NCBI GenBank assembly: GCA_963924565.1
Contig: OZ004607.1
Span: forward strand, 5,456,001-5,520,000
DNA: 64,000 bases
DNA from: Ascidiella aspersa
Lineage: Eukaryota
Direction: 5' to 3'
Made by a program: the position numbers and the translations under genes. Shown in pieces: positions 1 to 64,000 of this stretch. Positions within the stretch are counted from its first letter, which is position 1, and every line of letters starts with the position of its first letter. Under the pieces are notes generated by a model that saw only the letters and a list, made by a program, of their open reading frames with translations, did not search any database and was not told the DNA's origin.

Positions 1-505
1 TAAAATGTCACGAAAAATTAAAAAATGACACCTCAATATTGCCTGAGCAGATCGTAAAAATAGTCTCACTAATGAGCACTATTATAAAGCTGATGTGTTA
101 TTGTTGAATTTGTTGAGGTTTGCCAAACTTTGAGTAAACTGTTCCAGCCCGAACCGAGTTAAACGAGCATTAAGATTTAAAAAAATAAACACAAACTTGA
201 TCAAAATGATCTGCTAACCAATAAGGAATGAAACACCAATAACGCATTTCCTAAAATAAATGTTAAAAAACTCAAATAATTTGTTGAGTAAAATAATTTG
301 TTGAGTGACAGCGGTGCTTTCCAAAGTGTGTTCAGCAATACGCAAGTTTGCCTGAATAAATTTTTTTTTGAAGTGAGACCCGAACCGTTTTCTATGTATT
401 TTAGGAAAATGAACCGTTCGTGTTTTTTAAGGTACGTAAGTTGAAATGCGAGGCCAGAATGACCAGTAACCTTTGGAAAACTTATCATTTCGGTATTTAC
501 GGATT

Positions 506-681
506 TGGAGGATTGTAGTAAGACGCAATAAGAATGTCGAAGCCAATACAGAAGTAGGTATCATATTGAACATTTCGAAAAACTCTTTATTCATTTTCAA
601 CATAGTCTGACTATGAATGAAGAGTTAATCGAAATCAAAATGATACCTACAACTGTATAGGCTTTGGTATTCTTATAACGT
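506..681. mobile_element. Fold-back repeat family A copy (diverged)
   Basis: Same arm sequence as 18858-19061 in both orientations. Confidence 0.75.
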
Positions 682-2089
682 ATTTACATATTGGTTTGTC
701 AGCTGCGGTTTGTAACAGGCGTATGTCAAACTTTGGTGATACTGTTTTTGTGAACACATATGTGCCTGTCCCTCTTTAATTCAGGTACTTTATATTTCAG
801 GTTTTATTTGATAACATACCGTAAGCAAAGCAGTTTGAGTCAGAAATAACACTGACGCTCATTTGGTTTCACATTCTGTATAAAGACTCATCCTAGTTCA
901 AATTCCCACAATGTATACACGACACACGTATAAGTGTTGATATCCGACTAAACTTAAATAATTTTTGGCCTTTTTTTTTCTTCTTCTGTTTTTTTTTCTG
1001 TTATTTTCTAGTATACAAACGTATATGTTTATCAGGAGTCGCCCTGCGGTTTCATTTAGCCGAGGCGATCAATGGCGTACCGGGCAAGTTTTTCAACGAA
1101 ATTGTGCGCCATAAATCCGATTCGTGTAATTGAGTTTTCATCGATCGCCGACCTTGGATTTGACGGAGCAGCGATTTGCGGCATATCGTGTCGTGCGTGT
1201 ATTTAGCCGCGCACACTACCCGCGTTTTGGAAAGGTAAATTTGAGAAGGCGGGATTATTAATAGTTTTGACAAATTTGTGTTTGACAAACGCGTTTTGCT
1301 GAAAAAAATAAAATGGTTTTATGTGATGGAAAGAAAAACATCCTATAATACAATCAAACAGTTTATACCACAATCAAGAAAATTGAAAAAACAGGAAATT
1401 TTTTTAGGGTTAAAAATATTCTGTTATTACCTCCAAAACGCGGGGCAAATTTTTCGTTTGAAATGCAGCAATTTTGTTCAAACGGATAACTGTCGTCTGC
1501 GAAAGTCCCTTAAGGTAAATCCGCGTGGATGGAAATTATTTTATTTCACCTGAAAAAATAGGAGACGTAACTCGTCGCCAACGCAGCCTATTCCGACTCG
1601 CCAAGCCCTTATTTTGACTTGGCCGTTACGCTCGGCCAAAGTTTTCCGGGGTTCTTCGGGCGTTTCGTTTATTCGACTTACCCGCGCCTTTCTTTCGACC
1701 CACAAAGCATTTTATTTCGCCTTCTTGTGTGTATTTGAAAAGGTGCGGCAGCCCTACGAAACGCCGTGTTCGCCTAAAGTGTTTTGTTTTTCGCAGAGCT
1801 AGGAAAATACGTTGCCAGGGCGAGTGGAAGTTAGTTTGTTTATCGTTTTCCTTAGCAACGTTTATTTTATTGCAGTGTTGTTATTAAACAATTAGGCTCT
1901 GATAAGTAACAAAAATATTTTAGATTTTATAAGTTTAAATTCCAACTATATGTATAAATGTAACGAAGGTATCTACTATGGTTTTAGCAAGATTTCGATC
2001 TACCACTGATTAAGTTGCGTCAAACAAATAGAAAAAAGTGTTCCTGTCCCTCGCCCGGTGATATTCAGTTATTGCCGCCGTGTTATTTC

Positions 2090-2336
2090 TAATGCTCAGG
2101 GGTGCCACGAGATATTTTAAAATCTTTAGGAATTTTTCTGGCTAATATTGCGAAGCCTTTTCCCTTTTGTGTACTCCTACATACATGAGTTTATTTCTAT
2201 TGTTCCAGTTTCGTTTATTTATAGTAAACCACTTGACATTATTGTGAGTTACACAACGAAAATTCTAGTAGGGGTTCCGAAATCTATTTATGTTTTCTTT
2301 GGGGTGCCACAAGCCATGAAAGGTCGCGAACTACTG
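2090..2336. mobile_element. Diverged family-B-related MITE remnant
   Basis: GGGTGCCACGAGATATTTTAAAATCTTTAGG...GGGTGCCACAAGCC...GGTCGCGAACTACTG. Confidence 0.6.
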
Positions 2337-2399
2337 GTTTACTGAATGAATATACTGTTGCTGCCAGGCATTGTGTCAACAGTAAAATAGTACTCCCGG

Positions 2400-2512
2400 C
2401 CAATTTTTTTCGACCACTTATTCGGGCAATTGCAACTATAGGCGAAGTAATATATATATATATAATATTGGCCTTAAAAAGATTGTCCGAATAGGCGGTC
2501 GAAAAGTTGGTC
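2400..2512. mobile_element. Family F fold-back copy (short, diverged)
   Basis: TTCGACCACTTATTCGGGCAAT ... ATTGTCCGAATAGGCGGTCGAA flanking a (TA)n spacer. Confidence 0.7.
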
Positions 2513-4219
2513 ATTTATTTATGTTTAATGTTGTAAATCCGAATCGGCCTATTACTTCACTACAAAAGGATCGCTTTTGTCGGTTGCAGGCAGTTTATGT
2601 AAGCTAGAAGAATTTTTGCCGCCAGATGCGAGCACATATATGACGCCTTACGCCGCTGCTACGATCTTGACTTGCGGTGGAGGCCGTTGACTGCTTGTTT
2701 GTAGCTACTTTCCAAACTGTTAGGTCGGCTGTCAGCTCTTTGTGTGTGTCGGCAGCAGCGGAGGCGGTCTCGCCTTGTTCTCTGTATATTTTCCTTGCCC
2801 GTTCTAATCCGCACAGGAGAAGCGCCAGGCCGATCGCAGCCTTGCGAAAGTCGCTTATCTCTGATTGGTGGACGCGAGATGCGGGCGATTCTGTCGTCAC
2901 GACGCCGTGACGTGTCAAAGTGCCCACCTCGCCCATCTTGATTCCTCCTGCCAGCCCAACGCCGCACGTTTGTTGCCGTTGCAAAAGTAAAAACGTGTCA
3001 ATCAATAAGTTAATTAGATGATCGCAATGCCGACGTCGCCCTTCAGGTGAGATATGCGGAAAATTTAAAGTCGCATTTTTACGCACCGTCAGACCGGTAG
3101 ACCCCTTGATGGAAATAACAAAATATAGACGAATTTGTGCTGGCGCCCTCTTGCGCGACCAGTTTGGAAACTGTTTTTTGGCGGTATCACACGGCTTTGA
3201 CGAAGATACGGTTCTCTGCTTCAATTTAGATTTACGTGATGTAAAAAAGGATAAAAACTGTGCTTTATATTTCTTTGTGCAGGCGATCGAAAGTGATGTG
3301 TTTGAAAGAGCTTTATATTAGACAAAAAACGGTCCATTCTGCTTTGAAGGCGCGATTCCTCGTTTAATGAGGATACTGTGATTTATGGATACACCAACTG
3401 CGTTGTTTTCAAATTAGGTAATCGCATAGCGTTGTTTTAACGAGAGAGTCATTTTCTTTATACAGAGAAAAATTGCTGTTTGTACATAAGGTATTCGGCA
3501 ACGTTTCTGTCTCCAAATTGCGATCGATTACGCTGATTGCTGGCAGCAAAATTGCCGGAGAGCTCACAAAAGCAATCTCAGTTTCCGCGTTTTACCTCAG
3601 TCGCATATTTCGCGCGAATTTCGTCGAACACGAGACGAAAGACAAAAAGCGCTACGCCGTAAAAAATGGCCGACGCCGAACTTTAATTCTCTTTGCGTGT
3701 TATTTTACCTCTATTTGTCTACACTCGGGCGCTTCGCGGACCACCCGGCCCCGTATAAATAATCGCGGCGCCCGCTTCGAGCATCAAAAAAAACGTACAC
3801 AAGTACGAAAAGACCTTGCAAAATTTGCGCGCCGCCTTGTAATCCAAAAGAGACAGGGGCAAACATATTAGCGATAATTTTACAGCCATTTTGCCAGGAC
3901 CCGGGCGTTTATTTTGGATCAGGTGCCATCAAAGCGCGCGTCGGCGCCGCAATTTGTTGCCACTCCGCCACGCCGGATCGCCCGCCTGTCAGGGCTTTAT
4001 GGTCAGTCCTGTTGCGTCAACGCGAACCTTCAGAGGCCACACAGCGAGTCCCCACGACGCTATCGCTGCATCTCGGCCTCTCTCCTGACCTGTTTACGCG
4101 TGCGGCGAACGTTGCGCGTCCTTCGAGAAAAATACTGACGATTTTTTGCCTCTGCAGCCTCTCTTGCCGCAGGACTAAAGAATAGCCGCTGTGTGCCTTG
4201 CTCGCAAGTTACTTTATAT

Positions 4220-4830
4220 CGGGTGAAGCCAACTTATGTTTGATTGCGATCGGCTGAAATTTTGAGACCCCGGTCGGTAAAAAAGTCACAAAAACACTTG
4301 TTGATCATTTTAAGCGTTAATTGCATTTCCCGGCGATGGAGGTTAACTTATTACGTCAGTGCTTCTCAACCTATGGGTCGCGACTTAAAATTGGGTCGCT
4401 GTTTGATTTGGTTGGGTCGCCGACCGCAGTAGTTACATGTTTATGCTAATTGAGATTGGTTCTGAGAAAGATTTCTCAATTTAGAAAATTAAGGAAGCAA
4501 TACAAATAATGTCTAATTATTAAAATTCGAAATTCTTTATGCTAATGCCTATTTTTTGTTCGCTTACAATGAATTGTTTTTTATTTCCCTTACAAGAAAA
4601 ACAATTGGGTCGCCAAGCTTATCGTCATAATTGCGCTTAATATTTGGGCCGCCGCGAAAAAAGGTTGAGAAGCACTGTGTTACGTCAAAGAGCGCTTTTT
4701 CAGGCTTGTCCAGGCAACAATTGGTCATTTTAACGTTCCGCTTGTGTGCGACAGCTACTGTAATGACGTAACACACATTCGACGCGATCGACCAGGTGAA
4801 GTGTGGCGATCGACGTGTTGGCTACCCCTA
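4220..4830. mobile_element. hAT MITE family E copy (reverse orientation) interrupted by a family D insertion
   Basis: 4220-4356 and 4678-4830 join into the reverse complement of 52872-53161. Confidence 0.88.
4357..4677. mobile_element. hAT MITE family D nested in family E
   Basis: Perfect 16-bp TIR CAGTGCTTCTCAACCT / AGGTTGAGAAGCACTG; TSD TATTACGT / TGTTACGT; GGGTCGC subterminal repeats. Confidence 0.92.
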
Positions 4831-5672
4831 ATTTTTTTGAAAAGAGTTAACGGTACGGCATTGTCTGGGCGGCAAGAAACGCAATTAGACCGCGATGTAA
4901 ACCCATACATTGGTTTTAGTCCGGGACCTAATGCTCAAGTCATCGGTCGATTTCTGCTAAAATTGGCGATGTACCTAATGCTCAATTGTGCATTTTAAAA
5001 TATTATAATTCCAATTAAAAACGTCTCAAAAAAACAATATTTCGTCAAAACATTTCCACGCCTCGAAGTTGTCGCATGCGCGTCTCAAATGTGTACATGC
5101 GGATATCCGAATGCACGTTGCACCGAGCGGGAATCGAATTCGAGACCCTAGAATCGCTACCCTGGCAAACTGTTGAACGTTAAACCACATAATTAATCGG
5201 TCCGGCCCGCCGAAAAATGTCGCTTTCGTTTTGGGAGTTAAAATCCATTTGCAACGCGCAGGTTAGCGCCCAACAGTTGATTGTTTTTACCTGAGTTCGC
5301 CTGACATTTAAAGCTTTCGCGAGCGCGTAGCTCACTGGGCATCAAAGCGCTGACAGCGGCTAAGTGCAAAAGACATTGTTGTTGTTACTACTCATGCGTT
5401 GTAGAAAGCGGTGGTTCAGCTGTCCTACGAAACCCAGTCGTGCTTGGCCCCATTTTGCTGTCGTATGTCCCACTCGCGACCCCGCTTGTTCTCGCTACGT
5501 CACGCGGTGTGTTGTTTGCAAACAGCGCGCTTGGGAAATGCCTCGCGTCGCCGTCCATTATCGCAAGCTCGCGCGCACTTGCGGCTAAGTTTAGGGGAAG
5601 TGCGCCGCGTATAGGGAAAGGCAAGGGACACAGCCCTGGGCGCGAGTATTCCGTCCCCAAATCGCGATCACT

Positions 5673-5689
5673 TGACCTTCAAGTGACCC
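5673..5689 (-). promoter_or_regulatory. Consensus DR5 nuclear-receptor element (RARE-like)
   Basis: Minus strand GGGTCA-CTTGA-AGGTCA; motif match only. Confidence 0.4.
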
Positions 5690-7002
5690 TGCCGCGGTGC
5701 CTCCACGTGTTTGTCTAGCGACCGTCGTCAAGTGGCGGGAAAGTTGTTCTTTGCCACCCACCGCCTCCTCCCCATCAGAATCCTACGCCGGCGAATGAAG
5801 TTAGTTTTGCTCGGCTGCCACGTCGAGTGCGATGCCCAGTCAAACTTGCCCGTCACCGTGTACACAGCGATCAAATTGAATGACGTCCAACGCAAAATAA
5901 AGCGAGACGCCTAAGTTGCCTTGTGTACAGTACAGGTGCTGGTAGTGGTGGCAGCGGTGGCCTGTGACTGTTTTTCTGACTCAGCGCCGCGTTTTCAAGT
6001 AAAGAGTCTGTCACGCCTTGCCGGGATTTCCACAAAATGCCCGCTCGATGATTTGATGTTGAAAAAATTGATATTCGCCCATTGTGCTTTCGTGTAAATA
6101 CACTATTGATCATTTCGTTTACACGCGTTAATGAGAGGAGCGCGAATTTGATGTGTGCCTTATGGGAATGACTAGTCGATTTGCCATGCCCACCCCGTTG
6201 ATGACAAGTGGGATCTTTATATGTGTGCGTTTCCCGGAATGCGCTGGGAAACAAAGTGGATTAGTAAATACATATCGTGTTCACAAAGGCACTTTTTGTG
6301 CGAATATATCACTTCAAATTTGTCTTTCTGTCGAAGGTTGGACAAGTAAATAACGTCTAAAGAGATGACTCACCCAAAACGTAATTGTATATCTTACGCG
6401 GAAAAACGAATAAACTGCATTCACGTTTAACAATTCAACTTTCACTGATACTTGCCCTCGACAGATACAAGCCGTAATTGGAGCCAGCGGTCAACCAAAG
6501 TGAAGCAATTACTCTTTGTAGGCGCCTGGGAGACCAAACAGACCGACGGTAAACAACCACTTCGATTGTGTGTCCGATTCTAGGCTCACTGGAACGTCAA
6601 GAGCCACTTCCACATCGGGCCAAGCTTGCTTGGGCAGCGAAAACCTGGATAAGGCTCTTCCTAACAGGGAAATGACATTGCTGCCTCGGCCGATTGCTGG
6701 ATAACGTGGCTGTGGGTGCCGACGTCGAGTGCCTGAGTGCCATAGAAATGCTAAGTAGCTTCGGCACCCTCTTAACACCTTCTAGTGCTCCATTGACCTG
6801 CGCGTGATCTCGCGTCCAGTTGACTTGCTTTTGAGGGTCGACGGTCGAACGGACTAGGCCCTTGTGCTGTGCGGCTCTGGCCCTGGCCCATATATCGGAC
6901 TTAACTTGTTGTGTTTCGCGTGCTGGACAGTTTTGTCCGATTTATGGCGCTTTTGCCATGACTCTCGGAATCTATTTCAATGAATATGCCGTCCCAGGCC
7001 TT

Positions 7003-7383
7003 GTTGCAATTGTAAAATTGTTCTTCCGGCAAATTTTTTTATCGAAATTGATGTATAATGACTTTAGTATTAATATTGAAATAGATTCAATTTTAAAACT
7101 GTTCTTTCACCAAGATTTTATCAAAGTACCAACGTTTCGACCACCTATTCGGGTAATCTTCTGCGGGGCAACATAATTGCTACTATAGGCGAAATATATA
7201 TATATACTAGACAAACAATAAGGGAAAAACAACAACTTCGCCTTTAGTTGCAATTATATTTCCCTGAATAAGATTGCCCGAATAGGTGGTAGAAACGTTG
7301 ATACTTTAATAAAATTTTTTAAAAGAACAGTTTTACAATTGAATCGATTTCAATATTAATACTAAAGCCAATATATTCGATAA
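7003..7383. mobile_element. Fold-back repeat family F (arms ~7040-7193 and ~7237-7383)
   Basis: AAAGTACCAACGTTTCGACCACCTATTCGGGTAATCTT and its reverse complement; related copies at 2400-2512 and 18641-18810. Confidence 0.8.
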
Positions 7384-7409
7384 CATCGTCTTGCCAAAAA
7401 AAGTTTGAG

Positions 7410-7792
7410 GATTTTATCGAATATAATGGTTTTAGTGTTTTTATTGAAATTACTATAAAACCTTGTATTGCGTTGCAAGAAAGTTAATTTTCCGTAGACC
7501 ATCTTTATTCCTTGGATGCAATACACGAGTTTATTAGTGATTTTGATAAAAATATTAAGCCATTATATTTGATGAAATCGACGTTTCGTTGTTCACAAAC
7601 GGTTTAGCAATAAGTCATGCCATCATCAGTGTAAAAAAATAAAAGTGAAGATAAAATGTTACCGTTTTTATCTTCGCTTGTGTTTTCACACTGAATATGG
7701 CATGAGGTATTCCCATAATGTTTGTAAACAACGAAGTGTCGATTTTATCGAATATAATGGCTGTAATATTTTTATTGAAATCATATTAACTC
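7410..7792. repeat. Chained palindromic repeat (A-A'-B-B'-A), family G
   Basis: GATTTTATCGAATATAATGG at ~7411 and 7741 with an inverted copy at ~7560-7579; inner inverted pair ~7580-7656 / ~7666-7740. Confidence 0.75.
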
Positions 7793-8020
7793 CCATCCAA
7801 AAATTGCACAGAAGTCAGCTAAAGCTCCTAAACCGGGAGCCGAACGTTTGTAATAAACGATTGCCAGAACACAAACAGAACATCCACCTTCGGGTTGGAA
7901 ACGTTTACGGCCCCATAAGATAAATCTTAGCTGTATTTTTTTCTCTTGGTTTAGCGCGTTACGTACATACGCCTTTCATAGAGAGCTCTAAACCCCGTTG
8001 CGATACTGTATAGAATAGAC

Positions 8021-8336
8021 CAGTGGTTCTCAACCCGGGATGCCGCGGCACTCAGGGTGCCATTTTTACTGTTTAAGGGTGGAGAGAGATATTTCGAATT
8101 CTTTTGGATTCTAAACTTTGCTCTATTAGTAAGCTTCTTGATACAATTTTTTTATATACGATAAAAGTGCAAAAAATTGAAAAGGTTTTATCAACCTTGT
8201 TGCACATCTGCTGTTTCAATCTCGTTTATTGTAACGTTACAGTTAACCACTCAGCAAAAATACGAGCAAGGGTGCCGCTTGGTATTTATAATTTCTGTAT
8301 AGGGTGCCGCAAGCCAAAAAAGGTTGCGAAACACTG
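8021..8336. mobile_element. hAT (Buster/Charlie-like) MITE family B, full length
   Basis: TIRs CAGTGGTTCTCAACC / GGTTGCGAAACACTG; perfect 8-bp TSD GAATAGAC (8013-8020, 8337-8344); subterminal GGGTGCC repeats. Confidence 0.92.
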
Positions 8337-8703
8337 GAATAGACGGTCTCGTATGGTTTTGAAGTGGCCACGTATGCGAGTGGTGGTGTATGTAATCTCA
8401 AACACACGCGTCACAACGATGAACAGATGCGATTTGAACGCGGCCAATCGGCTGGATTATGCACTTGAGCAACGCGAGACGAATCGCTTATTGCGGGTTG
8501 GAAAGTGAAAAGCGGCCTTGGGGTATTATCGCCGTTCTGTCGACTTGAAGCATCTTGTCCTTGCTTCTTAGCGCTGAGGCTGGCAGATGCCGACCTTGCC
8601 TAAGTCGCCTGAGAACAAATTGTGAGTTCGTTTGTCGAAGGGCGTAAGCAGCCCGATTTGGGCTCACAATCGATCAGCAATAAACGATTAACATTTGTCA
8701 AAT

Positions 8704-8910
8704 ACGCAGTAAGAATATCAAAGCCCATACAGAACCATGAGGCATCATTTTGAACGTTTCGAATAACTTTTTATTTATTTTTATTTTTTTTTAAGAGGTA
8801 ATTTTTTATGTTATAAAATAAGTAAAGAGATATTCGAAACGTTTAAAATGATACTTCTGTTTAGGCGTGGAAATTGCTACTACGTCTTACTATAACCTTT
8901 AACAATTATG
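8704..8910. mobile_element. Fold-back repeat family A copy
   Basis: AAGAATATCAAAGCCCATACAGAA...GAACGTTTCGAATAAC plus an inverted arm ending TACGTCTTACTATAACC. Confidence 0.75.
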
Positions 8911-9211
8911 TTTTTTCACATTAACAAGTTATATTTTTTCGTGTCACCAAAATAAAAATTTTTTTTAGTCATAAAAATGTTGGAAAATGGTACGTAAAAA
9001 ATTGCTAAACAAAAATTATTCTGCTTAAAATTAATCAACATGTGCTTCCTCAAACAAATAAAATAAATGAAAAACAGCCCACTTTTTAATTTTTTTGCTG
9101 ATTAGTTTGAATCAATTTGATCTTTTTTTTGACGAACAAAGCCTTTTCACCAGTAATGCTTTTCAAAAAGAAATGCAAAGCAAAAAGGTCGAGTAGATCG
9201 ACGTCATCTCG

Positions 9212-9253
9212 ATTAAAACGTTTCGATACGAACTTGTATCATCTTCAGTTAAT
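9212..9253 (-). ncRNA. Minimal type-I hammerhead-ribozyme-like motif (solo copy)
   Basis: Minus strand AUUAA-CUGAAGA-U-GAUAC(AAGUUC)GUAUC-GAAA-CG-UU^UUAAU: 5-bp stem I, CUGANGA core, 5-bp stem II, GAAA, palindromic ACGU in place of stem III. Confidence 0.6.
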
Positions 9254-11765
9254 GTAACTGACATCTAAAACAAAGCATCACTTGTACGGACATTGCGGAA
9301 GTAGTTTAAATTATAGGCATCCTTGAAATGCTAATGTTGCGCCCGAAGGATTTTTTAAATACCAATATCCAGAAGCCTTCATTTCTTTTCGTTTCGTACA
9401 ACTTATCATCGCAAAAAGGGCCGCGTTTCGAAAGTGAAAATATGCAAATCAGTCCGCTGGCGAAAGGGTTTCCTGGAATAACGCACGATAAAAAAGTTTT
9501 CTCGCGCAATCGACTTTAAGAACAAATGAAATCGACATGTTCGAAGGAATTTTTTACATGTTTTTTAGAACAAATTTGCTTTCGTTCGTCTTATTTTCAA
9601 GTTTTTACCGCGACCATCGAATTCAATTTTTACCGTCACCACTTCCCAAGAACTTTGACTGGTATAGAAATCTAGATGTTTGCTTTGCAATCGAGAGTAA
9701 GATCTTGCGAAGTAAAAAGAGGCAGCCTCATGTTTTGTCACTAGCATTAATTTGTTTGCTCGCCTCACTTGCAATGAAATGGACCGAGCGATCGAACGTC
9801 GGTGTTTCCGCAGGCCCGGCTTATCGGGCCCTAATTTGATACGATTACGGGCCGTTTGCGGTCGAATCCACCGCCAGTGGGTCTGCAATCAACCACAGCA
9901 GTCCTGGAACACAGGCGCCGTGCGAAGCCATAACTGGCGTCGTGCAATTCGCATTGCTTCATACCTGGGCTACTGTCAGACTTTTTGCCTGGCGTGGGAC
10001 TCTGATTTTTGTGGCGGGATTCCAGACACTAAAAGCGACTCGCCCGACTGGTTTAAAGGTCAATTTTGGTTCGTTTTTGGAACGACGTTGACAAGATTGG
10101 CTACTCGCGTTTTTCTTATTAAAATAGAACAATCACTTTTCCTAAAATAGTTTTCATATGATTAATCTGATTTTGTGAGAAAAAAGTAAAAATAATTAAT
10201 TCAAAAGCAGAATAGGCTCTGCGAATGCTTATTTGAATTTTTTTTTTAATTCAGAAACCTTCCTAGTTTAATGTGAAATCATCACGTCAAAAAGACCGAG
10301 CTATGTGAACTGTTCATGCCAAAGAGAAAATTGTTTTTTTCGTTTTATTCTTCAACACTAACGTCTTAAATGAGAAGCATTTGTCCATTAAAGCGGAGAT
10401 TTCGATTTTAAATTTTTGGCCGAAGCTATGTTTTTGCTCTATCTTTAATGATTAACCCAAAGATATGGCGGCGTTGCACATACGCATTCAAAACCGTGTC
10501 ATGGGGTTTTACTACGGGCCCAAAAAACCGGGCATGACTAATAGGTGTACAATATAAATATAGATAAATCAGTTCGGCCAAAAGTCCCGTCTTACATTTG
10601 GGAAGATTAAACCAATTTTTTTGCCTATTTGAGGCAATGTCAACATACAAAACTTAAAGCTCAGTTCCGGTCACTACGATTAAGTTATTGCAAATACAAC
10701 AAGTCTTCTTTGTAATCACATATAGTCGCTGTTGATATGCTATATAGCTCGATAAATTGTATCTTTTATAACGTTTTAAGTTTTTAGAACAATCGCTAAT
10801 TTTGCTTTATGCTCTACAACAACCTTTCTATTTGTTGCATATGTGTTCCACGTATATACTCAAAAGTGCAAATGCTAATCGCAGTCGACCAGTTAACTAT
10901 CCCTGGCGTTTACATTTTGTTTTTAGATTTTTCCAACGTGTTTGCTTGGTGAGGGTCTGTACTATAGAGTTAAATAATAATAGGCTTCGTGTTTTCTGCG
11001 ACATATGAATTAAAACACTGTTTCCCAAGAGCAGCAAAATGTTTTTTATTGAAAGTTTAATAAATCAGTTTTAATTTAAATCACTGATTTTATTTAACAT
11101 CGGTATAAAACTGGTTTTAGCAGATTCTCACTGGGCGAAAAACTAAACTTTGGTAAAACAACGTTAAATTGTTGGAACACAATATACATTGGTTGTGCTT
11201 AAATAATAGTTTCTAAAAATTTTGGATCCGAAACGTTACGCAAAGTCAAGGAAGGCTTATTCAATCTCTTAATTTTTTAAATGTATTTATTCTCTTCTTT
11301 TAAGGTGATCGTTGAACGTAGCGTTCGTTCACAATAAGGAATATAAACTTTAACCAGCCCGGCACCAGCAATCTGCAAAAATCCTCGCCCTTGGTAGGTT
11401 CAGGCACCCACGTTAAGAGCAGAAAGGGACCTCTTTCGACACATCACTATACGGGCCGAACATTTTATCTTGTTTTATCTTGCCCGAAGCTTTATAGAAA
11501 ACGTATACATCGTAGAAAAGTCAGACATGACGTATAGAGTGGTATGTATTAGTGCGCTTAAGAGGTTTAGGAATCTGCCCCCCCTTCAGCCTTTTTAATT
11601 GGGGAACAAAAAACCTAAAAAAGTGTGACGTCACTATTTTAGTTCTTTATCGCTATCTACTCCTATATAGTCACGGCCAGTTGTAATTACGAAGGCGAAT
11701 ACACCGCACTGTATCTGCAGACTGCAAGGTGCATTTGTATTTTGTTTAGAGCATAGTGGCTAGAG

Positions 11766-12095
11766 CAGGGGTACTTGAACTGGGGTCCATTGACCCCTTG
11801 GGGGTCTAATTTTAGGGTGTCCAATAAAGCCAAATGGAAACATTAGTGTATATTTAAGAAGTAAGCAAATTTTGAAAAGAGTTTAGTTAAAAATAAAACG
11901 TTTTAGCACCGAATGTATTAAGACCTAAATCATCAGCGCTTTTTTTGAAGGCTATTTATATTGTAACATAGATTTATTGAAAAATCAGCATATATGTGAA
12001 GTCTATTTGATTGTGACGTCGATTTATGACGTCATTTTGGAAATTTCCTTGCGTACCGTGGTCTATGCGAAGCAAAAAAAACTTTAAAAAAAGTC
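11766..12095. mobile_element. hAT MITE family C copy, opposite orientation, far end decayed
   Basis: CAGGGGTACTTGAACTGGGGTCCATTGACCCCTTGGGGGTC is the reverse complement of the family C right end. Confidence 0.75.
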
Positions 12096-14797
12096 TATAC
12101 AGAAGTATAATAGGTCGACAGAGTTTATTCGTAGGCCCAGGTTAAGAGCGGCTATGCGACAGGGTGGGACCCTATCATCGCATATGTTTTTACTTTTGCT
12201 GGCATCGCACGCAGCCAGAAACGCCCGCGTTGTAAGCGTAATTAGAGCCAGCAGCGTTTAGTCAGGACACGAGCCGTCGCTTTCGGCCTGCGCTGGAAAT
12301 GTCACAGCGGCCTTCCGCCGCGCCAGCCTACCTGCTGATGAATTGAGGCTCCATCCGCTAGCGAAATTCGCCGAATGCAGCAGCCGTCACCTTTCGATGA
12401 AGCGGTATGCATTCGCTATAGTATGTGTGTGTGTGTAGTTGGTGCGTGCGTGCGGCGTGTGTGTATTGCCCTTGTGGGAGTAACGGGCTGTGCGATGCGA
12501 TGTGATGCGCCTGTAGTAAGGTCATTTGATTCCAGGTGTCAGATTAGGCGGCGTCAGCGTAGGGCTGCTGCTGCTCCTTGATGGGCTCGTCCCGTGTTGG
12601 GCGCACACGGCGAATTAGATACGCAGCTGTCCGTCGCGTTGATCTAATTTCGTTCTCAAAAGCCTAATCGAATCGGCGGAAAACACGAGTTTTTTTGGGC
12701 GTGTTTCGAGTTGTCCGTGTCGCGCTTGCAAATTGTTGCTTTCGGATTTAAAATGGCGGAACTTCATGCGATGCTATTTATCCACATGAGTTGTGATTGC
12801 CTTGAAGGTATGTTATTACTCAGCCGTGTCTTTACCGAAGTTAAGAAAAAGTATATTTTCGAGTTTACGTTAGGCAGCATTAATCTCTCCATATACATCA
12901 GTGGTTCTTTAACCTTTCAACTGGCGAAACGCATTGGCTGTTTTAACCGTTATGTTTTTTAAGACAAATAAAAACAACAAAATCACGGTTCAATAATTTC
13001 TGTACAAATCCGCACTCATCTATACCCTACACAAGAGCTAGGTTTTTTTTTTTTCAAAAAAGGGACGATGCGCTTCCGCTAGAACACTTATTTTTCTAAC
13101 AAATTAAAATCTGAGGTTAATCCAGCAGAACTACTGCTGCGAAGCCAAATAGTTTTTTTCTAAATCAACTGGTTCGCAAAGCAGATACAGTAAGCAAAGG
13201 TATACAAAACATTTAAGTCAATGACTATACGAAGCGTACAGTACTCTATAGCTCGCTTGACTTTAGTGCCGTTCTAAGGCTTTTGGAAAGCACGTGGAAC
13301 CAGAGTTGATTGATTTGGTGTCGATTGTTCTTTTCTCCAGCGCATAATCTTTTAGGTTTTCGGAAACCCTTGCGGTTTTGCCAGGTGACAAGACATCGAC
13401 ACCGAACTGATAAATAACAGCGAGCGCCCGCGCTGTCCAGCCTTTCTATTATGAGTGAAGAGCGGGAAAATTCCCGTTTCGGTGGAATGTAGTGGGCAGA
13501 AGTTGAAATTCCGCTCTCGATTCGGGAAATCATTATGGTTTGCAATCCAATTGACGGCGTTCCCACCCCAAACAGAGAGTTTATAAAAGTTTCGTACTTG
13601 GTTAATATTACTAAGCTTCCAATTTCCTAAAAAAAGCGATTGCTTAATTTCAATGAATCTTTGTGATGATAACAATAAGTGAGCCAACGGCAATTGCAAG
13701 CTTTTTTAATAGGTCTAGACTTTCGAAGTTATAGTCCACTACTAAATTGCTGGGATTTGCCGAAGGTATTGTGTGAAGTGTATAAGCAAAAGATTTGCAA
13801 TTGTTGGACAAGCTCACAATTAAAACGTCATATGTGCAACGATATAATGAGCGTTAGCAACGAACAGATACCGTCTGCTGCAAAAAGCTTCACGTTTACC
13901 AGAATTCAAGTATTTGTATTGAGCATGAGCTCACTGTGTTTCACACCTGACTTAAGGTCTTTTTAGGCCCCTCAGGATGAAGTTTGTTTATTTTTTGGTT
14001 TAACAGTTGCTTATTTGTGCGTGGCAAACAAAACGTACTTAGTTTCATTTCGCTCACAGCTTTCTTTACTAAAGCGCCCGCGAGCCCAGGTACCCTGCCT
14101 TGGCGGCGCACCTATAAGCGATTGCAGCAATTCCACAAAGCGTCCCTTCCTGAATGCGTCGTCCTTACAACGGTCCCACGAACGCAGTGCAGTTATAGAG
14201 AGAGTCAGGTGCCGTGGAAACGTCAATCTAGACGAAACCTAGTACCGGAAGACCGAAATAGCGATTCAGAGGTTCCCGTGAAAACACGATGCTGCGTCTA
14301 AGGCCGAGAGGTCGCCCCGAGGTGCCCAGCCCATCAAGAGACGCCCAGAAGGGAAAGGGGAACAAAGCTTCCTTCGCTGACTGTCAGTCCTGATTGGCGT
14401 TTTTTAGCTGCTTGTTTTTTTTTGCGCATAATTGCAACCTTCGCAGATGGGAAGTGCGTGTGCAATGCCCGGTCGCTCTGGTAGCTCTTTTGATTTTTAC
14501 CTGCAGTCCGCCAAGTGCCTAATTTATTGTTTTTAGCCCTTTGGTTTCGGCGCGTATTGGGACGTGTCTTTCGTGGTAGTAATTTCTCATCGCATCGCGC
14601 AATGTGCAGCCAAGACATTGTGGTCGTTACCCTTTACTGCTGTTAAAATCCCAAAATCTAGTTTAATTACGACCTTTTTCGTTACGTTTAGTGGCCAATG
14701 CCCTACAAGTGTTCATTACCTGGCAGTGACCAAATGCTGGCGAGTTGACGACTATACGTGGGTTGAAGAATTGGCCCAAAAACAAGAAATCGGTGCA

Positions 14798-15073
14798 AAA
14801 AAAGTTTGTCACTTGTTGACTGCCACTTGTTAAAAAAGTTTGTCACTTGTTGACTTACTTGAAGTCTTTTGGTCATGTGGCGTGCGTTATTTGTTATTTA
14901 AATTATTGCTCATATATTCGGACAGGTTTACCAGTTTTAATAGTTTAAAGTTTTTTAAGGACTTGACTTGAAGTTGACTTAATTATGACTTGACTGGGAC
15001 TTGACTTGTTATTTTGTCGAAAATACTTTTGTCGAAGACTTAAGTTGTTTCAAAATGACTTGTTTACAATACT
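14798..15073. repeat. GACTT-rich repeat tract with a 24-bp direct duplication; possible DNA-transposon end
   Basis: AAAAAAGTTTGTCACTTGTTGACT at 14798 and 14832; many GACTT(G) units at 14960-15062. Confidence 0.6.
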
Positions 15074-16457
15074 GCTACATGGTTGTGATAACTCTGTGTG
15101 CTATGTTATCGTTTTTGAAGTCCAGTTTGTATAAATTTTGTCTGCCATACCTCGGGTGCGTTATTTGCTAGATTTTGTCGAAAAACACCTTTTGGAAAAA
15201 CGTTGTCTGGGCTGCAACTTTCGCAAAGGTACGCGATTTCGTCAAGATGTACCCTCGGGAAAGTTAACAAGCACCTGTAGAGATTCGAGAACGGGTTTAT
15301 AGCCTATATATACATATATATATAGGGTCGATTGGCCAGATTGGCCTAATAAGAGTTTGGCACACATAGTGCAGGGTTTCAACTAAGCCTTTGAATCTTT
15401 GTCTTTGATTGTCTTTTTAAAGTCTGTGAGCAAGTCTGAAGTGAAATGCCAAATGTTGGCGGGTTTAAAACGTTTTTCCAACTCTTGCCTACAAACAACC
15501 GTCTAATGGAATCGCTTGACTAATGCCAATACAAGCACGGCGTGTAGATTGTCGCTTGTAAAAGCAGCGTAGCAGGGCAAGGACACGCCTCGTGCGTGCT
15601 CGATTGCCATTTTGTTTATTCCAGGGCGCTGCCGACTGTCACGACGGCGACATATTGTTCGCAGCCGCTCGAACCGCGCGGAACAAACGTTTCGTGGCGG
15701 AAAGCAGCAAGGAAAGCCGTACAATGGGCCTGGCAAACGGCACTTCTGTATTTCTCGATACGCAGAAGAGCTCGGCTCGTCAACACAGCGAGTATAGTTG
15801 GTTACACACGGGAGGGGGAAGTTTTATAAACGCGTGTGTATGGCCCGCTTTGGAGAAGGCAAGCTTTGAATTGATAATCCGCGCCAATCCCGGCTGGCAG
15901 AAGCTGTCAGACCGCTTCCCATCGCAATTCATTTTGTATAGACAGCATTGCTCCCCCCAACTGTGATTCCGTTTCGGTGGTTTGTATCGCGTTACTATAC
16001 TGTGCAGTTCGTGCCGCCGCCACCGCCTGACAGTGCTGCTGTTACTGCGGCGGGCTCGACAACACCATTCACTGTTTTGCCAAGGCACCGTTTCTCCGAA
16101 TCGCGACACCAGATAGACGCTTTTCGGCGTATGTTTTTCGAGACAGATGCCGGGGCCCGAAGACACTAGATTGGACGGTTGAACACGGTCGTTTGGAAAG
16201 CGGTTGACTCCCTTGTTTTAATCCAGGGATATGGCACGAAAACAAAATGCGAAACAGAAGTTCGACAAGGGATTGACAAAGACACGGGTGGGTGGTGTGG
16301 ACGCCAGCGGGGTAACATTCGAAGTGGCGTTAGTTTAAGTGGTCGAATATACTTTATCGTCAAATTGACTCAGATTTCGCCGCTATCGCCTTTCGTAAGC
16401 CTATCTTCTTGCGGTCCTGCTTTGAATGTCAACCTTATTTAACCAGAAAGCATTTCT

Positions 16458-16459
<2 letters not shown>

Positions 16460-16497
<38 letters not shown>
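16460..16497. repeat. (GT)19 microsatellite
   Basis: Read directly from the sequence. Confidence 0.98.
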
Positions 16498-16499
<2 letters not shown>

Positions 16500-16531
16500 G
16501 GGGAAAAGGGTTAAGGAGTAGTATGATGGCC

Positions 16532-16573
16532 TCAGCCCTGCCTGGACCCTTGTCAGCCCTGCCTGGACCCTTG
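16532..16573. repeat. Perfect 21-bp tandem duplication TCAGCCCTGCCTGGACCCTTG x2
   Basis: Read directly from the sequence. Confidence 0.95.
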
Positions 16574-18640
16574 GCTCACAAAAGAGAATCCTGTTTTCGA
16601 ACTTACGTTGGTACTCCTTATCACTTTTCACTTGTGCGGCCTGGAACCCCGAAAAAACTGCTTTCAAACACTTCATTGTTCCAAAAAGCTTTAAAGAGAG
16701 ACACTTTATTTGTTTCTTCACAAACTCCTGCCTAACTTCGGGAACAACTGGTTAATTTATAACTTAGGCCTTCAGAGGAGACCCACAAAGATCCCTGAAA
16801 CGTTTTTCACAGTTTTTACCCTCAGTGTGGGTTTGACCTACGGGCAAAATGAAGCCATCGTTTTTTTTTACATAAACCATTGCCGAGTTTTAGTTGATCA
16901 CGGCAGACGAGGACTTTCAATTTATTACAGCGGATTTTGAGTTTCAACCGATTAAAGCAGACGGGGACTTTCGATTGAAAACAGCAGATTAGAACTAATT
17001 TTTTGTCTAACTGGAATAGTCTGGTAGTCAAATCAAAATGATGCGCTTGTATATATCGCCGTACAACCAGAGTCGGTTCGCGTTTCGTCTCAGATTAAAG
17101 CAACAGCAACTGTGTCCAGTAGTACCACGTCGGTGCTAAGCAATTCGCGCCCTTCTAGTCAGTTAACTGCTCGTTGTTTGAGGGGGCAAGTAAGAACAGC
17201 AGCATCAGCAGCAGTAATAATCGTGCGGCTTACTGACAGCAGTTGCTTACGAAGTGCGATTGGTGGGGTCGTGATACCGACGGCAAACGCCACATTCAGT
17301 TTTGTTTCAGCAAGCGTCGAGCTACATGCCTAGTACACCCATATCGCCAGTGTGAAGTCTACGAGCGCAGTATCTGCCTTGCGAATAGTTAGTTGGGCAC
17401 ACAGAGCGTTCAGGCCAAATTTGCGTGTACAGAGTGCCGGCGTTTTAGAATTGGCAGGTTTTTACTTCGTCTTTTAAAACTTAATTGGGATAATCAGGCC
17501 CTATTTAGAATTAGACAAAAAAAGGCCTTTACAAAGATTGGTAAACTACAATTGCGTGCATAATGCAATTTCCAGAATATACCCAAATTACAAAAAAAGA
17601 AAGGGAAAGGAGGTACTTTACTACATAAAAGAAAGGAGTACTTACTACATAATTTTCCATCCATTTGTAAAAAGAAAAAGGTAACATAACTTGTAAAATC
17701 AAAACTGAATAAAATTGTTTTCGTGACTGTAGTTTTAAAGTGGGAAATAGGACTGAGAGGATCAATAGAGGACATTATTTTTTGGTCAATCGTTGTATAT
17801 TGGGTTATTGCAGTTTAAGCTATCTATGTTTTATCGATCAAGGCTTATAGGCAAACGATTTTAATACACAAAACCTTTCATTGTTATTTCACAAAAAAAC
17901 GTTGCAAACTTACTGTGCTTGTTTGGTGCGGATGGAAATTTTCCAAAATAAAAAAGTGCGGATGTAAATTTTAAAGGTTGAAAAGCACTGATACAGTGCA
18001 ACTTTATAACCCTTTCTTTGGTCAGTGAGTTTGGTGTTAAAGTTTGTTATAAATATCGTATTAGTGTAAGTACCTCGAACTATCGAATTATGTTTTGTCA
18101 GTTCTAGCGCTGCCTCGCGCCAGAATACTTGGGAATAGGGCAACTTAATATGCCTGTTTTGCCTGTTGACGTATCAGCTTGTGTTCCATGAACTAACTTT
18201 CTGTTGTGGCTAATACTAGAAGTGTTTGCGTCGGCTTTTGGTTTAGAATCAACGACTGTAAAATCAAAAAAATAGTTAAGTAGACCTTAGTTCAAAGCAG
18301 GTTAACTCCGAACTGTTAAAAACTGGTCTTTTTAATTTGCATATCTTGTAGGTAATATAACACCACTGTTTAGGTGTCTTAGTTACACAATTGTGTAATT
18401 AAAAAATGCCGACACTGCGCAATCCTGTCATATGCATGAATGGGTGATTCCCAACCGGGGTGCCATTTTTAGAGCTCAAGGGTGCCGTAATGTATTTCGG
18501 AATCTTTATGAATATGATATTTGCCCAACTCATAAGCCCTTTGATCCAACTCTCTATGTGCACTTATATACAATAAAATTAAATTTTAGTTTCTCCGCTT
18601 ATTTTGCTTTTTCAGTTCTATTTATATTGATATTACAGCA

Positions 18641-18810
18641 AACAATTGTAAAATTGTTCTTCCCACAAAATTGTACTAAAGTTCCAACGTTCCGACCACC
18701 TATTCGGGTATAGTTGCAATAATATTGCCCTAAAGAAGATTGCCCGAATAGGTGGTCGAAACGTTGGTACTTTAATCAATTTTTGCCGCAAGGACAATTT
18801 TACAATTGTT
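18641..18810. mobile_element. Family F fold-back copy
   Basis: AACAATTGTAAAATTGT...CGACCACCTATTCGGG / CCCGAATAGGTGGTCGAAACGTTGG...ACAATTTTACAATTGTT. Confidence 0.8.
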
Positions 18811-18857
18811 ACAATTGAAACAATGGCTGGCAGCAAAAACATATTCATTACTTTGTA

Positions 18858-19061
18858 GCATAATGGTTGGAGGTTGTAGTAAGACGTAATAAGAATATCA
18901 AAGCCCATACAGAAGTAGGTTGCATTTTGAACGTTTCGAATAACTCTTTATTCATTTTCAACATAGAGAGAAGTCACTGATGGTAAGTAAAATGAATAAA
19001 GAGTTATTCGAAACGTTCAAACTGATACCTACTTCTGTATGGGCTTTAATATTCTTATTAC
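18858..19061. mobile_element. Fold-back repeat family A, best copy; arms carry a hammerhead-like motif
   Basis: Inverted arms 18886-18958 and 18989-19061 (GTAATAAGAATATCAAAGCCCATACAGAAGTAGGT...GAACGTTTCGAATAACTCTTTATTCATTTT); about nine related copies in the window. Confidence 0.85.
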
Positions 19062-20042
19062 ATATTCATTACAATAAAGTAAACCAATCAACGGAAATTT
19101 GGGTGTGTTGCAATATATTTACTATTTCAGGGGATGCGTAAACTGCTACATGTTAGAAACCACTTATAGATAGGGAAAACGCAACAAATCGAATGGCATA
19201 AAATGGTTGTTCTATCAACTTTGCTTACTTTAAAACGGTTGGTTGCAAACCAGATGTTTTACTTTCTTTAGGACTTTTTCATGTCAGTTTAAAATATATT
19301 CATTACACCTTAGAGCAGGCTAACGACACTTCAGCGTTTGAAACATAATTTTGTCCCAAAATATTTGTTTTTGTTTGTCGCGTCCTGCAAATATCGTTGA
19401 AAACAAATGAAGAATTGGTTTTGGTAGTTTGAACCACCCCCAACCATACGACAACAATTGCTTCATTCACAAAACACAAACATTCAGCAAGTTCTCAAAT
19501 CGTTCTCGTAAACGCAGGCCAATGTTGTTGTTTTGCCTTCGAACGTCCGCACCCAGTAGTTTTACGCAGAAAGTTTGCCTTATAGTTAGCTGAAAATCAC
19601 AATCAAGGGTGCATTTTCTTATGGAAAGAATCGTAAATAGAAGCAAGGTGCCTCGTTTTCAATATAAGTCTAACTGTTATAGCGGTTTTCCTGTCAAATA
19701 TTGAGCTGTTTTAGACATGGCAAGGTGTCAAATCATTGTGGAGTTTGGAGTGTGTAGGACTGGTAGATAAATCTATACCAGGGCTTTGCAAGTTGACATA
19801 GGCCTATTTTTACTTGGCTTGATTACAAAACGTTCAATGAAATATGGACCGTGTCGCTGTTTAATGGACCAAGGGGGCCGTATATTTCGTACGTCATTAA
19901 ATGACGTGATGGTCGATCATCGTATGTTGACAAATGCTCGGTTATGGACCAAAAAACGTTAAGGCACGCATGAACAGCATCCCTTTACGTACGCAGTGAA
20001 CATTACGCAGTCTAATTAGGCCTAGTTCATTCACACATACAA

Positions 20043-20356
20043 CGATAGTTCTCAGCCGGGGTTCCGCGTCAATACTCTAGGGTGCCATTTTCAACGCTTA
20101 AGGGTGCCGAGAGATATTTTAAATGATTAAGGATTCCAATTTTTGTTCTACTGGTAAGCTTCTTAAAACAATTTTTGTGTACGATAAATGTGCAAAAAAT
20201 TAAAAGCAACCTTGTTGCGCAGTTAATGTACCGTTTCAATCTCGTTTATAGTAAACGCTACAGTTAACCAATCAGCAAAAATACGAGCAAGGGTGCCGCG
20301 AACTACTTATAATTTCTATAGGGTGCCGTAAGCCAAAATAGGGTTGCGAAACACTG
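20043..20356. mobile_element. hAT MITE family B copy
   Basis: Collinear similarity to 8021-8336; right end GGTTGCGAAACACTG; left TIR degenerate. Confidence 0.85.
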
Positions 20357-21776
20357 CTCTATACAACGCCAAAACAGTTGCTTGTACGGGTTACTTTTAA
20401 AGTTCACGCAAAGCAGAGTTTACATGGCGACAATGGAAAGGTTTGGAAAGGGCGACTTTTGCCAAACAACTGCTCGACGAGCGGCGGTAAGCGGTAATTA
20501 TCGTGCCGCGAAATGTGGAGTGGACAGTGGCCGCAGTGGGCTGCCCTGTCCGGCGCAACGCTGCAGGTCGTAAAAGTGAGCTTTCAATTCGTCGATTGCC
20601 CTCTCCGAACGTCGCTGATGAGGTCAGAGACCGGTCAAACCCCGTCGCCGTTGCGTAACAATGCCGACGATTGTGATGTCATACGAGGCGACGCTTCACT
20701 TGGCAGCGCTCCCACCCCCCGGTGCGGGGGAGTTTCTTCATAGCGGCCGAATGCATGTAATCGTGCGGATTGGCGAAACGCTTGGGAAAATGAGTAAATA
20801 ATGACTTGTAAAAAACAGAAAGGTTTCGCGTATTAGGCAGTTCGCTACATTGCACAGCGAAGGAAATGTCAGAGTTCGAGCGTATTTTTTTTCAGGTTCT
20901 GCAAATTCCTGACAAATAAAGTAGAGAAGGCAAACTTAAAGAGGCAGTCATCGCTCAGATAAATATCGATTTCTGATGGTGGCAGTTTAGGCGTTTTGTG
21001 CATCTATCGGTATTAGGCGCTTAACTTCACGGAAACTACTTGAAACAATGAAGCCTTACTAAGACGAGTCATGTCGAAATGGCAGTTTTGTTGCGAAAAG
21101 TGAATCGAAACCAGAAAACAATTGCTTTGCGACTTTTAAACAGTCGCTTCATAAAATAAATAATGGCGGGTTTCCTCTTTTCGTTTAGTGGGATATTGTC
21201 AGTCGTTATGGCAGGGAATCGCTTTAATCATTACTCAAGACTATGTTCACTGTAGAACCTATCTCGACGAGATTTGAGTTACCAGTTTTAGCACATTAAT
21301 AGTATCAAAACAGACTGCGAAGTGACAGTATTTAGCTAGAAGAAAGTTGTTTATTTGGAGGATTTCACTAAAAAGTGTGCGTATTGTTGCGTCTTTGCAA
21401 GCAAATAGATTTATATTTCTAGTATGGATGACAAAATCGGCTTTATTATATTAGCTCTTAAGAATGTTAATATCGCCCTAGCATTGCAATGAAATTTGTT
21501 TTTAAACATAAAACGAGAGAAAATGGTCGCCAGTTTTGATTTTTGACAGCGATTTCCATGATCGCTGTTAGGCAGCTTTACCAGAACCGCAGTCAATCGT
21601 AGTTCATTGAAATATGCGACCGAATGTGCATGTAAAAAATCAGCTGGCCGACTCGCAAAAAAAGACGCCGATTGCCTGATTTGCCGTGGCAAGTTCCTAA
21701 AATCACATTGTATTAGGCTGAATGGTTGTTATTGTTTAGCAAAGCGAACGGCTTACCTTGCATGTACTCATTAAAT

Positions 21777-22084
21777 TAGTGGTTCTCAACCAGCACTCTG
21801 GGATGTCAATTTTTAACGCTCAAGGGTGCCGAGATATATTTTAAATTCTTTACGATTCCATTTGTTGCTTTACAGGTAAGCTTCTTAATACACTTTTTTG
21901 TATACGATAAAAGAGCCAAAAAATAATTAGTTTTTTTTTACTTATTGCTCAGTTAATGAGTTGTTTCAATCTATTTTATTGTAATGTTACAGATATCCAC
22001 TCAGCAAAAATACGAGCAAGGTTGCCGCGAACTTTTTACAATTTATGTAGAGTGCCGCAAGTTAAAAAGGGTTGGGAAGCACTG
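21777..22084. mobile_element. hAT MITE family B copy
   Basis: TAGTGGTTCTCAACC...GGTTGGGAAGCACTG; decayed TSD CATTAAAT/CAATGAAT. Confidence 0.85.
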
Positions 22085-23536
22085 CAATGAATAGTTAATG
22101 CTGTTCGTTAACGCTTATGGCTATCGCGCATGAGTTTTTCTGTAGGACCAGTCTAATGACCTTGCTCCCCATCCCACGCCCAACATGACACTCTTCTATT
22201 GAGAGGTGATACAGCACCTAATTGCCGATTCCATTTGTCGCGTTGGCCTTGTCCGCAAGTCAGCAGCTGTCTTGCAGTGTTGAGGCGAAGCGCACTTGTG
22301 GAGACTCAAAATGCGACAAGTCGCAGCTAGAAAAGCGTGCAAATAAACGACAACCGCAAAGGGGGGAAAGCGTGAAATCCGGTTGCAGCAAGTCGAGTTA
22401 ACGCGGAACTTTTTGTGCGATTTTTCGCAGAGTTGCGGCTCATTTGAAGCTCGCAGTTGGGCGATTCTTGTGGTCACTGAAAACACGACTTGGTCCGTTG
22501 GCCGACCCGTTTTTATTTTCTATTTTCCGCCACTGGCCCATTTTAAAAGTCAAATTCAAGTGTTTGGATGTTGTATTGTCTTTATACCCACACGACATCA
22601 TTACTCCACAACCCGGCGTTTTCATAAGGGCATGTTCAACTTTTAGGCTAAATGAAAATATCGCGTGAGAGCTGTATAAAAAACAGGGTTACCGTACTTG
22701 ACTGTTCTAAACATAATTCAAAACAACAAGTAGGGATTTTGAGTCAAACAGCGAATATAGAGGCCAGGAAACAAATTTTGTGTCAATCCGCAGAAAGCCA
22801 ATCGAAGCTATAGGATTTACACCACAGAATTCGCGATATCTTATAGAGTGATTCAAAGTTCAAAATGTTGTCAAAATTTCTCATTTGTTGTTGCTTTGTT
22901 GGTCTCATTATTTTAATGGTTAGATGTAAGAGATCGCTCGACATTTCAATTCAAAAGATACATTCACGGACAATTGTTCACGTGTAAAGGTTGATTTGAA
23001 CAGTTGTTATATACTTTTTGTTGAACGTATCGCAAACATAGCTTTAGGAGAATTATGAGTTGAACACCTTCGATTTCATTGCTCAAACTAAATATATCTA
23101 CTTTGAAATCTGTTTATAAAACTAGATTTTGGTAGGATTCGAACCCTCAACCCCCACTTTTTTTAACTTGAGGATAAAATTAAAATGTTTTTAAAATTCA
23201 AAATGTTTTTAAAATTCAAAATGTGGTGTTAGGTCAATAAAAAAAAAAACTCTACTTATCACGGTACTGTTAGGGGCGAAATGTGTTCATTGAAAGCGAC
23301 CCTTCTCAACGAACGGCGAGTGTGACATCACAATGGGTCGCCCGACGATCGTTAACCGCCCTCACCTTTGCGCGGCCCCGCGTTCTAAAACGATCGCGGC
23401 AGAGCGTCGTCGTCGTGACGTAATAGCTCGTCGCCCGTCGAAAGTCGTTGCATTTCGACTCGCTGGTTGTAAATCCAAATCGCGTTCACTTAGAGTTCAT
23501 GAACCCAGCGGCGGCGGGTCAGACCGTTTCCATATA

Positions 23537-23864
23537 CAGGGGTTCGTCCTAAACCGGTTGTTCTTCCTTAATTTTGTTCTTGACTTTTTTCTTAGCGGAC
23601 CCCAATTTTTTTGCTTCGCATGAATCAGGGTAGGCAAAACGTCATAAATTCACGTCACACTATAAAATTACTTCATTCTGCTGTTTTCGGTCCAAAAATG
23701 TGAAAGTTCAGTGCACAAACGTTTTATTTTTAATTAAAAACTTTTGTTTGAAAAATTGATTACTTTTAAAATAAACCCTAATGTTTGAATTAAACCCTCA
23801 TGGACCCCCTAATATGGGCTTTCGTACCCGCAAGCTGCCATGCATCCCATTTTAAGAACCCCTA
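23537..23864. mobile_element. hAT MITE family C copy (diverged)
   Basis: CAGGGGTTC...GGTCCAAAAATGTGAAAGT...CATGGACCCCCTAA...TTTAAGAACCCCTA. Confidence 0.8.
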
Positions 23865-24234
23865 AACAAAAAATGGTCCCCTTCGCCGAAACAGCCATGA
23901 CGTCATAACTGCAGGACGCTCGCACCCCTCCCCCCTTCTGTTTGGGTCGTGACTCGTCGAAATGTCGACCCCGTGTGGTAGCTCCGGTGTATACGCTGCA
24001 AAAATACGTGTGAAATATGTGAGGGTTTGTTGTGAGCCAAACTTCGTCACGACTTTGCTTTAAATGTGTGTTCAGTGCAGAGCTTGGCGTTAGCAGCAGA
24101 GTTGCAAAGGGAAACAAAACAGTCGCCCATGTAAGGTTTATCGAACTTTTATCTATTTTGACAATGTGTTTTCAAAATCACAGTTACCAAAATGCTGCCA
24201 AACCCAACTGTGCTTGCGCATCAATAGTCACAGT

Positions 24235-24313
24235 CGTAATAAGAATACCAAAGCCCATACAGAAGTAGGTAGCATTTTGAACGTTTCGAAAAACTCTTTA
24301 TACATTTTCAACA
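24235..24313. mobile_element. Family A single arm
   Basis: Near-identical to 18885-18963. Confidence 0.8.
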
Positions 24314-25272
24314 CCAATAGTCAAAGTGTTGCGTTCAGCAAAATAGGCCTTCAGTTATGTCTAGGCCGTGACGCGGTGTCGTCGGATTTAACATCGTCGA
24401 AGGGAATAGATTCCACGCTGTCTGCTTAATAACGCATGCAAATTAATAACGTATGCAAACAAAAACAACAACGCAAATCGCGCCCAGCGCGTATACAACG
24501 ATGCTAGGAATCTCAACGGCGGCGACTCAGATCAGCTTAAGGCCATTTCGTCGACCGTCGTGCACCTCACAGTCTGCCGTGGACGTGGATTTCGTTCCTG
24601 ATCCTTCCAGTTCGGCGTCTGCCCGTCGACTGCTACTGCAACCTACCGACGCTCAAGCAGCTTGACTGACGGCTCGGCGATGTTGTCGGTGTACCCAGGG
24701 ACAACGACATTAGCGGCCGCCTCGGCCTCTGTCGACGACCGCTAATCCCTACAACTCTAACAAACAAGACATCTTGATCGCATGAGGTGGCCCGCGCCGC
24801 CCACTAAGCACAGCCTGAAACACTGGCCGGAATGTAATAGCTGGCAATTCATATTCTGCGACACGTGGAATGTATAGACTGGAAATAGGTTCTTCTGTTT
24901 AAATAAATACCAGAAGAACTTATTTTCAGTATATACTATGCCTGGTAGCCACAGCATGTTTGTTGTGGAGCGTATACTCCTAAACCACGTTTGTAAGAAA
25001 AACGCCTTTAAGTTTAAAATTGCAATTTAAAGTAGAGTGCTAATGCTCCCTAACCTTGCGAACGATTTGTCTATTTTGCAGGTGTATAGTTGCTGGCCGT
25101 GGTAGACTGGTTTAAAGGCGCTGCAAAGCCGGTAAAGGAAATTAAATAAATAAAACAAATAAAAGACCGAAAACTGAATTGGCGAGGTCCTAACTATGCT
25201 GGCTTAGTGCTGGACTTTGGATTTTAAAACTGCGCTCGGCGAAGACCGCAAAGAAACAAGAAGACCGTGGGC

Positions 25273-25284
25273 ATGGAACCAACG
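25273..25284 (+). CDS. Meis: Candidate distal first coding exon (1a) of Meis: MEPT; exon probably 25082-25284 including 5'UTR
   Basis: ATG GAA CCA ACG followed by donor GTAAGA at 25285 (phase 0, matches exon 2). Upstream acceptor ctattttgcAG ends at 25081 with a CTAAC branch-like motif near 25050, and there is an in-frame TAG at 25087. Meis/hth genes have a 4-5 codon first exon (MAQR|YDD). Confidence 0.5.
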
Positions 25285-25319
25285 GTAAGAAAGGCTTTAC
25301 AGTTATAGTTGCACTATGG

Positions 25320-25669
25320 CAGGGGTTCTTAAACATTTTTTACCGCGGACCCCTAAACTATTTTTGTGCTTCGCGTGGACCACGGTAGCCAAGAAAATTT
25401 CAAAAAAAGGACGGCATAAATTGACGTCATAATTCAAATAGACTTCATAAATCTTCTGATTTCTGTCCAAAAAATGTGAAAGTGAAATGGAGTCTAAATA
25501 GGATTCAGTGCAAAGACGTTTTATTTTTAATTAAACTGTTTTCTTTGAAAAATTAATTACTTTTTAAATATACACTAATATTTCAATTAGGCCTTCATAG
25601 ACCCCCTAAAACTACTAAAACTAATTCACGGACCCAAGGGATCTACGGACCCCAATTTAAGAACCTCTG
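25320..25669. mobile_element. hAT MITE family C copy, 35 nt after the exon 1a donor
   Basis: CAGGGGTTCTTAAAC...TTTAAGAACCTCTG; collinear with 37262-37601. Confidence 0.88.
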
Positions 25670-28299
25670 CCCTATATATATAGTGTCACCCTTGCATATC
25701 AATACTAGGCAATTGAATATTCACGCGCAGTTGTGTGATATGGCCGGACGATCACTTTATGGCCAGTCCACTATTGTCCATCTGGTCTGTTTCAAGATGA
25801 TGTCTGACGTGTCGCCTATTCGTCTTTCGATTTCGTGCGCTACATCGTCGTGTTTTGTGGTTTTATATTGGTGTCCATATGCGCAAACTCTTGGCCTTTG
25901 CAACAGCTAAATTTGCCGTCTAATCTGAACAATCCAGCATAGAAATTAGAGATTCGATAAAAGCGTATTAAGCGGGTGCCCGATACCAATATGTACAGAT
26001 AATATCGGTGCCGATCCGATATGAGGTTGATATAAACATTTCAGCTAAAATTTATGATTCAACGAACTATATTTATCTTAAAAGTTAAAACTATTATCAT
26101 AAATTAAATACACTAACAACTCAAAGGTAATAAACGTTACAATTTAACTAATTTCCCCTCTTTGACTAAAGTAGTGACTTCATCAGGTATCGGATCAGGC
26201 CGACGGGCGTGTTTGCTTAAAACATAGGATACCAGTTTAAGTATAGGACGTATCTTATGCCAACCCTGACACTGCAAGCTGTTTTCGAATTAACTTTAAC
26301 CATAACCGCTCGCCGCTCGAACAAACCACAATCATTTGACTTCTTTTTCTCCTCCTGGTTGCCAGGGTAACACTGAGTTCACAGACAAAAGTCGGTCGCA
26401 TCCGGCACGACATCCGATCACGTGACCTCCCTCTGCTTCGAGATAGCCTGTCGTCGTGACCGGAAGTAACCTTTAGGTTTAGCAAGAGGAACTTAGGCGG
26501 GCCGCCAACTTTTGTTTGCTGGCCAACACGGAATTTCCCTCGTAGAAATCCAGTCGCTGGACCGCTGACTGCATTTCATAATTTGTGGCCTCCAAAAAAT
26601 CACGCCAATTTTTTTTTTGCTAAAAACCAACGCAAAGGGGGGGGGGGTATTTATATATGTGCGCTAAAACGGACGATATGTGCGCTAAAACGACAATTGC
26701 TTTTGGGAAATTGACTAGGCCGGCGATACTCAACGCCAAATGGCGTCATTGTCGTAATTTAGGGCAAGCATTCGACGCCAAAGATCGCTAGGGGAAGGCA
26801 CTAGAATGCAATCGGAGCTGAACTGAACTGGTCAAAGGACCAGAGTTCTTGCAGCGTCGTGGCATTTTGTGCGTCCTAAAACCGTTTAAATCATGCCCGA
26901 AGATCCCTGGCGGGAAATGGTGCAGGCTCGTTACTATGCTGATATAAGCGAAGGGGACGTTGAAAATGTCATTGCCCAGCACGTTTGGCGTCGCTTTCGT
27001 TTCCTGCTTTTTCTGTTCGACTGCTGTTTTCTCTTGTTGTTCAGTGGTTGCTGGTCGCGCTGCAAAACTAGCTACATGCTCTCGCCTTACCGCCGCTAAA
27101 CCCTTAAGCCGCGAGCTTCGCCGCACTTCCCTTCCCTTTTCGCGGAACGCCAGTCCTTGAATTGCGCCACCAGGCGAAGTAGCAGCTGCTAGGAAGGGCA
27201 CAGCTACGCAGTTGTTTCCACAAACCGCGCGAGTTCAGATCACGACGGAAAGTGACTTCTGTGTACGCTTGCAACGAGCCAAAACAGCGGTGTCGCGACC
27301 TTGAATTGCTTCGTTCGTGTCGGTAATGCAACAGAAGCCGACTCGGGCTCGGCGGTCACGCCCGGGCGCCCACGCCAATCCGTTGCTGTGACGTCATCAG
27401 CGCTAAGCGCGCGAGCTCGGCCCGGGGCACTTCGGCCACACAAGGTGATCCGCAGGTAATCCGGCCAAAGATAAACAGGCGCGCTGGGCTGGCAAGAGCC
27501 GAGCTGGCGACCTTTGCGCAGGCCATTCCGCCCTCTCTTTGTCAGGTAATACGGGAGCGCTATCACTGTTACTCGCCGCTGAGCAGATCCGCTGGCGAAT
27601 AATTGTTTCGGCGGCGCCACAAAATAGCTGCTATTTTTCCTCTGGCGAAAATTGCGCTCGGCGTATGAGCATTCAGGACTCGCCTCAAAAGCACAGGTAC
27701 ACGCGCGCTTTTTGGGAGTTGGTTCACACTATATATGCGCCTGGCGTCAACGAAAAACATGGACGCCTAACGCGTAAAAAACGTTTTCGGTTGCAAAAAA
27801 ATTAAAATATTTTAACTTTGAAGCTTTCGGTTAGAAGCGAGAAAATTTACCTTTAACACTCGCGTAATGTGTGAACTGGACGGCGCTATCGTCTAAAGTG
27901 AACCAACCTTTAAAGTCTCTTAATTCAAGCTTGAAAGCAAAGGAAGCTAGCCCTTCCAGTGTCAGTCGCAACGCAGTGTGTAGGTAGCTATCGAACAGAG
28001 TTCAGCTACGGAAACTAATGAGTCAAATGCATATAAACGAAAGCGTTTACGGCAAAGTGTTGGGTGTCCGCGTCCTAATCCTCCCTATGTACAAGTGCGA
28101 AGGCGTGAAGCGAGCCACGCACGATTGGCGGCGTCAGAGTGTCCCGGCGTATGTCAGGGCCAACGCCGCTTTTGTGTCTAGGGTACGTACGTGAGTTTCA
28201 CGCCTATTCGACCCGACCCCGTCGGCACTATAAGGAAGCTCTCAGGAGCAGGTGTTTGGAAAAGGATGAGCCACGCCTTCTTATCTATCGCGTCTAAAC

Positions 28300-28565
28300 T
28301 AGGGTTGCCATATTTTTTATTACGCACAAACCCTGACGAACAGAATTGATAGAGTTGTGATTCGTAAAATTATGTTGCAAATAAAGTATTGCACATATTT
28401 AAACAAATTTCTTGATTTTCAAAAATGGGAAACAATATGTGTGGAAAAATTGCCGAAACATTTAAAATACCCGACTTTAAAAAACTTTTTGGCGTTTCTC
28501 CCTGACGCAGATTTCAACACGAAATTCCCGCACATTTCAGCAAAAACTGACGTATGGCAACCCTA
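28300..28565. mobile_element. hAT-type MITE with TAGGGTTGCCATA TIRs
   Basis: Perfect 13-bp TIR; 7/8 TSD GTCTAAAC / TTCTAAAC. Confidence 0.88.
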
Positions 28566-31358
28566 TTCTAAACTGTACGACAGAACATGAAAGCGACGGT
28601 TTATTTATAAGGTTTAGGTTTTGTTCTATCCTGTACGAGTGCTATTGTTTCCAACACCATTCAATCCTAATGAGCCAAATCAAATAGAATCAGTGTAATC
28701 CAGCTAATCATCCAATCGCCGATGGTGTACATCTGGGTTTCACTTGCGCGTATAGCTGTAAACACAAAACCCGCCTGTCTGCATTAAATTATGCGATCGC
28801 ATCTTGTCGCAATAATCGTCCATTGTTTGAACGCGATGCCATCATCGTCGCCGATTAATGTCGATACGATTGCAGATGGGCCGATTTTACGCTCACAAAG
28901 GACTCGCTTTCTGTTACAAGCGCCGTCGCCAGCGCCCGCATGAGACCCTTTCACTCGCCCATGCAGCGACATTAATTTACTGCCTGCGCGTTTACGAGCG
29001 AACACACCAACTGTTAGCGCGTAATTTGCATTGTCCCCCATCACAGCTATATCGCGAGTTACGAGAGGGCAAATATTAGTTGATGGCCTGTTTCATGCGC
29101 TGAGATAAACACGGCCCGTCTCTTGCTGCCAAGTTATGTTTATGTTTTGTCTGTACGCCGCGCTGCGCTTTTTTAATGGCACAGGAATGCGATTCGTACG
29201 GATTTGGGTTTTTACACTGGATTTGCAAGGATGGCAAGTAAAACTAGGTAGGCTAAGTGTTTTTTAAGGGGGGCTGGAATTTTTAAATTACCGATAAATG
29301 TGTGCCGTTTTAGTATTTCAGTTTGTAAATGCAGGTTTTTATCTCTCAGTGGTTTTTATCGGTTAAAGCAGAGAATTGATAACCTAAGTAATGTTGCTAT
29401 TCTATTACTTCGCCCAAAAGTGCCACAATTTCACAAAAAAATCATTCCTAAGGCCGGCAAAATTGGAAAGGTGTGCAATGACATCTAGCGGTAAGAAATA
29501 TATCAGCGGAAAATCGCGTCGAGATAAAAGTTTTCCGATTTCATCTAGCATGAACCTGCGTTGCTACGTTAAACTTGTGCGAAAACAATAGACTTAAGAC
29601 TGGCGAGATGTTTCGGTGATAAAATAACTTTAGGGTGTTTTTGTGTGTAAAGTGCTTAATTGCGCGAGGCGGCGAGTGTATATACGGCAAGAGAGGCGGG
29701 CGCGACGAAAAAAGAACACTGTAACAAATTTCATTACACGGATCAAAGGGGTTTCTACAGTTAGGGCGTGCGCGCCGTGCCGAAGAATGCCTTTCTGCGG
29801 AGAAGGGCGGCTCACTTGGATTTCGGGCGTGAAATTCGCGTTACTTTCCAGTGCGGTCATCGTCGCGCCGTTTCAGGGGGCGGTCAGCGGTCAGTGGTCG
29901 TTTGATGTTGCCACGCTTGGCTGTGGGCCAATTTGCACCGGGACCACTTCAAAAGCAAGTTGTTTAACTCTCCCGTTATTATAGCAAGTTTTTTTGTTTC
30001 CGTACGTCTATTGGTCAACCAAAATGCCCGGCTGTTATAAAAGGAACTTAGCAATTCGTATTATGTCAGGGGTTTTAACATTTTATTTTTATGTAAGTCA
30101 AATATTGGTCGATTTTAGCGTAAATTAAAATCTATAGTCTTTTCCCAACCACGGTTAAAATCGCCTTTTTTTAAGCTCCTAAAGAAATCCGCTTAGTTAT
30201 TTTCGCCACTTGCCCAGTTTTACGCTTCGGCAACAAACAGTGATTTGATTGGAAGTATACCCGTGAAAACTGGACAGAAAACCCCTCTTGCTCGCCGCTT
30301 CGCTCAATGGTATGTGGAGACGGTCGGCAGTTCGCCTGTCGCTTGACCGATCCTTTTTTCTCCGCCACTCAAGCGTTCTTCACACGGGCGCGCGCTCGCC
30401 GAGTGATCACAAACAGGCAGGCCGCACTCTGCCGAGGTGCGAAAGATACATTACGTGACGCAGTTTTTTCTCGAAACGCGGCATTGTAGTCGCCGTCGTC
30501 GACGCACGCCGATCAGTCGTAAGCGAGAGCGCCAAGAACACAACAGCCTAGGAGATTTATGCGACTTTCAAGTTTAGCGCGAGCTTCGCAGGCGACGGGT
30601 GGTTAATTAATCGCCGAGACGAGAGCGTAAGGCCGTGGCCACTAGGCCTCTTTTGTTTGACTTGAAAAACCCAGCGCGTTTATTGGAGCGACTGTCTGCT
30701 CAGTGGTGGTGCCGACCGCGCGAGAATCACGTCTTATCCGTTTGTTTTATTCAATGGACGTGTTGGTGGATTGGCGTCGCGAGCGCGGCCCGCGCAACCT
30801 TGATTCATGGCGAAGTCAAATACACAGCGGGAAAAACGAGGGAGAGAGCGCTAGGGCTTTGAGATGGGTTTTGTGCAGGCAGTATCGAGAAAGGGCGATA
30901 TGGTTGCGGAAAGCTTTTGAGTGAAACAGAAAACGGAGCCAGGCAAAGGCGCAGGCAGCACCCCAGTGAAAAGAATGCGGCATAGGAATGGGCACAGGGC
31001 GAGTTTGGCAACGCACCACCGAGATTGAGATAACGCTCGGCGCATGACGCATTCGCGAGCGCCCTACTCCCTCCAGTTTCCAGCTCGCAGGCCTGAAACG
31101 CCACACAGGCTCTCAGCAAGCAGTGACAGATATCCTCGCTGTTGTCAGACCGAGTCGGCAGTGAGTGTGTGTGTGCTGTTCTCGCAGTTTAACGCCGGAC
31201 CTGCTGTTTTTTTTTTCAGTCGCTTGTTGCTAGTTTCTAGGCAATTTTTTGAGTTGAATAAAGTTAAAAAAAAACTGGAAAATATTTACGCCGTTTTTGC
31301 GTGAATTTTGGTGCAATAACGTGAAAGGTTCGGATTTTGATTTCGCGCAAATCTCAGC

Positions 31359-31376
31359 ATGGCGGCCGCCACATGT
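31359..31376 (+). CDS. Meis: Candidate proximal first coding exon (1b) of Meis: MAAATC
   Basis: agcATGG Kozak context; ATG GCG GCC GCC ACA TGT, then a perfect GTAAGT donor at 31377 (phase 0); 244-nt intron to exon 2. Confidence 0.6.
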
Positions 31377-31620
31377 GTAAGTATCAGCCGCTGTGTGTGT
31401 ATGCGTCCTTGTTTTGCTCGCCAGCTTCTCAATTAATGATTTACGCCGGCCAGGTAATTTTGATTTATGACCAAGTCGTCGGTTTGCCCAGTCACGTCCG
31501 GTACCATTTTGTATTTGATATTGGCTCGTAAAAGCGGTGGCCATTTTCAGACGGGATTTATTTCGCGTGCCAACTTGCAGCGTTCGGTGCCCGTAACACC
31601 TCTGTGTGTTTTAACCGCAG

Positions 31621-31901
31621 CAGTATGACGACACGATGGGACATTTCGGCGGAATGAACAACCTGGCCGACATGAATTCGACCACATCGGGATCGGGCGG
31701 TCTCTACGGCGGGGATTTGAGCCGTTCTTTGCCGCAGATTCCGCCGCTGTCGCACAGCACCCCTTACAATAGCAGTGGTCCTATGACGCCCCATTCCATG
31801 ATGCTGTCAAGTCAGGGACCGGGAAATTCGAACGCAATCGACGAGAGATTGAACGATTCGGAAAGGATGTCTATCAAAGGCGACAAGGATGCCATTTATT
31901 C
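31621..31901 (+). CDS. Meis: Meis exon 2 ((Q)YDDTMGHFGGM...KGDKDAIYS)
   Basis: Acceptor ttaaccgCAG|CAG. The ends resemble Meis1 YDDLPHYGGM and KRDKDAIYG. Donor TC|GTGAGT, phase 2. Confidence 0.93.
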
Positions 31902-34411
31902 GTGAGTACTGTTTTAAAGAAAAAAGTTCACTCGTCCAGCCCAATTTTTAACCAGTCCTAAACGACGGTTATCTCCTCGAAATCAACAGTGCTAGGCAAA
32001 TACATATATATATTAATGTATGCCTGGGCTAGGCTCAGGAGACTTATGCTGCGTGTCTCGGCTAAGTCGCGCAGTCCGTGCAATCGCACACAGCAAGACA
32101 GCTTTGAATAATTTATGTAAACATGCTGAGTGCCACGCGGTCCTATTGTGATCACATAAACGCTTCAATTACGCAAGCGAATTTCGTCCAAGGTGACAGA
32201 AGTAGACGCAATGCAAGTCAATTAACGCGCGCACTTGACAAATGGTCACTCTTGCCCGTTTTTTCTTATGTTTTTGCATGTGAATTGACTGTAACGCAAT
32301 TTATGATGTTAAACGTTGGGTTGTTTAAGTGAGAAACGTTACGTCAAGACGTATTAAAGCTGCAATAACCTTTGTTAAGTCGAATAAACGCAAACAAAAT
32401 GGCGTTTCCGCTCCGGATTTGATTGTCAAGTTAAACGAGGATTGTCTATTTGACGCCGCTTGGTCTCGCGAAATTTCCAATTTCAAAATGGCGGCACAAC
32501 ACCTGGTCGCCTAAACGGCGGGCGCTTAAACTTGATTTGATCACTTTCAGAACGACGATTTTGCGATTTTTAATCCACCGTCGTGCAGTTAACGGCCGTA
32601 AAAGACTTTTAACTCCCCATTAAGCGATTTTGTGGCTTTCTGTTTAAAGCTATTAAGAACGCGCGTGCCGAACGTTTGCCTGCCGACTGTTTTGTTCGAA
32701 CTGAACAAGTTTCGCTTAAGCGCGGTGAATTTCATTTTAGTTTTCGCCAATGTCTTTCACATTCAACCGTATAGCAAACGTTTTAAGGCGTGAAACTTAG
32801 CTGTAGCGGCCTGCTTTCAAACTCTAGCGCCGCCAGCAGTCAGCAACGGGTTCCCAGCACAGCCCTACAACACTACACAGCAGTAGGCGCGGAAATGTAG
32901 GCCACGCGATTGCGCTTTTCCAATTCGGTACCAGGCCTTGCACGATTTTCGTTTGGCGTTAGGAGTACGAAACTTCCTGTGACGTTTTCCGTTAGCGCTG
33001 AAACGGGAAAGGCGAGAAGTGAAACGTTTTCAGTTACACAGTCGAGTTCTCCCACCTCATCTTACCCAGCTGCAAAGAGGGGCGGCGGTCGTTGGCCGGG
33101 AGTCGGCCCTTGCCTGGCTTTCCACCTTTGCAAAAATTCCTTGAAACAAAATGCGCTACGCGAAAAAGGGATTCTCGCTGTGAGCCGGATTCTAGGTTTT
33201 GGCCTTTAGAAAATTCAGCAGTCGAAAATCAAAACAAACCAGTCAACAACCTGTTGTTGATTTGTCCCAGTATATTAATATACGCGATTAGACCGCGTTT
33301 TTAAGGCCTGGCGCATTTGGTAGTTAATGTAAACTTGGAATATATTGTTTGTCGTCGGTCTTGACATATTTTGTTGTTGGTAGCTGGCGGTTTTGCTATT
33401 CTGATTAGGCTTTATTGATTTCGCGGCGGCACGAAGCTAAAAACGCACTTTGGCTGCATCTGACTTATCGATTATTGTCCTCTTGCACTTTTTTATCAAC
33501 AGCCTCATAATCGTATGCTGCTGCGTTAAGGGTAAAACCTTCCCGACTCTGGCAACTTTTTTTTAACCAAACCAAACTGAGTTTTCAGACTGGTGCAAGG
33601 TGTCAAAGAAAACTTGACGAACGTCGTTTAAATCCGCGGCGCGGCGGCTATCGATTTTCCCCAAAAATGCGGGTTAATTTGTCAGATCGTGTTTTTCGCC
33701 GTTTGTTTAAAGGTTCGATTGAGCGATTTTGTGACAACACTTAAGCGGGCGCGCCGCTGAAGTTAAGTGTCGACACACAATCGTCCTGTGCGCCCAGGCT
33801 GCCCAAGAAAAAATAAACCCAGCGGCTACAGCAGTATCCCTAGAGTACAAGACTGGCCTGTCAGCCTGTAACAGCGTTCAAAATCCTACTAGTTGTCTTT
33901 AAATCCGCACTGAATCCTCGCGATGCGCGATCCGCGGCCGCCTAATCCCAGCGCGACAAAATAAGCGTCAACTGCCCCACGACGCGCCGGATTAGGGCAA
34001 CTTGTAACTGAAAAGTCGCACGCGTTGTGTTGTTTTGCCATTGTTGCTGCTGTTGTTGTTAAAATCAATTCAAGTCCTAGCGTGTACAAAAATGTGGCAG
34101 CCCTACCCCCAAACAGCCCAATGTGTAAAGCTTAAAGAGTTTTGCCCACTTAAATATATACTTAAGTTACATATTTTTCCTTGTTTGTTGTTATGTTGTC
34201 AACAGCGAGTGAAAATTTAAACTTGATGGCGTTTTTTTACGTTTTGCAGTTAGCAAGTTAAATAAAAATAAGTTCAAACGGTGTGAGTTGCTTGCACCGA
34301 GTATAATACCTTCTCTTGTCCAAACATAGCTAAAATAATATTTCGTTAAGACCCAGACACATCCAGCCCCGCCAAAGTACATTGTATTATCAGTTATGCT
34401 TGTTACTACTG

Positions 34412-37400
34412 AGATTGTGATATTTACGCAGTGCCTTTAAGGCCGCGTTAGAAATGCTTGCAAGCCCTCACAATTTTCAATATAAATTCTTTCATTGGTG
34501 AAACATGTTTTTTGTCAATTAAAAGTTAATTTTCCTCTGTTTTTCGAAGGTTAACTTTGTGGATAGAAACTCGCATTGTCTTGTCGGCTGAAATTCTTCG
34601 TTAAAATCAAGTGCCCCTTTGCTAATCAATTATTCAGACGCCCAAAAAAAGCGCGCAATTTTTTTGGAGCGTAGGTAGGGAAATGTTATATTCCGGCACC
34701 AGTTGTTGCGCTTCGGTGCCGCGTTCCAGTTTTGCTTCCACAAAGTTGTGGTCCGTTTGTTTCCCCTTGGCGGAACGGGCCGGGGCAATAAATCGAAACT
34801 AACTCGGTCACTTCCAATCTATGGCAAACAACAGCAAATCCGTGGCCAGGCAGAAACGCGCTACAGCGCTAAAGGAAAGGCAACCGGTAACACTTGGCCG
34901 TGTCTCTTCCGCTTTTGCAAGGGCGATTTCCCAGTCGTTTGGCCAGCAGCAGCAGCAGCAGCAGAGTAGCTTGACCGTCGGATGTCGGTGCTTGGCTCGC
35001 AATCGACGCGTCGCGTTCTAAGCAGTTCGCTAAACATCCGCGCCCTTGTCGCTGCACGTTAAAACGTGCCCGGTGATAAGCGAAACAAACACAAGGCCGC
35101 GACCGGGCGCTGCGAAAGCGGGTCAGGGGCGTGTGCGCCGCATTCTTAACGATTTACCTGGCCACAGGTGCTCACGTCGAATGCCCATGTATCTTTCCAC
35201 AGTTACAGGTCGACTTTTCGTCACCCTCGCGAAAACTAGGGATGTCCAGTGGTTTATATTGCTAACGTTTTTTGGATTAGGGTGAGAGTTTGGGTTTGGG
35301 TTTGGATGGGTCAAGTATTACTATATTTATTCTCCCATATTTAATACTTCCTTGTGTGCTGGTCTACAATCCTACCACAGCATTGAAACAATTATTAAAT
35401 CAAAAAATGTTCTGAAACCATGATAAACAGCAGTTTCAAGTTATATTTATCTTTTTTATATATATATTTCTTTGAGCTGTGTCCATACAGGAAACTGGTA
35501 CCATTTAACACCAAAAATATGGTTACTTACAAGTTGGCCTATTGAACACTTTTCGTCAAATCTCATTTGTTTCGACTAAAACTAAAAACCTAAATTGCTA
35601 GTTTTCGTCCCCAGCGTTGCAAACTTGTGTCAGGGGGCTTAGGTCGCTCCAGTTTCCTTGTTAGCTTGTTCTGGTTGTATTGCGTGTTTGTTTGTTTGCG
35701 CCTGCCCAGATTTTCTAAAAGTTAATCCCTCTGGCAAAGGGCGTCACCCCTTCCAGCACAGGCCTTTCCTATATTGTGGTGTTGATAAATTATGGAAATT
35801 GAAGGCTGCAGAGGATGCTTAACTAGATTGAATCACACACTTTTACCTCGCTTCGTTTTTTCGATGATCTAGCTTCTGTTAGAAAAATGCAAAACTGGAT
35901 TGTACTTTTTAAATGCAATTATAAATTGATTGATTTTTGCCGCCTGGTCTGGCAAGCCTTTCAGTGGTCAAATTGTATGACGATTGTCTTAGTGAAGCTA
36001 AAGTGATTCTTTAAGGAAATAGTTGAAAAAAAACTACCTTTTTCAAACAAAAGGTCCTGTTTAATACAACATCTTAACATAGCTGGTGAACAATTATTTG
36101 TAAGTACAACTTTGAGTGCAAATCAATAACACAATTTGCTTGAAATCATGGTGATATTGAATTTATTACTGATTAAATATCTATTATCACAATAATTTTT
36201 TTTTAGGTAAATTTATTATATTTTTTCTTAGCTGTTTTTGTTTTGGTATTTTGGATAACGTGAGTTGTGAGACTTTTTAATATTTTCAATTCATTTTGGG
36301 GAATATGCATGCATGTCTAATTGGATAGGTAGTTTTTTGGCCAACAACATATGCTTGGCTTTCCCAATATGGAATAATTACAATTGGATTTTTGTTGTTT
36401 GTCGATTCGGATGATTTGTGGCGAGTTGTTCTATCGTAATTTGTTTACTGAACTGCTCTTGAACCTGAAGCGGTTTTCTACCGAAGTTCAGCAATCTCGC
36501 GCTTGAGTTTCAGAGTGCCAATTACAGTCAGCGAAAAATGTTAAGCTGTCTCTCACCGTGCAATTACAACAATGCCATCATGAGAGCGATTCGGCAAACC
36601 TGGCGATTTCGCGTGAACCCGCTAAAAATAAAAAGCGACAGAGTAGGAGAAAACGAGTGTGCCGTAATCTACTCGAGTTTGATTTTTACTGGAAGTGTAA
36701 CCTGTTTTTAGAATTCGTACCCATTGCGTTTTTCATGAAAAATTAACTTAATAAAACTGTGTTGTGAAACACAGTTTTGAATGCCACGAATTAAACAGGT
36801 GTTCGGCAAAATTTCGAATGTACAAAGGCGCCGTTGTTTTTTCTCCGCACCTGTGGAGTTTGTCGTTTGTCGAGTGAAAATGTTATTAAACTCTCCAATA
36901 TTTTTTCTAATATTTGCTCATTAGCGCGGTTGGCATTTCGGTGATTTATAGATCCCCTGGCTTGTAAATGTCAATTTCCCGTGCACCTGTTCAACTTGTT
37001 AATTAGCTTAGGCAAAATAGTAGATTGTGATATTTACTTGGCACCTCTAAGGCCGCGCTAGAAACACTTGAAAAGCCTTTCTCATTCTAAATTTAATTTC
37101 TTAATTGTGAAACATTTTTTTAATGTTTGTTTCTCTTTTATTAAAGGTTCAATTTTTTTTTAATCTAGCATTGCCCCCCTCGCCTGAAATTCTTACCCCT
37201 AGCTGTAAATGTATCTTTCCCGTGTACAGCTGTTCAACCTTTGTTTCCAATAAGCTTAGGCCAGGGGTTCTTGAACTTTTTTTTACCGCGGACCCCTAAC
37301 AATTTTCTTTCATCTCACGTGGACCACTGTAGGCGAAAAATGTACAAAATTATGTCATAAATTGACTTCACAATACAAATAGACTTCATAAATTTGCTGA

Positions 37401-37980
37401 TTTTGGTCCAAAAATGTGAAAGTGAAATGGAGTCTAAATACATTCAGTGCAAAACCGTTTAGTTTTTGATTAAATTTTTTTCTTTAATAATCTGATTACT
37501 TCCGAAATATACACTATTATTTCAAATATACCTTCATGGACCCCCTAAAACTAGTTCACGGACCCCCAAGGGGTACATGGACCCCAGTTTAAGAACCCCT
37601 GGCTTAGGCAAACAGAGACCAGAGTTGAAAAAAGTGGTAAAGGGCATTATTCCTGTCTCATACGTTGCCCCGTTTTTTTTCGATATTTTACAAGACATCT
37701 TTTAGTGTTATGGCCTGTCTTGTTGATATTTCACGCAAACTTTTGGCGCAAAAATATTTATCAGACAGCAGCGTTCCCCGTTCTTATCCCAGAGGAACGG
37801 TGTTGATAAATTATGGAAATGAAGGCTTTAAAATATGCTTGACTAGATTGAATCACACGCTTTTGCCTTGCTTTGTTTTTCGGTGCGAATTGGATTGTAC
37901 TTTAACATGCAAATATAAGTCGTTTGATTTTGACAGCCTGGCCTGACAAATCTTTTCGTGGTCAAATTGTACGATGGTTG
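34412..37980 (+). repeat. Local direct duplications in intron 2
   Basis: 34412-34598 resembles 37022-37194; 35778-35986 resembles 37799-37980; 36954-37018 resembles 37196-37261. Confidence 0.85.
37262..37601. mobile_element. hAT MITE family C, full length
   Basis: TIRs CAGGGGTTCTTGAAC / GTTTAAGAACCCCTG; perfect TSD GCTTAGGC (37254-37261, 37602-37609); subterminal GGACCCC repeats. Confidence 0.93.
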
Positions 37981-38895
37981 GTTTTTGTAAAAACAAAATT
38001 CTCTCCCGTTCGTTTCCCAGCACTAACATTTCGAATCGAGCTTGGCCTTCAGTCGTCAAGTTGCCACCCGCTGAAAGCGGCAAAAGCAAGGCGTGTGTGA
38101 GTTTACATTCGTCAGCCGCCTCTTCCACTGTGCTAACACGCGCACCTGCCGTAGCTACTGTGCCGTGTTGATCCGCGCCAACCGCAGGGGCCAGGCGCAC
38201 CGGCGACCCCGACAGTCATTTGGCCTGCCAGCTGGGGCCAAGCGTTGTGAGCCGAGGCCTCGAACAAAACGAACCCGGGTTTTTCGGCGCGTCTCCGTCG
38301 ATACTTTGCCTGTTCTGCGCTTTGCCGCCGCTGAGTGATGTGGCTTTTTCACTCGCGTTTTTGCTTTGGCGCTGCTTTAATAAGGAAAAACGTACGCGCG
38401 CGCCCGGTCGGTGTTTTTGCCCGCTTCGGCGACAATAACTCGACTTCCTCCGATTTCGATTCTACTCTTTGCCCCTTGAGCGGCGCATTGGGGTAAAGGC
38501 ACGTGATTCAATATCGCACGTCCTTGGAAAAATACGGCCTTGGCGTTGGCGCGATGTGAATTGTGTCGTCGTCCCCGCGCTCGCTTTTAATTAAATCGAA
38601 ATCTCGACTCTTGCACAGAAAAGGTTAAACCTATAAAGAACGACGGAAACCTCCCGCGCTGAATGTCGTCGACATTTGGACAGCAGCATAGATTTATCGA
38701 ACGCTGTTGTAAAGCATTTTTGCTGGCTTAAGACCAATACGCTATACTCGGAACTCGAAATGTTGCATTCGTATTAAAAACTATTTACTGGTGTTTTAAA
38801 TCGCCAAAGACGTCAGCGCTGTGTTGGCACAGTATTGATAAAAAAACTCTGAGATTGGACAAGTTTTAAACAGGGCCACGTAGGTTTCCATGTGT

Positions 38896-39218
38896 CAGTG
38901 GTTCTTAAATTTTTTTTTTGTGTTTTTTTTTTTTGGACCAGGGTAGGAAAGAAATTTCTAGAGATGTCGTCATAAATTGACGTCACATTACAAATAGAGG
39001 TCAGAAATCTCCTGTTTCCGTTCCAAAAAATGTGAAAAATGAAAGAGCGCATAAATACATCCAGTGCAAAAAACGTTTTATTTTTTAACATCTTATTCTT
39101 GAAAACTTGATTATTTTACAAATATACACTCATATTTCAATTCGGCCTTCATGGACTTCATAACACTAGTTCACCTACCCCCAAAAGGGGTCCATTGACC
39201 CCAGTTTAATCAGTCCTG
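38896..39218. mobile_element. hAT MITE family C copy (diverged)
   Basis: CAGTGGTTCTTAAA...GGGGTCCATTGACCCCAGTTTAA; internal similarity to 37262-37601. Confidence 0.8.
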
Positions 39219-41847
39219 CTATATCTTAATGCTCGGTTGGAAAGCGGCGGAGAATTCGCTCGGTGTATCGCGTTTCTATTTCGCCAAAGCGGCGATGAAT
39301 CTTTCAGTGTTCCCGGCGAGTCGTAAAGTTTGTTTGCAGGAGCCGACCTTTCCGTTTTTCCTTCCTGGCACGATTGATCCAATTAAGCTTGAACATGGAA
39401 GTGGCCGGCGCTAAAGTGATTTCATCAAACGAGCGTTGAAAAACGCGCCGCGCTCTTAAAAACGGTCGAACACTTTTCGGATACGCGAAACAATGTATTT
39501 GAGGATTTTATGCTTATCCTCGTTTCAATTTTTTACGTTTGTGAGGGCGGTATAGCAGTTCTGACTGTGTAGTTACTGAGTGAATTTTTTTAGAGTTGTA
39601 AAAAGAAAAAAAAAACTTTTTGTAGTTCTTACACTTACGGTTAACGAGTGAATTTATTTAGACTTAAAAAATAAAAAAAAATAATCCGATTTATAAAACC
39701 TGTTACAAGACATGTAACTAGCCATCTCTATTTATGTAAGTTAATGAGTTTCAATTGAATTAATTGATATGGCTGTCAATAAATCGAACCATCGTTGGAA
39801 ATGATCAGGCCTTTTTTAGAGTTACCCTGCCGCGGGTGAAATTACCTTGCAGCCCGGACACCATCGAATAAATAAATCCGCCCAATACCCATCGACCTTT
39901 CTCATGCAACACAAGAAAAGTAATCCGTATCGAACCTGTCAAGTCGATTGCTGTCAGTTCCCGGCTCATCGTTAACCAGAAGCTACCAGAAAAAAATCTT
40001 CCCACCCGCGCCAGCGCCTTATTCGGTGAAACAATGGCCTCGGCGCGATTTCGGCGCCCGATCGCCCTTCGCTTCCTTTGTGACGCGACAGGGCCGATTG
40101 TGTATTGCGCGTCACGGGCGCGGCGCATTGTCTTTCGTCCAAGGCGAAGTAATTCGGACTTGAAAGGCGCCCGGCAGTTCCCAGCGTCCGAGCCTCAAGG
40201 CTGCTGGGAATTCGGCGAGCTTTGGGGAATCGATTTTAGGCGGAAAAGGTCGTTTCGGTGCTACAAAGTGCGCCCAAACTCGGCTGACGGGAGAGGGTCA
40301 TTGATTCCGCGATTTTAATATCGCCCCGCCTGTCCCTTGCCACCCCACAGTTGTCACATGTTTATTGGTCGGCTGCGAACTTCAAATGCAGCCGACTCGG
40401 CGGCCGTGTTCCTTTGATTCGAAAATGTAGGCTGGACGTCAAGTATATGTCCGCCGAAGTTCCGCATGGTTAGTCAACGATTAAATACACGAAATGACGA
40501 CAGCTTGCCGATTCGAGATTTTTAAACACTTGGGCTACATTTTTTGTCAACAGAAAAACCTACGTGATAGTGTAGAATTCCTAATGCAAAATTGAAAAAA
40601 TGCTACGGTTTATTTTTAAAGCTTAATAGTTGAATTTGTTGAATTTTCTTTTCACAACCTAAATCGAGAAATTTTAATCGATGCCTATTTAGCAATTGTT
40701 CATAACTGGGCAGCGAAATTTTTCATGTTGGATTTTATATCAACACGAAAAGCTGTGTGATGGTTACAAGTTCCCTAAGCAGTGATTTAATGAAATATTG
40801 CGGTTTATTTACAAAGCTTAACTTAATAGTTGTCTAACTTGGTTGTTTTAAGGCTATTTCCACAGCTCAAAATAAAATCTGTTAACCGAGGCCTGTTTCG
40901 CAATTGGTTTTCATCGGGCCGCCAGATTTTCTTCTCACAGAGAAACAATTAAACACAAGAGCGTTTGGGCTTATTTTCTGATGGAACTGAATAGTCGGTG
41001 CGTCGCCCGAATCGCTTGGCTGGCGAAATGCGGAATCGATCTGCCAACAAAGGCGGAAAACAACGTGAAGCAAGACAAGCGAACGAACCAAGGGCAGCCG
41101 TGAGAAACTAAGCGCGTTCGCCATTTTCGTTTCGCGTCTAAAACAACAACATGGCGATCCAGGCCCGGCCACAAGGCCCGTGACCCGGTCACCGTTTCGG
41201 TCGTGGGCGTCGCAGAATAGCGGGGGGAGGGGGGCTCGGGCGGCCATTGTCCACGTCACAATTGACCCGTGAGCGTGTACGAGCTGCGCCCGTCGTCGCG
41301 GCGTTCGTGGCACTTGTTTGTTTCTGGCTTGCCGCTGCTGCAGTTGTTTATTGCCCGTCGGTGCGTGAGCACGTTTGAGCGACTGAGCGTGTCTTTTCAC
41401 TGTTTCTGTAAATTATACTTGGTCGGGATTTGTTTATGCACCCGCATTTCAGAAGCCTACATTTGGGCCGCCGTGCCCATGGCTCTGGTACATAGCACAG
41501 CAAAGGTTTCCAAACCGAGCGTCCTCCTTACTTCAGCAACTTATATTTTTTTTATAAGTAGGACGAGTTTTTTTTTTTTTATCTTTGAAATCAAACCGAA
41601 AAATATTGATTTTGGTGGCGTTATGGTGAGATAACAAGTTTATAAGCTAAATCGATAAAATATTGTTCCGCAATGGTAAAACTATAAACGTGAAATATGT
41701 GAGAGTTCGAATTTTTACCAAAAGTCAGACATAATCGAAAATAAATTAAGACATATGCTTTTTTAGATTTTTGGTCATAAGTGACTAATTCAACAACTCG
41801 AAAACATTTAAACTAATATCTAAGCTTTAATTTATGTTTTCACGCAG

Positions 41848-41989
41848 GCACCCGCTTTTTCCTTTACTGGCGCTCGTGTTCGAAAAGTGCGAGCTTGCCA
41901 CGTGCACACCACGTGACCCCGGCGTTACCGGAAGTGACGTATGCTCGTCGGACTCGTTCAACGACGACATCGCGTGTTTCGCCAAGCAG
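41848..41989 (+). CDS. Meis: Meis exon 3, MEIS-A/HM1 ([47 protein letters not shown])
   Basis: Near identity to the Meis/hth HM domain; cacgcAG acceptor in phase 2, CAG|GTAACT donor; 142 nt. Confidence 0.98.
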
Positions 41990-42037
41990 GTAACTTTCCT
42001 TGAAAATTTCGTGTAAAGAATTAACTTGTGTTTAAAC

Positions 42038-42240
42038 CAGTGGTTCTCAACCAGGGTGCCGCAGCATTCTAGTCTAGGGTGCCATTTTAACGTTAAAGGG
42101 TGTCGAGAGATATTTCAAATTCTTTAGGATTTCATTTTTGCTCTATTGGTAAGCTTCTTGATGCAATCTTTTTGTGTACGATAAAAGTGCCAATAATTAA
42201 CAAGGTTTTTTCAACCCTAGTTAATGTGCTGTTACAATCA
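42038..42240. mobile_element. hAT MITE family B, truncated, 48 nt after exon 3
   Basis: CAGTGGTTCTCAACCAGGGTGCC left end and internal similarity; right part replaced by a family A copy. Confidence 0.8.
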
Positions 42241-42256
42241 ATTTGTATAACAATGT

Positions 42257-42397
42257 AAAGCCCACACAGAAGTAGGTATTATTTTGAACATCTAATACCG
42301 CTTTTGCATTTTTAACATAGTTGAAAAAGATAGCTATTGCTGTATGGGCTTTGATATTCTTATTACGTCTTACTACAACCTCCAACCATTATGCTCC
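42257..42397. mobile_element. Family A copy abutting a truncated hAT MITE
   Basis: AAAGCCCACACAGAAGTAGGTA...CTGTATGGGCTTTGATATTCTTATTACGTCTTACTACAACCTCCAACCATTATGCTCC. Confidence 0.8.
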
Positions 42398-43083
42398 TAA
42401 CAATTGCTGTTTAAGTGTCTTAACTCGAATACTTACAGAAGTCAATAACCTGTAGTACACGTTAGATCGAAAAAAAAAAGGTTTCGCTCAAATATCTGGA
42501 AAACGTGCAGTCCGCGAATTTTATTGCGAATTTTATTGCGAATTTCTACGGCGCATTTTCTGCAGCCTTTTGTTTGCGGCATTGGCATTCAGCGCCGAAT
42601 AGTCGCGACCCTGCAATTCTTTATTATTGCAGCTGAACGGCGACCTAACCGACTTTCGTTTTCGATTCGCTTTTCCCTCCTTTTCTGACCCCGTTGCAAT
42701 GTGACGACAGAATAAATTAAAATAAAAAAGAAACGCTGACCTGTTAAGACTGTAACAAAACTCAACTCAAGACGGTAACCAAATTCAAGACTGTACCAAG
42801 GGTGCCCAAACTGCGATCGGCGGGCCGCATCCTGAAAAGTGGTCAGCAAATAATTTCAAATTGTAGTTTTTAAACATCGTTGTAATTTTTTGGAAGTTAG
42901 CAGGGCGCATCTGTTTCATTAATTATCCAAATTCCGTCTTAGCACACCACGCTTTAGACTAAATTGAAAACAACAAAATAGTACAACCCTGGCATATAGG
43001 TCCTTTCGGTCACCATGGCCTGTGCAGGCGTTCAGCAAAGACAGAAATTGGTCTGTAATGAACAAAAGGTTACGCAGACGTGC

Positions 43084-43139
43084 CGTAAAGAATCCATAAG
43101 CGGTAAAGAATTCCATATGTCGTAAAGAATTCCATATGT
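43084..43139. repeat. Three tandem copies of GTAAAGAAT(T)CCATA
   Basis: Read directly from the sequence. Confidence 0.9.
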
Positions 43140-44269
43140 ATATGCAAATCGCCTTGCTTCCCCGTAACGAGCAAGGAGTCTGACTTTTTACGACCGTGGC
43201 TTCGCATAGCGCGCGGGGCGAAGTTATAAAAAAAATAAAAAATAAAACAACCTGTGTACTGCTTGATACTTGTCCGGAAAATCGAGAAAGATCGTTTCTG
43301 AAATCCGCGCGCTTTGTTTTCAAAACGGCCCTGCAATTTCTCCATGAATCGTCACTGGAGAAACGCGTACGATACGACTTGCGGCGGTGCGTGGGCGAGC
43401 GAGGTAAGAAACGCTCCGTAGTGACGCGACGCCGTTCCAGGAACGTCCGAAACCACCAAGGTGGGTAGGGGGGGTCATGGCTTTGTCCAAAAGGCGCGTT
43501 AAGCAACTCTAAGGGTCGTAAAACGGCGGCCATGGCCCTTCTGGAATCCACAACCCGTTCGGAATGCGCCCCCCACCGTTATGTCGGCCATGCACGACGT
43601 CTGGTTGCGTACGTAACGTCTGCGTGCGTCAACGTCAGGAGAAAGTCGCGCCATTACGTAGCCTTGCGTTGGAATCCTAGGTCTATTCCTTGGCTAACAG
43701 GGGCCTTGACGTTTGCGGCCAGACGTCCTAGTTGCCGGTGACCTTATAAAAGTTGCCATTTCCAAGTTTTCAAGCCGAGCTTCGAGGCTTTACGACCAGC
43801 TCCCAGCCGCTACCTGACCCGCGCTTCTGCAAAATTCGGCGTAAACAGGCCAACATAAAGGATAAATTATTGCGAAGAGGGCGACTTGCGTTGCTCTCCC
43901 AGGCGCGCGCGCGGTCTGGCGAAAGCCAGTCGAAATATCACAACTCTGGCATACTCCCGAGACAAATGTCACGCCAGTCACCAGCCCGTGGGAAGTGGAG
44001 GGGTAAAGGCGCAGTGATGATATTGAGGTTGTCTTTTGACAGGAAAACACGTTATGAGGGGGTTGAATTTGGCCCTATGCGAAATCGAGAAACTTTGGGT
44101 AGGCGCTTCCATCTTCTCATAATAAAACGACTGACAGGCTATATATCACTTTGTGCTATTCAGTGGCTAAAGATGGCATGTAGTTACCCCCTTAATTGTT
44201 AAACTACTCCTTTTGAGGGTATTCACCCCCAGTTTCACAGCCCCTGGTCTGAACTGTAAGAGAGTTAGC

Positions 44270-44528
44270 AAGAATATCAAGGCCCATACATTATTTTGAA
44301 CGTTTGAAATAACTCTTTGTTCATTATCAACGTACACAAATTGTGCACAAAGTTTAAACCAAACGATTGTTATAAGAATTTCACAGCCCATACAGAAGTA
44401 GGTATCATTGTGAACGTTTCAAATTTTATTCATTTTCAACTAAATTCAAAACTATGATACCCACTTCTGTATGGGCTTTGATATTCTTATTACGTCATAC
44501 CGCAACCTTCAACCATTATGCGCCAAGG
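44270..44528. mobile_element. Family A: partial arm followed by a fold-back copy
   Basis: Arm fragments at ~44270-44331 and ~44373-44440, then an inverted arm ending CAACCATTATGCGCCAAGG. Confidence 0.8.
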
Positions 44529-45581
44529 TTATGGCAGAGTTGTGTTTTAGATTTGGGAGCGGCCACGCAAACGGGCCAATGCGAGAACAGCAAAAATGCG
44601 CGTAAAAACGGGATCTGGCCGCATTTACAAGGCACTTCTCGCGAACCGAGTTGTGTGAACTGGACAGAGTGACGCCCACGGCCTGTCAACAGCCACAAGT
44701 CCTTGACAGGCCCTCGCGGCCACTCTCCGTCGTCAGAACCAGCACTCGAGGCGGGTTCGCTCAGAGGTCAGACCCGCTGTGGTCACCGACTGGTCAGCAG
44801 CGTCCGAACGCCCATTCCCCCCTTGTTTATGGCGGCGCCGACTTAAGGGCCTGTCCGCGCGACGCCCGGTTGCCCACGGCGACGCTTGTGACCTCACAGT
44901 GACACCATACGTCATCAGGCGCGACGCGGTAGCCTGTAAAATGAAATTGCCGAGGCGTGACCGCGGACGTTCTCGCTTTCCAAACATGGTTTCCCACGAT
45001 CGCTAAAATAAGCAAAAAACGAAGGCTCGGTCTTCAGCCAGCCTGTCGCTGACTAGATCGGGACACGATCCCCAAAGTAGCTGCTAAGGATAGGAATGAC
45101 TTTACTTTCTCGAGCAAGACGTTTATTGGACAGAACGACAATTAGTATTCGGCAGATAACCATGCACACCAAGTGCTCGCATCAGGCTACAGCTTGGCCT
45201 TGTATCTTGAATGGGAGCAATATAAATCTTACGATCGAGCTAGTTACCAGTACGCCAACTTTATAATGGGGTTGTTTTCGCTTCGCTTTAATTCAGATTT
45301 TTTCGTGATTTGCGACACTAATGCGCTGAGCTAAGTCCGCCATTTTGCCGTAACTCTCGTGTGTTGGATCTTCTCGTAATACATTTCCCAACCAAGCTTA
45401 ACAAGACGGCCTCAACAGCTGGTAGAAAATCTGTACATCTTGGTCGTTTTTAATTCCTTGTGATCCATCGTAATTTCAAACATAGCAAAAACTAAAAGAA
45501 TTGTCCCTGTTTTTGTTGTTGTTAAGTTGTAAACATTGTTCTGGAGTTTTTAACCTAATAAGTGTTTTGCTTTATTTTCAG

Positions 45582-45638
45582 ATTCAAGCCGAAAACAGAC
45601 CCCTAACCTTTGACCCCAACAACGAAATCGACAACCTG
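45582..45638 (+). CDS. Meis: Meis exon 4 (IQAENRPLTFDPNNEIDNL)
   Basis: tttattttcAG acceptor, CTG|GTAAGG donor, phase 0-0; aligns to Meis1 IRAEKPLFSSNPELDNL. Confidence 0.95.
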
Positions 45639-46255
45639 GTAAGGCAGAAAACAATTCGCTACCTAGTTTGCCTAAATGTTTATAAAATGTCTAGTAAATT
45701 TACAAATAAAAATAGCTGTTTCTTGGTGTATATATCCTCCTATTTTGGTGTGGGATGACGGCCGAAAAAATATTTTGGCGCCAATTTTTAAAATCCACAA
45801 ATTATGAAATGAGTCAGGTTCTTCACCAATATCTCGAATTAAGAAAAAGTCGATCCCCAATATCGCAAGGCCACGCGCACGTATGCTTGCTGTATACCTT
45901 GGCGAGCAGGTCGGCATCGAACACGAGAACAACACGCGAACGAGGCGCGACCCGTGTAATTGCGTCGATTACTCGTTCGCAATTTCCCGGGCCCTTCCTG
46001 AGCGGGCGCGTGCCGCCAATACCGGGAAAAATCGCGGCGATGCAATCCGATATTGGGAACAAAATTGAGCGTTTTTCCACATATACGCCCGGGTGGGGGT
46101 TGGGTGCTGGTGGCGCGTGTATTACACGTATAGGGACCAGGACTCGAAATGACCGGGCCCGACAAAGCTTTGCTGTTCGATCGAGAGCATATAGCCCCTG
46201 ATCAGCTTTCTTGTGGCTGCTGGCAAGCGTGACACTAACTTTTCAACTTTGCAAA

Positions 46256-46515
46256 GGTTTTACTGGCGTTTTTCACTGGCAAAAAGTGTTTAAATGTGTA
46301 TATATACCAAGAATTAAACTCGCTTTGTGTGGCGTTTTTCACTGATAAAAATGCAATCTAAAGGAATTTCTACATGTGTATATAAGTCAAGAATTAAACT
46401 TGGTTTCACTGGCGTTTTTCCCCTGGCTGAACAACAACTATATTATATGTTTAAATGTCAACTTCCTTTTTCAAGGTTTTCGAAGAAATAAGTTCAGTTT
46501 TACTGGCTTTCCACT
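46256..46515. repeat. Degenerate ~70-80 bp tandem repeat in intron 4
   Basis: Recurring TGGCGTTTTTC and ATGTGTATATA..CAAGAATTAAACT units. Confidence 0.8.
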
Positions 46516-47214
46516 AAAAGCAAAATAAAGATGAGTTAAAAATTATTATTACCCGTGCGAGGGTTAGCAAAACGATAAACGCAACACGTATTTGCCGAAG
46601 GTCGCAACATTTTGTGCTGGTAATTTAAACTTGGAAGAAGAAAATCGCTAATTAATTTAAGATTTTAGTGAAATAGGGGGCCCCGTATAGCTATGTTAAA
46701 ATTATGCGTGCGCACCCTGTGGGAATTAATTGTTGAGCATTTCGAGCCCTACAGCCATTTGCACGTGTACACGATGTAAGCCGCGGCAAAAGGAACATGT
46801 GTAGTGTGTAGTGTTGGCGGCAGAGGCGTGAGGCAGTGTTGTTGTATGTGCCGTAATTTACATACACCCGTCGATAGAAATCTGTTAATATTCGCCGCGC
46901 CTGATTAGATTATTTTCTTCGATATTCACGCTATGTTGCATACTTTAGGCTTACATAAGTGGTTTGCTGTGATTGTAAAGTTCAGCTAAGATGCATGTCG
47001 GGGTAAGGGTGTTTATCAAACCATGATGCTTTTTTGGACTGTTCATTATATTTACATTCAGCTCATCTCATCATTTAGGATGTAGCTTATTTTTGTAAGC
47101 ATAAAAAATGGATCCATATCCATACATACCACCACATCCACATAGTAATCCGTAGTTGATAGCGAAATAATTATTTATTGATCCTCGTTATCATTTCGAT
47201 TTTTATTTTTTCAG

Positions 47215-47265
47215 ATGATCCTTTCCATCCAGGTTTTGCGGTTCCACCTACTCGAACTGGAAAAG
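47215..47265 (+). CDS. Meis: Meis exon 5, MEIS-B/HM2 (MILSIQVLRFHLLELEK)
   Basis: Poly-T tract with tcAG acceptor, AAG|GTAGGC donor; matches MIQAIQVLRFHLLELEK; absent from the ORF track. Confidence 0.98.
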
Positions 47266-47678
47266 GTAGGCAATTTATACGTTTTTAAGTTTCGTTTTTG
47301 TTAGTTTTTTGACTATACATGCACGCGAAGATAATGTGCAGTTATGTTTAACCACCCAGAGTGCATGATAGGAGCACATGACAAGCCACACTCATCCATT
47401 TTTAGATGAAAAAACTGTAGTAATTTTTTTTTGTAAAAAACAGTACTAGGCTAGAATTTCAGTAAGAATACTATGGTGCTAAATTAAGGTGAACATAAAA
47501 CCTAAAATGTTCATGGTAACCCTTTTTTCGCAAAATAATAGCGTAGCCTATGGGTCGCTTAATGGTGCTCGAGAAAGGTCCGGTACGAATGACGTAGATT
47601 CATACGTGACGTTATTTTCATGCGTGACGTCATTTTAGTGTTTTTTTATCATACGTGACGTCATTTTGGTCTTTGCAG

Positions 47679-47822
47679 GTCCACGAGCTCTGTCAGAACT
47701 TCACCTCGCGCTACATCAACTGCCTCAAGGGCAAGATGCCAATCGACCTCGTCATCGACGAGCGTGACGGGTCGATGACGTCAAAACCGGAAGACCTCGA
47801 CCTTCCGTCGGGTTCGAGTCAG
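47679..47822 (+). CDS. Meis: Meis exon 6 ([30 protein letters not shown]...SSQ)
   Basis: ctttgcAG acceptor, CAG|GTACGT donor; matches [27 protein letters not shown]. Confidence 0.98.
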
Positions 47823-50034
47823 GTACGTCACTTTGAAGTTGAACGATTTGTTTATTGTCGTTACGGGATTAGCTGGTGGTGTTAAGTCTTAAAGCCGATG
47901 GCGGTTGTCGTTCCGTAGTACTTTACTTTCTTGAGTTCGGAAATGAAATTTAGGAGTTTGCGATTAATTACTTGCTTCTATAATTCTCAATTGGTTTACC
48001 TAATTTCAATTTCAAACATTAGACGTTGTTTGCGGTGTTAATATCCTGACCCCTGAGGGTTATAGTGCTAGATTTCCTCAATAAAAGATGCCGGTAGTTT
48101 AAAGCAGCTCTTGTTATTTTAAGGGCTGTAAATTGCAGTCAGTTCTTTCTCAACTATAACCTATTGAAAATACATAGGGTTAAATTCGACAGTATTAAAC
48201 AAAAATGCCCGTTATCGAGCTAGTCGTGATAGTCCAGGGAGCATTTCGACGTTCTTGACCAGTGAAAAAACAGGGGTCAAAGGTCGGGGGTGGGGTCTGG
48301 GGGGTTTTCGCGACAGACGCGGTCAAAACATCAAACGCAACGGCATCCGAGCGATTCGCACGGCATCGCGTCGGCACACAAGCGTCGGTCGGCCGGCGCG
48401 CCTCTGATCAGCGCAAATATCGTAAAATATCTCGGCGCAAATAAGCCGCTGCCGCCGTCGACGCCCGCTCGCTCGTATATCACGCGCCCGGCTAATTTGG
48501 AAACCGGGCTGCCGCTGATTATGCTTGATGCTGCTGCTGGTGGTTTGTTGTTGACGCCCGTTTGGTGTGCGTAGGCCGCGCGCGCTTGTGACGTAGCCGA
48601 GTTACGCGTGCTCTGTCGTCACAACGCCTTTGATGCCACACACGCTCTTGAGGCCCCCTGCCCGGCCAAAATCAATCAAGGGCGCATCATCGCGGCATAT
48701 TGCGTCATATAGCATCATCTAGCGCGCATTGCCTCCCTACACCCGCCGATGTAAATAGGTCTCGGCAAAACGAGATATCATATTTCGGCGCCTCGGTTTG
48801 CCTTCAGCGTTGTTCAGCTGCACCACACGCATTCAGATTATTGAGAAAATTCCCGGCCTCTTCTTGGCCAATGGGAAGAATCGAGCCGCAACCCTTACCT
48901 ACTTTCTTTACTTTTTCATAGTTAAAAAAAACCCTCAGATTACCAGTTGTTTGTCATCTTAGCGGCCCGTGGCGCAAGCCGCCTTATCAACATGTATCTA
49001 GCAACTCACTCGTGGGCCCAGCTTTGAAAGTAGAGCGCCCGCAATAAGCGTAAACAAACTGGCGAGCTCCGATATGTCTGCCGTCCGACTGAGAGAAAGA
49101 GAGGTGCCCCTCCCCTTGTAATATAGAAAGCCTATCGTCATAGAACCGCCCCGAACCACAGATACAATCAGCACATCGCTGTGTCGGGCTCACAGGGTAT
49201 AATCCCCTAAATTCCGGAGGGTGCACCGTTTCTAGGCTCCCTTCTTTACCAGCGTCAACGATAGGATTCGCGACCCCTCCGCTAAAACATCTGCACAGCC
49301 CCACAGTTGCCCGATCTCAGTCGGAGCCCGTTGTGCAGTAAGAAAGCAAATAAAGGCTGGCTTCTTATCGCCGACGCCAGCCCACTTTCCTTTATCCGCG
49401 CGTGTTGGTTTTGCTTGGCTCGGCGATAGCGCTTTCGACTCTTCGCTATTTTTTCTTTCTGACATCGCCGAAAAAACGCGCCCTTAATGCAAAGTGCCCT
49501 TCTCTGGTTGTCGCCCTGCTGAAGTTTTTCTACTCCAGGCCTGCCCGGCGCTTCAGTTTGGACCTGCGAAACTTTGGTATGTCACTCCCGCCTGTATCGT
49601 ATTCAGGGCCGCATAGTGTCGAATTGATGACTTGTACAATTTAACCCAATTTTTCTGCGTAGCTTGTGTTTGATATTCGGTTAGCTTTCGCTTTTAAATG
49701 TGTTTAAGTGCGATATTAAGGGTTGTTCAACCGGAGTTATAATCGAAAATATAGTGGACGATTTTGACGCTTAAAGGCTGGAGGTTGTGGTTAGACGTAG
49801 CATTAGTATTGAAAACGATAATAAATAAATGTGGTATTGATAAATATGAATAACAAACTATTAAAAAAGACGTTTACAAAACGCTGCCTACTTCTCTATG
49901 GGCTTTGATATTCATGGTGGGACATTTTTTTTAACTCAAATGTTAAAATAAAACGGAGGAATGTTGCAATTACCCTTAAGAACCTCGTCAAGTCAAACTT
50001 GGCTGATTGACACAAGTTGACGGAGTGCGGAGGT

Positions 50035-50047
50035 TGACCTATGACCT
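50035..50047 (-). promoter_or_regulatory. Perfect DR1 nuclear-receptor element
   Basis: Minus strand AGGTCA-T-AGGTCA; motif match only. Confidence 0.45.
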
Positions 50048-52161
50048 GCCAGCATTACGACAAGTTGTAGCTCGCCCAGGTCGTATAAACATAAGGAAAG
50101 TGTTTAGAGGCCGTAAAACCGGACAGCGGCATCTCGTTTTGAGCCTTTCGTCCCTATGGTCTATATAACAGAAAGAAAGTTGCAACCTGCAAACTTTATA
50201 TGCGCCAACTTTAGTTAGAAACCGTTAAAAATGGATTTAAATAGACGTAAATCCGAAAATAGTAGCTTTTAAACGTTTATCGGCATGTTCGAGCAACAAA
50301 ACAGGCGCAAGTATTCAATTGGTGTTTCAGAGTTCTGTGTAGAACTGCCTAAACTAAACTGTAGTGCTCTGGTCTGGCCAACGTCGGCGCCTTATCACAC
50401 CAGTTGACACACAGCCAGTTTACATGGCCACTAGGAAACACCAAGCTCCCTTTATAACTTTAAGGCTCGGAAAAAGCTCCTTTTGAACCGACCACCTTTT
50501 TTTAAGAAAATACCATGGAACAAGCTTTTAAACTGGCCACACAAATCAGCCCCTACAGAGTTTATTGTTAATGTTCAATGATGTGTATTTGGTCTAAAGC
50601 TGTGGAATATTGTCCGAAACGTATTACACAACCTGAGCTATACAGCTTTCATATTCCTACGCTTTACTTTTTTTCGATAAAATTGTAGCGATAAACGAGT
50701 GTTTAAACCAATGTGACCCATGGGTTGTGACCCTCATTTTTAAGCATCTGACCATCAACAGCAGTTTGTAAGGTCGTCAAAGGATACGTCGACCAGACGT
50801 CGCAACAACACAGAACCGGAGAAAATGCGCAATAGGCGGACCGGCTAAAAATATCAATATTTGCCCGCTCGGCGACCCGGCCGACCCCGCGATGCGCCAA
50901 TATATAAAAGCGCGCTTTAATACACGCGATACCCCCCTCAAATCTAGAGGTTTCGCCCGGCACGGCAATCATTAATTGGCCGCTTTGAAATCGCGCTCAG
51001 ATCTCGCCGCCTTTCGAGCACTTGCGCCAACACGGCCCGGGCCTAAAACAAAGTTTGTTTTCTTGTTGATTCGCTCGCTCACGCGCGCTTGCTCATATGC
51101 GCCCAAATATTTGCCGTGGCCCGGAGCAGAACCACTGCTAAGCGATTGTTTCAAGTAATTGCGCCGCGTGCACCCCTTATCTCTGGGTTTGTCCAGGGCG
51201 TATGTGAGCTTCAAACAAGCCCTGCGCTCTAGGCGACAGTGATCTTTGCCTCCCCCCCCCCTCCCCTGAAAAAGACAACGCTTTCGCCCTATTCCAACTG
51301 TCCCTATACAATTTCGTTCATAGTAAATTATCCACTTTTTCCTTAATTATCCACTTTTCTGATATATAATTTACTAAACAAAAAAAAATCGCAAATCACG
51401 TCGCCTGTGGGAAAAAACCCGCCGGCAATGAACAGTCTCTTTTTTGTCGTTTGTTCGACGAACTTGTTTGTCGTGATGAGCTCGAATTAATAATGTAGAG
51501 GCGGTAGTGATGAAACGCGCGCCCTGGGGTCGAAATATTTAATCATCAAATATATTGGTATTGGAATGAATCACGTCGCTTATGTCTGGAAACGCGTGTG
51601 ATCTCATGTTATGCAACAAGAGAAATACCTTTTTTTCCCGTTCCGGTGAATTGTATGCTTGTTTAATTAACGTTAGTTGTTCCTGTTACTTTCAACATAG
51701 AGCGGGGTGCTGTTTTTTGACATAAAAACTAACTTAGGATTTTTTACTATCATTAAATATTTTTTTAATGACTGGATTTTGTCGTTGCATATACGGTTGG
51801 CTCGGGTTATTGATATTATTTCGCTTTTTGAATGTGATGACTAGAAGTAGAACATAACCCCAAACTGGGTTCAATCACGAACAACAATGTTTTTTTCTCT
51901 AGATGGCAAAAAGTAAAAAAGAAGAACACTAATTATACCAAATTTCCACCTTATACATAAAACACATTTTCTGTTGTTGTTCAACGAAAAATTGATTATC
52001 AGTATTTGTTTGACAAAATTGATTTCCTATATATATACTAAATAAATAAGAAGTTTTTTTGTTGTTTCAAATTGAGAAAATAAATGGGCTCCTTCACAAA
52101 TCAAAAATCTTCTCCGTTCATTAAGTTTCGAATTTTGGTTATTGTGCTCTAGGTCCTATAG

Positions 52162-52397
52162 CAGGGGTTCTTAAATTTTTTTACCGCCGACTTTCAGAAA
52201 ATATGCTGATGATTTAAGTAAAATCAAGTATAAATACGTTCAGTGCTAAAATGTTTTATATTTAATTAAGCTCCTTTCTTTAAAAGTATTATTATTTCTT
52301 AAATATGCATCAACATTTCAATTTGCCTTCATGGACCCCCTAAAGTTAGTTCACGTAGACCCAAAGGGGTCCATGGGCCACAGTTTAAAAGCCCCTG
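52162..52397. mobile_element. hAT MITE family C, internally deleted
   Basis: CAGGGGTTCTTAAA / TTTAAAAGCCCCTG; perfect TSD TCCTATAG. Confidence 0.9.
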
Positions 52398-52871
52398 TCC
52401 TATAGTGACTAGCCAACGTCGTGACTTAACCAGTTCCGTTTTCGCAACACATAGTAAACGCGCGCATGGGCGGCACGATTATTCTCGCCTAAAATGGCGG
52501 TAGAAATCGTACTCACGCGTCCAGTGTTCGTGTGCTACGCGTACATACGGACATAAAAGTGTGGGGGGCGTGCACACGCTACGACTACCCATACGTAATC
52601 GCCGCACACCCCTGCCCCGTTGCGATTAATCAGGGCCACGTCATTCAAGCCAGTCGTCCTTGTCATTTCACGGCTGCGGGATGTTGGCGATAAATCGTCG
52701 CGCCCATGTCGGCGCCCGCTGTATCGACGGACGCTCGTGTGTTGTCGCTGTTGCTGTTGTTCTGCCCGCTTGTTTACCCGGCTCGGAGGTCGGCACACTT
52801 GCCCTTTGCTGATACGCCGCGTCCTTTAGTTTGCCTGTGTCCCAATTTGGCGCGCTTACGATACTATAGTA

Positions 52872-53161
52872 CAGGGGTGGCCAACGTCGATCGCCACATT
52901 TCACCTGGTCGCTCGCGTCGAATACGTGTTACGTCATTACGCACAAGCGGACCATTAAAATGACCAATTGTTGTCTGGACAAGCCTAATAACAAAGTGTT
53001 CATTAACGTAACAGATTAACCTTCCATCGCTGGCTTGGAATGCAATCAATGCTCAAAATGTTTAATAAGTGTTTTTGTGACTTTTTTCCGATCCAGTCGA
53101 TCGAGAGACTCTAAAAAAATATCTCAGTCGATCGCAATCAAACATAAGTTGGCTACATCTG
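52872..53161. mobile_element. hAT MITE family E, full length
   Basis: CAGGGGTGGCCAAC / GTTGGCTACATCTG; perfect TSD CTATAGTA; subterminal CGATCG repeats. Confidence 0.9.
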
Positions 53162-56100
53162 CTATAGTACGTTGGTAGATCTGTAGCTGTTGTTGTGCTT
53201 TAGGGGGTCTCACCCCCGCCCCACCCCTTTACTCCCATCGCTTGCACGAAACCAAAACAACAAGGTCACAGCAAACTTCCCGGCGCCGAAGCCGTTCCGA
53301 TCAATCAGGCCTGTAGTAAATAACACCCGTCGACAGAATCGCGTGAATTTGCCTTTCGGGGCCACACGGCCTGTTTTAGACGTAAAACATTGGAAAGGTC
53401 CCTTTTTGCGTGTTGTGCGTTCACTGCATCGGGTAACTGCAGTCCTGCCAGTTGAGTTTTTTTCCTGGCGTTCGATTTACCATTGATACGATGTTCCTTG
53501 CTTAATTGACAACGCGGTGTTCTTTAGACATGATTAAGACCTCCAGGAGATTTCGAGTTCATCCAGCCCTTAGCGTCAGAAGGTTATCTCCAAAGTCGCG
53601 CACTGCGCCTGGCGCGGTTGTCAGTAATTAAGGCCGCGCAGCAGACAGATGTTGATAAGCTGTCGTGTCTTCAGTGATTTATAGGCGCCCGGGTCGGGGT
53701 CACCGGCGCCAACACGCGTACCCCCTGCGTTTTCAACCCACCCCTCCCCCACGCGCGATGTAAACTTAATGTTTTATGCATTGGCCGCCCCCTAGAAAGA
53801 TAAGGCTGTCGCTCGGTGCGCTCACATGCCCCGCGTTCGTTCGCGCGCGATAGGATCGTTTAAACATTCGATGAAATATTGAAAGTGCGCCCTCGCAAGC
53901 CCACCGACAGCCCTGCTTTTGTTTGAGCACACCAGTGCACGTAACAGGCACAGCGCAGGCCGTTATTGTTGTAGACTACACATTGGCCGCCCTTCGCGCG
54001 CGCGTATACACAAATGGAAGGTCGGCCGACTATCTGCTGATCTCATCTCGCTTCGCATTACGCATCTGCTCGCATTAGCCTTAACGCCGCCCTCCCGTTA
54101 AGCGAAATGCGCTAATTGTCCGACACAGTGATGCCTGTTGCTCTTGGCCGACGAGTATTTATCCCATTTCGACGCTTCCAAATTGCCAATTGTGATCCTT
54201 TCCGGGATGACGGCTCGATATGTCAAACAGTTGAAATTGCTTTCCGTTCGCCTTTACTGCATCGTTTCCAGTCGCCGACTGACGGCTTGATTGTTCAATA
54301 CGCGAGACACTTCGCAATCCGAAATGTCGCTTCGCCGCTTTATCGCCCGAATATCAGCTAATGCGTTGCGAAAATGAGCAACCTTGACAGCCACACGCAG
54401 CGCCACTATACTTAAGGAGCTTTAAATAACCCTCGTTTTGTGGTTCTGGAAAAGCGTTTTTTTAATAAGGCCCTCTGTCGAACCATCCTATATTTATCAG
54501 ATTCCAGGCAATTTCAAGGCTTTCTAAGTTTAATTTCCCCAAAATGACTAAACATACTGAACCGGCTTTCTGTTGTTTCTATATTAAGCACATATCATAA
54601 CGTTAGGTGTTAAGTGACACTGACTAAGCCGGATAAGATACAGTAAATAAAAAAACTAATGTTTATTGGGGACGAATAAGATGAGTAGACCGTCTTAGGC
54701 GGGGTCGGTCCCGCAGCAACCCCCCATCCCCCCGTCTAGAGTTACCAGCTTCAAAACTTGCCGCAGCAGAGATTGTCCAACAGTACCTTTTGCCATAGCG
54801 CGCTACAAGGCGACCAGCGCAGTGTTTTGGCCAATTCGTAGGAAAAATAAATCGAAGTAAATCGTAGGTGCGAAGAGGAGGCAACCGAATACGGGCCACA
54901 GGTGCGAGGGGCCACCCAGTCAGCGAGGTGCGCCACTCGGCGGCCATGATTTGCTGCGTCGTTACTGAGATCGCTGGTCAGATAAGGCGATTCGATATTT
55001 TGTCAATTTGGCCCGGCGCGCACGTTCTACACTGCCAAGGTGCCTTGTTGCAAACAGATGCCCTTTGCTCGCTGGTCTTTGTGCTGACTTTGCGGTGTTT
55101 TTTGCCTTTGCGTGGAGAAAATGCGTTTTTTAAATGGTTTTTGCTCATGGCAGCTGTCATCGCAGTAGCGGTTTTCCACGGTTAATATTTTCTTTAAAAA
55201 CAAATAAAACAAGACAGTCTGCGCAAGTATGAGACTAGTTAGACTGGTGTAAAATTTTATTTTCCTCATTAACCGTTTCGAATACCATTTGAATATTGTA
55301 TTCATCTTATACAACAGCACCTTTGTTGTGCGCGGCTGTAGAAAATGCATAATCGCTTGCACGTGTAATTTTGCCTGCAAAGCCGGACATTTAAACACTA
55401 GGGCGCGTATAGGAAACATCGCTTTCCTCGCCCCATTGTGGCGCCACAGTGGGACCTGTTTGTTACGTCACCAATCCGACACTATGACGTCAAAGTGGGC
55501 TGCCACGCGCACCTGGGTCTTAGCTGGGGGGATTAGCGATGCCCCTGCTTCGCGTTTTGCAGATTCGCAATGAGCTATCGATTTCACTTAAATAGTCTGC
55601 GATTTAATGAGCTGCGAACATTCGCTTGTTGTTCTGTTACGAAGATAGCTTTTGCAGAATAGCTTTTTGCGGTTCTAATTTGACAAAGGTAATTTGTTCA
55701 TCAGGTGATCTATTACGCTGTTTCGACGTCAATCAATTGCGAGCAAAAAAATATGGTAAGTCTTGCGGTTGCTTGTGCAAGCAGTAAAGCTTCGATTATA
55801 ATGATAAACGAGCAAGGTTTTACTATGGTGGACATATTCGAAACGACATAGAGCACCTGCGTACTGTCGGTGTTTTCTCTATTGAAGCTTCGATGCGAGT
55901 GACAATAATATCGCCGCTGTGCTGTATAGTAAAGCGTCCTGATTGAGATTGATGCTTAGTCCTATTACCGCGAACTTGGAGCGCTGGTCAGCACATTAAA
56001 CCCTCCGGCCGACGCGGCCTTTATTAAAAAAAAACGGGCCACCACCGACGCGGCGAAATCAAATCGGCGGTCAGCGAACGAAAATAAGGCCGTAAACCCC

Positions 56101-56876
56101 CCCAAGGGCCGGAAAAATTGCGCGAAAGGAATCGGGCCCGGTCCTATCTCGACAACAGATCTCGGAGCGGGCGAACGGCGCACCTGTGTGGCCGCCGTAT
56201 ACTGTTTCGTGTCGTCGCTGTTTTGATGTTTACCCGGTGCCTTTGCGGGCCCGCCGCCGCGGCCGAGTCGGCCAAGTTCGCGCTCCTTTGATTCCGCCGT
56301 TGGTCCCACATTCTTGCCGGCCCTGAAAAGTCTCATTAGACTCGCTGAGGCCGTGCTATGCCGGACGCTGCTGTTCGCTGACTTGCCGGGGCGATAGAGT
56401 TTGTTTAGCGTCGTTCGCCTGTTTACGATATAACCCTCGCGCGTTCAGATCAGGGTGCTCTGTTTGTCGCTTGTTGTTTTTTTGTTAATAACTTCCAGGA
56501 AAAGTTGGATTTCCACCTAGGAAAAGTTTGTCGACAGGTGCGCAACTGTAGCACGAACACTCGGATTTTAAATCAAATTTTTGTAAAGAAAATGGCACTG
56601 TTGAAATAAAACAAGCAGAAGACAAACTGGAGTGAGATTGAAACCCTTCGTTTTTGCTTTTTTCATAAAAATCAAGGCCGTATTTGATAGCAGCGTTTAT
56701 ACTTTTCAAAAAAGCATTTCAAATTAGTCAAAAGCGCCTCTACGGCTCAGATCGCCGCAGAAAATATTAGTCCCAGCTGCGCGCCTGTTATTGCATTGAC
56801 ATCGATTTTTCGCCATTTGCTTCGAATTGAAATTGCGTTCGAATTAACGCCAATGTTCTCTCTCTCCAACCCGCAG

Positions 56877-57108
56877 CCCTTCTTCCCACAAGAAGCACAT
56901 CCCGCCCGCAACCCCACAATGCCCAGCGAGCCCAACGCGGTCCACCCCAATCTGATGGGGGGCAACGCCTCGACGCCCATGGGTTCCTCAAACTCAGCGG
57001 GGAATCACCAGCACCAGCACCACCAGACCCCGTCGACCCACCACCCCCACTCACAGCAACCAACGCCCCAGCATCACCATCACGGCACCGAGAGCTCGAG
57101 CCCAACCG
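56877..57108 (+). CDS. Meis: Meis exon 7, His/Gln/Pro-rich linker (PFFPQEAH...HHHHGTESSSPT)
   Basis: Pyrimidine tract with ccgcAG acceptor; G|GTGAGT donor; phase 0 in and phase 1 out, exactly bridging exons 6 and 8; open reading frame with coding-like codon usage. Confidence 0.85.
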
Positions 57109-57802
57109 GTGAGTGTTTGTGCATTTTAGTTTATCGATTTGACGATGTTTTTTTGGGTGTTTTACAGTAAACTGTTCTACTGTAGGTTGTAAGGCTTTAG
57201 CATCGTTTTAAGCTATTTTTCGCCGGTTTGTTTTAACGAATTGGGTGCTTCATACTGGACGATGCAAGAGCTAGAGAAAAAATCTGATTCGAAGTCAATA
57301 AAACTAAGTTTTTAAAAGCAAACATTTTGCACTTGCTGTTGAACGGAACGCATTGCGTTTACCATGAATTAAAGCCGTGTTTGGAATGTAGAACTTTGAC
57401 ATAAAGTGGCTCTAGATTTGTGTGGCGAGATATTTGTCCCTCTTTTCTCCAACCGAAAAGAACACTCATATTACTCCGCGCGTTAACCTACATCTTTGAT
57501 CTTGGTCTCAAACAGTTTCCTGGCTTCCTGGAAAATCCGTTAATTGGCCTGTGCAGGGTTTAACTTGGCCCTAACTCACATAATATCGGGAGAAGGCGGC
57601 ACAAAAAGAACGCCATTCATAGCAGCTCGCCGCTAAAACGCCCTCTCTTATCGCACCGCTGCGATAATGTTTACGGCTGGACGTCAAACGGCGCTAAACA
57701 ACTTAAAACGCCGCTCTGTGATGTAACAGACACGCCGCGGCGCAAGGTACCTCGAAACGCGATCCAGTGTGTCTCGAATTTTTTACAAACCCCATTTTCT
57801 TT

Positions 57803-57965
57803 CCTTGGAGCATAATGGTTGGTGGTTGTATGAAGGCGTAATAAGAATAGAAAAGCCCATACGGAAGTCATGATGTTCATCAGCATGTTGAAAATGAATA
57901 AAGCATTATTCGAGACGTTCAAAATGATAGCTACTTCTGTATGAGCTTTGATATTCTTATTGCGT
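57803..57965. mobile_element. Family A fold-back copy in intron 7
   Basis: CCTTGGAGCATAATGGTTGG...GCCCATACGGAAGT and inverted arm GTTGAAAATGAATAA...CTTTGATATTCTTATT. Confidence 0.8.
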
Positions 57966-59206
57966 ATTTTTTTCTTCGTTTTGTACACTGTGAAGGCTAG
58001 GCACAAAACAAATGTTAAACGACCAAGAGTTGACGCGAAATTTTGATTGGCGCCCGTCCGGCACCTTGCCCATTAACCATTTACTGTCGGGTCGCTTAAA
58101 TTACGCTTTCGAGGCCATCGGGCTAAATTTTAATTGCGCTTCAAGCAACAGCACGAGCCCGCGTCCCCGCCATAACCCTGGCTCGACCGTTCGCCCTCAA
58201 CCGCCGTCCAATCCCGGCTGCATTAGCGAGTCGCCGTCGGAAGCCGTAGCCTTAGCACAGCAACAATGGCGAACGGGCGCGCGTGTTAAATCCATTAGCT
58301 GCAGCCGAGATAAAGTGTTAATGATCCCGGGAACTTGCCCGGCTCTCGGCGCGGATCGATCGGGCGAATCTCATTAGGGCCTCATATTAGCCGCCAAGCA
58401 TGGCAAGCGAAGCCGGCGAAGCGCCCAGCCGCTGCCCGGCCCATGTTAATCGATACTTGTACCAGTCGCGAGCCCGTGTACCTTAATTTACACTAAGTAC
58501 GCCCGCGCGCCGCGGATACCCCCTCCCCCCCAGCCGTCCGGCCAGCAGGGTGATTGAAAATCTCGCCCGGGTTTAAGCGCCGAAATTCGCTCGCCCCCCC
58601 ATTTCAACCACCACCGATGCTCCTAATGTCGCCGAACACCATTTCTGGTCGCGTTTCGTAATTTTCGCCCATTGTTTTTCCGAGGCGGAGGGTCTGGGGG
58701 GTTTAGTTCTCCGTGACAGGGGAGCATCTCATCTTCGCCTATGTCTAACCCTATCTCTCTCCTAAGACGCGCTGGACTATCACAGAAGTCGCGAATTTAC
58801 AGTGGCCCCTTAACGATCGAAATTCTTCCGCGTTTGGCGAATCATCGAATTCTCGCAATAGATTGAAATATTAAACATCACGCCGCTGCCCGGACAGCGC
58901 GCTTCGGGCGTTGGGCACATTTTCCCAATCTAATATCGAGGGGCGCAACGCAAACGGCAGCAAAACGAACCGCGATAATCATATACAGCGCGCAAAGTCA
59001 TAGGTGCTTCGATCGAGCGCGCGCGTCCAATCTCATTTGCCCAACAGGAACACTTTCGTCGGCCCGTCGGCGAAAATCCAATACAGCGGACGCGCTAAGG
59101 CTGCTTACCAGCAATAACATTTTGACAATATCATGCCGCGAATCGATGCGTCTGCCGGACGCGGCAAGGTACGGGGCTTGGGGGGGCTTTTGGGGGGAGG
59201 GGGTCG

Positions 59207-59216
59207 CTGTCAATCA
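59207..59216 (-). promoter_or_regulatory. Pbx-Meis/Prep composite site TGATTGACAG
   Basis: Exact decamer match inside a CpG- and TAAT-rich block of intron 7; motif match only. Confidence 0.35.
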
Positions 59217-62200
59217 ACCTGGTTGCCCTGCAACGGCCCTCGCACCCGGGTGAGGGGTCGCGATGCATTATTAGGCCCCCCTCGTGTTGTTATCCGCTCG
59301 GCGGAACATTCCTGAAATCGATAGCGGATGAATATTTCATGGGCGGCCGCTGGGCCCGCGCGTGTTTTCATCGGCGCGACTTCGTTTACAGATTTGCCAC
59401 GGGGGCGATTTTTCGCGGCGGCTCAATAAGACGCGGCTTTTATTGCCTGCGACTTATTTTCGAATCAAAAAAAGCTCGCAGTGAAAACCACCAGACCGCG
59501 CTTTAACGCAATTCGCAGCATTCCCAAAAGTGCTGCTCATAACTTGCGCGTGCCTTATAGAAGTCCACAGCCCCCATAACCATCGCGGGGCTTTCGGGGC
59601 TTAATAAGCGATCGCGTCGTGCTTCCAGCGGCGCGGCCCGCACCGTAATCGCATTACGAGCATGAGCCCGCGTTATATGGCTGGCGTATGCGCGCCACTG
59701 CCTTTGGGAATTGCCGGGTTGATGCTCGCGGCCAATTTTTATGGAATTCGCTCGGCTTTTTACACCGTGCGGCAGCAGCCAAGTCCCGGTCGGCCTTAAC
59801 GCGCCCGTAGCGGGAAGGTGGAGGGAAAGGAAAAAGCAAGGCCATTATCCCTTGCCCGGGTCTTTACGGCGCATTGCTCGCGGCCCGTATGATGGAATAA
59901 GCGGCCTAATGCGTCATAAGTCGAATGCAGCTCGCGCCCGGCTATTAATATTTCATCAGCAGCAGCACAATGGCGTTCTGTGCCTTTAGGAAGAGGCGCC
60001 GCCGCCTAAATAACGCTGCTGATAAGGACTCTGAGTCCTTGGCTTAGTTGCCTGCTTTGCTGGGTGCGTTATGCGGCAAGCGTCGGACTTATCAAACTCT
60101 GTCTCACCGCCTGCGTTTGTCGCGTCATCGCGTGTCGTGCACAAAAAAGCGACAGTTCTGTCGCTGTAGAACTGCAAAAAAAAGAAAAACATGCAGTCTG
60201 GTACCATGCGAAAAAATTCACGCAACATGGTACCAGTTTTTGGAGAATACTTGACAAACACACTAGCTTTGCTTGTATTTGATGTTGGATGCCTATAAAA
60301 AAGATTTACATTCAATTTCCTTCAACACTTCTTACAGTTTGTACAGTTTTATTCGTAAACCTATCCCAGTTGGGTTCATGGAAAAACACGAATTAACCAA
60401 ACTTCTCATTCCGGCATGTTTTGTCAAATAAGCATACTCGCACTTAACCGCGGCTTGTTTTTACCTGAAGTCAAACCACCCCTAAAGCAACACAATATGG
60501 CGGCTGTTCATTCCGACGTGCCACCATTTTGACCAAAGTCGCCCAGCAAGCGCTTATAAACAGTTGCCTCGGAAATCAAAACAATACTCAAACTTTTATT
60601 TTACTCGATTAAACGAAAGAAACTTTGTCGAAGTTGGTGCTCCATGGGTGTCCCAGCTTGTCTTGCAGCCCAGCGCCGCCCAGGAGACCTGTGCCTGGCT
60701 GGTTGGCCTGGCGCACTTTTGCCGTGATTAATTGTTTGTAGGCCGGCTGTAGCAGGAAGCTATCGGGGTTAGTGCTACAAGGGCTCGGCGCGCAATTCGT
60801 CCTAAACTTTTACCAACAATCGCCCGTTTGCCAGCAACCAGCCACGCGCGGCTTGCTAACATGGGCGCAGGCACGAGCGAGAAAACTTGCAAGCCGATTC
60901 CCCGTTTCCTGTTTTCGCGCCTTTACCCCCGTGCCAACAGTTGGCTTGTTTTACAGCTCTCGCGTTTGCCGGACTCGAGCACCGCGCGAACACTGTTCTG
61001 TTTTTCCTGGCGCGCGCCAACTCGACTTACACGCGTTTCTGTGATTGGCGGCGCGAAATGCGACACTCGTTTCTTCCGCGCCACAAAACATGTGCGCGCG
61101 AAAGTCGGCCAGGGACGCTTAGCTTTTAATGCTGCGAGCCTCATCGTACGAACAGGCTTGATAAATGCCATAGGCTGATTAAAATTATTTTTATACTTTA
61201 AAACTCGAGTAATCAATAGAACACGCTGTACGCTGGTGCAGGTTTATTTTGAAAAAACCTTACGCCCGTATAAATGTCGCCACTGGCTTCAGAACAAAAA
61301 TTTGCGCCATATTAAGAAACCTGAAACACCTGAAAATGTCAAAATCAAAATCATAATAGACAAACAAGGGAGGTAATTGTCACCAGGGCATGGAATTGGG
61401 AAGTCGCAGTTACGCATTAGTGCTTCTCAGTCCATCACAATCAAGTTCATCTACTCGCCAGCAACAATGTGCTTAATTGGCTTCTAATTGGCATTTTCTC
61501 TTCTTCTGTTAATTGCTCTTGCAGAGCGAGTTACTGTAGCTCTCGTGGTTTGAAATCGAAGTGCTGATTGACGTAAGGGCGGTTTGGGCGGGGCTGTTTG
61601 TCGACTTGTCTTGAGTGCTTACCTATGTGTGACGTCGGCGTTGTCAAATTCCGAATATACACTGGGGTTTTTTGTTCTTCCAATCGCAAGATCTGTTCGA
61701 TTGTGCGGTTCATTAAACTGATTTTTTGTAACTTATAAAAATTCTTCTTAAGATCATTAAGATTAAAAGCAGCGTGACACAACTAGGTGGATATCAAAAG
61801 AAAAAAAATTCCTATCCCAAATCGTAGCAAGCGGATTGCAGATTTCTGTCCCCTTGATGACGAGCTGTTAATTTGCAAGCAAAGCGATAATAAGGGGACT
61901 AAGGGCCGCTGTATTCGGGCGATTAGCCGCGGCTAATAAGCATTTCAACCGCGAACCGATAATGATCGATTAACCGGTCGCCTCTTAACACCGCTAACTA
62001 ACATCTGCCGATGCAACGGCTGACCGTCTCATCTACTCGTTGGGGGGGTTGGGATAGGGGGGGTGTCCTGGAGCTTTGTTACGACACAAATCGCGCTTTT
62101 AATCCCTTGTAAGGCGCGCTCTCCCCCGCTGGAGATTTGTTCGCCGCGTATTCCTTGGTTTATCGATCTTCGGGTAGGCGAGGACTTTCGGCCGCAGCCG

Positions 62201-63827
62201 GCGGCCATTCGGATTTGAAGCTGATTAATTAGGCTCCGGCTAGCAATTGCCCCGCGCGCGCAAAAAATGGGGGAAAACCAAGGATGAAAGGGCGCCACTG
62301 TGCGGATTCGCCGCAAGCGTAACGCGAGAAGGCGACGAATAATTTCGCGGTGATGTTTTTGGTTTGCAGTGAACTGTTCAAGCGCTTTGTTGATTCGCTT
62401 AAGTTCATACATTAAGGTATTATATATTGCCACCATATCGCTTTAATACTTTGGCCAATATTAATTTGATTACCGGGATGGCAATAAAAAACACAAATGC
62501 CGCTGGGTGGTATGCGGTTTGCTGTGGTCCTTTGTTTAAAAATTGTCTTGGTTTTTTCTGCCAATTGTTCCAAGATACTGAATAGGTTATACTTCTACTT
62601 CACTGCGAAAGATTAACAGAGTTGTAAAAAAACTCAGTGTATAGTGCTTAAAAAATATCGCAATTTTCGCAGCCCAACACCAGTGTAGAGCACAAGCATA
62701 AACAACATGATTTATCACCTTCCGCCCAAAAAAGAAAAGCATAAAGGGCTTCGGGATGACGAATCGCCAGAAGGTGATTGGCGCGCAGCAAGCCAATCGA
62801 TGCAATCCATCTTCCCGCCCGCAGCTGTGCCAGGCATGGGGGGACAGGGGGTGCACGGTCTAGGGGTGATTAGCTTTGGCTCGCCGGCCAAGCCGATTGC
62901 CATTACGCGGCGCCGGCCAGGGCTAAGGAATCGTGACGTCACCATGCGATTAATCAGGGACCCATAGCTCATGGCCATCTGCCCGGCTTGTCGTCGGCAT
63001 GTGCCACGACTCCCGCCCTCCCCCTATAGATTGATTGATTCACGCGTTTAAGCCTTTCGCGTTGTATCAAGTGTACAGTGTTAGTCATTGGAGAAAAGAA
63101 GATCGCGATATATTGGGCGGTGGTCTCCGACCTTTGTATTACCCGAACCCGATTTAAATAAACTGAAATCAGCGTTTACATGCGACCCAAGTGTGTTTTC
63201 AAATAAGTAACGCTCGAACTAAATGGCCCAAGCGATTGATTAATTATGTAGCGGCTGACCGTTCGCAACTCGCCTTGCTTGTATCTTTATGCAAGCTGAC
63301 AAAAAATCCACCTATAGTAGGGCTTCCAAGTTCGACTTCTCCGCATGAATTTAGCCCCGTCTTTTACGCTGTTTTTTACGAAGTTGTAGTTTATAATCTT
63401 GATCAATACCGATGGTGTTTGCGTGGCGCCTTTTCTTTTCACGAGTTGACGTATTAGGCTTGGGGAAACAGTCTGACTCAACACAGAGAATGCTATGGGT
63501 AAGGGTCATTGACCCCGGGGCCTATTAGATCACGGTTGTTGTTGTTTTGTTGTAGTTTCTCCTAACCCAAGATGTGCTTTCGTAGCTGTTATTATACACA
63601 GCTGGGGGTCGCCGCCACTTATTTTCCATTTATTAGATATTTATTTTTAAGAAAACTAATAAATGGGAACAACCAATACTCACGAAATAGGAAATGAAGT
63701 TTTAAAGTTGTTTAAGATCAAGAGTGTAGTCGCATGTAACAGCGAAATCATTTGTATTTCACACTTCATATTGAACATCAAAATAAATACTGTTTTTTCC
63801 CTTTTTAAATTTTAATATTTTTTAAAG

Positions 63828-63976
63828 GGAGCACACTAGAGGGCAGCACGTACTCTGGTGACGGTGGCGGAGAGGACGACTCGGACTCAGGCAAGAAACC
63901 TCAGCAAAAGAAGAGAGGAATCTTCCCGAAGCAAGCCACAAACATAATGCGAGCCTGGCTCTTCCAAAACCTCACG
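63828..63976 (+). CDS. Meis: Meis exon 8, start of the TALE homeodomain (GSTLEG...[23 protein letters not shown]); gene continues past the window
   Basis: ttttttaaAG acceptor in phase 1; matches [23 protein letters not shown]; ACG|GTATGA donor at the usual Meis intron position before HPYP. Confidence 0.97.
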
Positions 63977-64000
63977 GTATGAACGAGATAAAAAATGGCG

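Follow-up and report, generated by a model that had tools for sequence, protein, structure and literature searches.

A type I minimal hammerhead motif in Ascidiella aspersa, very probably an inert passenger of a truncated Penelope-like element

Minimal hammerheads in the pseudo-LTRs of Penelope-like elements (PLEs) were described in 2014 by Cervera and De la Pena (PMC4209133), and pseudo-LTR ribozymes of this kind are an already known class. That paper reports for them a nucleotide that separates position 9 from 10.1, a G10.1-C11.1 pair, a palindromic 15.2-16.2 and a U3-A8 core variant, together with solo and opposite-strand copies and a low activity even as dimers; double-hammerhead pairing is treated in a review (PMC6765202). 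It has also been reported, by Frangieh et al. 2024 (PMC11167929), that in PAc, the Poseidon element of Anolis carolinensis, the ORF starts at stem II and the cut falls 26 nt after its AUG, that RT starts 111-118 nt into the ORF in vitro, and that the hammerhead cut only with protein present, cutting being dispensable for insertion. Here we compare with these systems a motif on the minus strand of a 64,000-nt stretch of DNA, which was analyzed as a whole and is referred to as the window. We consider it very probable that this motif is the minimal hammerhead of a PLE pseudo-LTR within a truncated insertion of ~120 bp, a likely inactive and neutrally decaying passenger that is most likely inert; the stub that carries it is ordinary mobile DNA.

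A position-by-position assignment of core and stems, combined with a descriptor search, identified a type I minimal hammerhead (the PLE minimal form) at 9212..9253. Reading the minus strand from 9253 to 9212, stem I is a perfect 5-bp pairing of AUUAA (9253-9249) with UUAAU (9216-9212), the core CUGAAGA occupies 9248-9242 from C3 to A9, an unpaired U is inserted at 9241 between A9 and G10.1, and stem II is a perfect 5-bp pairing of GAUAC (9240-9236) with GUAUC (9229-9225) around AAGUUC, after which follow GAAA from G12 to A15.1 (9224-9221), the palindromic CG (9220-9219), U16.1 (9218) and H17, a U at this locus (9217). The hammerhead core is present throughout, namely C3-U4-G5-A6-N7-G8-A9, G12-A13-A14, A15.1-U16.1 and H17. 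Stem III is reduced to one A-U pair around CG and fails to close within one molecule, as expected for the dimer-type hammerhead subclass. An earlier sequence-only reading of this DNA had proposed that the core is complete, that stems I and II are perfect helices of 5 bp and that the cut falls between 9217 and 9216. Our assignment bears out the core and stems and places the cut identically (H17 = 9217); we also agree with it that stem III cannot close as a monomer and that the ACGU palindrome would permit a two-molecule double hammerhead. Its layout stands, with the exception that it overlooked the unpaired U between A9 and G10.1, a hallmark of PLE minimal hammerheads.

The marks of that class found at the locus are the U at 9241, the G 9240-C 9225 pair (G10.1-C11.1) and the palindromic ACGU at 9221-9218. 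Together with its sister families, the motif matches the PLE minimal hammerheads of PMC4209133 in the inserted nucleotide, the G10.1-C11.1 pair, the palindrome, the solo and inverted copies and the U3-A8 variant, and it shares the 2-nt palindromic insert with the variants given there for Drosophila, rotifer, shrimp and mosquito, whereas stem II has 5 bp here and 7-8 bp in the Schistosoma motifs of the same source. It also departs from its own family, which has C17, by carrying U17. By its sequence, the motif is a genuine type I minimal hammerhead motif.

The motif lies within a 5'-truncated solo fragment of a PLE 3' end (9171..9286, minus strand, ~120 bp) comprising the pseudo-LTR and the first ORF codons, which was delimited by matches elsewhere in the genome, by alignment to five copies and by longer copies continuing into EN and RT. 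The copy begins in the decayed TATA box of the pseudo-LTR, a putative promoter element (9281..9286, minus strand) that reads TACAAG here and TATAAG in the family, the T of column 53 being present in 19/20 copies and replaced by C in the window copy. The commonest start of family copies, possibly the transcription start of the parent element, is an A that corresponds to 9255 (minus strand) and stands 31 nt downstream of TATAA and 7 nt ahead of C3; the window copy extends past it. Beyond the hammerhead lies a remnant of the ORF start (9171..9207, minus strand), which in the family translates as MMSIYSTFLAL... and is homologous there to the N-terminal ends of two intact sister ORFs, and in which one base is missing from the window copy (a gap at column 156). 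The stub ends at ~9171 (~9165 in the listed matches), with a weakly matching tail possibly reaching ~9150, and in the alignment to five copies the 3' boundary of the insertion is too decayed to place. Its neighbor at 8701..8910 belongs to another PLE family that has the U3-A8 core variant; this stub is arranged head-to-head, and both of its cores are decayed.

Searching the 308.6-Mb genome with a 301-base query yielded 1994 first-look candidates; among the matches listed, only the segment from window position 9286 to ~9165 was covered, at 73-94% identity and often in head-to-head pairs, and query positions 115-230 matched 59 other listed places at 83-94%. A 21-nt anchor located 3' of the motif, and outside it, has 946 exact matches in the genome, and the stub family is a repeat of at least 946 copies, about a thousand. 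A copy-number search for homologues that keep the core, which the earlier reading had named as a check on itself, found them in abundance, with 155 exact copies of the family 38-mer (C17) and 6 of the 35-mer with U17, the window copy included; H17 is C in 79/88 family copies. The description of the motif as solo holds locally, no same-family copy lying in the window, and fails for the genome, where the motif is far from rare and hundreds of homologues keep the core. For the copy comparison, the flank anchor, which lies beyond the motif, was used to collect 96 copies among the 100 matches listed first, all on one contig (C1), with duplicated loci included and one copy dropped for aligning to a neighbor. 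The sampled copies were mostly short, about 100-130 bp, and solo or inverted, and they display the PLE-like traits of 5' truncation, inverted upstream copies and an optional 3' tail, partial tandems being seen in sister families only (L034, L036-L038).

Other repeats share the window. The second PLE family, with the U3-A8 core, accounts for 15 window matches, mostly head-to-head stubs, which fall within 505-684, 8701-8910, 18850-19074, 24232-24313, 42247-42400, 44270-44530, 49877-49913 and 57805-57968, and several weak Rfam miRNA matches coincide with hairpins of this family. Over 139 nt, its copy at 18988-18850 (minus strand) shares 96% identity with an intact element; the core of this copy is retained, and this sister motif at 18961 (minus strand) renders arguable the earlier ranking of the focal motif as the best candidate for activity in the window. 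A further family, MITE-like or PLE-like, contributes long, nested inverted repeats at 7007-7783 and 18641-18810, with arms of 65-85 nt. A dispersed ~300-bp repeat family, 66-81% alike, is found at 8016-8340, 20048-20357, 21793-22088 and 42033-42244, and a further one of the same size and similarity at 11761-12092, 23576-23863, 25320-25676, 37262-37601, 38912-39223 and 52216-52404.

Longer copies of the focal family lead into coding sequence. In L015, a frame of 119 aa that ends ~90 nt before C3 contains VVY-CxC-YIG and, further along, the H/E/N residues of a PLE GIY-YIG endonuclease, and an identical motif lies ~90 nt past the EN stop in L015, L025, L032, L045 and others, with the ORF N-terminus next to it. 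L031 extends into RT (RVT_1, E 1e-7), which is 51-56% identical to an intact 848-aa sister ORF in a partial tandem. With the EN motifs seen in L015/L032, the plan of RT plus C-terminal GIY-YIG EN with a CCHH motif is present in the family, though not in the window stub. A Pfam search of the isolated EN frame found nothing, the only Pfam GIY-YIG match came from the sister L036, below cut-off, and the intact sister ORF had no match at E<=0.01 when searched by sequence against the PDB. Since none of the 150 scored out of 631 candidates contained a full open ORF of the focal family, its parent was assembled from several broken copies. Frames adjoining or hosting family copies include L040:1428-3347 (640 aa), L045:5129-6136 (336 aa) and L031:4485-5201 (239 aa), which we take to be transposase-, LINE- and integrase-like, respectively.

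Two sister families with 43-56% protein identity have intact 843-848-aa ORFs in partial tandems, and both look recently active from their sequences. Their hammerheads have the same layout and place with other stems (GGCAA/UUGCC; GAAUAA/UUAUUC), so that the differently paired stems constitute a between-family covariation, and one of the two has the U3-A8 core swap. All three families have an AUG made up of A9, the inserted U and G10.1 (L034:4739, L036:3885, L015:1539). The near-identical PLE copies of these sister families, with their intact 843-848-aa ORFs, occur in partial or triple tandems at L034:2226-4769, L035:2260-4899, L036:3873-6401, L037:4125-6653 and in L038.

Set against PAc (PMC11167929), the focal family likewise has an AUG where stem II begins, with the predicted cut 26 nt later (A9 at 9242, cut after 9217), its insertions end at the 3' side about 110 nt into the ORF, and there are few signs of cut RNA having served as template. 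The common 3' end of the family, ~107 nt past A9 (21/96 at the last column scored), fits the PAc RT start 111-118 nt into the ORF. Unlike in PAc, the stem II AUG of the focal family opens a frame of only 9 codons, and a second AUG, immediately beyond the cut site, starts the shared N-terminus, whereas in both sister families (L034 and L036) it is in frame with the ORF. In comparison with the C-terminal EN+ PLEs covered by Craig et al. 2021 (PMC8557442), the cysteines of the focal family are spaced CxC. A linker zinc finger (CX2-5CxxC) is absent from columns 640-760 of alignment A2, which by the definition in that source places the family outside Neptune/Nematis and leaves it with the Penelope/Poseidon plan; judged by its domains, the family appears closest to Penelope/Poseidon.

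This relationship to coding elements bears on whether the motif could be a coincidence. Across both strands of the 64-kb window it is the sole hammerhead-like match with C3-G8, and matches appeared in 0/300 dinucleotide shuffles under a strict descriptor and in 2/300 under a looser one. An Rfam search of the window found no hammerhead family at E<=10, which does not count as evidence against the motif because the dimer type lacks stem III; the isolated 42-mer folds stem II only (z -0.08), and the folding z-scores of 42, 66 and 111 nt are all near zero. One could suppose a chance match to the hammerhead consensus in the arm of a MITE-like inverted repeat, for which the frequent inverted pairs, the missing Rfam match and a folding energy no better than that of shuffles might speak. 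We regard this as vanishingly improbable, given the strict shuffles, the recurrence of the layout in two sister families whose paired stems differ, and inverted arms that have varied inner ends and connect to an RT/EN ORF; the between-family covariation and the link to the ORF refute it.

A second alternative treats the repeat as a SINE-like unit or non-autonomous retrozyme that spreads as tandem hammerhead monomers, in keeping with the shortness of most copies and with the derivation of retrozymes from PLE pseudo-LTRs given in a preprint (bioRxiv 10.64898/2026.07.22.740005). The focal motif resembles the non-LTR retrozymes of that source in its type I hammerhead and PLE ancestry and differs from them in that tandem monomers are absent and the unit is the truncated end of a coding element. 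The locus has no tandem array, the copies stand alone or head-to-head and differ in their 5' ends, the long ones continue into EN and RT, and only 5/95 have their start at the cut site or right before it, the expected start of a cleaved monomer, all of which makes a retrozyme extremely unlikely here and leaves truncated PLE insertions as the preferred account of these copies.

The 5' ends of the copies are not spread evenly. In the focal family, 29/59 copies that reach the 5' edge of the motif stop in one 7-nt window, as compared with 3-18% in other windows, and the peak itself (12/94) is the A corresponding to 9255, which follows a C. In the U3-A8 family, whose anchor has 2403 matches, 47/60 copies reaching core position +2 stop at -6 to 0, and 19/96 start at an A 3 nt before U3, 30-32 nt after TATATATA; these ends were scored on the stubs L171-L260 against L036:3736-4010, some loci being duplicates. 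In the same family, a non-reference G stands just before the junction at 13/19 peak starts versus 13/51 other junctions (p=0.002, some duplicate loci included), and in 66 copies fetched after the pattern had been seen the counts were 7/10 versus 8/40. The focal family has no such excess of junction G (3/12), and the pile-up of the L034 family is weak (5/30 at -12 to -6). The RNA run X3 gave 50 reads on intact L034, none of them over the ORF body and with no pile-up of starts or ends.

An extra G is reported as a mark of the copied cap in full-length L1 insertions (PMC11702581). TATA and initiator motifs are noted for rotifer Penelope pseudo-LTRs (PMC3846280), and a TATA-less promoter and an intron for Drosophila Penelope (PMC2377424). 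The 5' pile-up ~31 nt past TATA, together with the extra G of the sister family, suggests run-off from capped, uncut RNA. A 3' splice site may instead cause the focal pile-up, and a pyrimidine-CAG is indeed present there; the peak nevertheless falls 2 nt past the CAG, and no shared upstream exon was found in 40 upstream flanks. Returning to run-off, we propose tentatively, while leaning slightly against it, that the thousands of solo stubs would be run-off cDNAs for which RT would prime at whichever internal start site is closest to the 5' end of the element's own transcript, capped and uncut, and extend back as far as the cap. On this view, the hammerhead would be placed in the mRNA's first 3-10 nt and overlap its first AUG; cutting there would take off the cap together with the leader and act as a protein-triggered off switch of translation. 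The window copy is not of the run-off type. A thin literature search found no earlier description of a 5'-end pile-up with an untemplated G.

We then examined how far the motif has been maintained. Over 53 full-span copies, the 11 core positions are off-majority in 43/583 cells (7.4%), the 3' flank in 42/1007 (4.2%) and stem II in 36/530, and the higher rate of change in the core relative to the flank indicates that the core is not preserved after insertion. Among 295 stem II cells, 16 are broken, 9 are kept by a one-sided change and 1 is compensatory. The faster decay of the core (p=0.008) was considered as a sign of selection against the ribozyme and rejected as such, the copies being non-independent, the CpG sites differing and alignment ends biasing the flank columns. 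Of the copies covering the motif, 17/59 (29%), the window copy included, are intact by the features on which the earlier reading had relied, 15 of them with GUC. In divergence the window copy ranks 32 of 59, the median, and is presumably of median age. Its U17 is not clearly harmful, since GUU is a listed cleavable triplet in PMC3138052 and U17 is found in 5/5 hammerheads of the intact sister elements L034/L035.

Dimer partners and transcripts were sought as well. The 64 kb contain no same-family copy that could serve as a partner in cis, and the anchor matches that come next on C1 lie at distances of 136 kb and 269 kb. The stub at 8701-8910 was rejected as a partner on account of its different stem I and its two decayed cores. 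According to nearest-neighbor energies calculated without tertiary contacts, the double hammerhead of the window copy is predicted at -6.9 kcal/mol versus -18.7 for a dimer in which the GAAA core is base-paired, and that of the family form at -6.9 versus -14.8 kcal/mol for another dimer. RNA run X3 placed 816 reads on 1-20000, 814 of which fit only partly and hence derive from repeats elsewhere; in this one run (tissue unspecified, about 6/100 of the reads examined), there were no unique reads at the locus or within 20 kb, depth was zero over the unique flank 9339-10005, neither starts nor ends piled up, and no read ended at the predicted cut.

The earlier reading had located the motif upstream of Meis, which is loosely correct, with proximity as the sole link. 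The Meis_PKNOX_N exons found lie at 41846-41995 and 47676-47747 on the plus strand, the first of them 32.6 kb from the motif. Pfam gave no match in 150/150 stop-free frames of at least 62 aa starting from 204 to 30267, and over 300/329 such frames (up to 59 kb), a screen that short exons would escape, the sole match was Meis_PKNOX_N at 47628-47882. A second Meis_PKNOX_N gene is located at G000:C6:15145270-15146619; the window exon scores higher, and the window paralogue is Meis or PKNOX/Prep. The motif is likely unrelated to the Meis gene.

These data also bear on a third alternative, in which the window copy has been preserved as a functional ribozyme or regulatory element that serves a local transcript, for instance an enhancer or antisense RNA lying far upstream of Meis, and cuts in trans together with RNA of other family copies. 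The window copy has changed at 1/41 scored motif positions versus 8/64 outside (Fisher p=0.09), a weak hint of local conservation at a locus that was chosen for intactness; the insertion is also present in a second DNA sample, in which a contig over 9235-10348 contains its 5' half plus flank, and hundreds of genomic copies could provide trans partners. Against this stand the equally intact 29% of covering copies, the lack of unique X3 reads within 20 kb in the one run, the distance and opposite strand of the Meis exons, and predicted energies that, tertiary contacts aside, favor other dimers for the window copy and the family form alike. We therefore judge a kept ribozyme very unlikely and retain the decaying insertion as the better description of the window copy. 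The earlier presentation of the motif as notable, locus-specific or probably active likewise finds no support, considering the neutral decay, the missing partner in the window, the X3 result and the behavior of published members, whose cutting is weak even in dimeric form or depends on the protein of the element.

The history of the copy may be outlined as follows. The element's protein would have nicked AT-rich DNA, by analogy with PAc in vitro; reverse transcription would have begun inside the RNA, ~80-115 nt past the hammerhead AUG, and the cDNA of the window copy would have ended early at the pseudo-LTR TATA box. In a tandem transcript of the parent, ACGU pairing would join two pseudo-LTR hammerheads as a double hammerhead, with cutting after position 17, a reaction that, judging from the literature, would be slow and probably take place only with the element's protein bound. 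Given the lack of a cis partner, the damaged TATA box and the lack of any sign of transcription, the window copy most likely never cuts in vivo, and as a dimer it might cut weakly in the test tube.

The locus in itself matters little, as a single passenger, among about a thousand, of a known retrotransposon ribozyme, and it carries the warning that in this genome an intact hammerhead near a developmental gene is to be expected by chance. If the 5' ends of copies do mark the start of capped RNA, the promoter of a PLE would be locatable from genome sequence alone. The same reading, if true, would account for the abundance of solo hammerheads in animal genomes and lend in vivo support to the test-tube finding of uncut RNA as template, and the purpose of PLE hammerheads would become directly testable.

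Follow-up and report, generated by a model that had tools for sequence, protein, structure and literature searches.

A minimal hammerhead motif with a U3-A8 pair in the pseudo-LTRs of a Penelope-like element family of Ascidiella aspersa

Results

The repeat copy and its motif

The stretch analysed here, called the window in the following, comprises 64,000 nucleotides of Ascidiella aspersa DNA (contig OZ004607.1, positions 5,456,001 to 5,520,000). It contains a 208-bp head-to-head inverted repeat (18852-19059) flanked by a 13-bp target duplication, whose features are listed in Table 1. The long arm carries a minimal type-I hammerhead motif (min-HHR) on the minus strand, and the original reading of this strand from 18963 to 18928, UG-UUGAAAA-U-GAAUAA(AGAG)UUAUUC-GAAA-CG-UU^CA, is exact. 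U3 is at 18961, A8 at 18956, G10.1 at 18953, C11.1 at 18938 and U17 at 18930; the predicted cut lies between 18930 and 18929, and a stem III would form from the palindromic ACGU only in a dimer. The long arm is without the TATA box found at positions 3602-3609 of the parent element described below, and the short arm, which begins within the core, is without U3-U4-G5. By folding, an RNA spanning both arms forms a single hairpin (-109.9 kcal/mol, z=-19).

Table 1. Window coordinates of the repeat copy, its motif and its flanks.
Feature	Position	Strand	Remark
Left target-site duplication, 13 bp	18839..18851	+	identical to 19060-19072
Long arm, pseudo-LTR fragment of the parent PLE (L093:3611-3746)	18852..18988	-	132/137 aligned columns identical to L093
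34-nt PLE tail, long arm only	18852..18885	-	two clusters of arm 3' ends
Minimal type-I hammerhead motif, 2-bp stem I (UG/CA)	18928..18963	-	
G12-A13-A14-A15.1, palindromic ACGU, U17	18930..18937	-	
Stem II, 6 bp, closing pair G10.1-C11.1, 4-nt loop	18938..18953	-	-1.3 kcal/mol
A9-U-G10.1, in-frame AUG, likely parent ORF start codon, 26 nt before the cut	18953..18955	-	
Core U3-U4-G5-A6-A7-A8-A9, U3-A8 variant of CUGANGA	18955..18961	-	
Match to the inferred transcription start (parent 3632-3634)	18964..18966	-	arm ends and extra G
Short inverted arm, parent 3640 to about 3711	18989..19059	+	begins inside the core
Right target-site duplication	19060..19072	+	identical to 18839-18851

A descriptor of the U3-A8 min-HHR matches once in the whole window, at 18928-18963, and has 0 matches in 150 dinucleotide-Markov random windows. 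The recurrence of the core, as originally proposed, holds for 594, 24305 and 44433 and, inverted, for 57887; all four copies are, however, decayed elsewhere. At 594 stem II contains a mismatch and CG is replaced by UG, which is not palindromic; the copy at 24305 has mismatches in stem II, that at 44433 a deletion in stem II, and that at 57887 GAGA in place of GAAA. Among the five window sites the motif is complete only at 18928-18963.

In the RNA data used (one raw run, X5, about 6% of it) arms of this repeat family, designated family A, are covered on both strands, and 95% run on into unrelated sequence. Over ORF positions 3776-4300 the depth was zero; ends did not pile up anywhere, and the run is silent on cleavage. 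The missing TATA box, U17, the second arm lacking U3-U4-G5 and the hairpin lock make the window copy a likely inert stub, whose putative ribozyme would be unable to cut here. Ribozyme action of this copy within a host transcript, either alone or through its two arms paired as a dimer, would be in keeping with the intactness of every motif position in the long arm and with the presence of family arms in RNA reads. The missing TATA box, U17, the hairpin and the second arm, inverted and without U3-U4-G5, speak against it, and we give the idea very little credence.

The antisense strand of the repeat carries in many copies a strong splice-donor-like GGTAAGT, including the window copy at 18982-18988. 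The corresponding L093:3611-3617 differs from it by one base, and no spliced joint is present among the RNA joints listed.

The parent element

Family A arms are pseudo-LTRs of an endonuclease-bearing (EN+) Penelope-like element (PLE), probably of the Penelope/Poseidon type, in which a Zn-finger linker between RT and EN would be absent. The RT-EN linker of the parent has one Cys (by eye), and the tree described below consists of rows of this genome only, without named Penelope/Poseidon references. The first analysis had correctly recognised the arms as a hammerhead-bearing family, while their identity as PLE pseudo-LTRs and the already published U3-A8 variant had escaped it.

The genome searched comprises 309 Mb in 75 contigs. 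In the best 30 copies of the genome one end is fixed, whereas the truncation of the other arm, the centre and the length of the duplication differ from copy to copy (the duplications scored partly by eye), a pattern unlike that of a MITE. A MITE of a DNA transposon was rejected as a candidate, there being no fixed terminal inverted repeats and no fixed-length duplication, and the parent encoding an RT. Sequence upstream of the core led to frames bearing RT and GIY-YIG motifs. Two loci, L093 and L095, have 843-codon stop-to-stop frames with an arm on both flanks. The layout is that of a single frame with the RT followed by a C-terminal GIY-YIG, and the protein shows the motifs YVDD (RT) and GVIY...YIGQT (GIY-YIG). 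Pfam on the parent ORF gave RVT_1 at E=1.8e-9 and GIY-YIG at E=7e-4 with 20.2 bits, which is under the 22.6-bit cut-off; the GIY-YIG domain searched alone gave no match. The nearest Atlas clusters are RT/GIY-YIG eukaryotic retroelement proteins (0.98). The pseudo-LTRs, identical at 312/315 positions in the L093 pair, are partial tandems in direct or inverted orientation which overlap the ORF start, and the frame of the parent runs through the hammerhead motif.

A head-to-tail array of four near-identical full-length units (99.8-99.9% alike, period 2671 bp) lies on contig C9 (L089/L090, G000:C9:23.485-23.496 Mb). It has an inverted arm at its 5' end, and the same late frameshift affects the endonuclease region of its units.

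Positions 3 and 8 within family A

With the flanks fixed, 1029/1066 exact-context copies genome-wide are U3-A8 and 0 are C3-G8. The 25 non-U3 copies comprise 12 C3-A8, 1 C3-C8, 9 A3 and 3 G3, with no C3-G8, and 12 further copies have U3 with a base other than A8, 2 of them G8; in these two counts N7 was fixed as A. The 21-nt core context has 1029 genome matches versus 0 for its reversed control. In a sample of 96 arms, picked by a downstream anchor among the first 100 of 1168 matches, 58 span the core; U3 is found in 58/58 and A8 in 57/58 of these, and at H17 35 of them have U and 23 have C, none having G; the intact parent has C. As had been proposed, U3-A8 is the consensus of the family and not the product of decay.

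Tabulating the two positions across family A copies, the check originally suggested, bore out the near-fixation of U3-A8, while the deviations turned out to be rare independent decay. Since positions 3 and 8 vary solely in this way, tabulation within the family cannot show covariation, which is visible in the comparison between families. An older C3-G8 subfamily was sought in L097 and L099, which are too decayed to read, and among 30 insertion-subfamily loci, whose core-bearing copies are all U3.

An older offshoot of family A consists of head-to-tail repeats with a unit of about 75-80 nt (L256, L257, L261, L266, L268, L279, L280 and L283). The unit starts inside stem II, so that the 5' core is missing, and 2 nt are inserted behind the cut site; it has 102 exact motif matches genome-wide.

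Sister families

From 115 RT matches 40 loci of other PLEs were chosen and scanned with positions 3 and 8 left free. A C3-G8 min-HHR was found by the scan in 34/40 and by eye in a 35th, L139; in five none is readable. The motifs found group into ten ORF-linked sister families, one motif being unlinked. Every GAAA-CG-UH core of the 40 loci, read in its own register, is free of a 3-8 mismatch; other matches of the scan are shifted registers of true motifs or a family A arm inserted in L155, and there were also loose matches without the CG palindrome, a part of which are mismatched at 3-8. In the closest sister, 43% identical over 842 aa, CUGAUGA stands at the equivalent ORF start, and the spacing from AUG to cut is likewise 26 nt.

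In the RT tree (20 rows) family A clusters with four C3-G8 families at 100/100 and the outgroup clade is all C3-G8, the tree being midpoint-rooted, built of own-genome rows and showing long branches for two decayed relatives of family A. On this tree U3-A8 reads as a derived state that arose once. Compared to its sisters family A has retained G5, G10.1, C11.1 and G12, whereas stem II and the pairs 2.1-1.1 and 2.2-1.2 are altered with pairing maintained. The claim that the arms carry a hammerhead core in which pair 3-8 is compensated is upheld by this positional homology to the C3-G8 cores of ten sister families. The retained G and C positions and the paired changes favour selection on structure over AT drift, although this is a single event: both compensatory changes, C3 to U3 and G8 to A8, are GC-to-AT transitions made at one place of the tree. 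The motif overlaps the ORF start, and coding and promoter constraints could in part hold it in place. With its young parent and the ten C3-G8 sister families present in the same genome, family A belongs to a matched set on which selection of PLE hammerheads for catalysis can be examined.

A canonical C3-G8 min-HHR of a sister PLE family is also present in the window itself, on the minus strand at about 9214-9251 (C3 at 9248). It is the same as that of L135/L136, with U17.

The parent element refutes the reading of the motif as a chance look-alike in the AT-rich DNA of a DNA-transposon MITE, to which we attach next to no probability. Inverted arms and AT-rich DNA would suit this reading; Rfam gave at E<=5 nine weak hairpin matches and no hammerhead, and folding of the motif by itself was not superior to that of shuffled sequences (z 0.08 and -1.17). 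Since Rfam likewise misses the canonical motif at 9248, its null carries no information, and the variable lengths of the target duplications, the arm ends, the RT of the parent, the positional homology to canonical cores and the empty random windows all stand against chance.

Helix strength and cleavage

The caveat that stem I has about 2 bp holds, and it does so in the intact parent as well. No extension of stem I was found in 15 nt upstream or 20 nt downstream; the absence of an extendable stem I is among the refuting conditions of the original prediction. Stem I of family A has a constrained energy of +3.2 kcal/mol. Stem II, at -1.3 kcal/mol, is the weakest of 13 rows, the 11 C3-G8 rows ranging from -3.0 to -9.0. 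Four C3-G8 sister motifs also have a stem I of 2 contiguous bp, and two of them extend past a bulge. The features of a canonical monomeric type-I hammerhead, i.e. a stable stem III and a 6-bp stem I with loop contacts, are absent. Dimer cofolding yielded no active fold for family A nor for three C3-G8 controls and does not discriminate. Because the parent itself has a stem I of just 2 bp, and a stem II weaker than any other compared, cleavage by the parent motif is probably weak or protein-dependent; that the motif would cut slowly as a protein-assisted dimer in tandem transcripts is the likeliest reading, which we put at about even chances, the alternative being a vestigial motif.

Junctions between arms start at the predicted cut in 4/53 cases exactly and in 7/53 within 1 nt (by eye), with no peak there; the remaining starts scatter over parent 3663-3676. 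Loose ends at parent 3669 were considered as a cleavage footprint, which was discarded, their consensus being that of a subfamily that has 2 nt inserted at this point. Also discarded was an intron with its end at stem I, as described for D. virilis: AG is absent from 3632-3634, and the joints listed include none of splice type.

Arm ends and the template of the copies

The 5' ends of 52/96 arms fall at parent 3632-3638, that is 0-5 nt before the core (U3 = 3637), the main sites being 3634 (31 arms) and 3632 (9 arms); the 96 arms include apparent segmental duplicates (L201-L204, L219/L220), so that counts overstate independence. An extra non-parental G precedes 29/40 arms ending at 3632 or 3634 (P=2e-9 versus 27% expected) and 3/21 internal arm ends, and the complementary C follows the partner arm in 33/53 junctions (by eye, partly the same copies). 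In the parent a TATATATA box lies 30-32 nt upstream of this start site, which is inferred from DNA ends alone. The 3' ends form two clusters, 46/96 at parent 3702-3722 and 46/96 at 3742-3755, which bound the tail. An extra G at the end of a cDNA can be a mark of reverse transcription through a cap. In family A it suggests that the start site is likely capped and the template likely uncut. No PLE paper on such a cap-G signature is among the literature matches listed.

The following mechanism would account for these ends. Transcription of the parent would use the TATA promoter of the upstream pseudo-LTR and begin 3-5 nt ahead of U3, and the 5' strand of stem I would thereby consist of just the first few RNA bases. 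The RT of the element would prime on nicked AT-rich DNA, start within the RNA about 80 and about 115 nt from the cap and copy back to the cap, giving cDNAs of 80-115 nt, two of which joined head-to-head would give the family A palindromes. Templates would be mostly uncut, and cleavage would thus not be needed for making family A insertions, in agreement with the in vitro results on an Anolis element, whose hammerhead mutants still insert and whose cutting depends on the protein (PMC11167929). The long arm of the window copy reaches 23 nt upstream of the start site and would for this reason derive from a read-through or 3' pseudo-LTR template.

We consider it an evenly balanced proposition that each stub arm copies in full a short piece of capped, uncut sense RNA, between an RT start inside the RNA and a cap 3-5 nt before the core, with two such copies joined head-to-head in each palindrome, and that the start site, by limiting stem I to 2-3 bp, may switch off the U3-A8 ribozyme in the capped template and yet allow tandem transcripts to be cut. 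If true, the thousand-plus family A stubs would be a genomic record of Penelope replication in vivo, would argue against antisense self-priming and would confirm in vivo that insertion needs no cleavage. The arm-end footprint, which places the start site at stem I, points to an uncut capped template and makes two models of PLE replication testable, is in our opinion a more useful result than the U3-A8 core.

Neighbouring repeats

A second palindromic repeat family (families D13 and D19; pairs I1, I8 and I13) adjoins the window copy at 18641-18810 and is also present at 7054-7375 and 2345-2527. A long inverted repeat with 85-nt arms (7558-7762) has weak, sub-threshold miRNA-like Rfam scores. 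Two dispersed repeat families, one at 23707-23864, 25315-25669, 37257-37601, 38968-39218 and 52157-52397 and the other at 8054-8302, 20079-20323, 21801-22052 and 42085-42211, are probably non-autonomous DNA transposons. Outside the window an internally deleted inverted element of about 470 bp recurs near contig ends (L037, L038, L041, L042, L052 and similar sites), several copies with identical flanks, which is probably due to subtelomeric duplication. Beside PLE copies there are a 259-aa uninterrupted frame (L064:584-1360, minus strand), which we take to resemble a proteasome alpha subunit, and frames presumably resembling a Bel/Pao LTR retrotransposon (L061:3-1463, minus strand).

Discussion

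What the motif does in the parent

We think it quite probable that the motif is the min-HHR of an endonuclease-bearing PLE in which U3-A8 has replaced C3-G8 in family A, that the parent RNA would likely cut weakly, as a dimer and probably with its own protein, and that the window copy is likely inert. Another reading, which we find doubtful though possible, is that of a vestigial ribozyme, descended from a hammerhead but non-catalytic in family A, kept by its overlap with the start site and the first codons, and with U3 and A8 reached by AT drift. The weakest stem II combined with a 2-bp stem I, the probably uncut RNA as source of most copies and the lack of a peak at the cut site all agree with it, as do the insertion in vitro of an Anolis element unimpaired by hammerhead mutants (PMC11167929) and the existence of entire PLE clades which thrive without a hammerhead (PMC8557442). 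Against it, all other G/C positions of the core survive, stem II keeps 6 pairs despite its new sequence, and both stem I pairs have been exchanged and are still paired. Positions 3-8 precede the likely AUG, where coding does not have to maintain them, H17 is either U or C and never G in the 58 arms, and several C3-G8 sisters have the same 2-bp contiguous stem I.

Comparison with known systems

The papers in this section are cited from those parts of their text which were available. The U3-A8 variant of the hammerhead is already known, and family A is a further natural case of it. Perreault et al. 2011 (PMC3088659) described natural U3-A8 covariation in hammerheads and stated it to be active in vitro; family A has the same 3-8 covariation, while dependence on a dimer and a 2-bp stem I are unstated in the available text of that paper. 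A literature search on U3-A8 hammerheads gave PMC4209133 only (Cervera and De la Pena 2014), the figures or supplements of which may list family A. This paper defines the min-HHR in pseudo-LTRs of metazoan PLEs, with a stem I typically of 4-5 bp (2 bp in D. virilis) and low activity in vitro, and reports U3-A8 in Cercyon elements of Schistosoma mansoni, with about 1,300 hits. Common to its motifs and to family A are the type-I layout without a real stem III, the palindromic 15.1-16.1, the extra base between 9 and 10.1, the pair G10.1-C11.1, the mostly dispersed truncated copies, the inverted pairs and U3-A8. Family A differs in its 2-bp stem I, equal to that of the D. virilis variant, and in its stem II, which is of 6 bp and very AU-rich compared to 7-8 bp. 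Host and element family are different from those of the Cercyon elements, and U3-A8 of family A is probably independent of the Schistosoma case. Further literature on the subject includes PMC6765202, PMC2377424 and bioRxiv 10.64898/2026.07.22.740005.

The role of PLE hammerheads is regarded as an open question (PMC4209133, PMC8557442, PMC11167929). In the Poseidon element of Anolis carolinensis (PAc, PMC11167929) cutting by the hammerhead needs the element protein. PAc is like family A in that the ORF begins at stem II, the cut lies 26 nt after the start codon and positions 3 and 8 precede that codon; PAc has two RT start sites bounding a tail of 30-40 nt (the PLE tail is also described in PMC8557442) and uncut RNA as the main template, as proposed for family A, and in both no RNA-seq ends are found at the cut. 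PAc has C3-G8 and its protein-assisted cleavage has been tested, whereas cleavage in family A is a prediction; the cap-G footprint is a feature of family A and not among the descriptions of PAc found in PMC11167929.

The Penelope element of Adineta vaga with inverted pseudo-LTRs (PMC3846280) resembles family A in its ORF of about 840 aa, in a pseudo-LTR including the first codons, in a TATATATA box about 20 bp before the initiator, in an optional one-arm tail and in the head-to-head arrangement; its 8-10-bp target duplications may be likened to those of family A. For this element PMC3846280 favours self-priming on an antisense template, whereas the extra G of family A points to a capped sense template.
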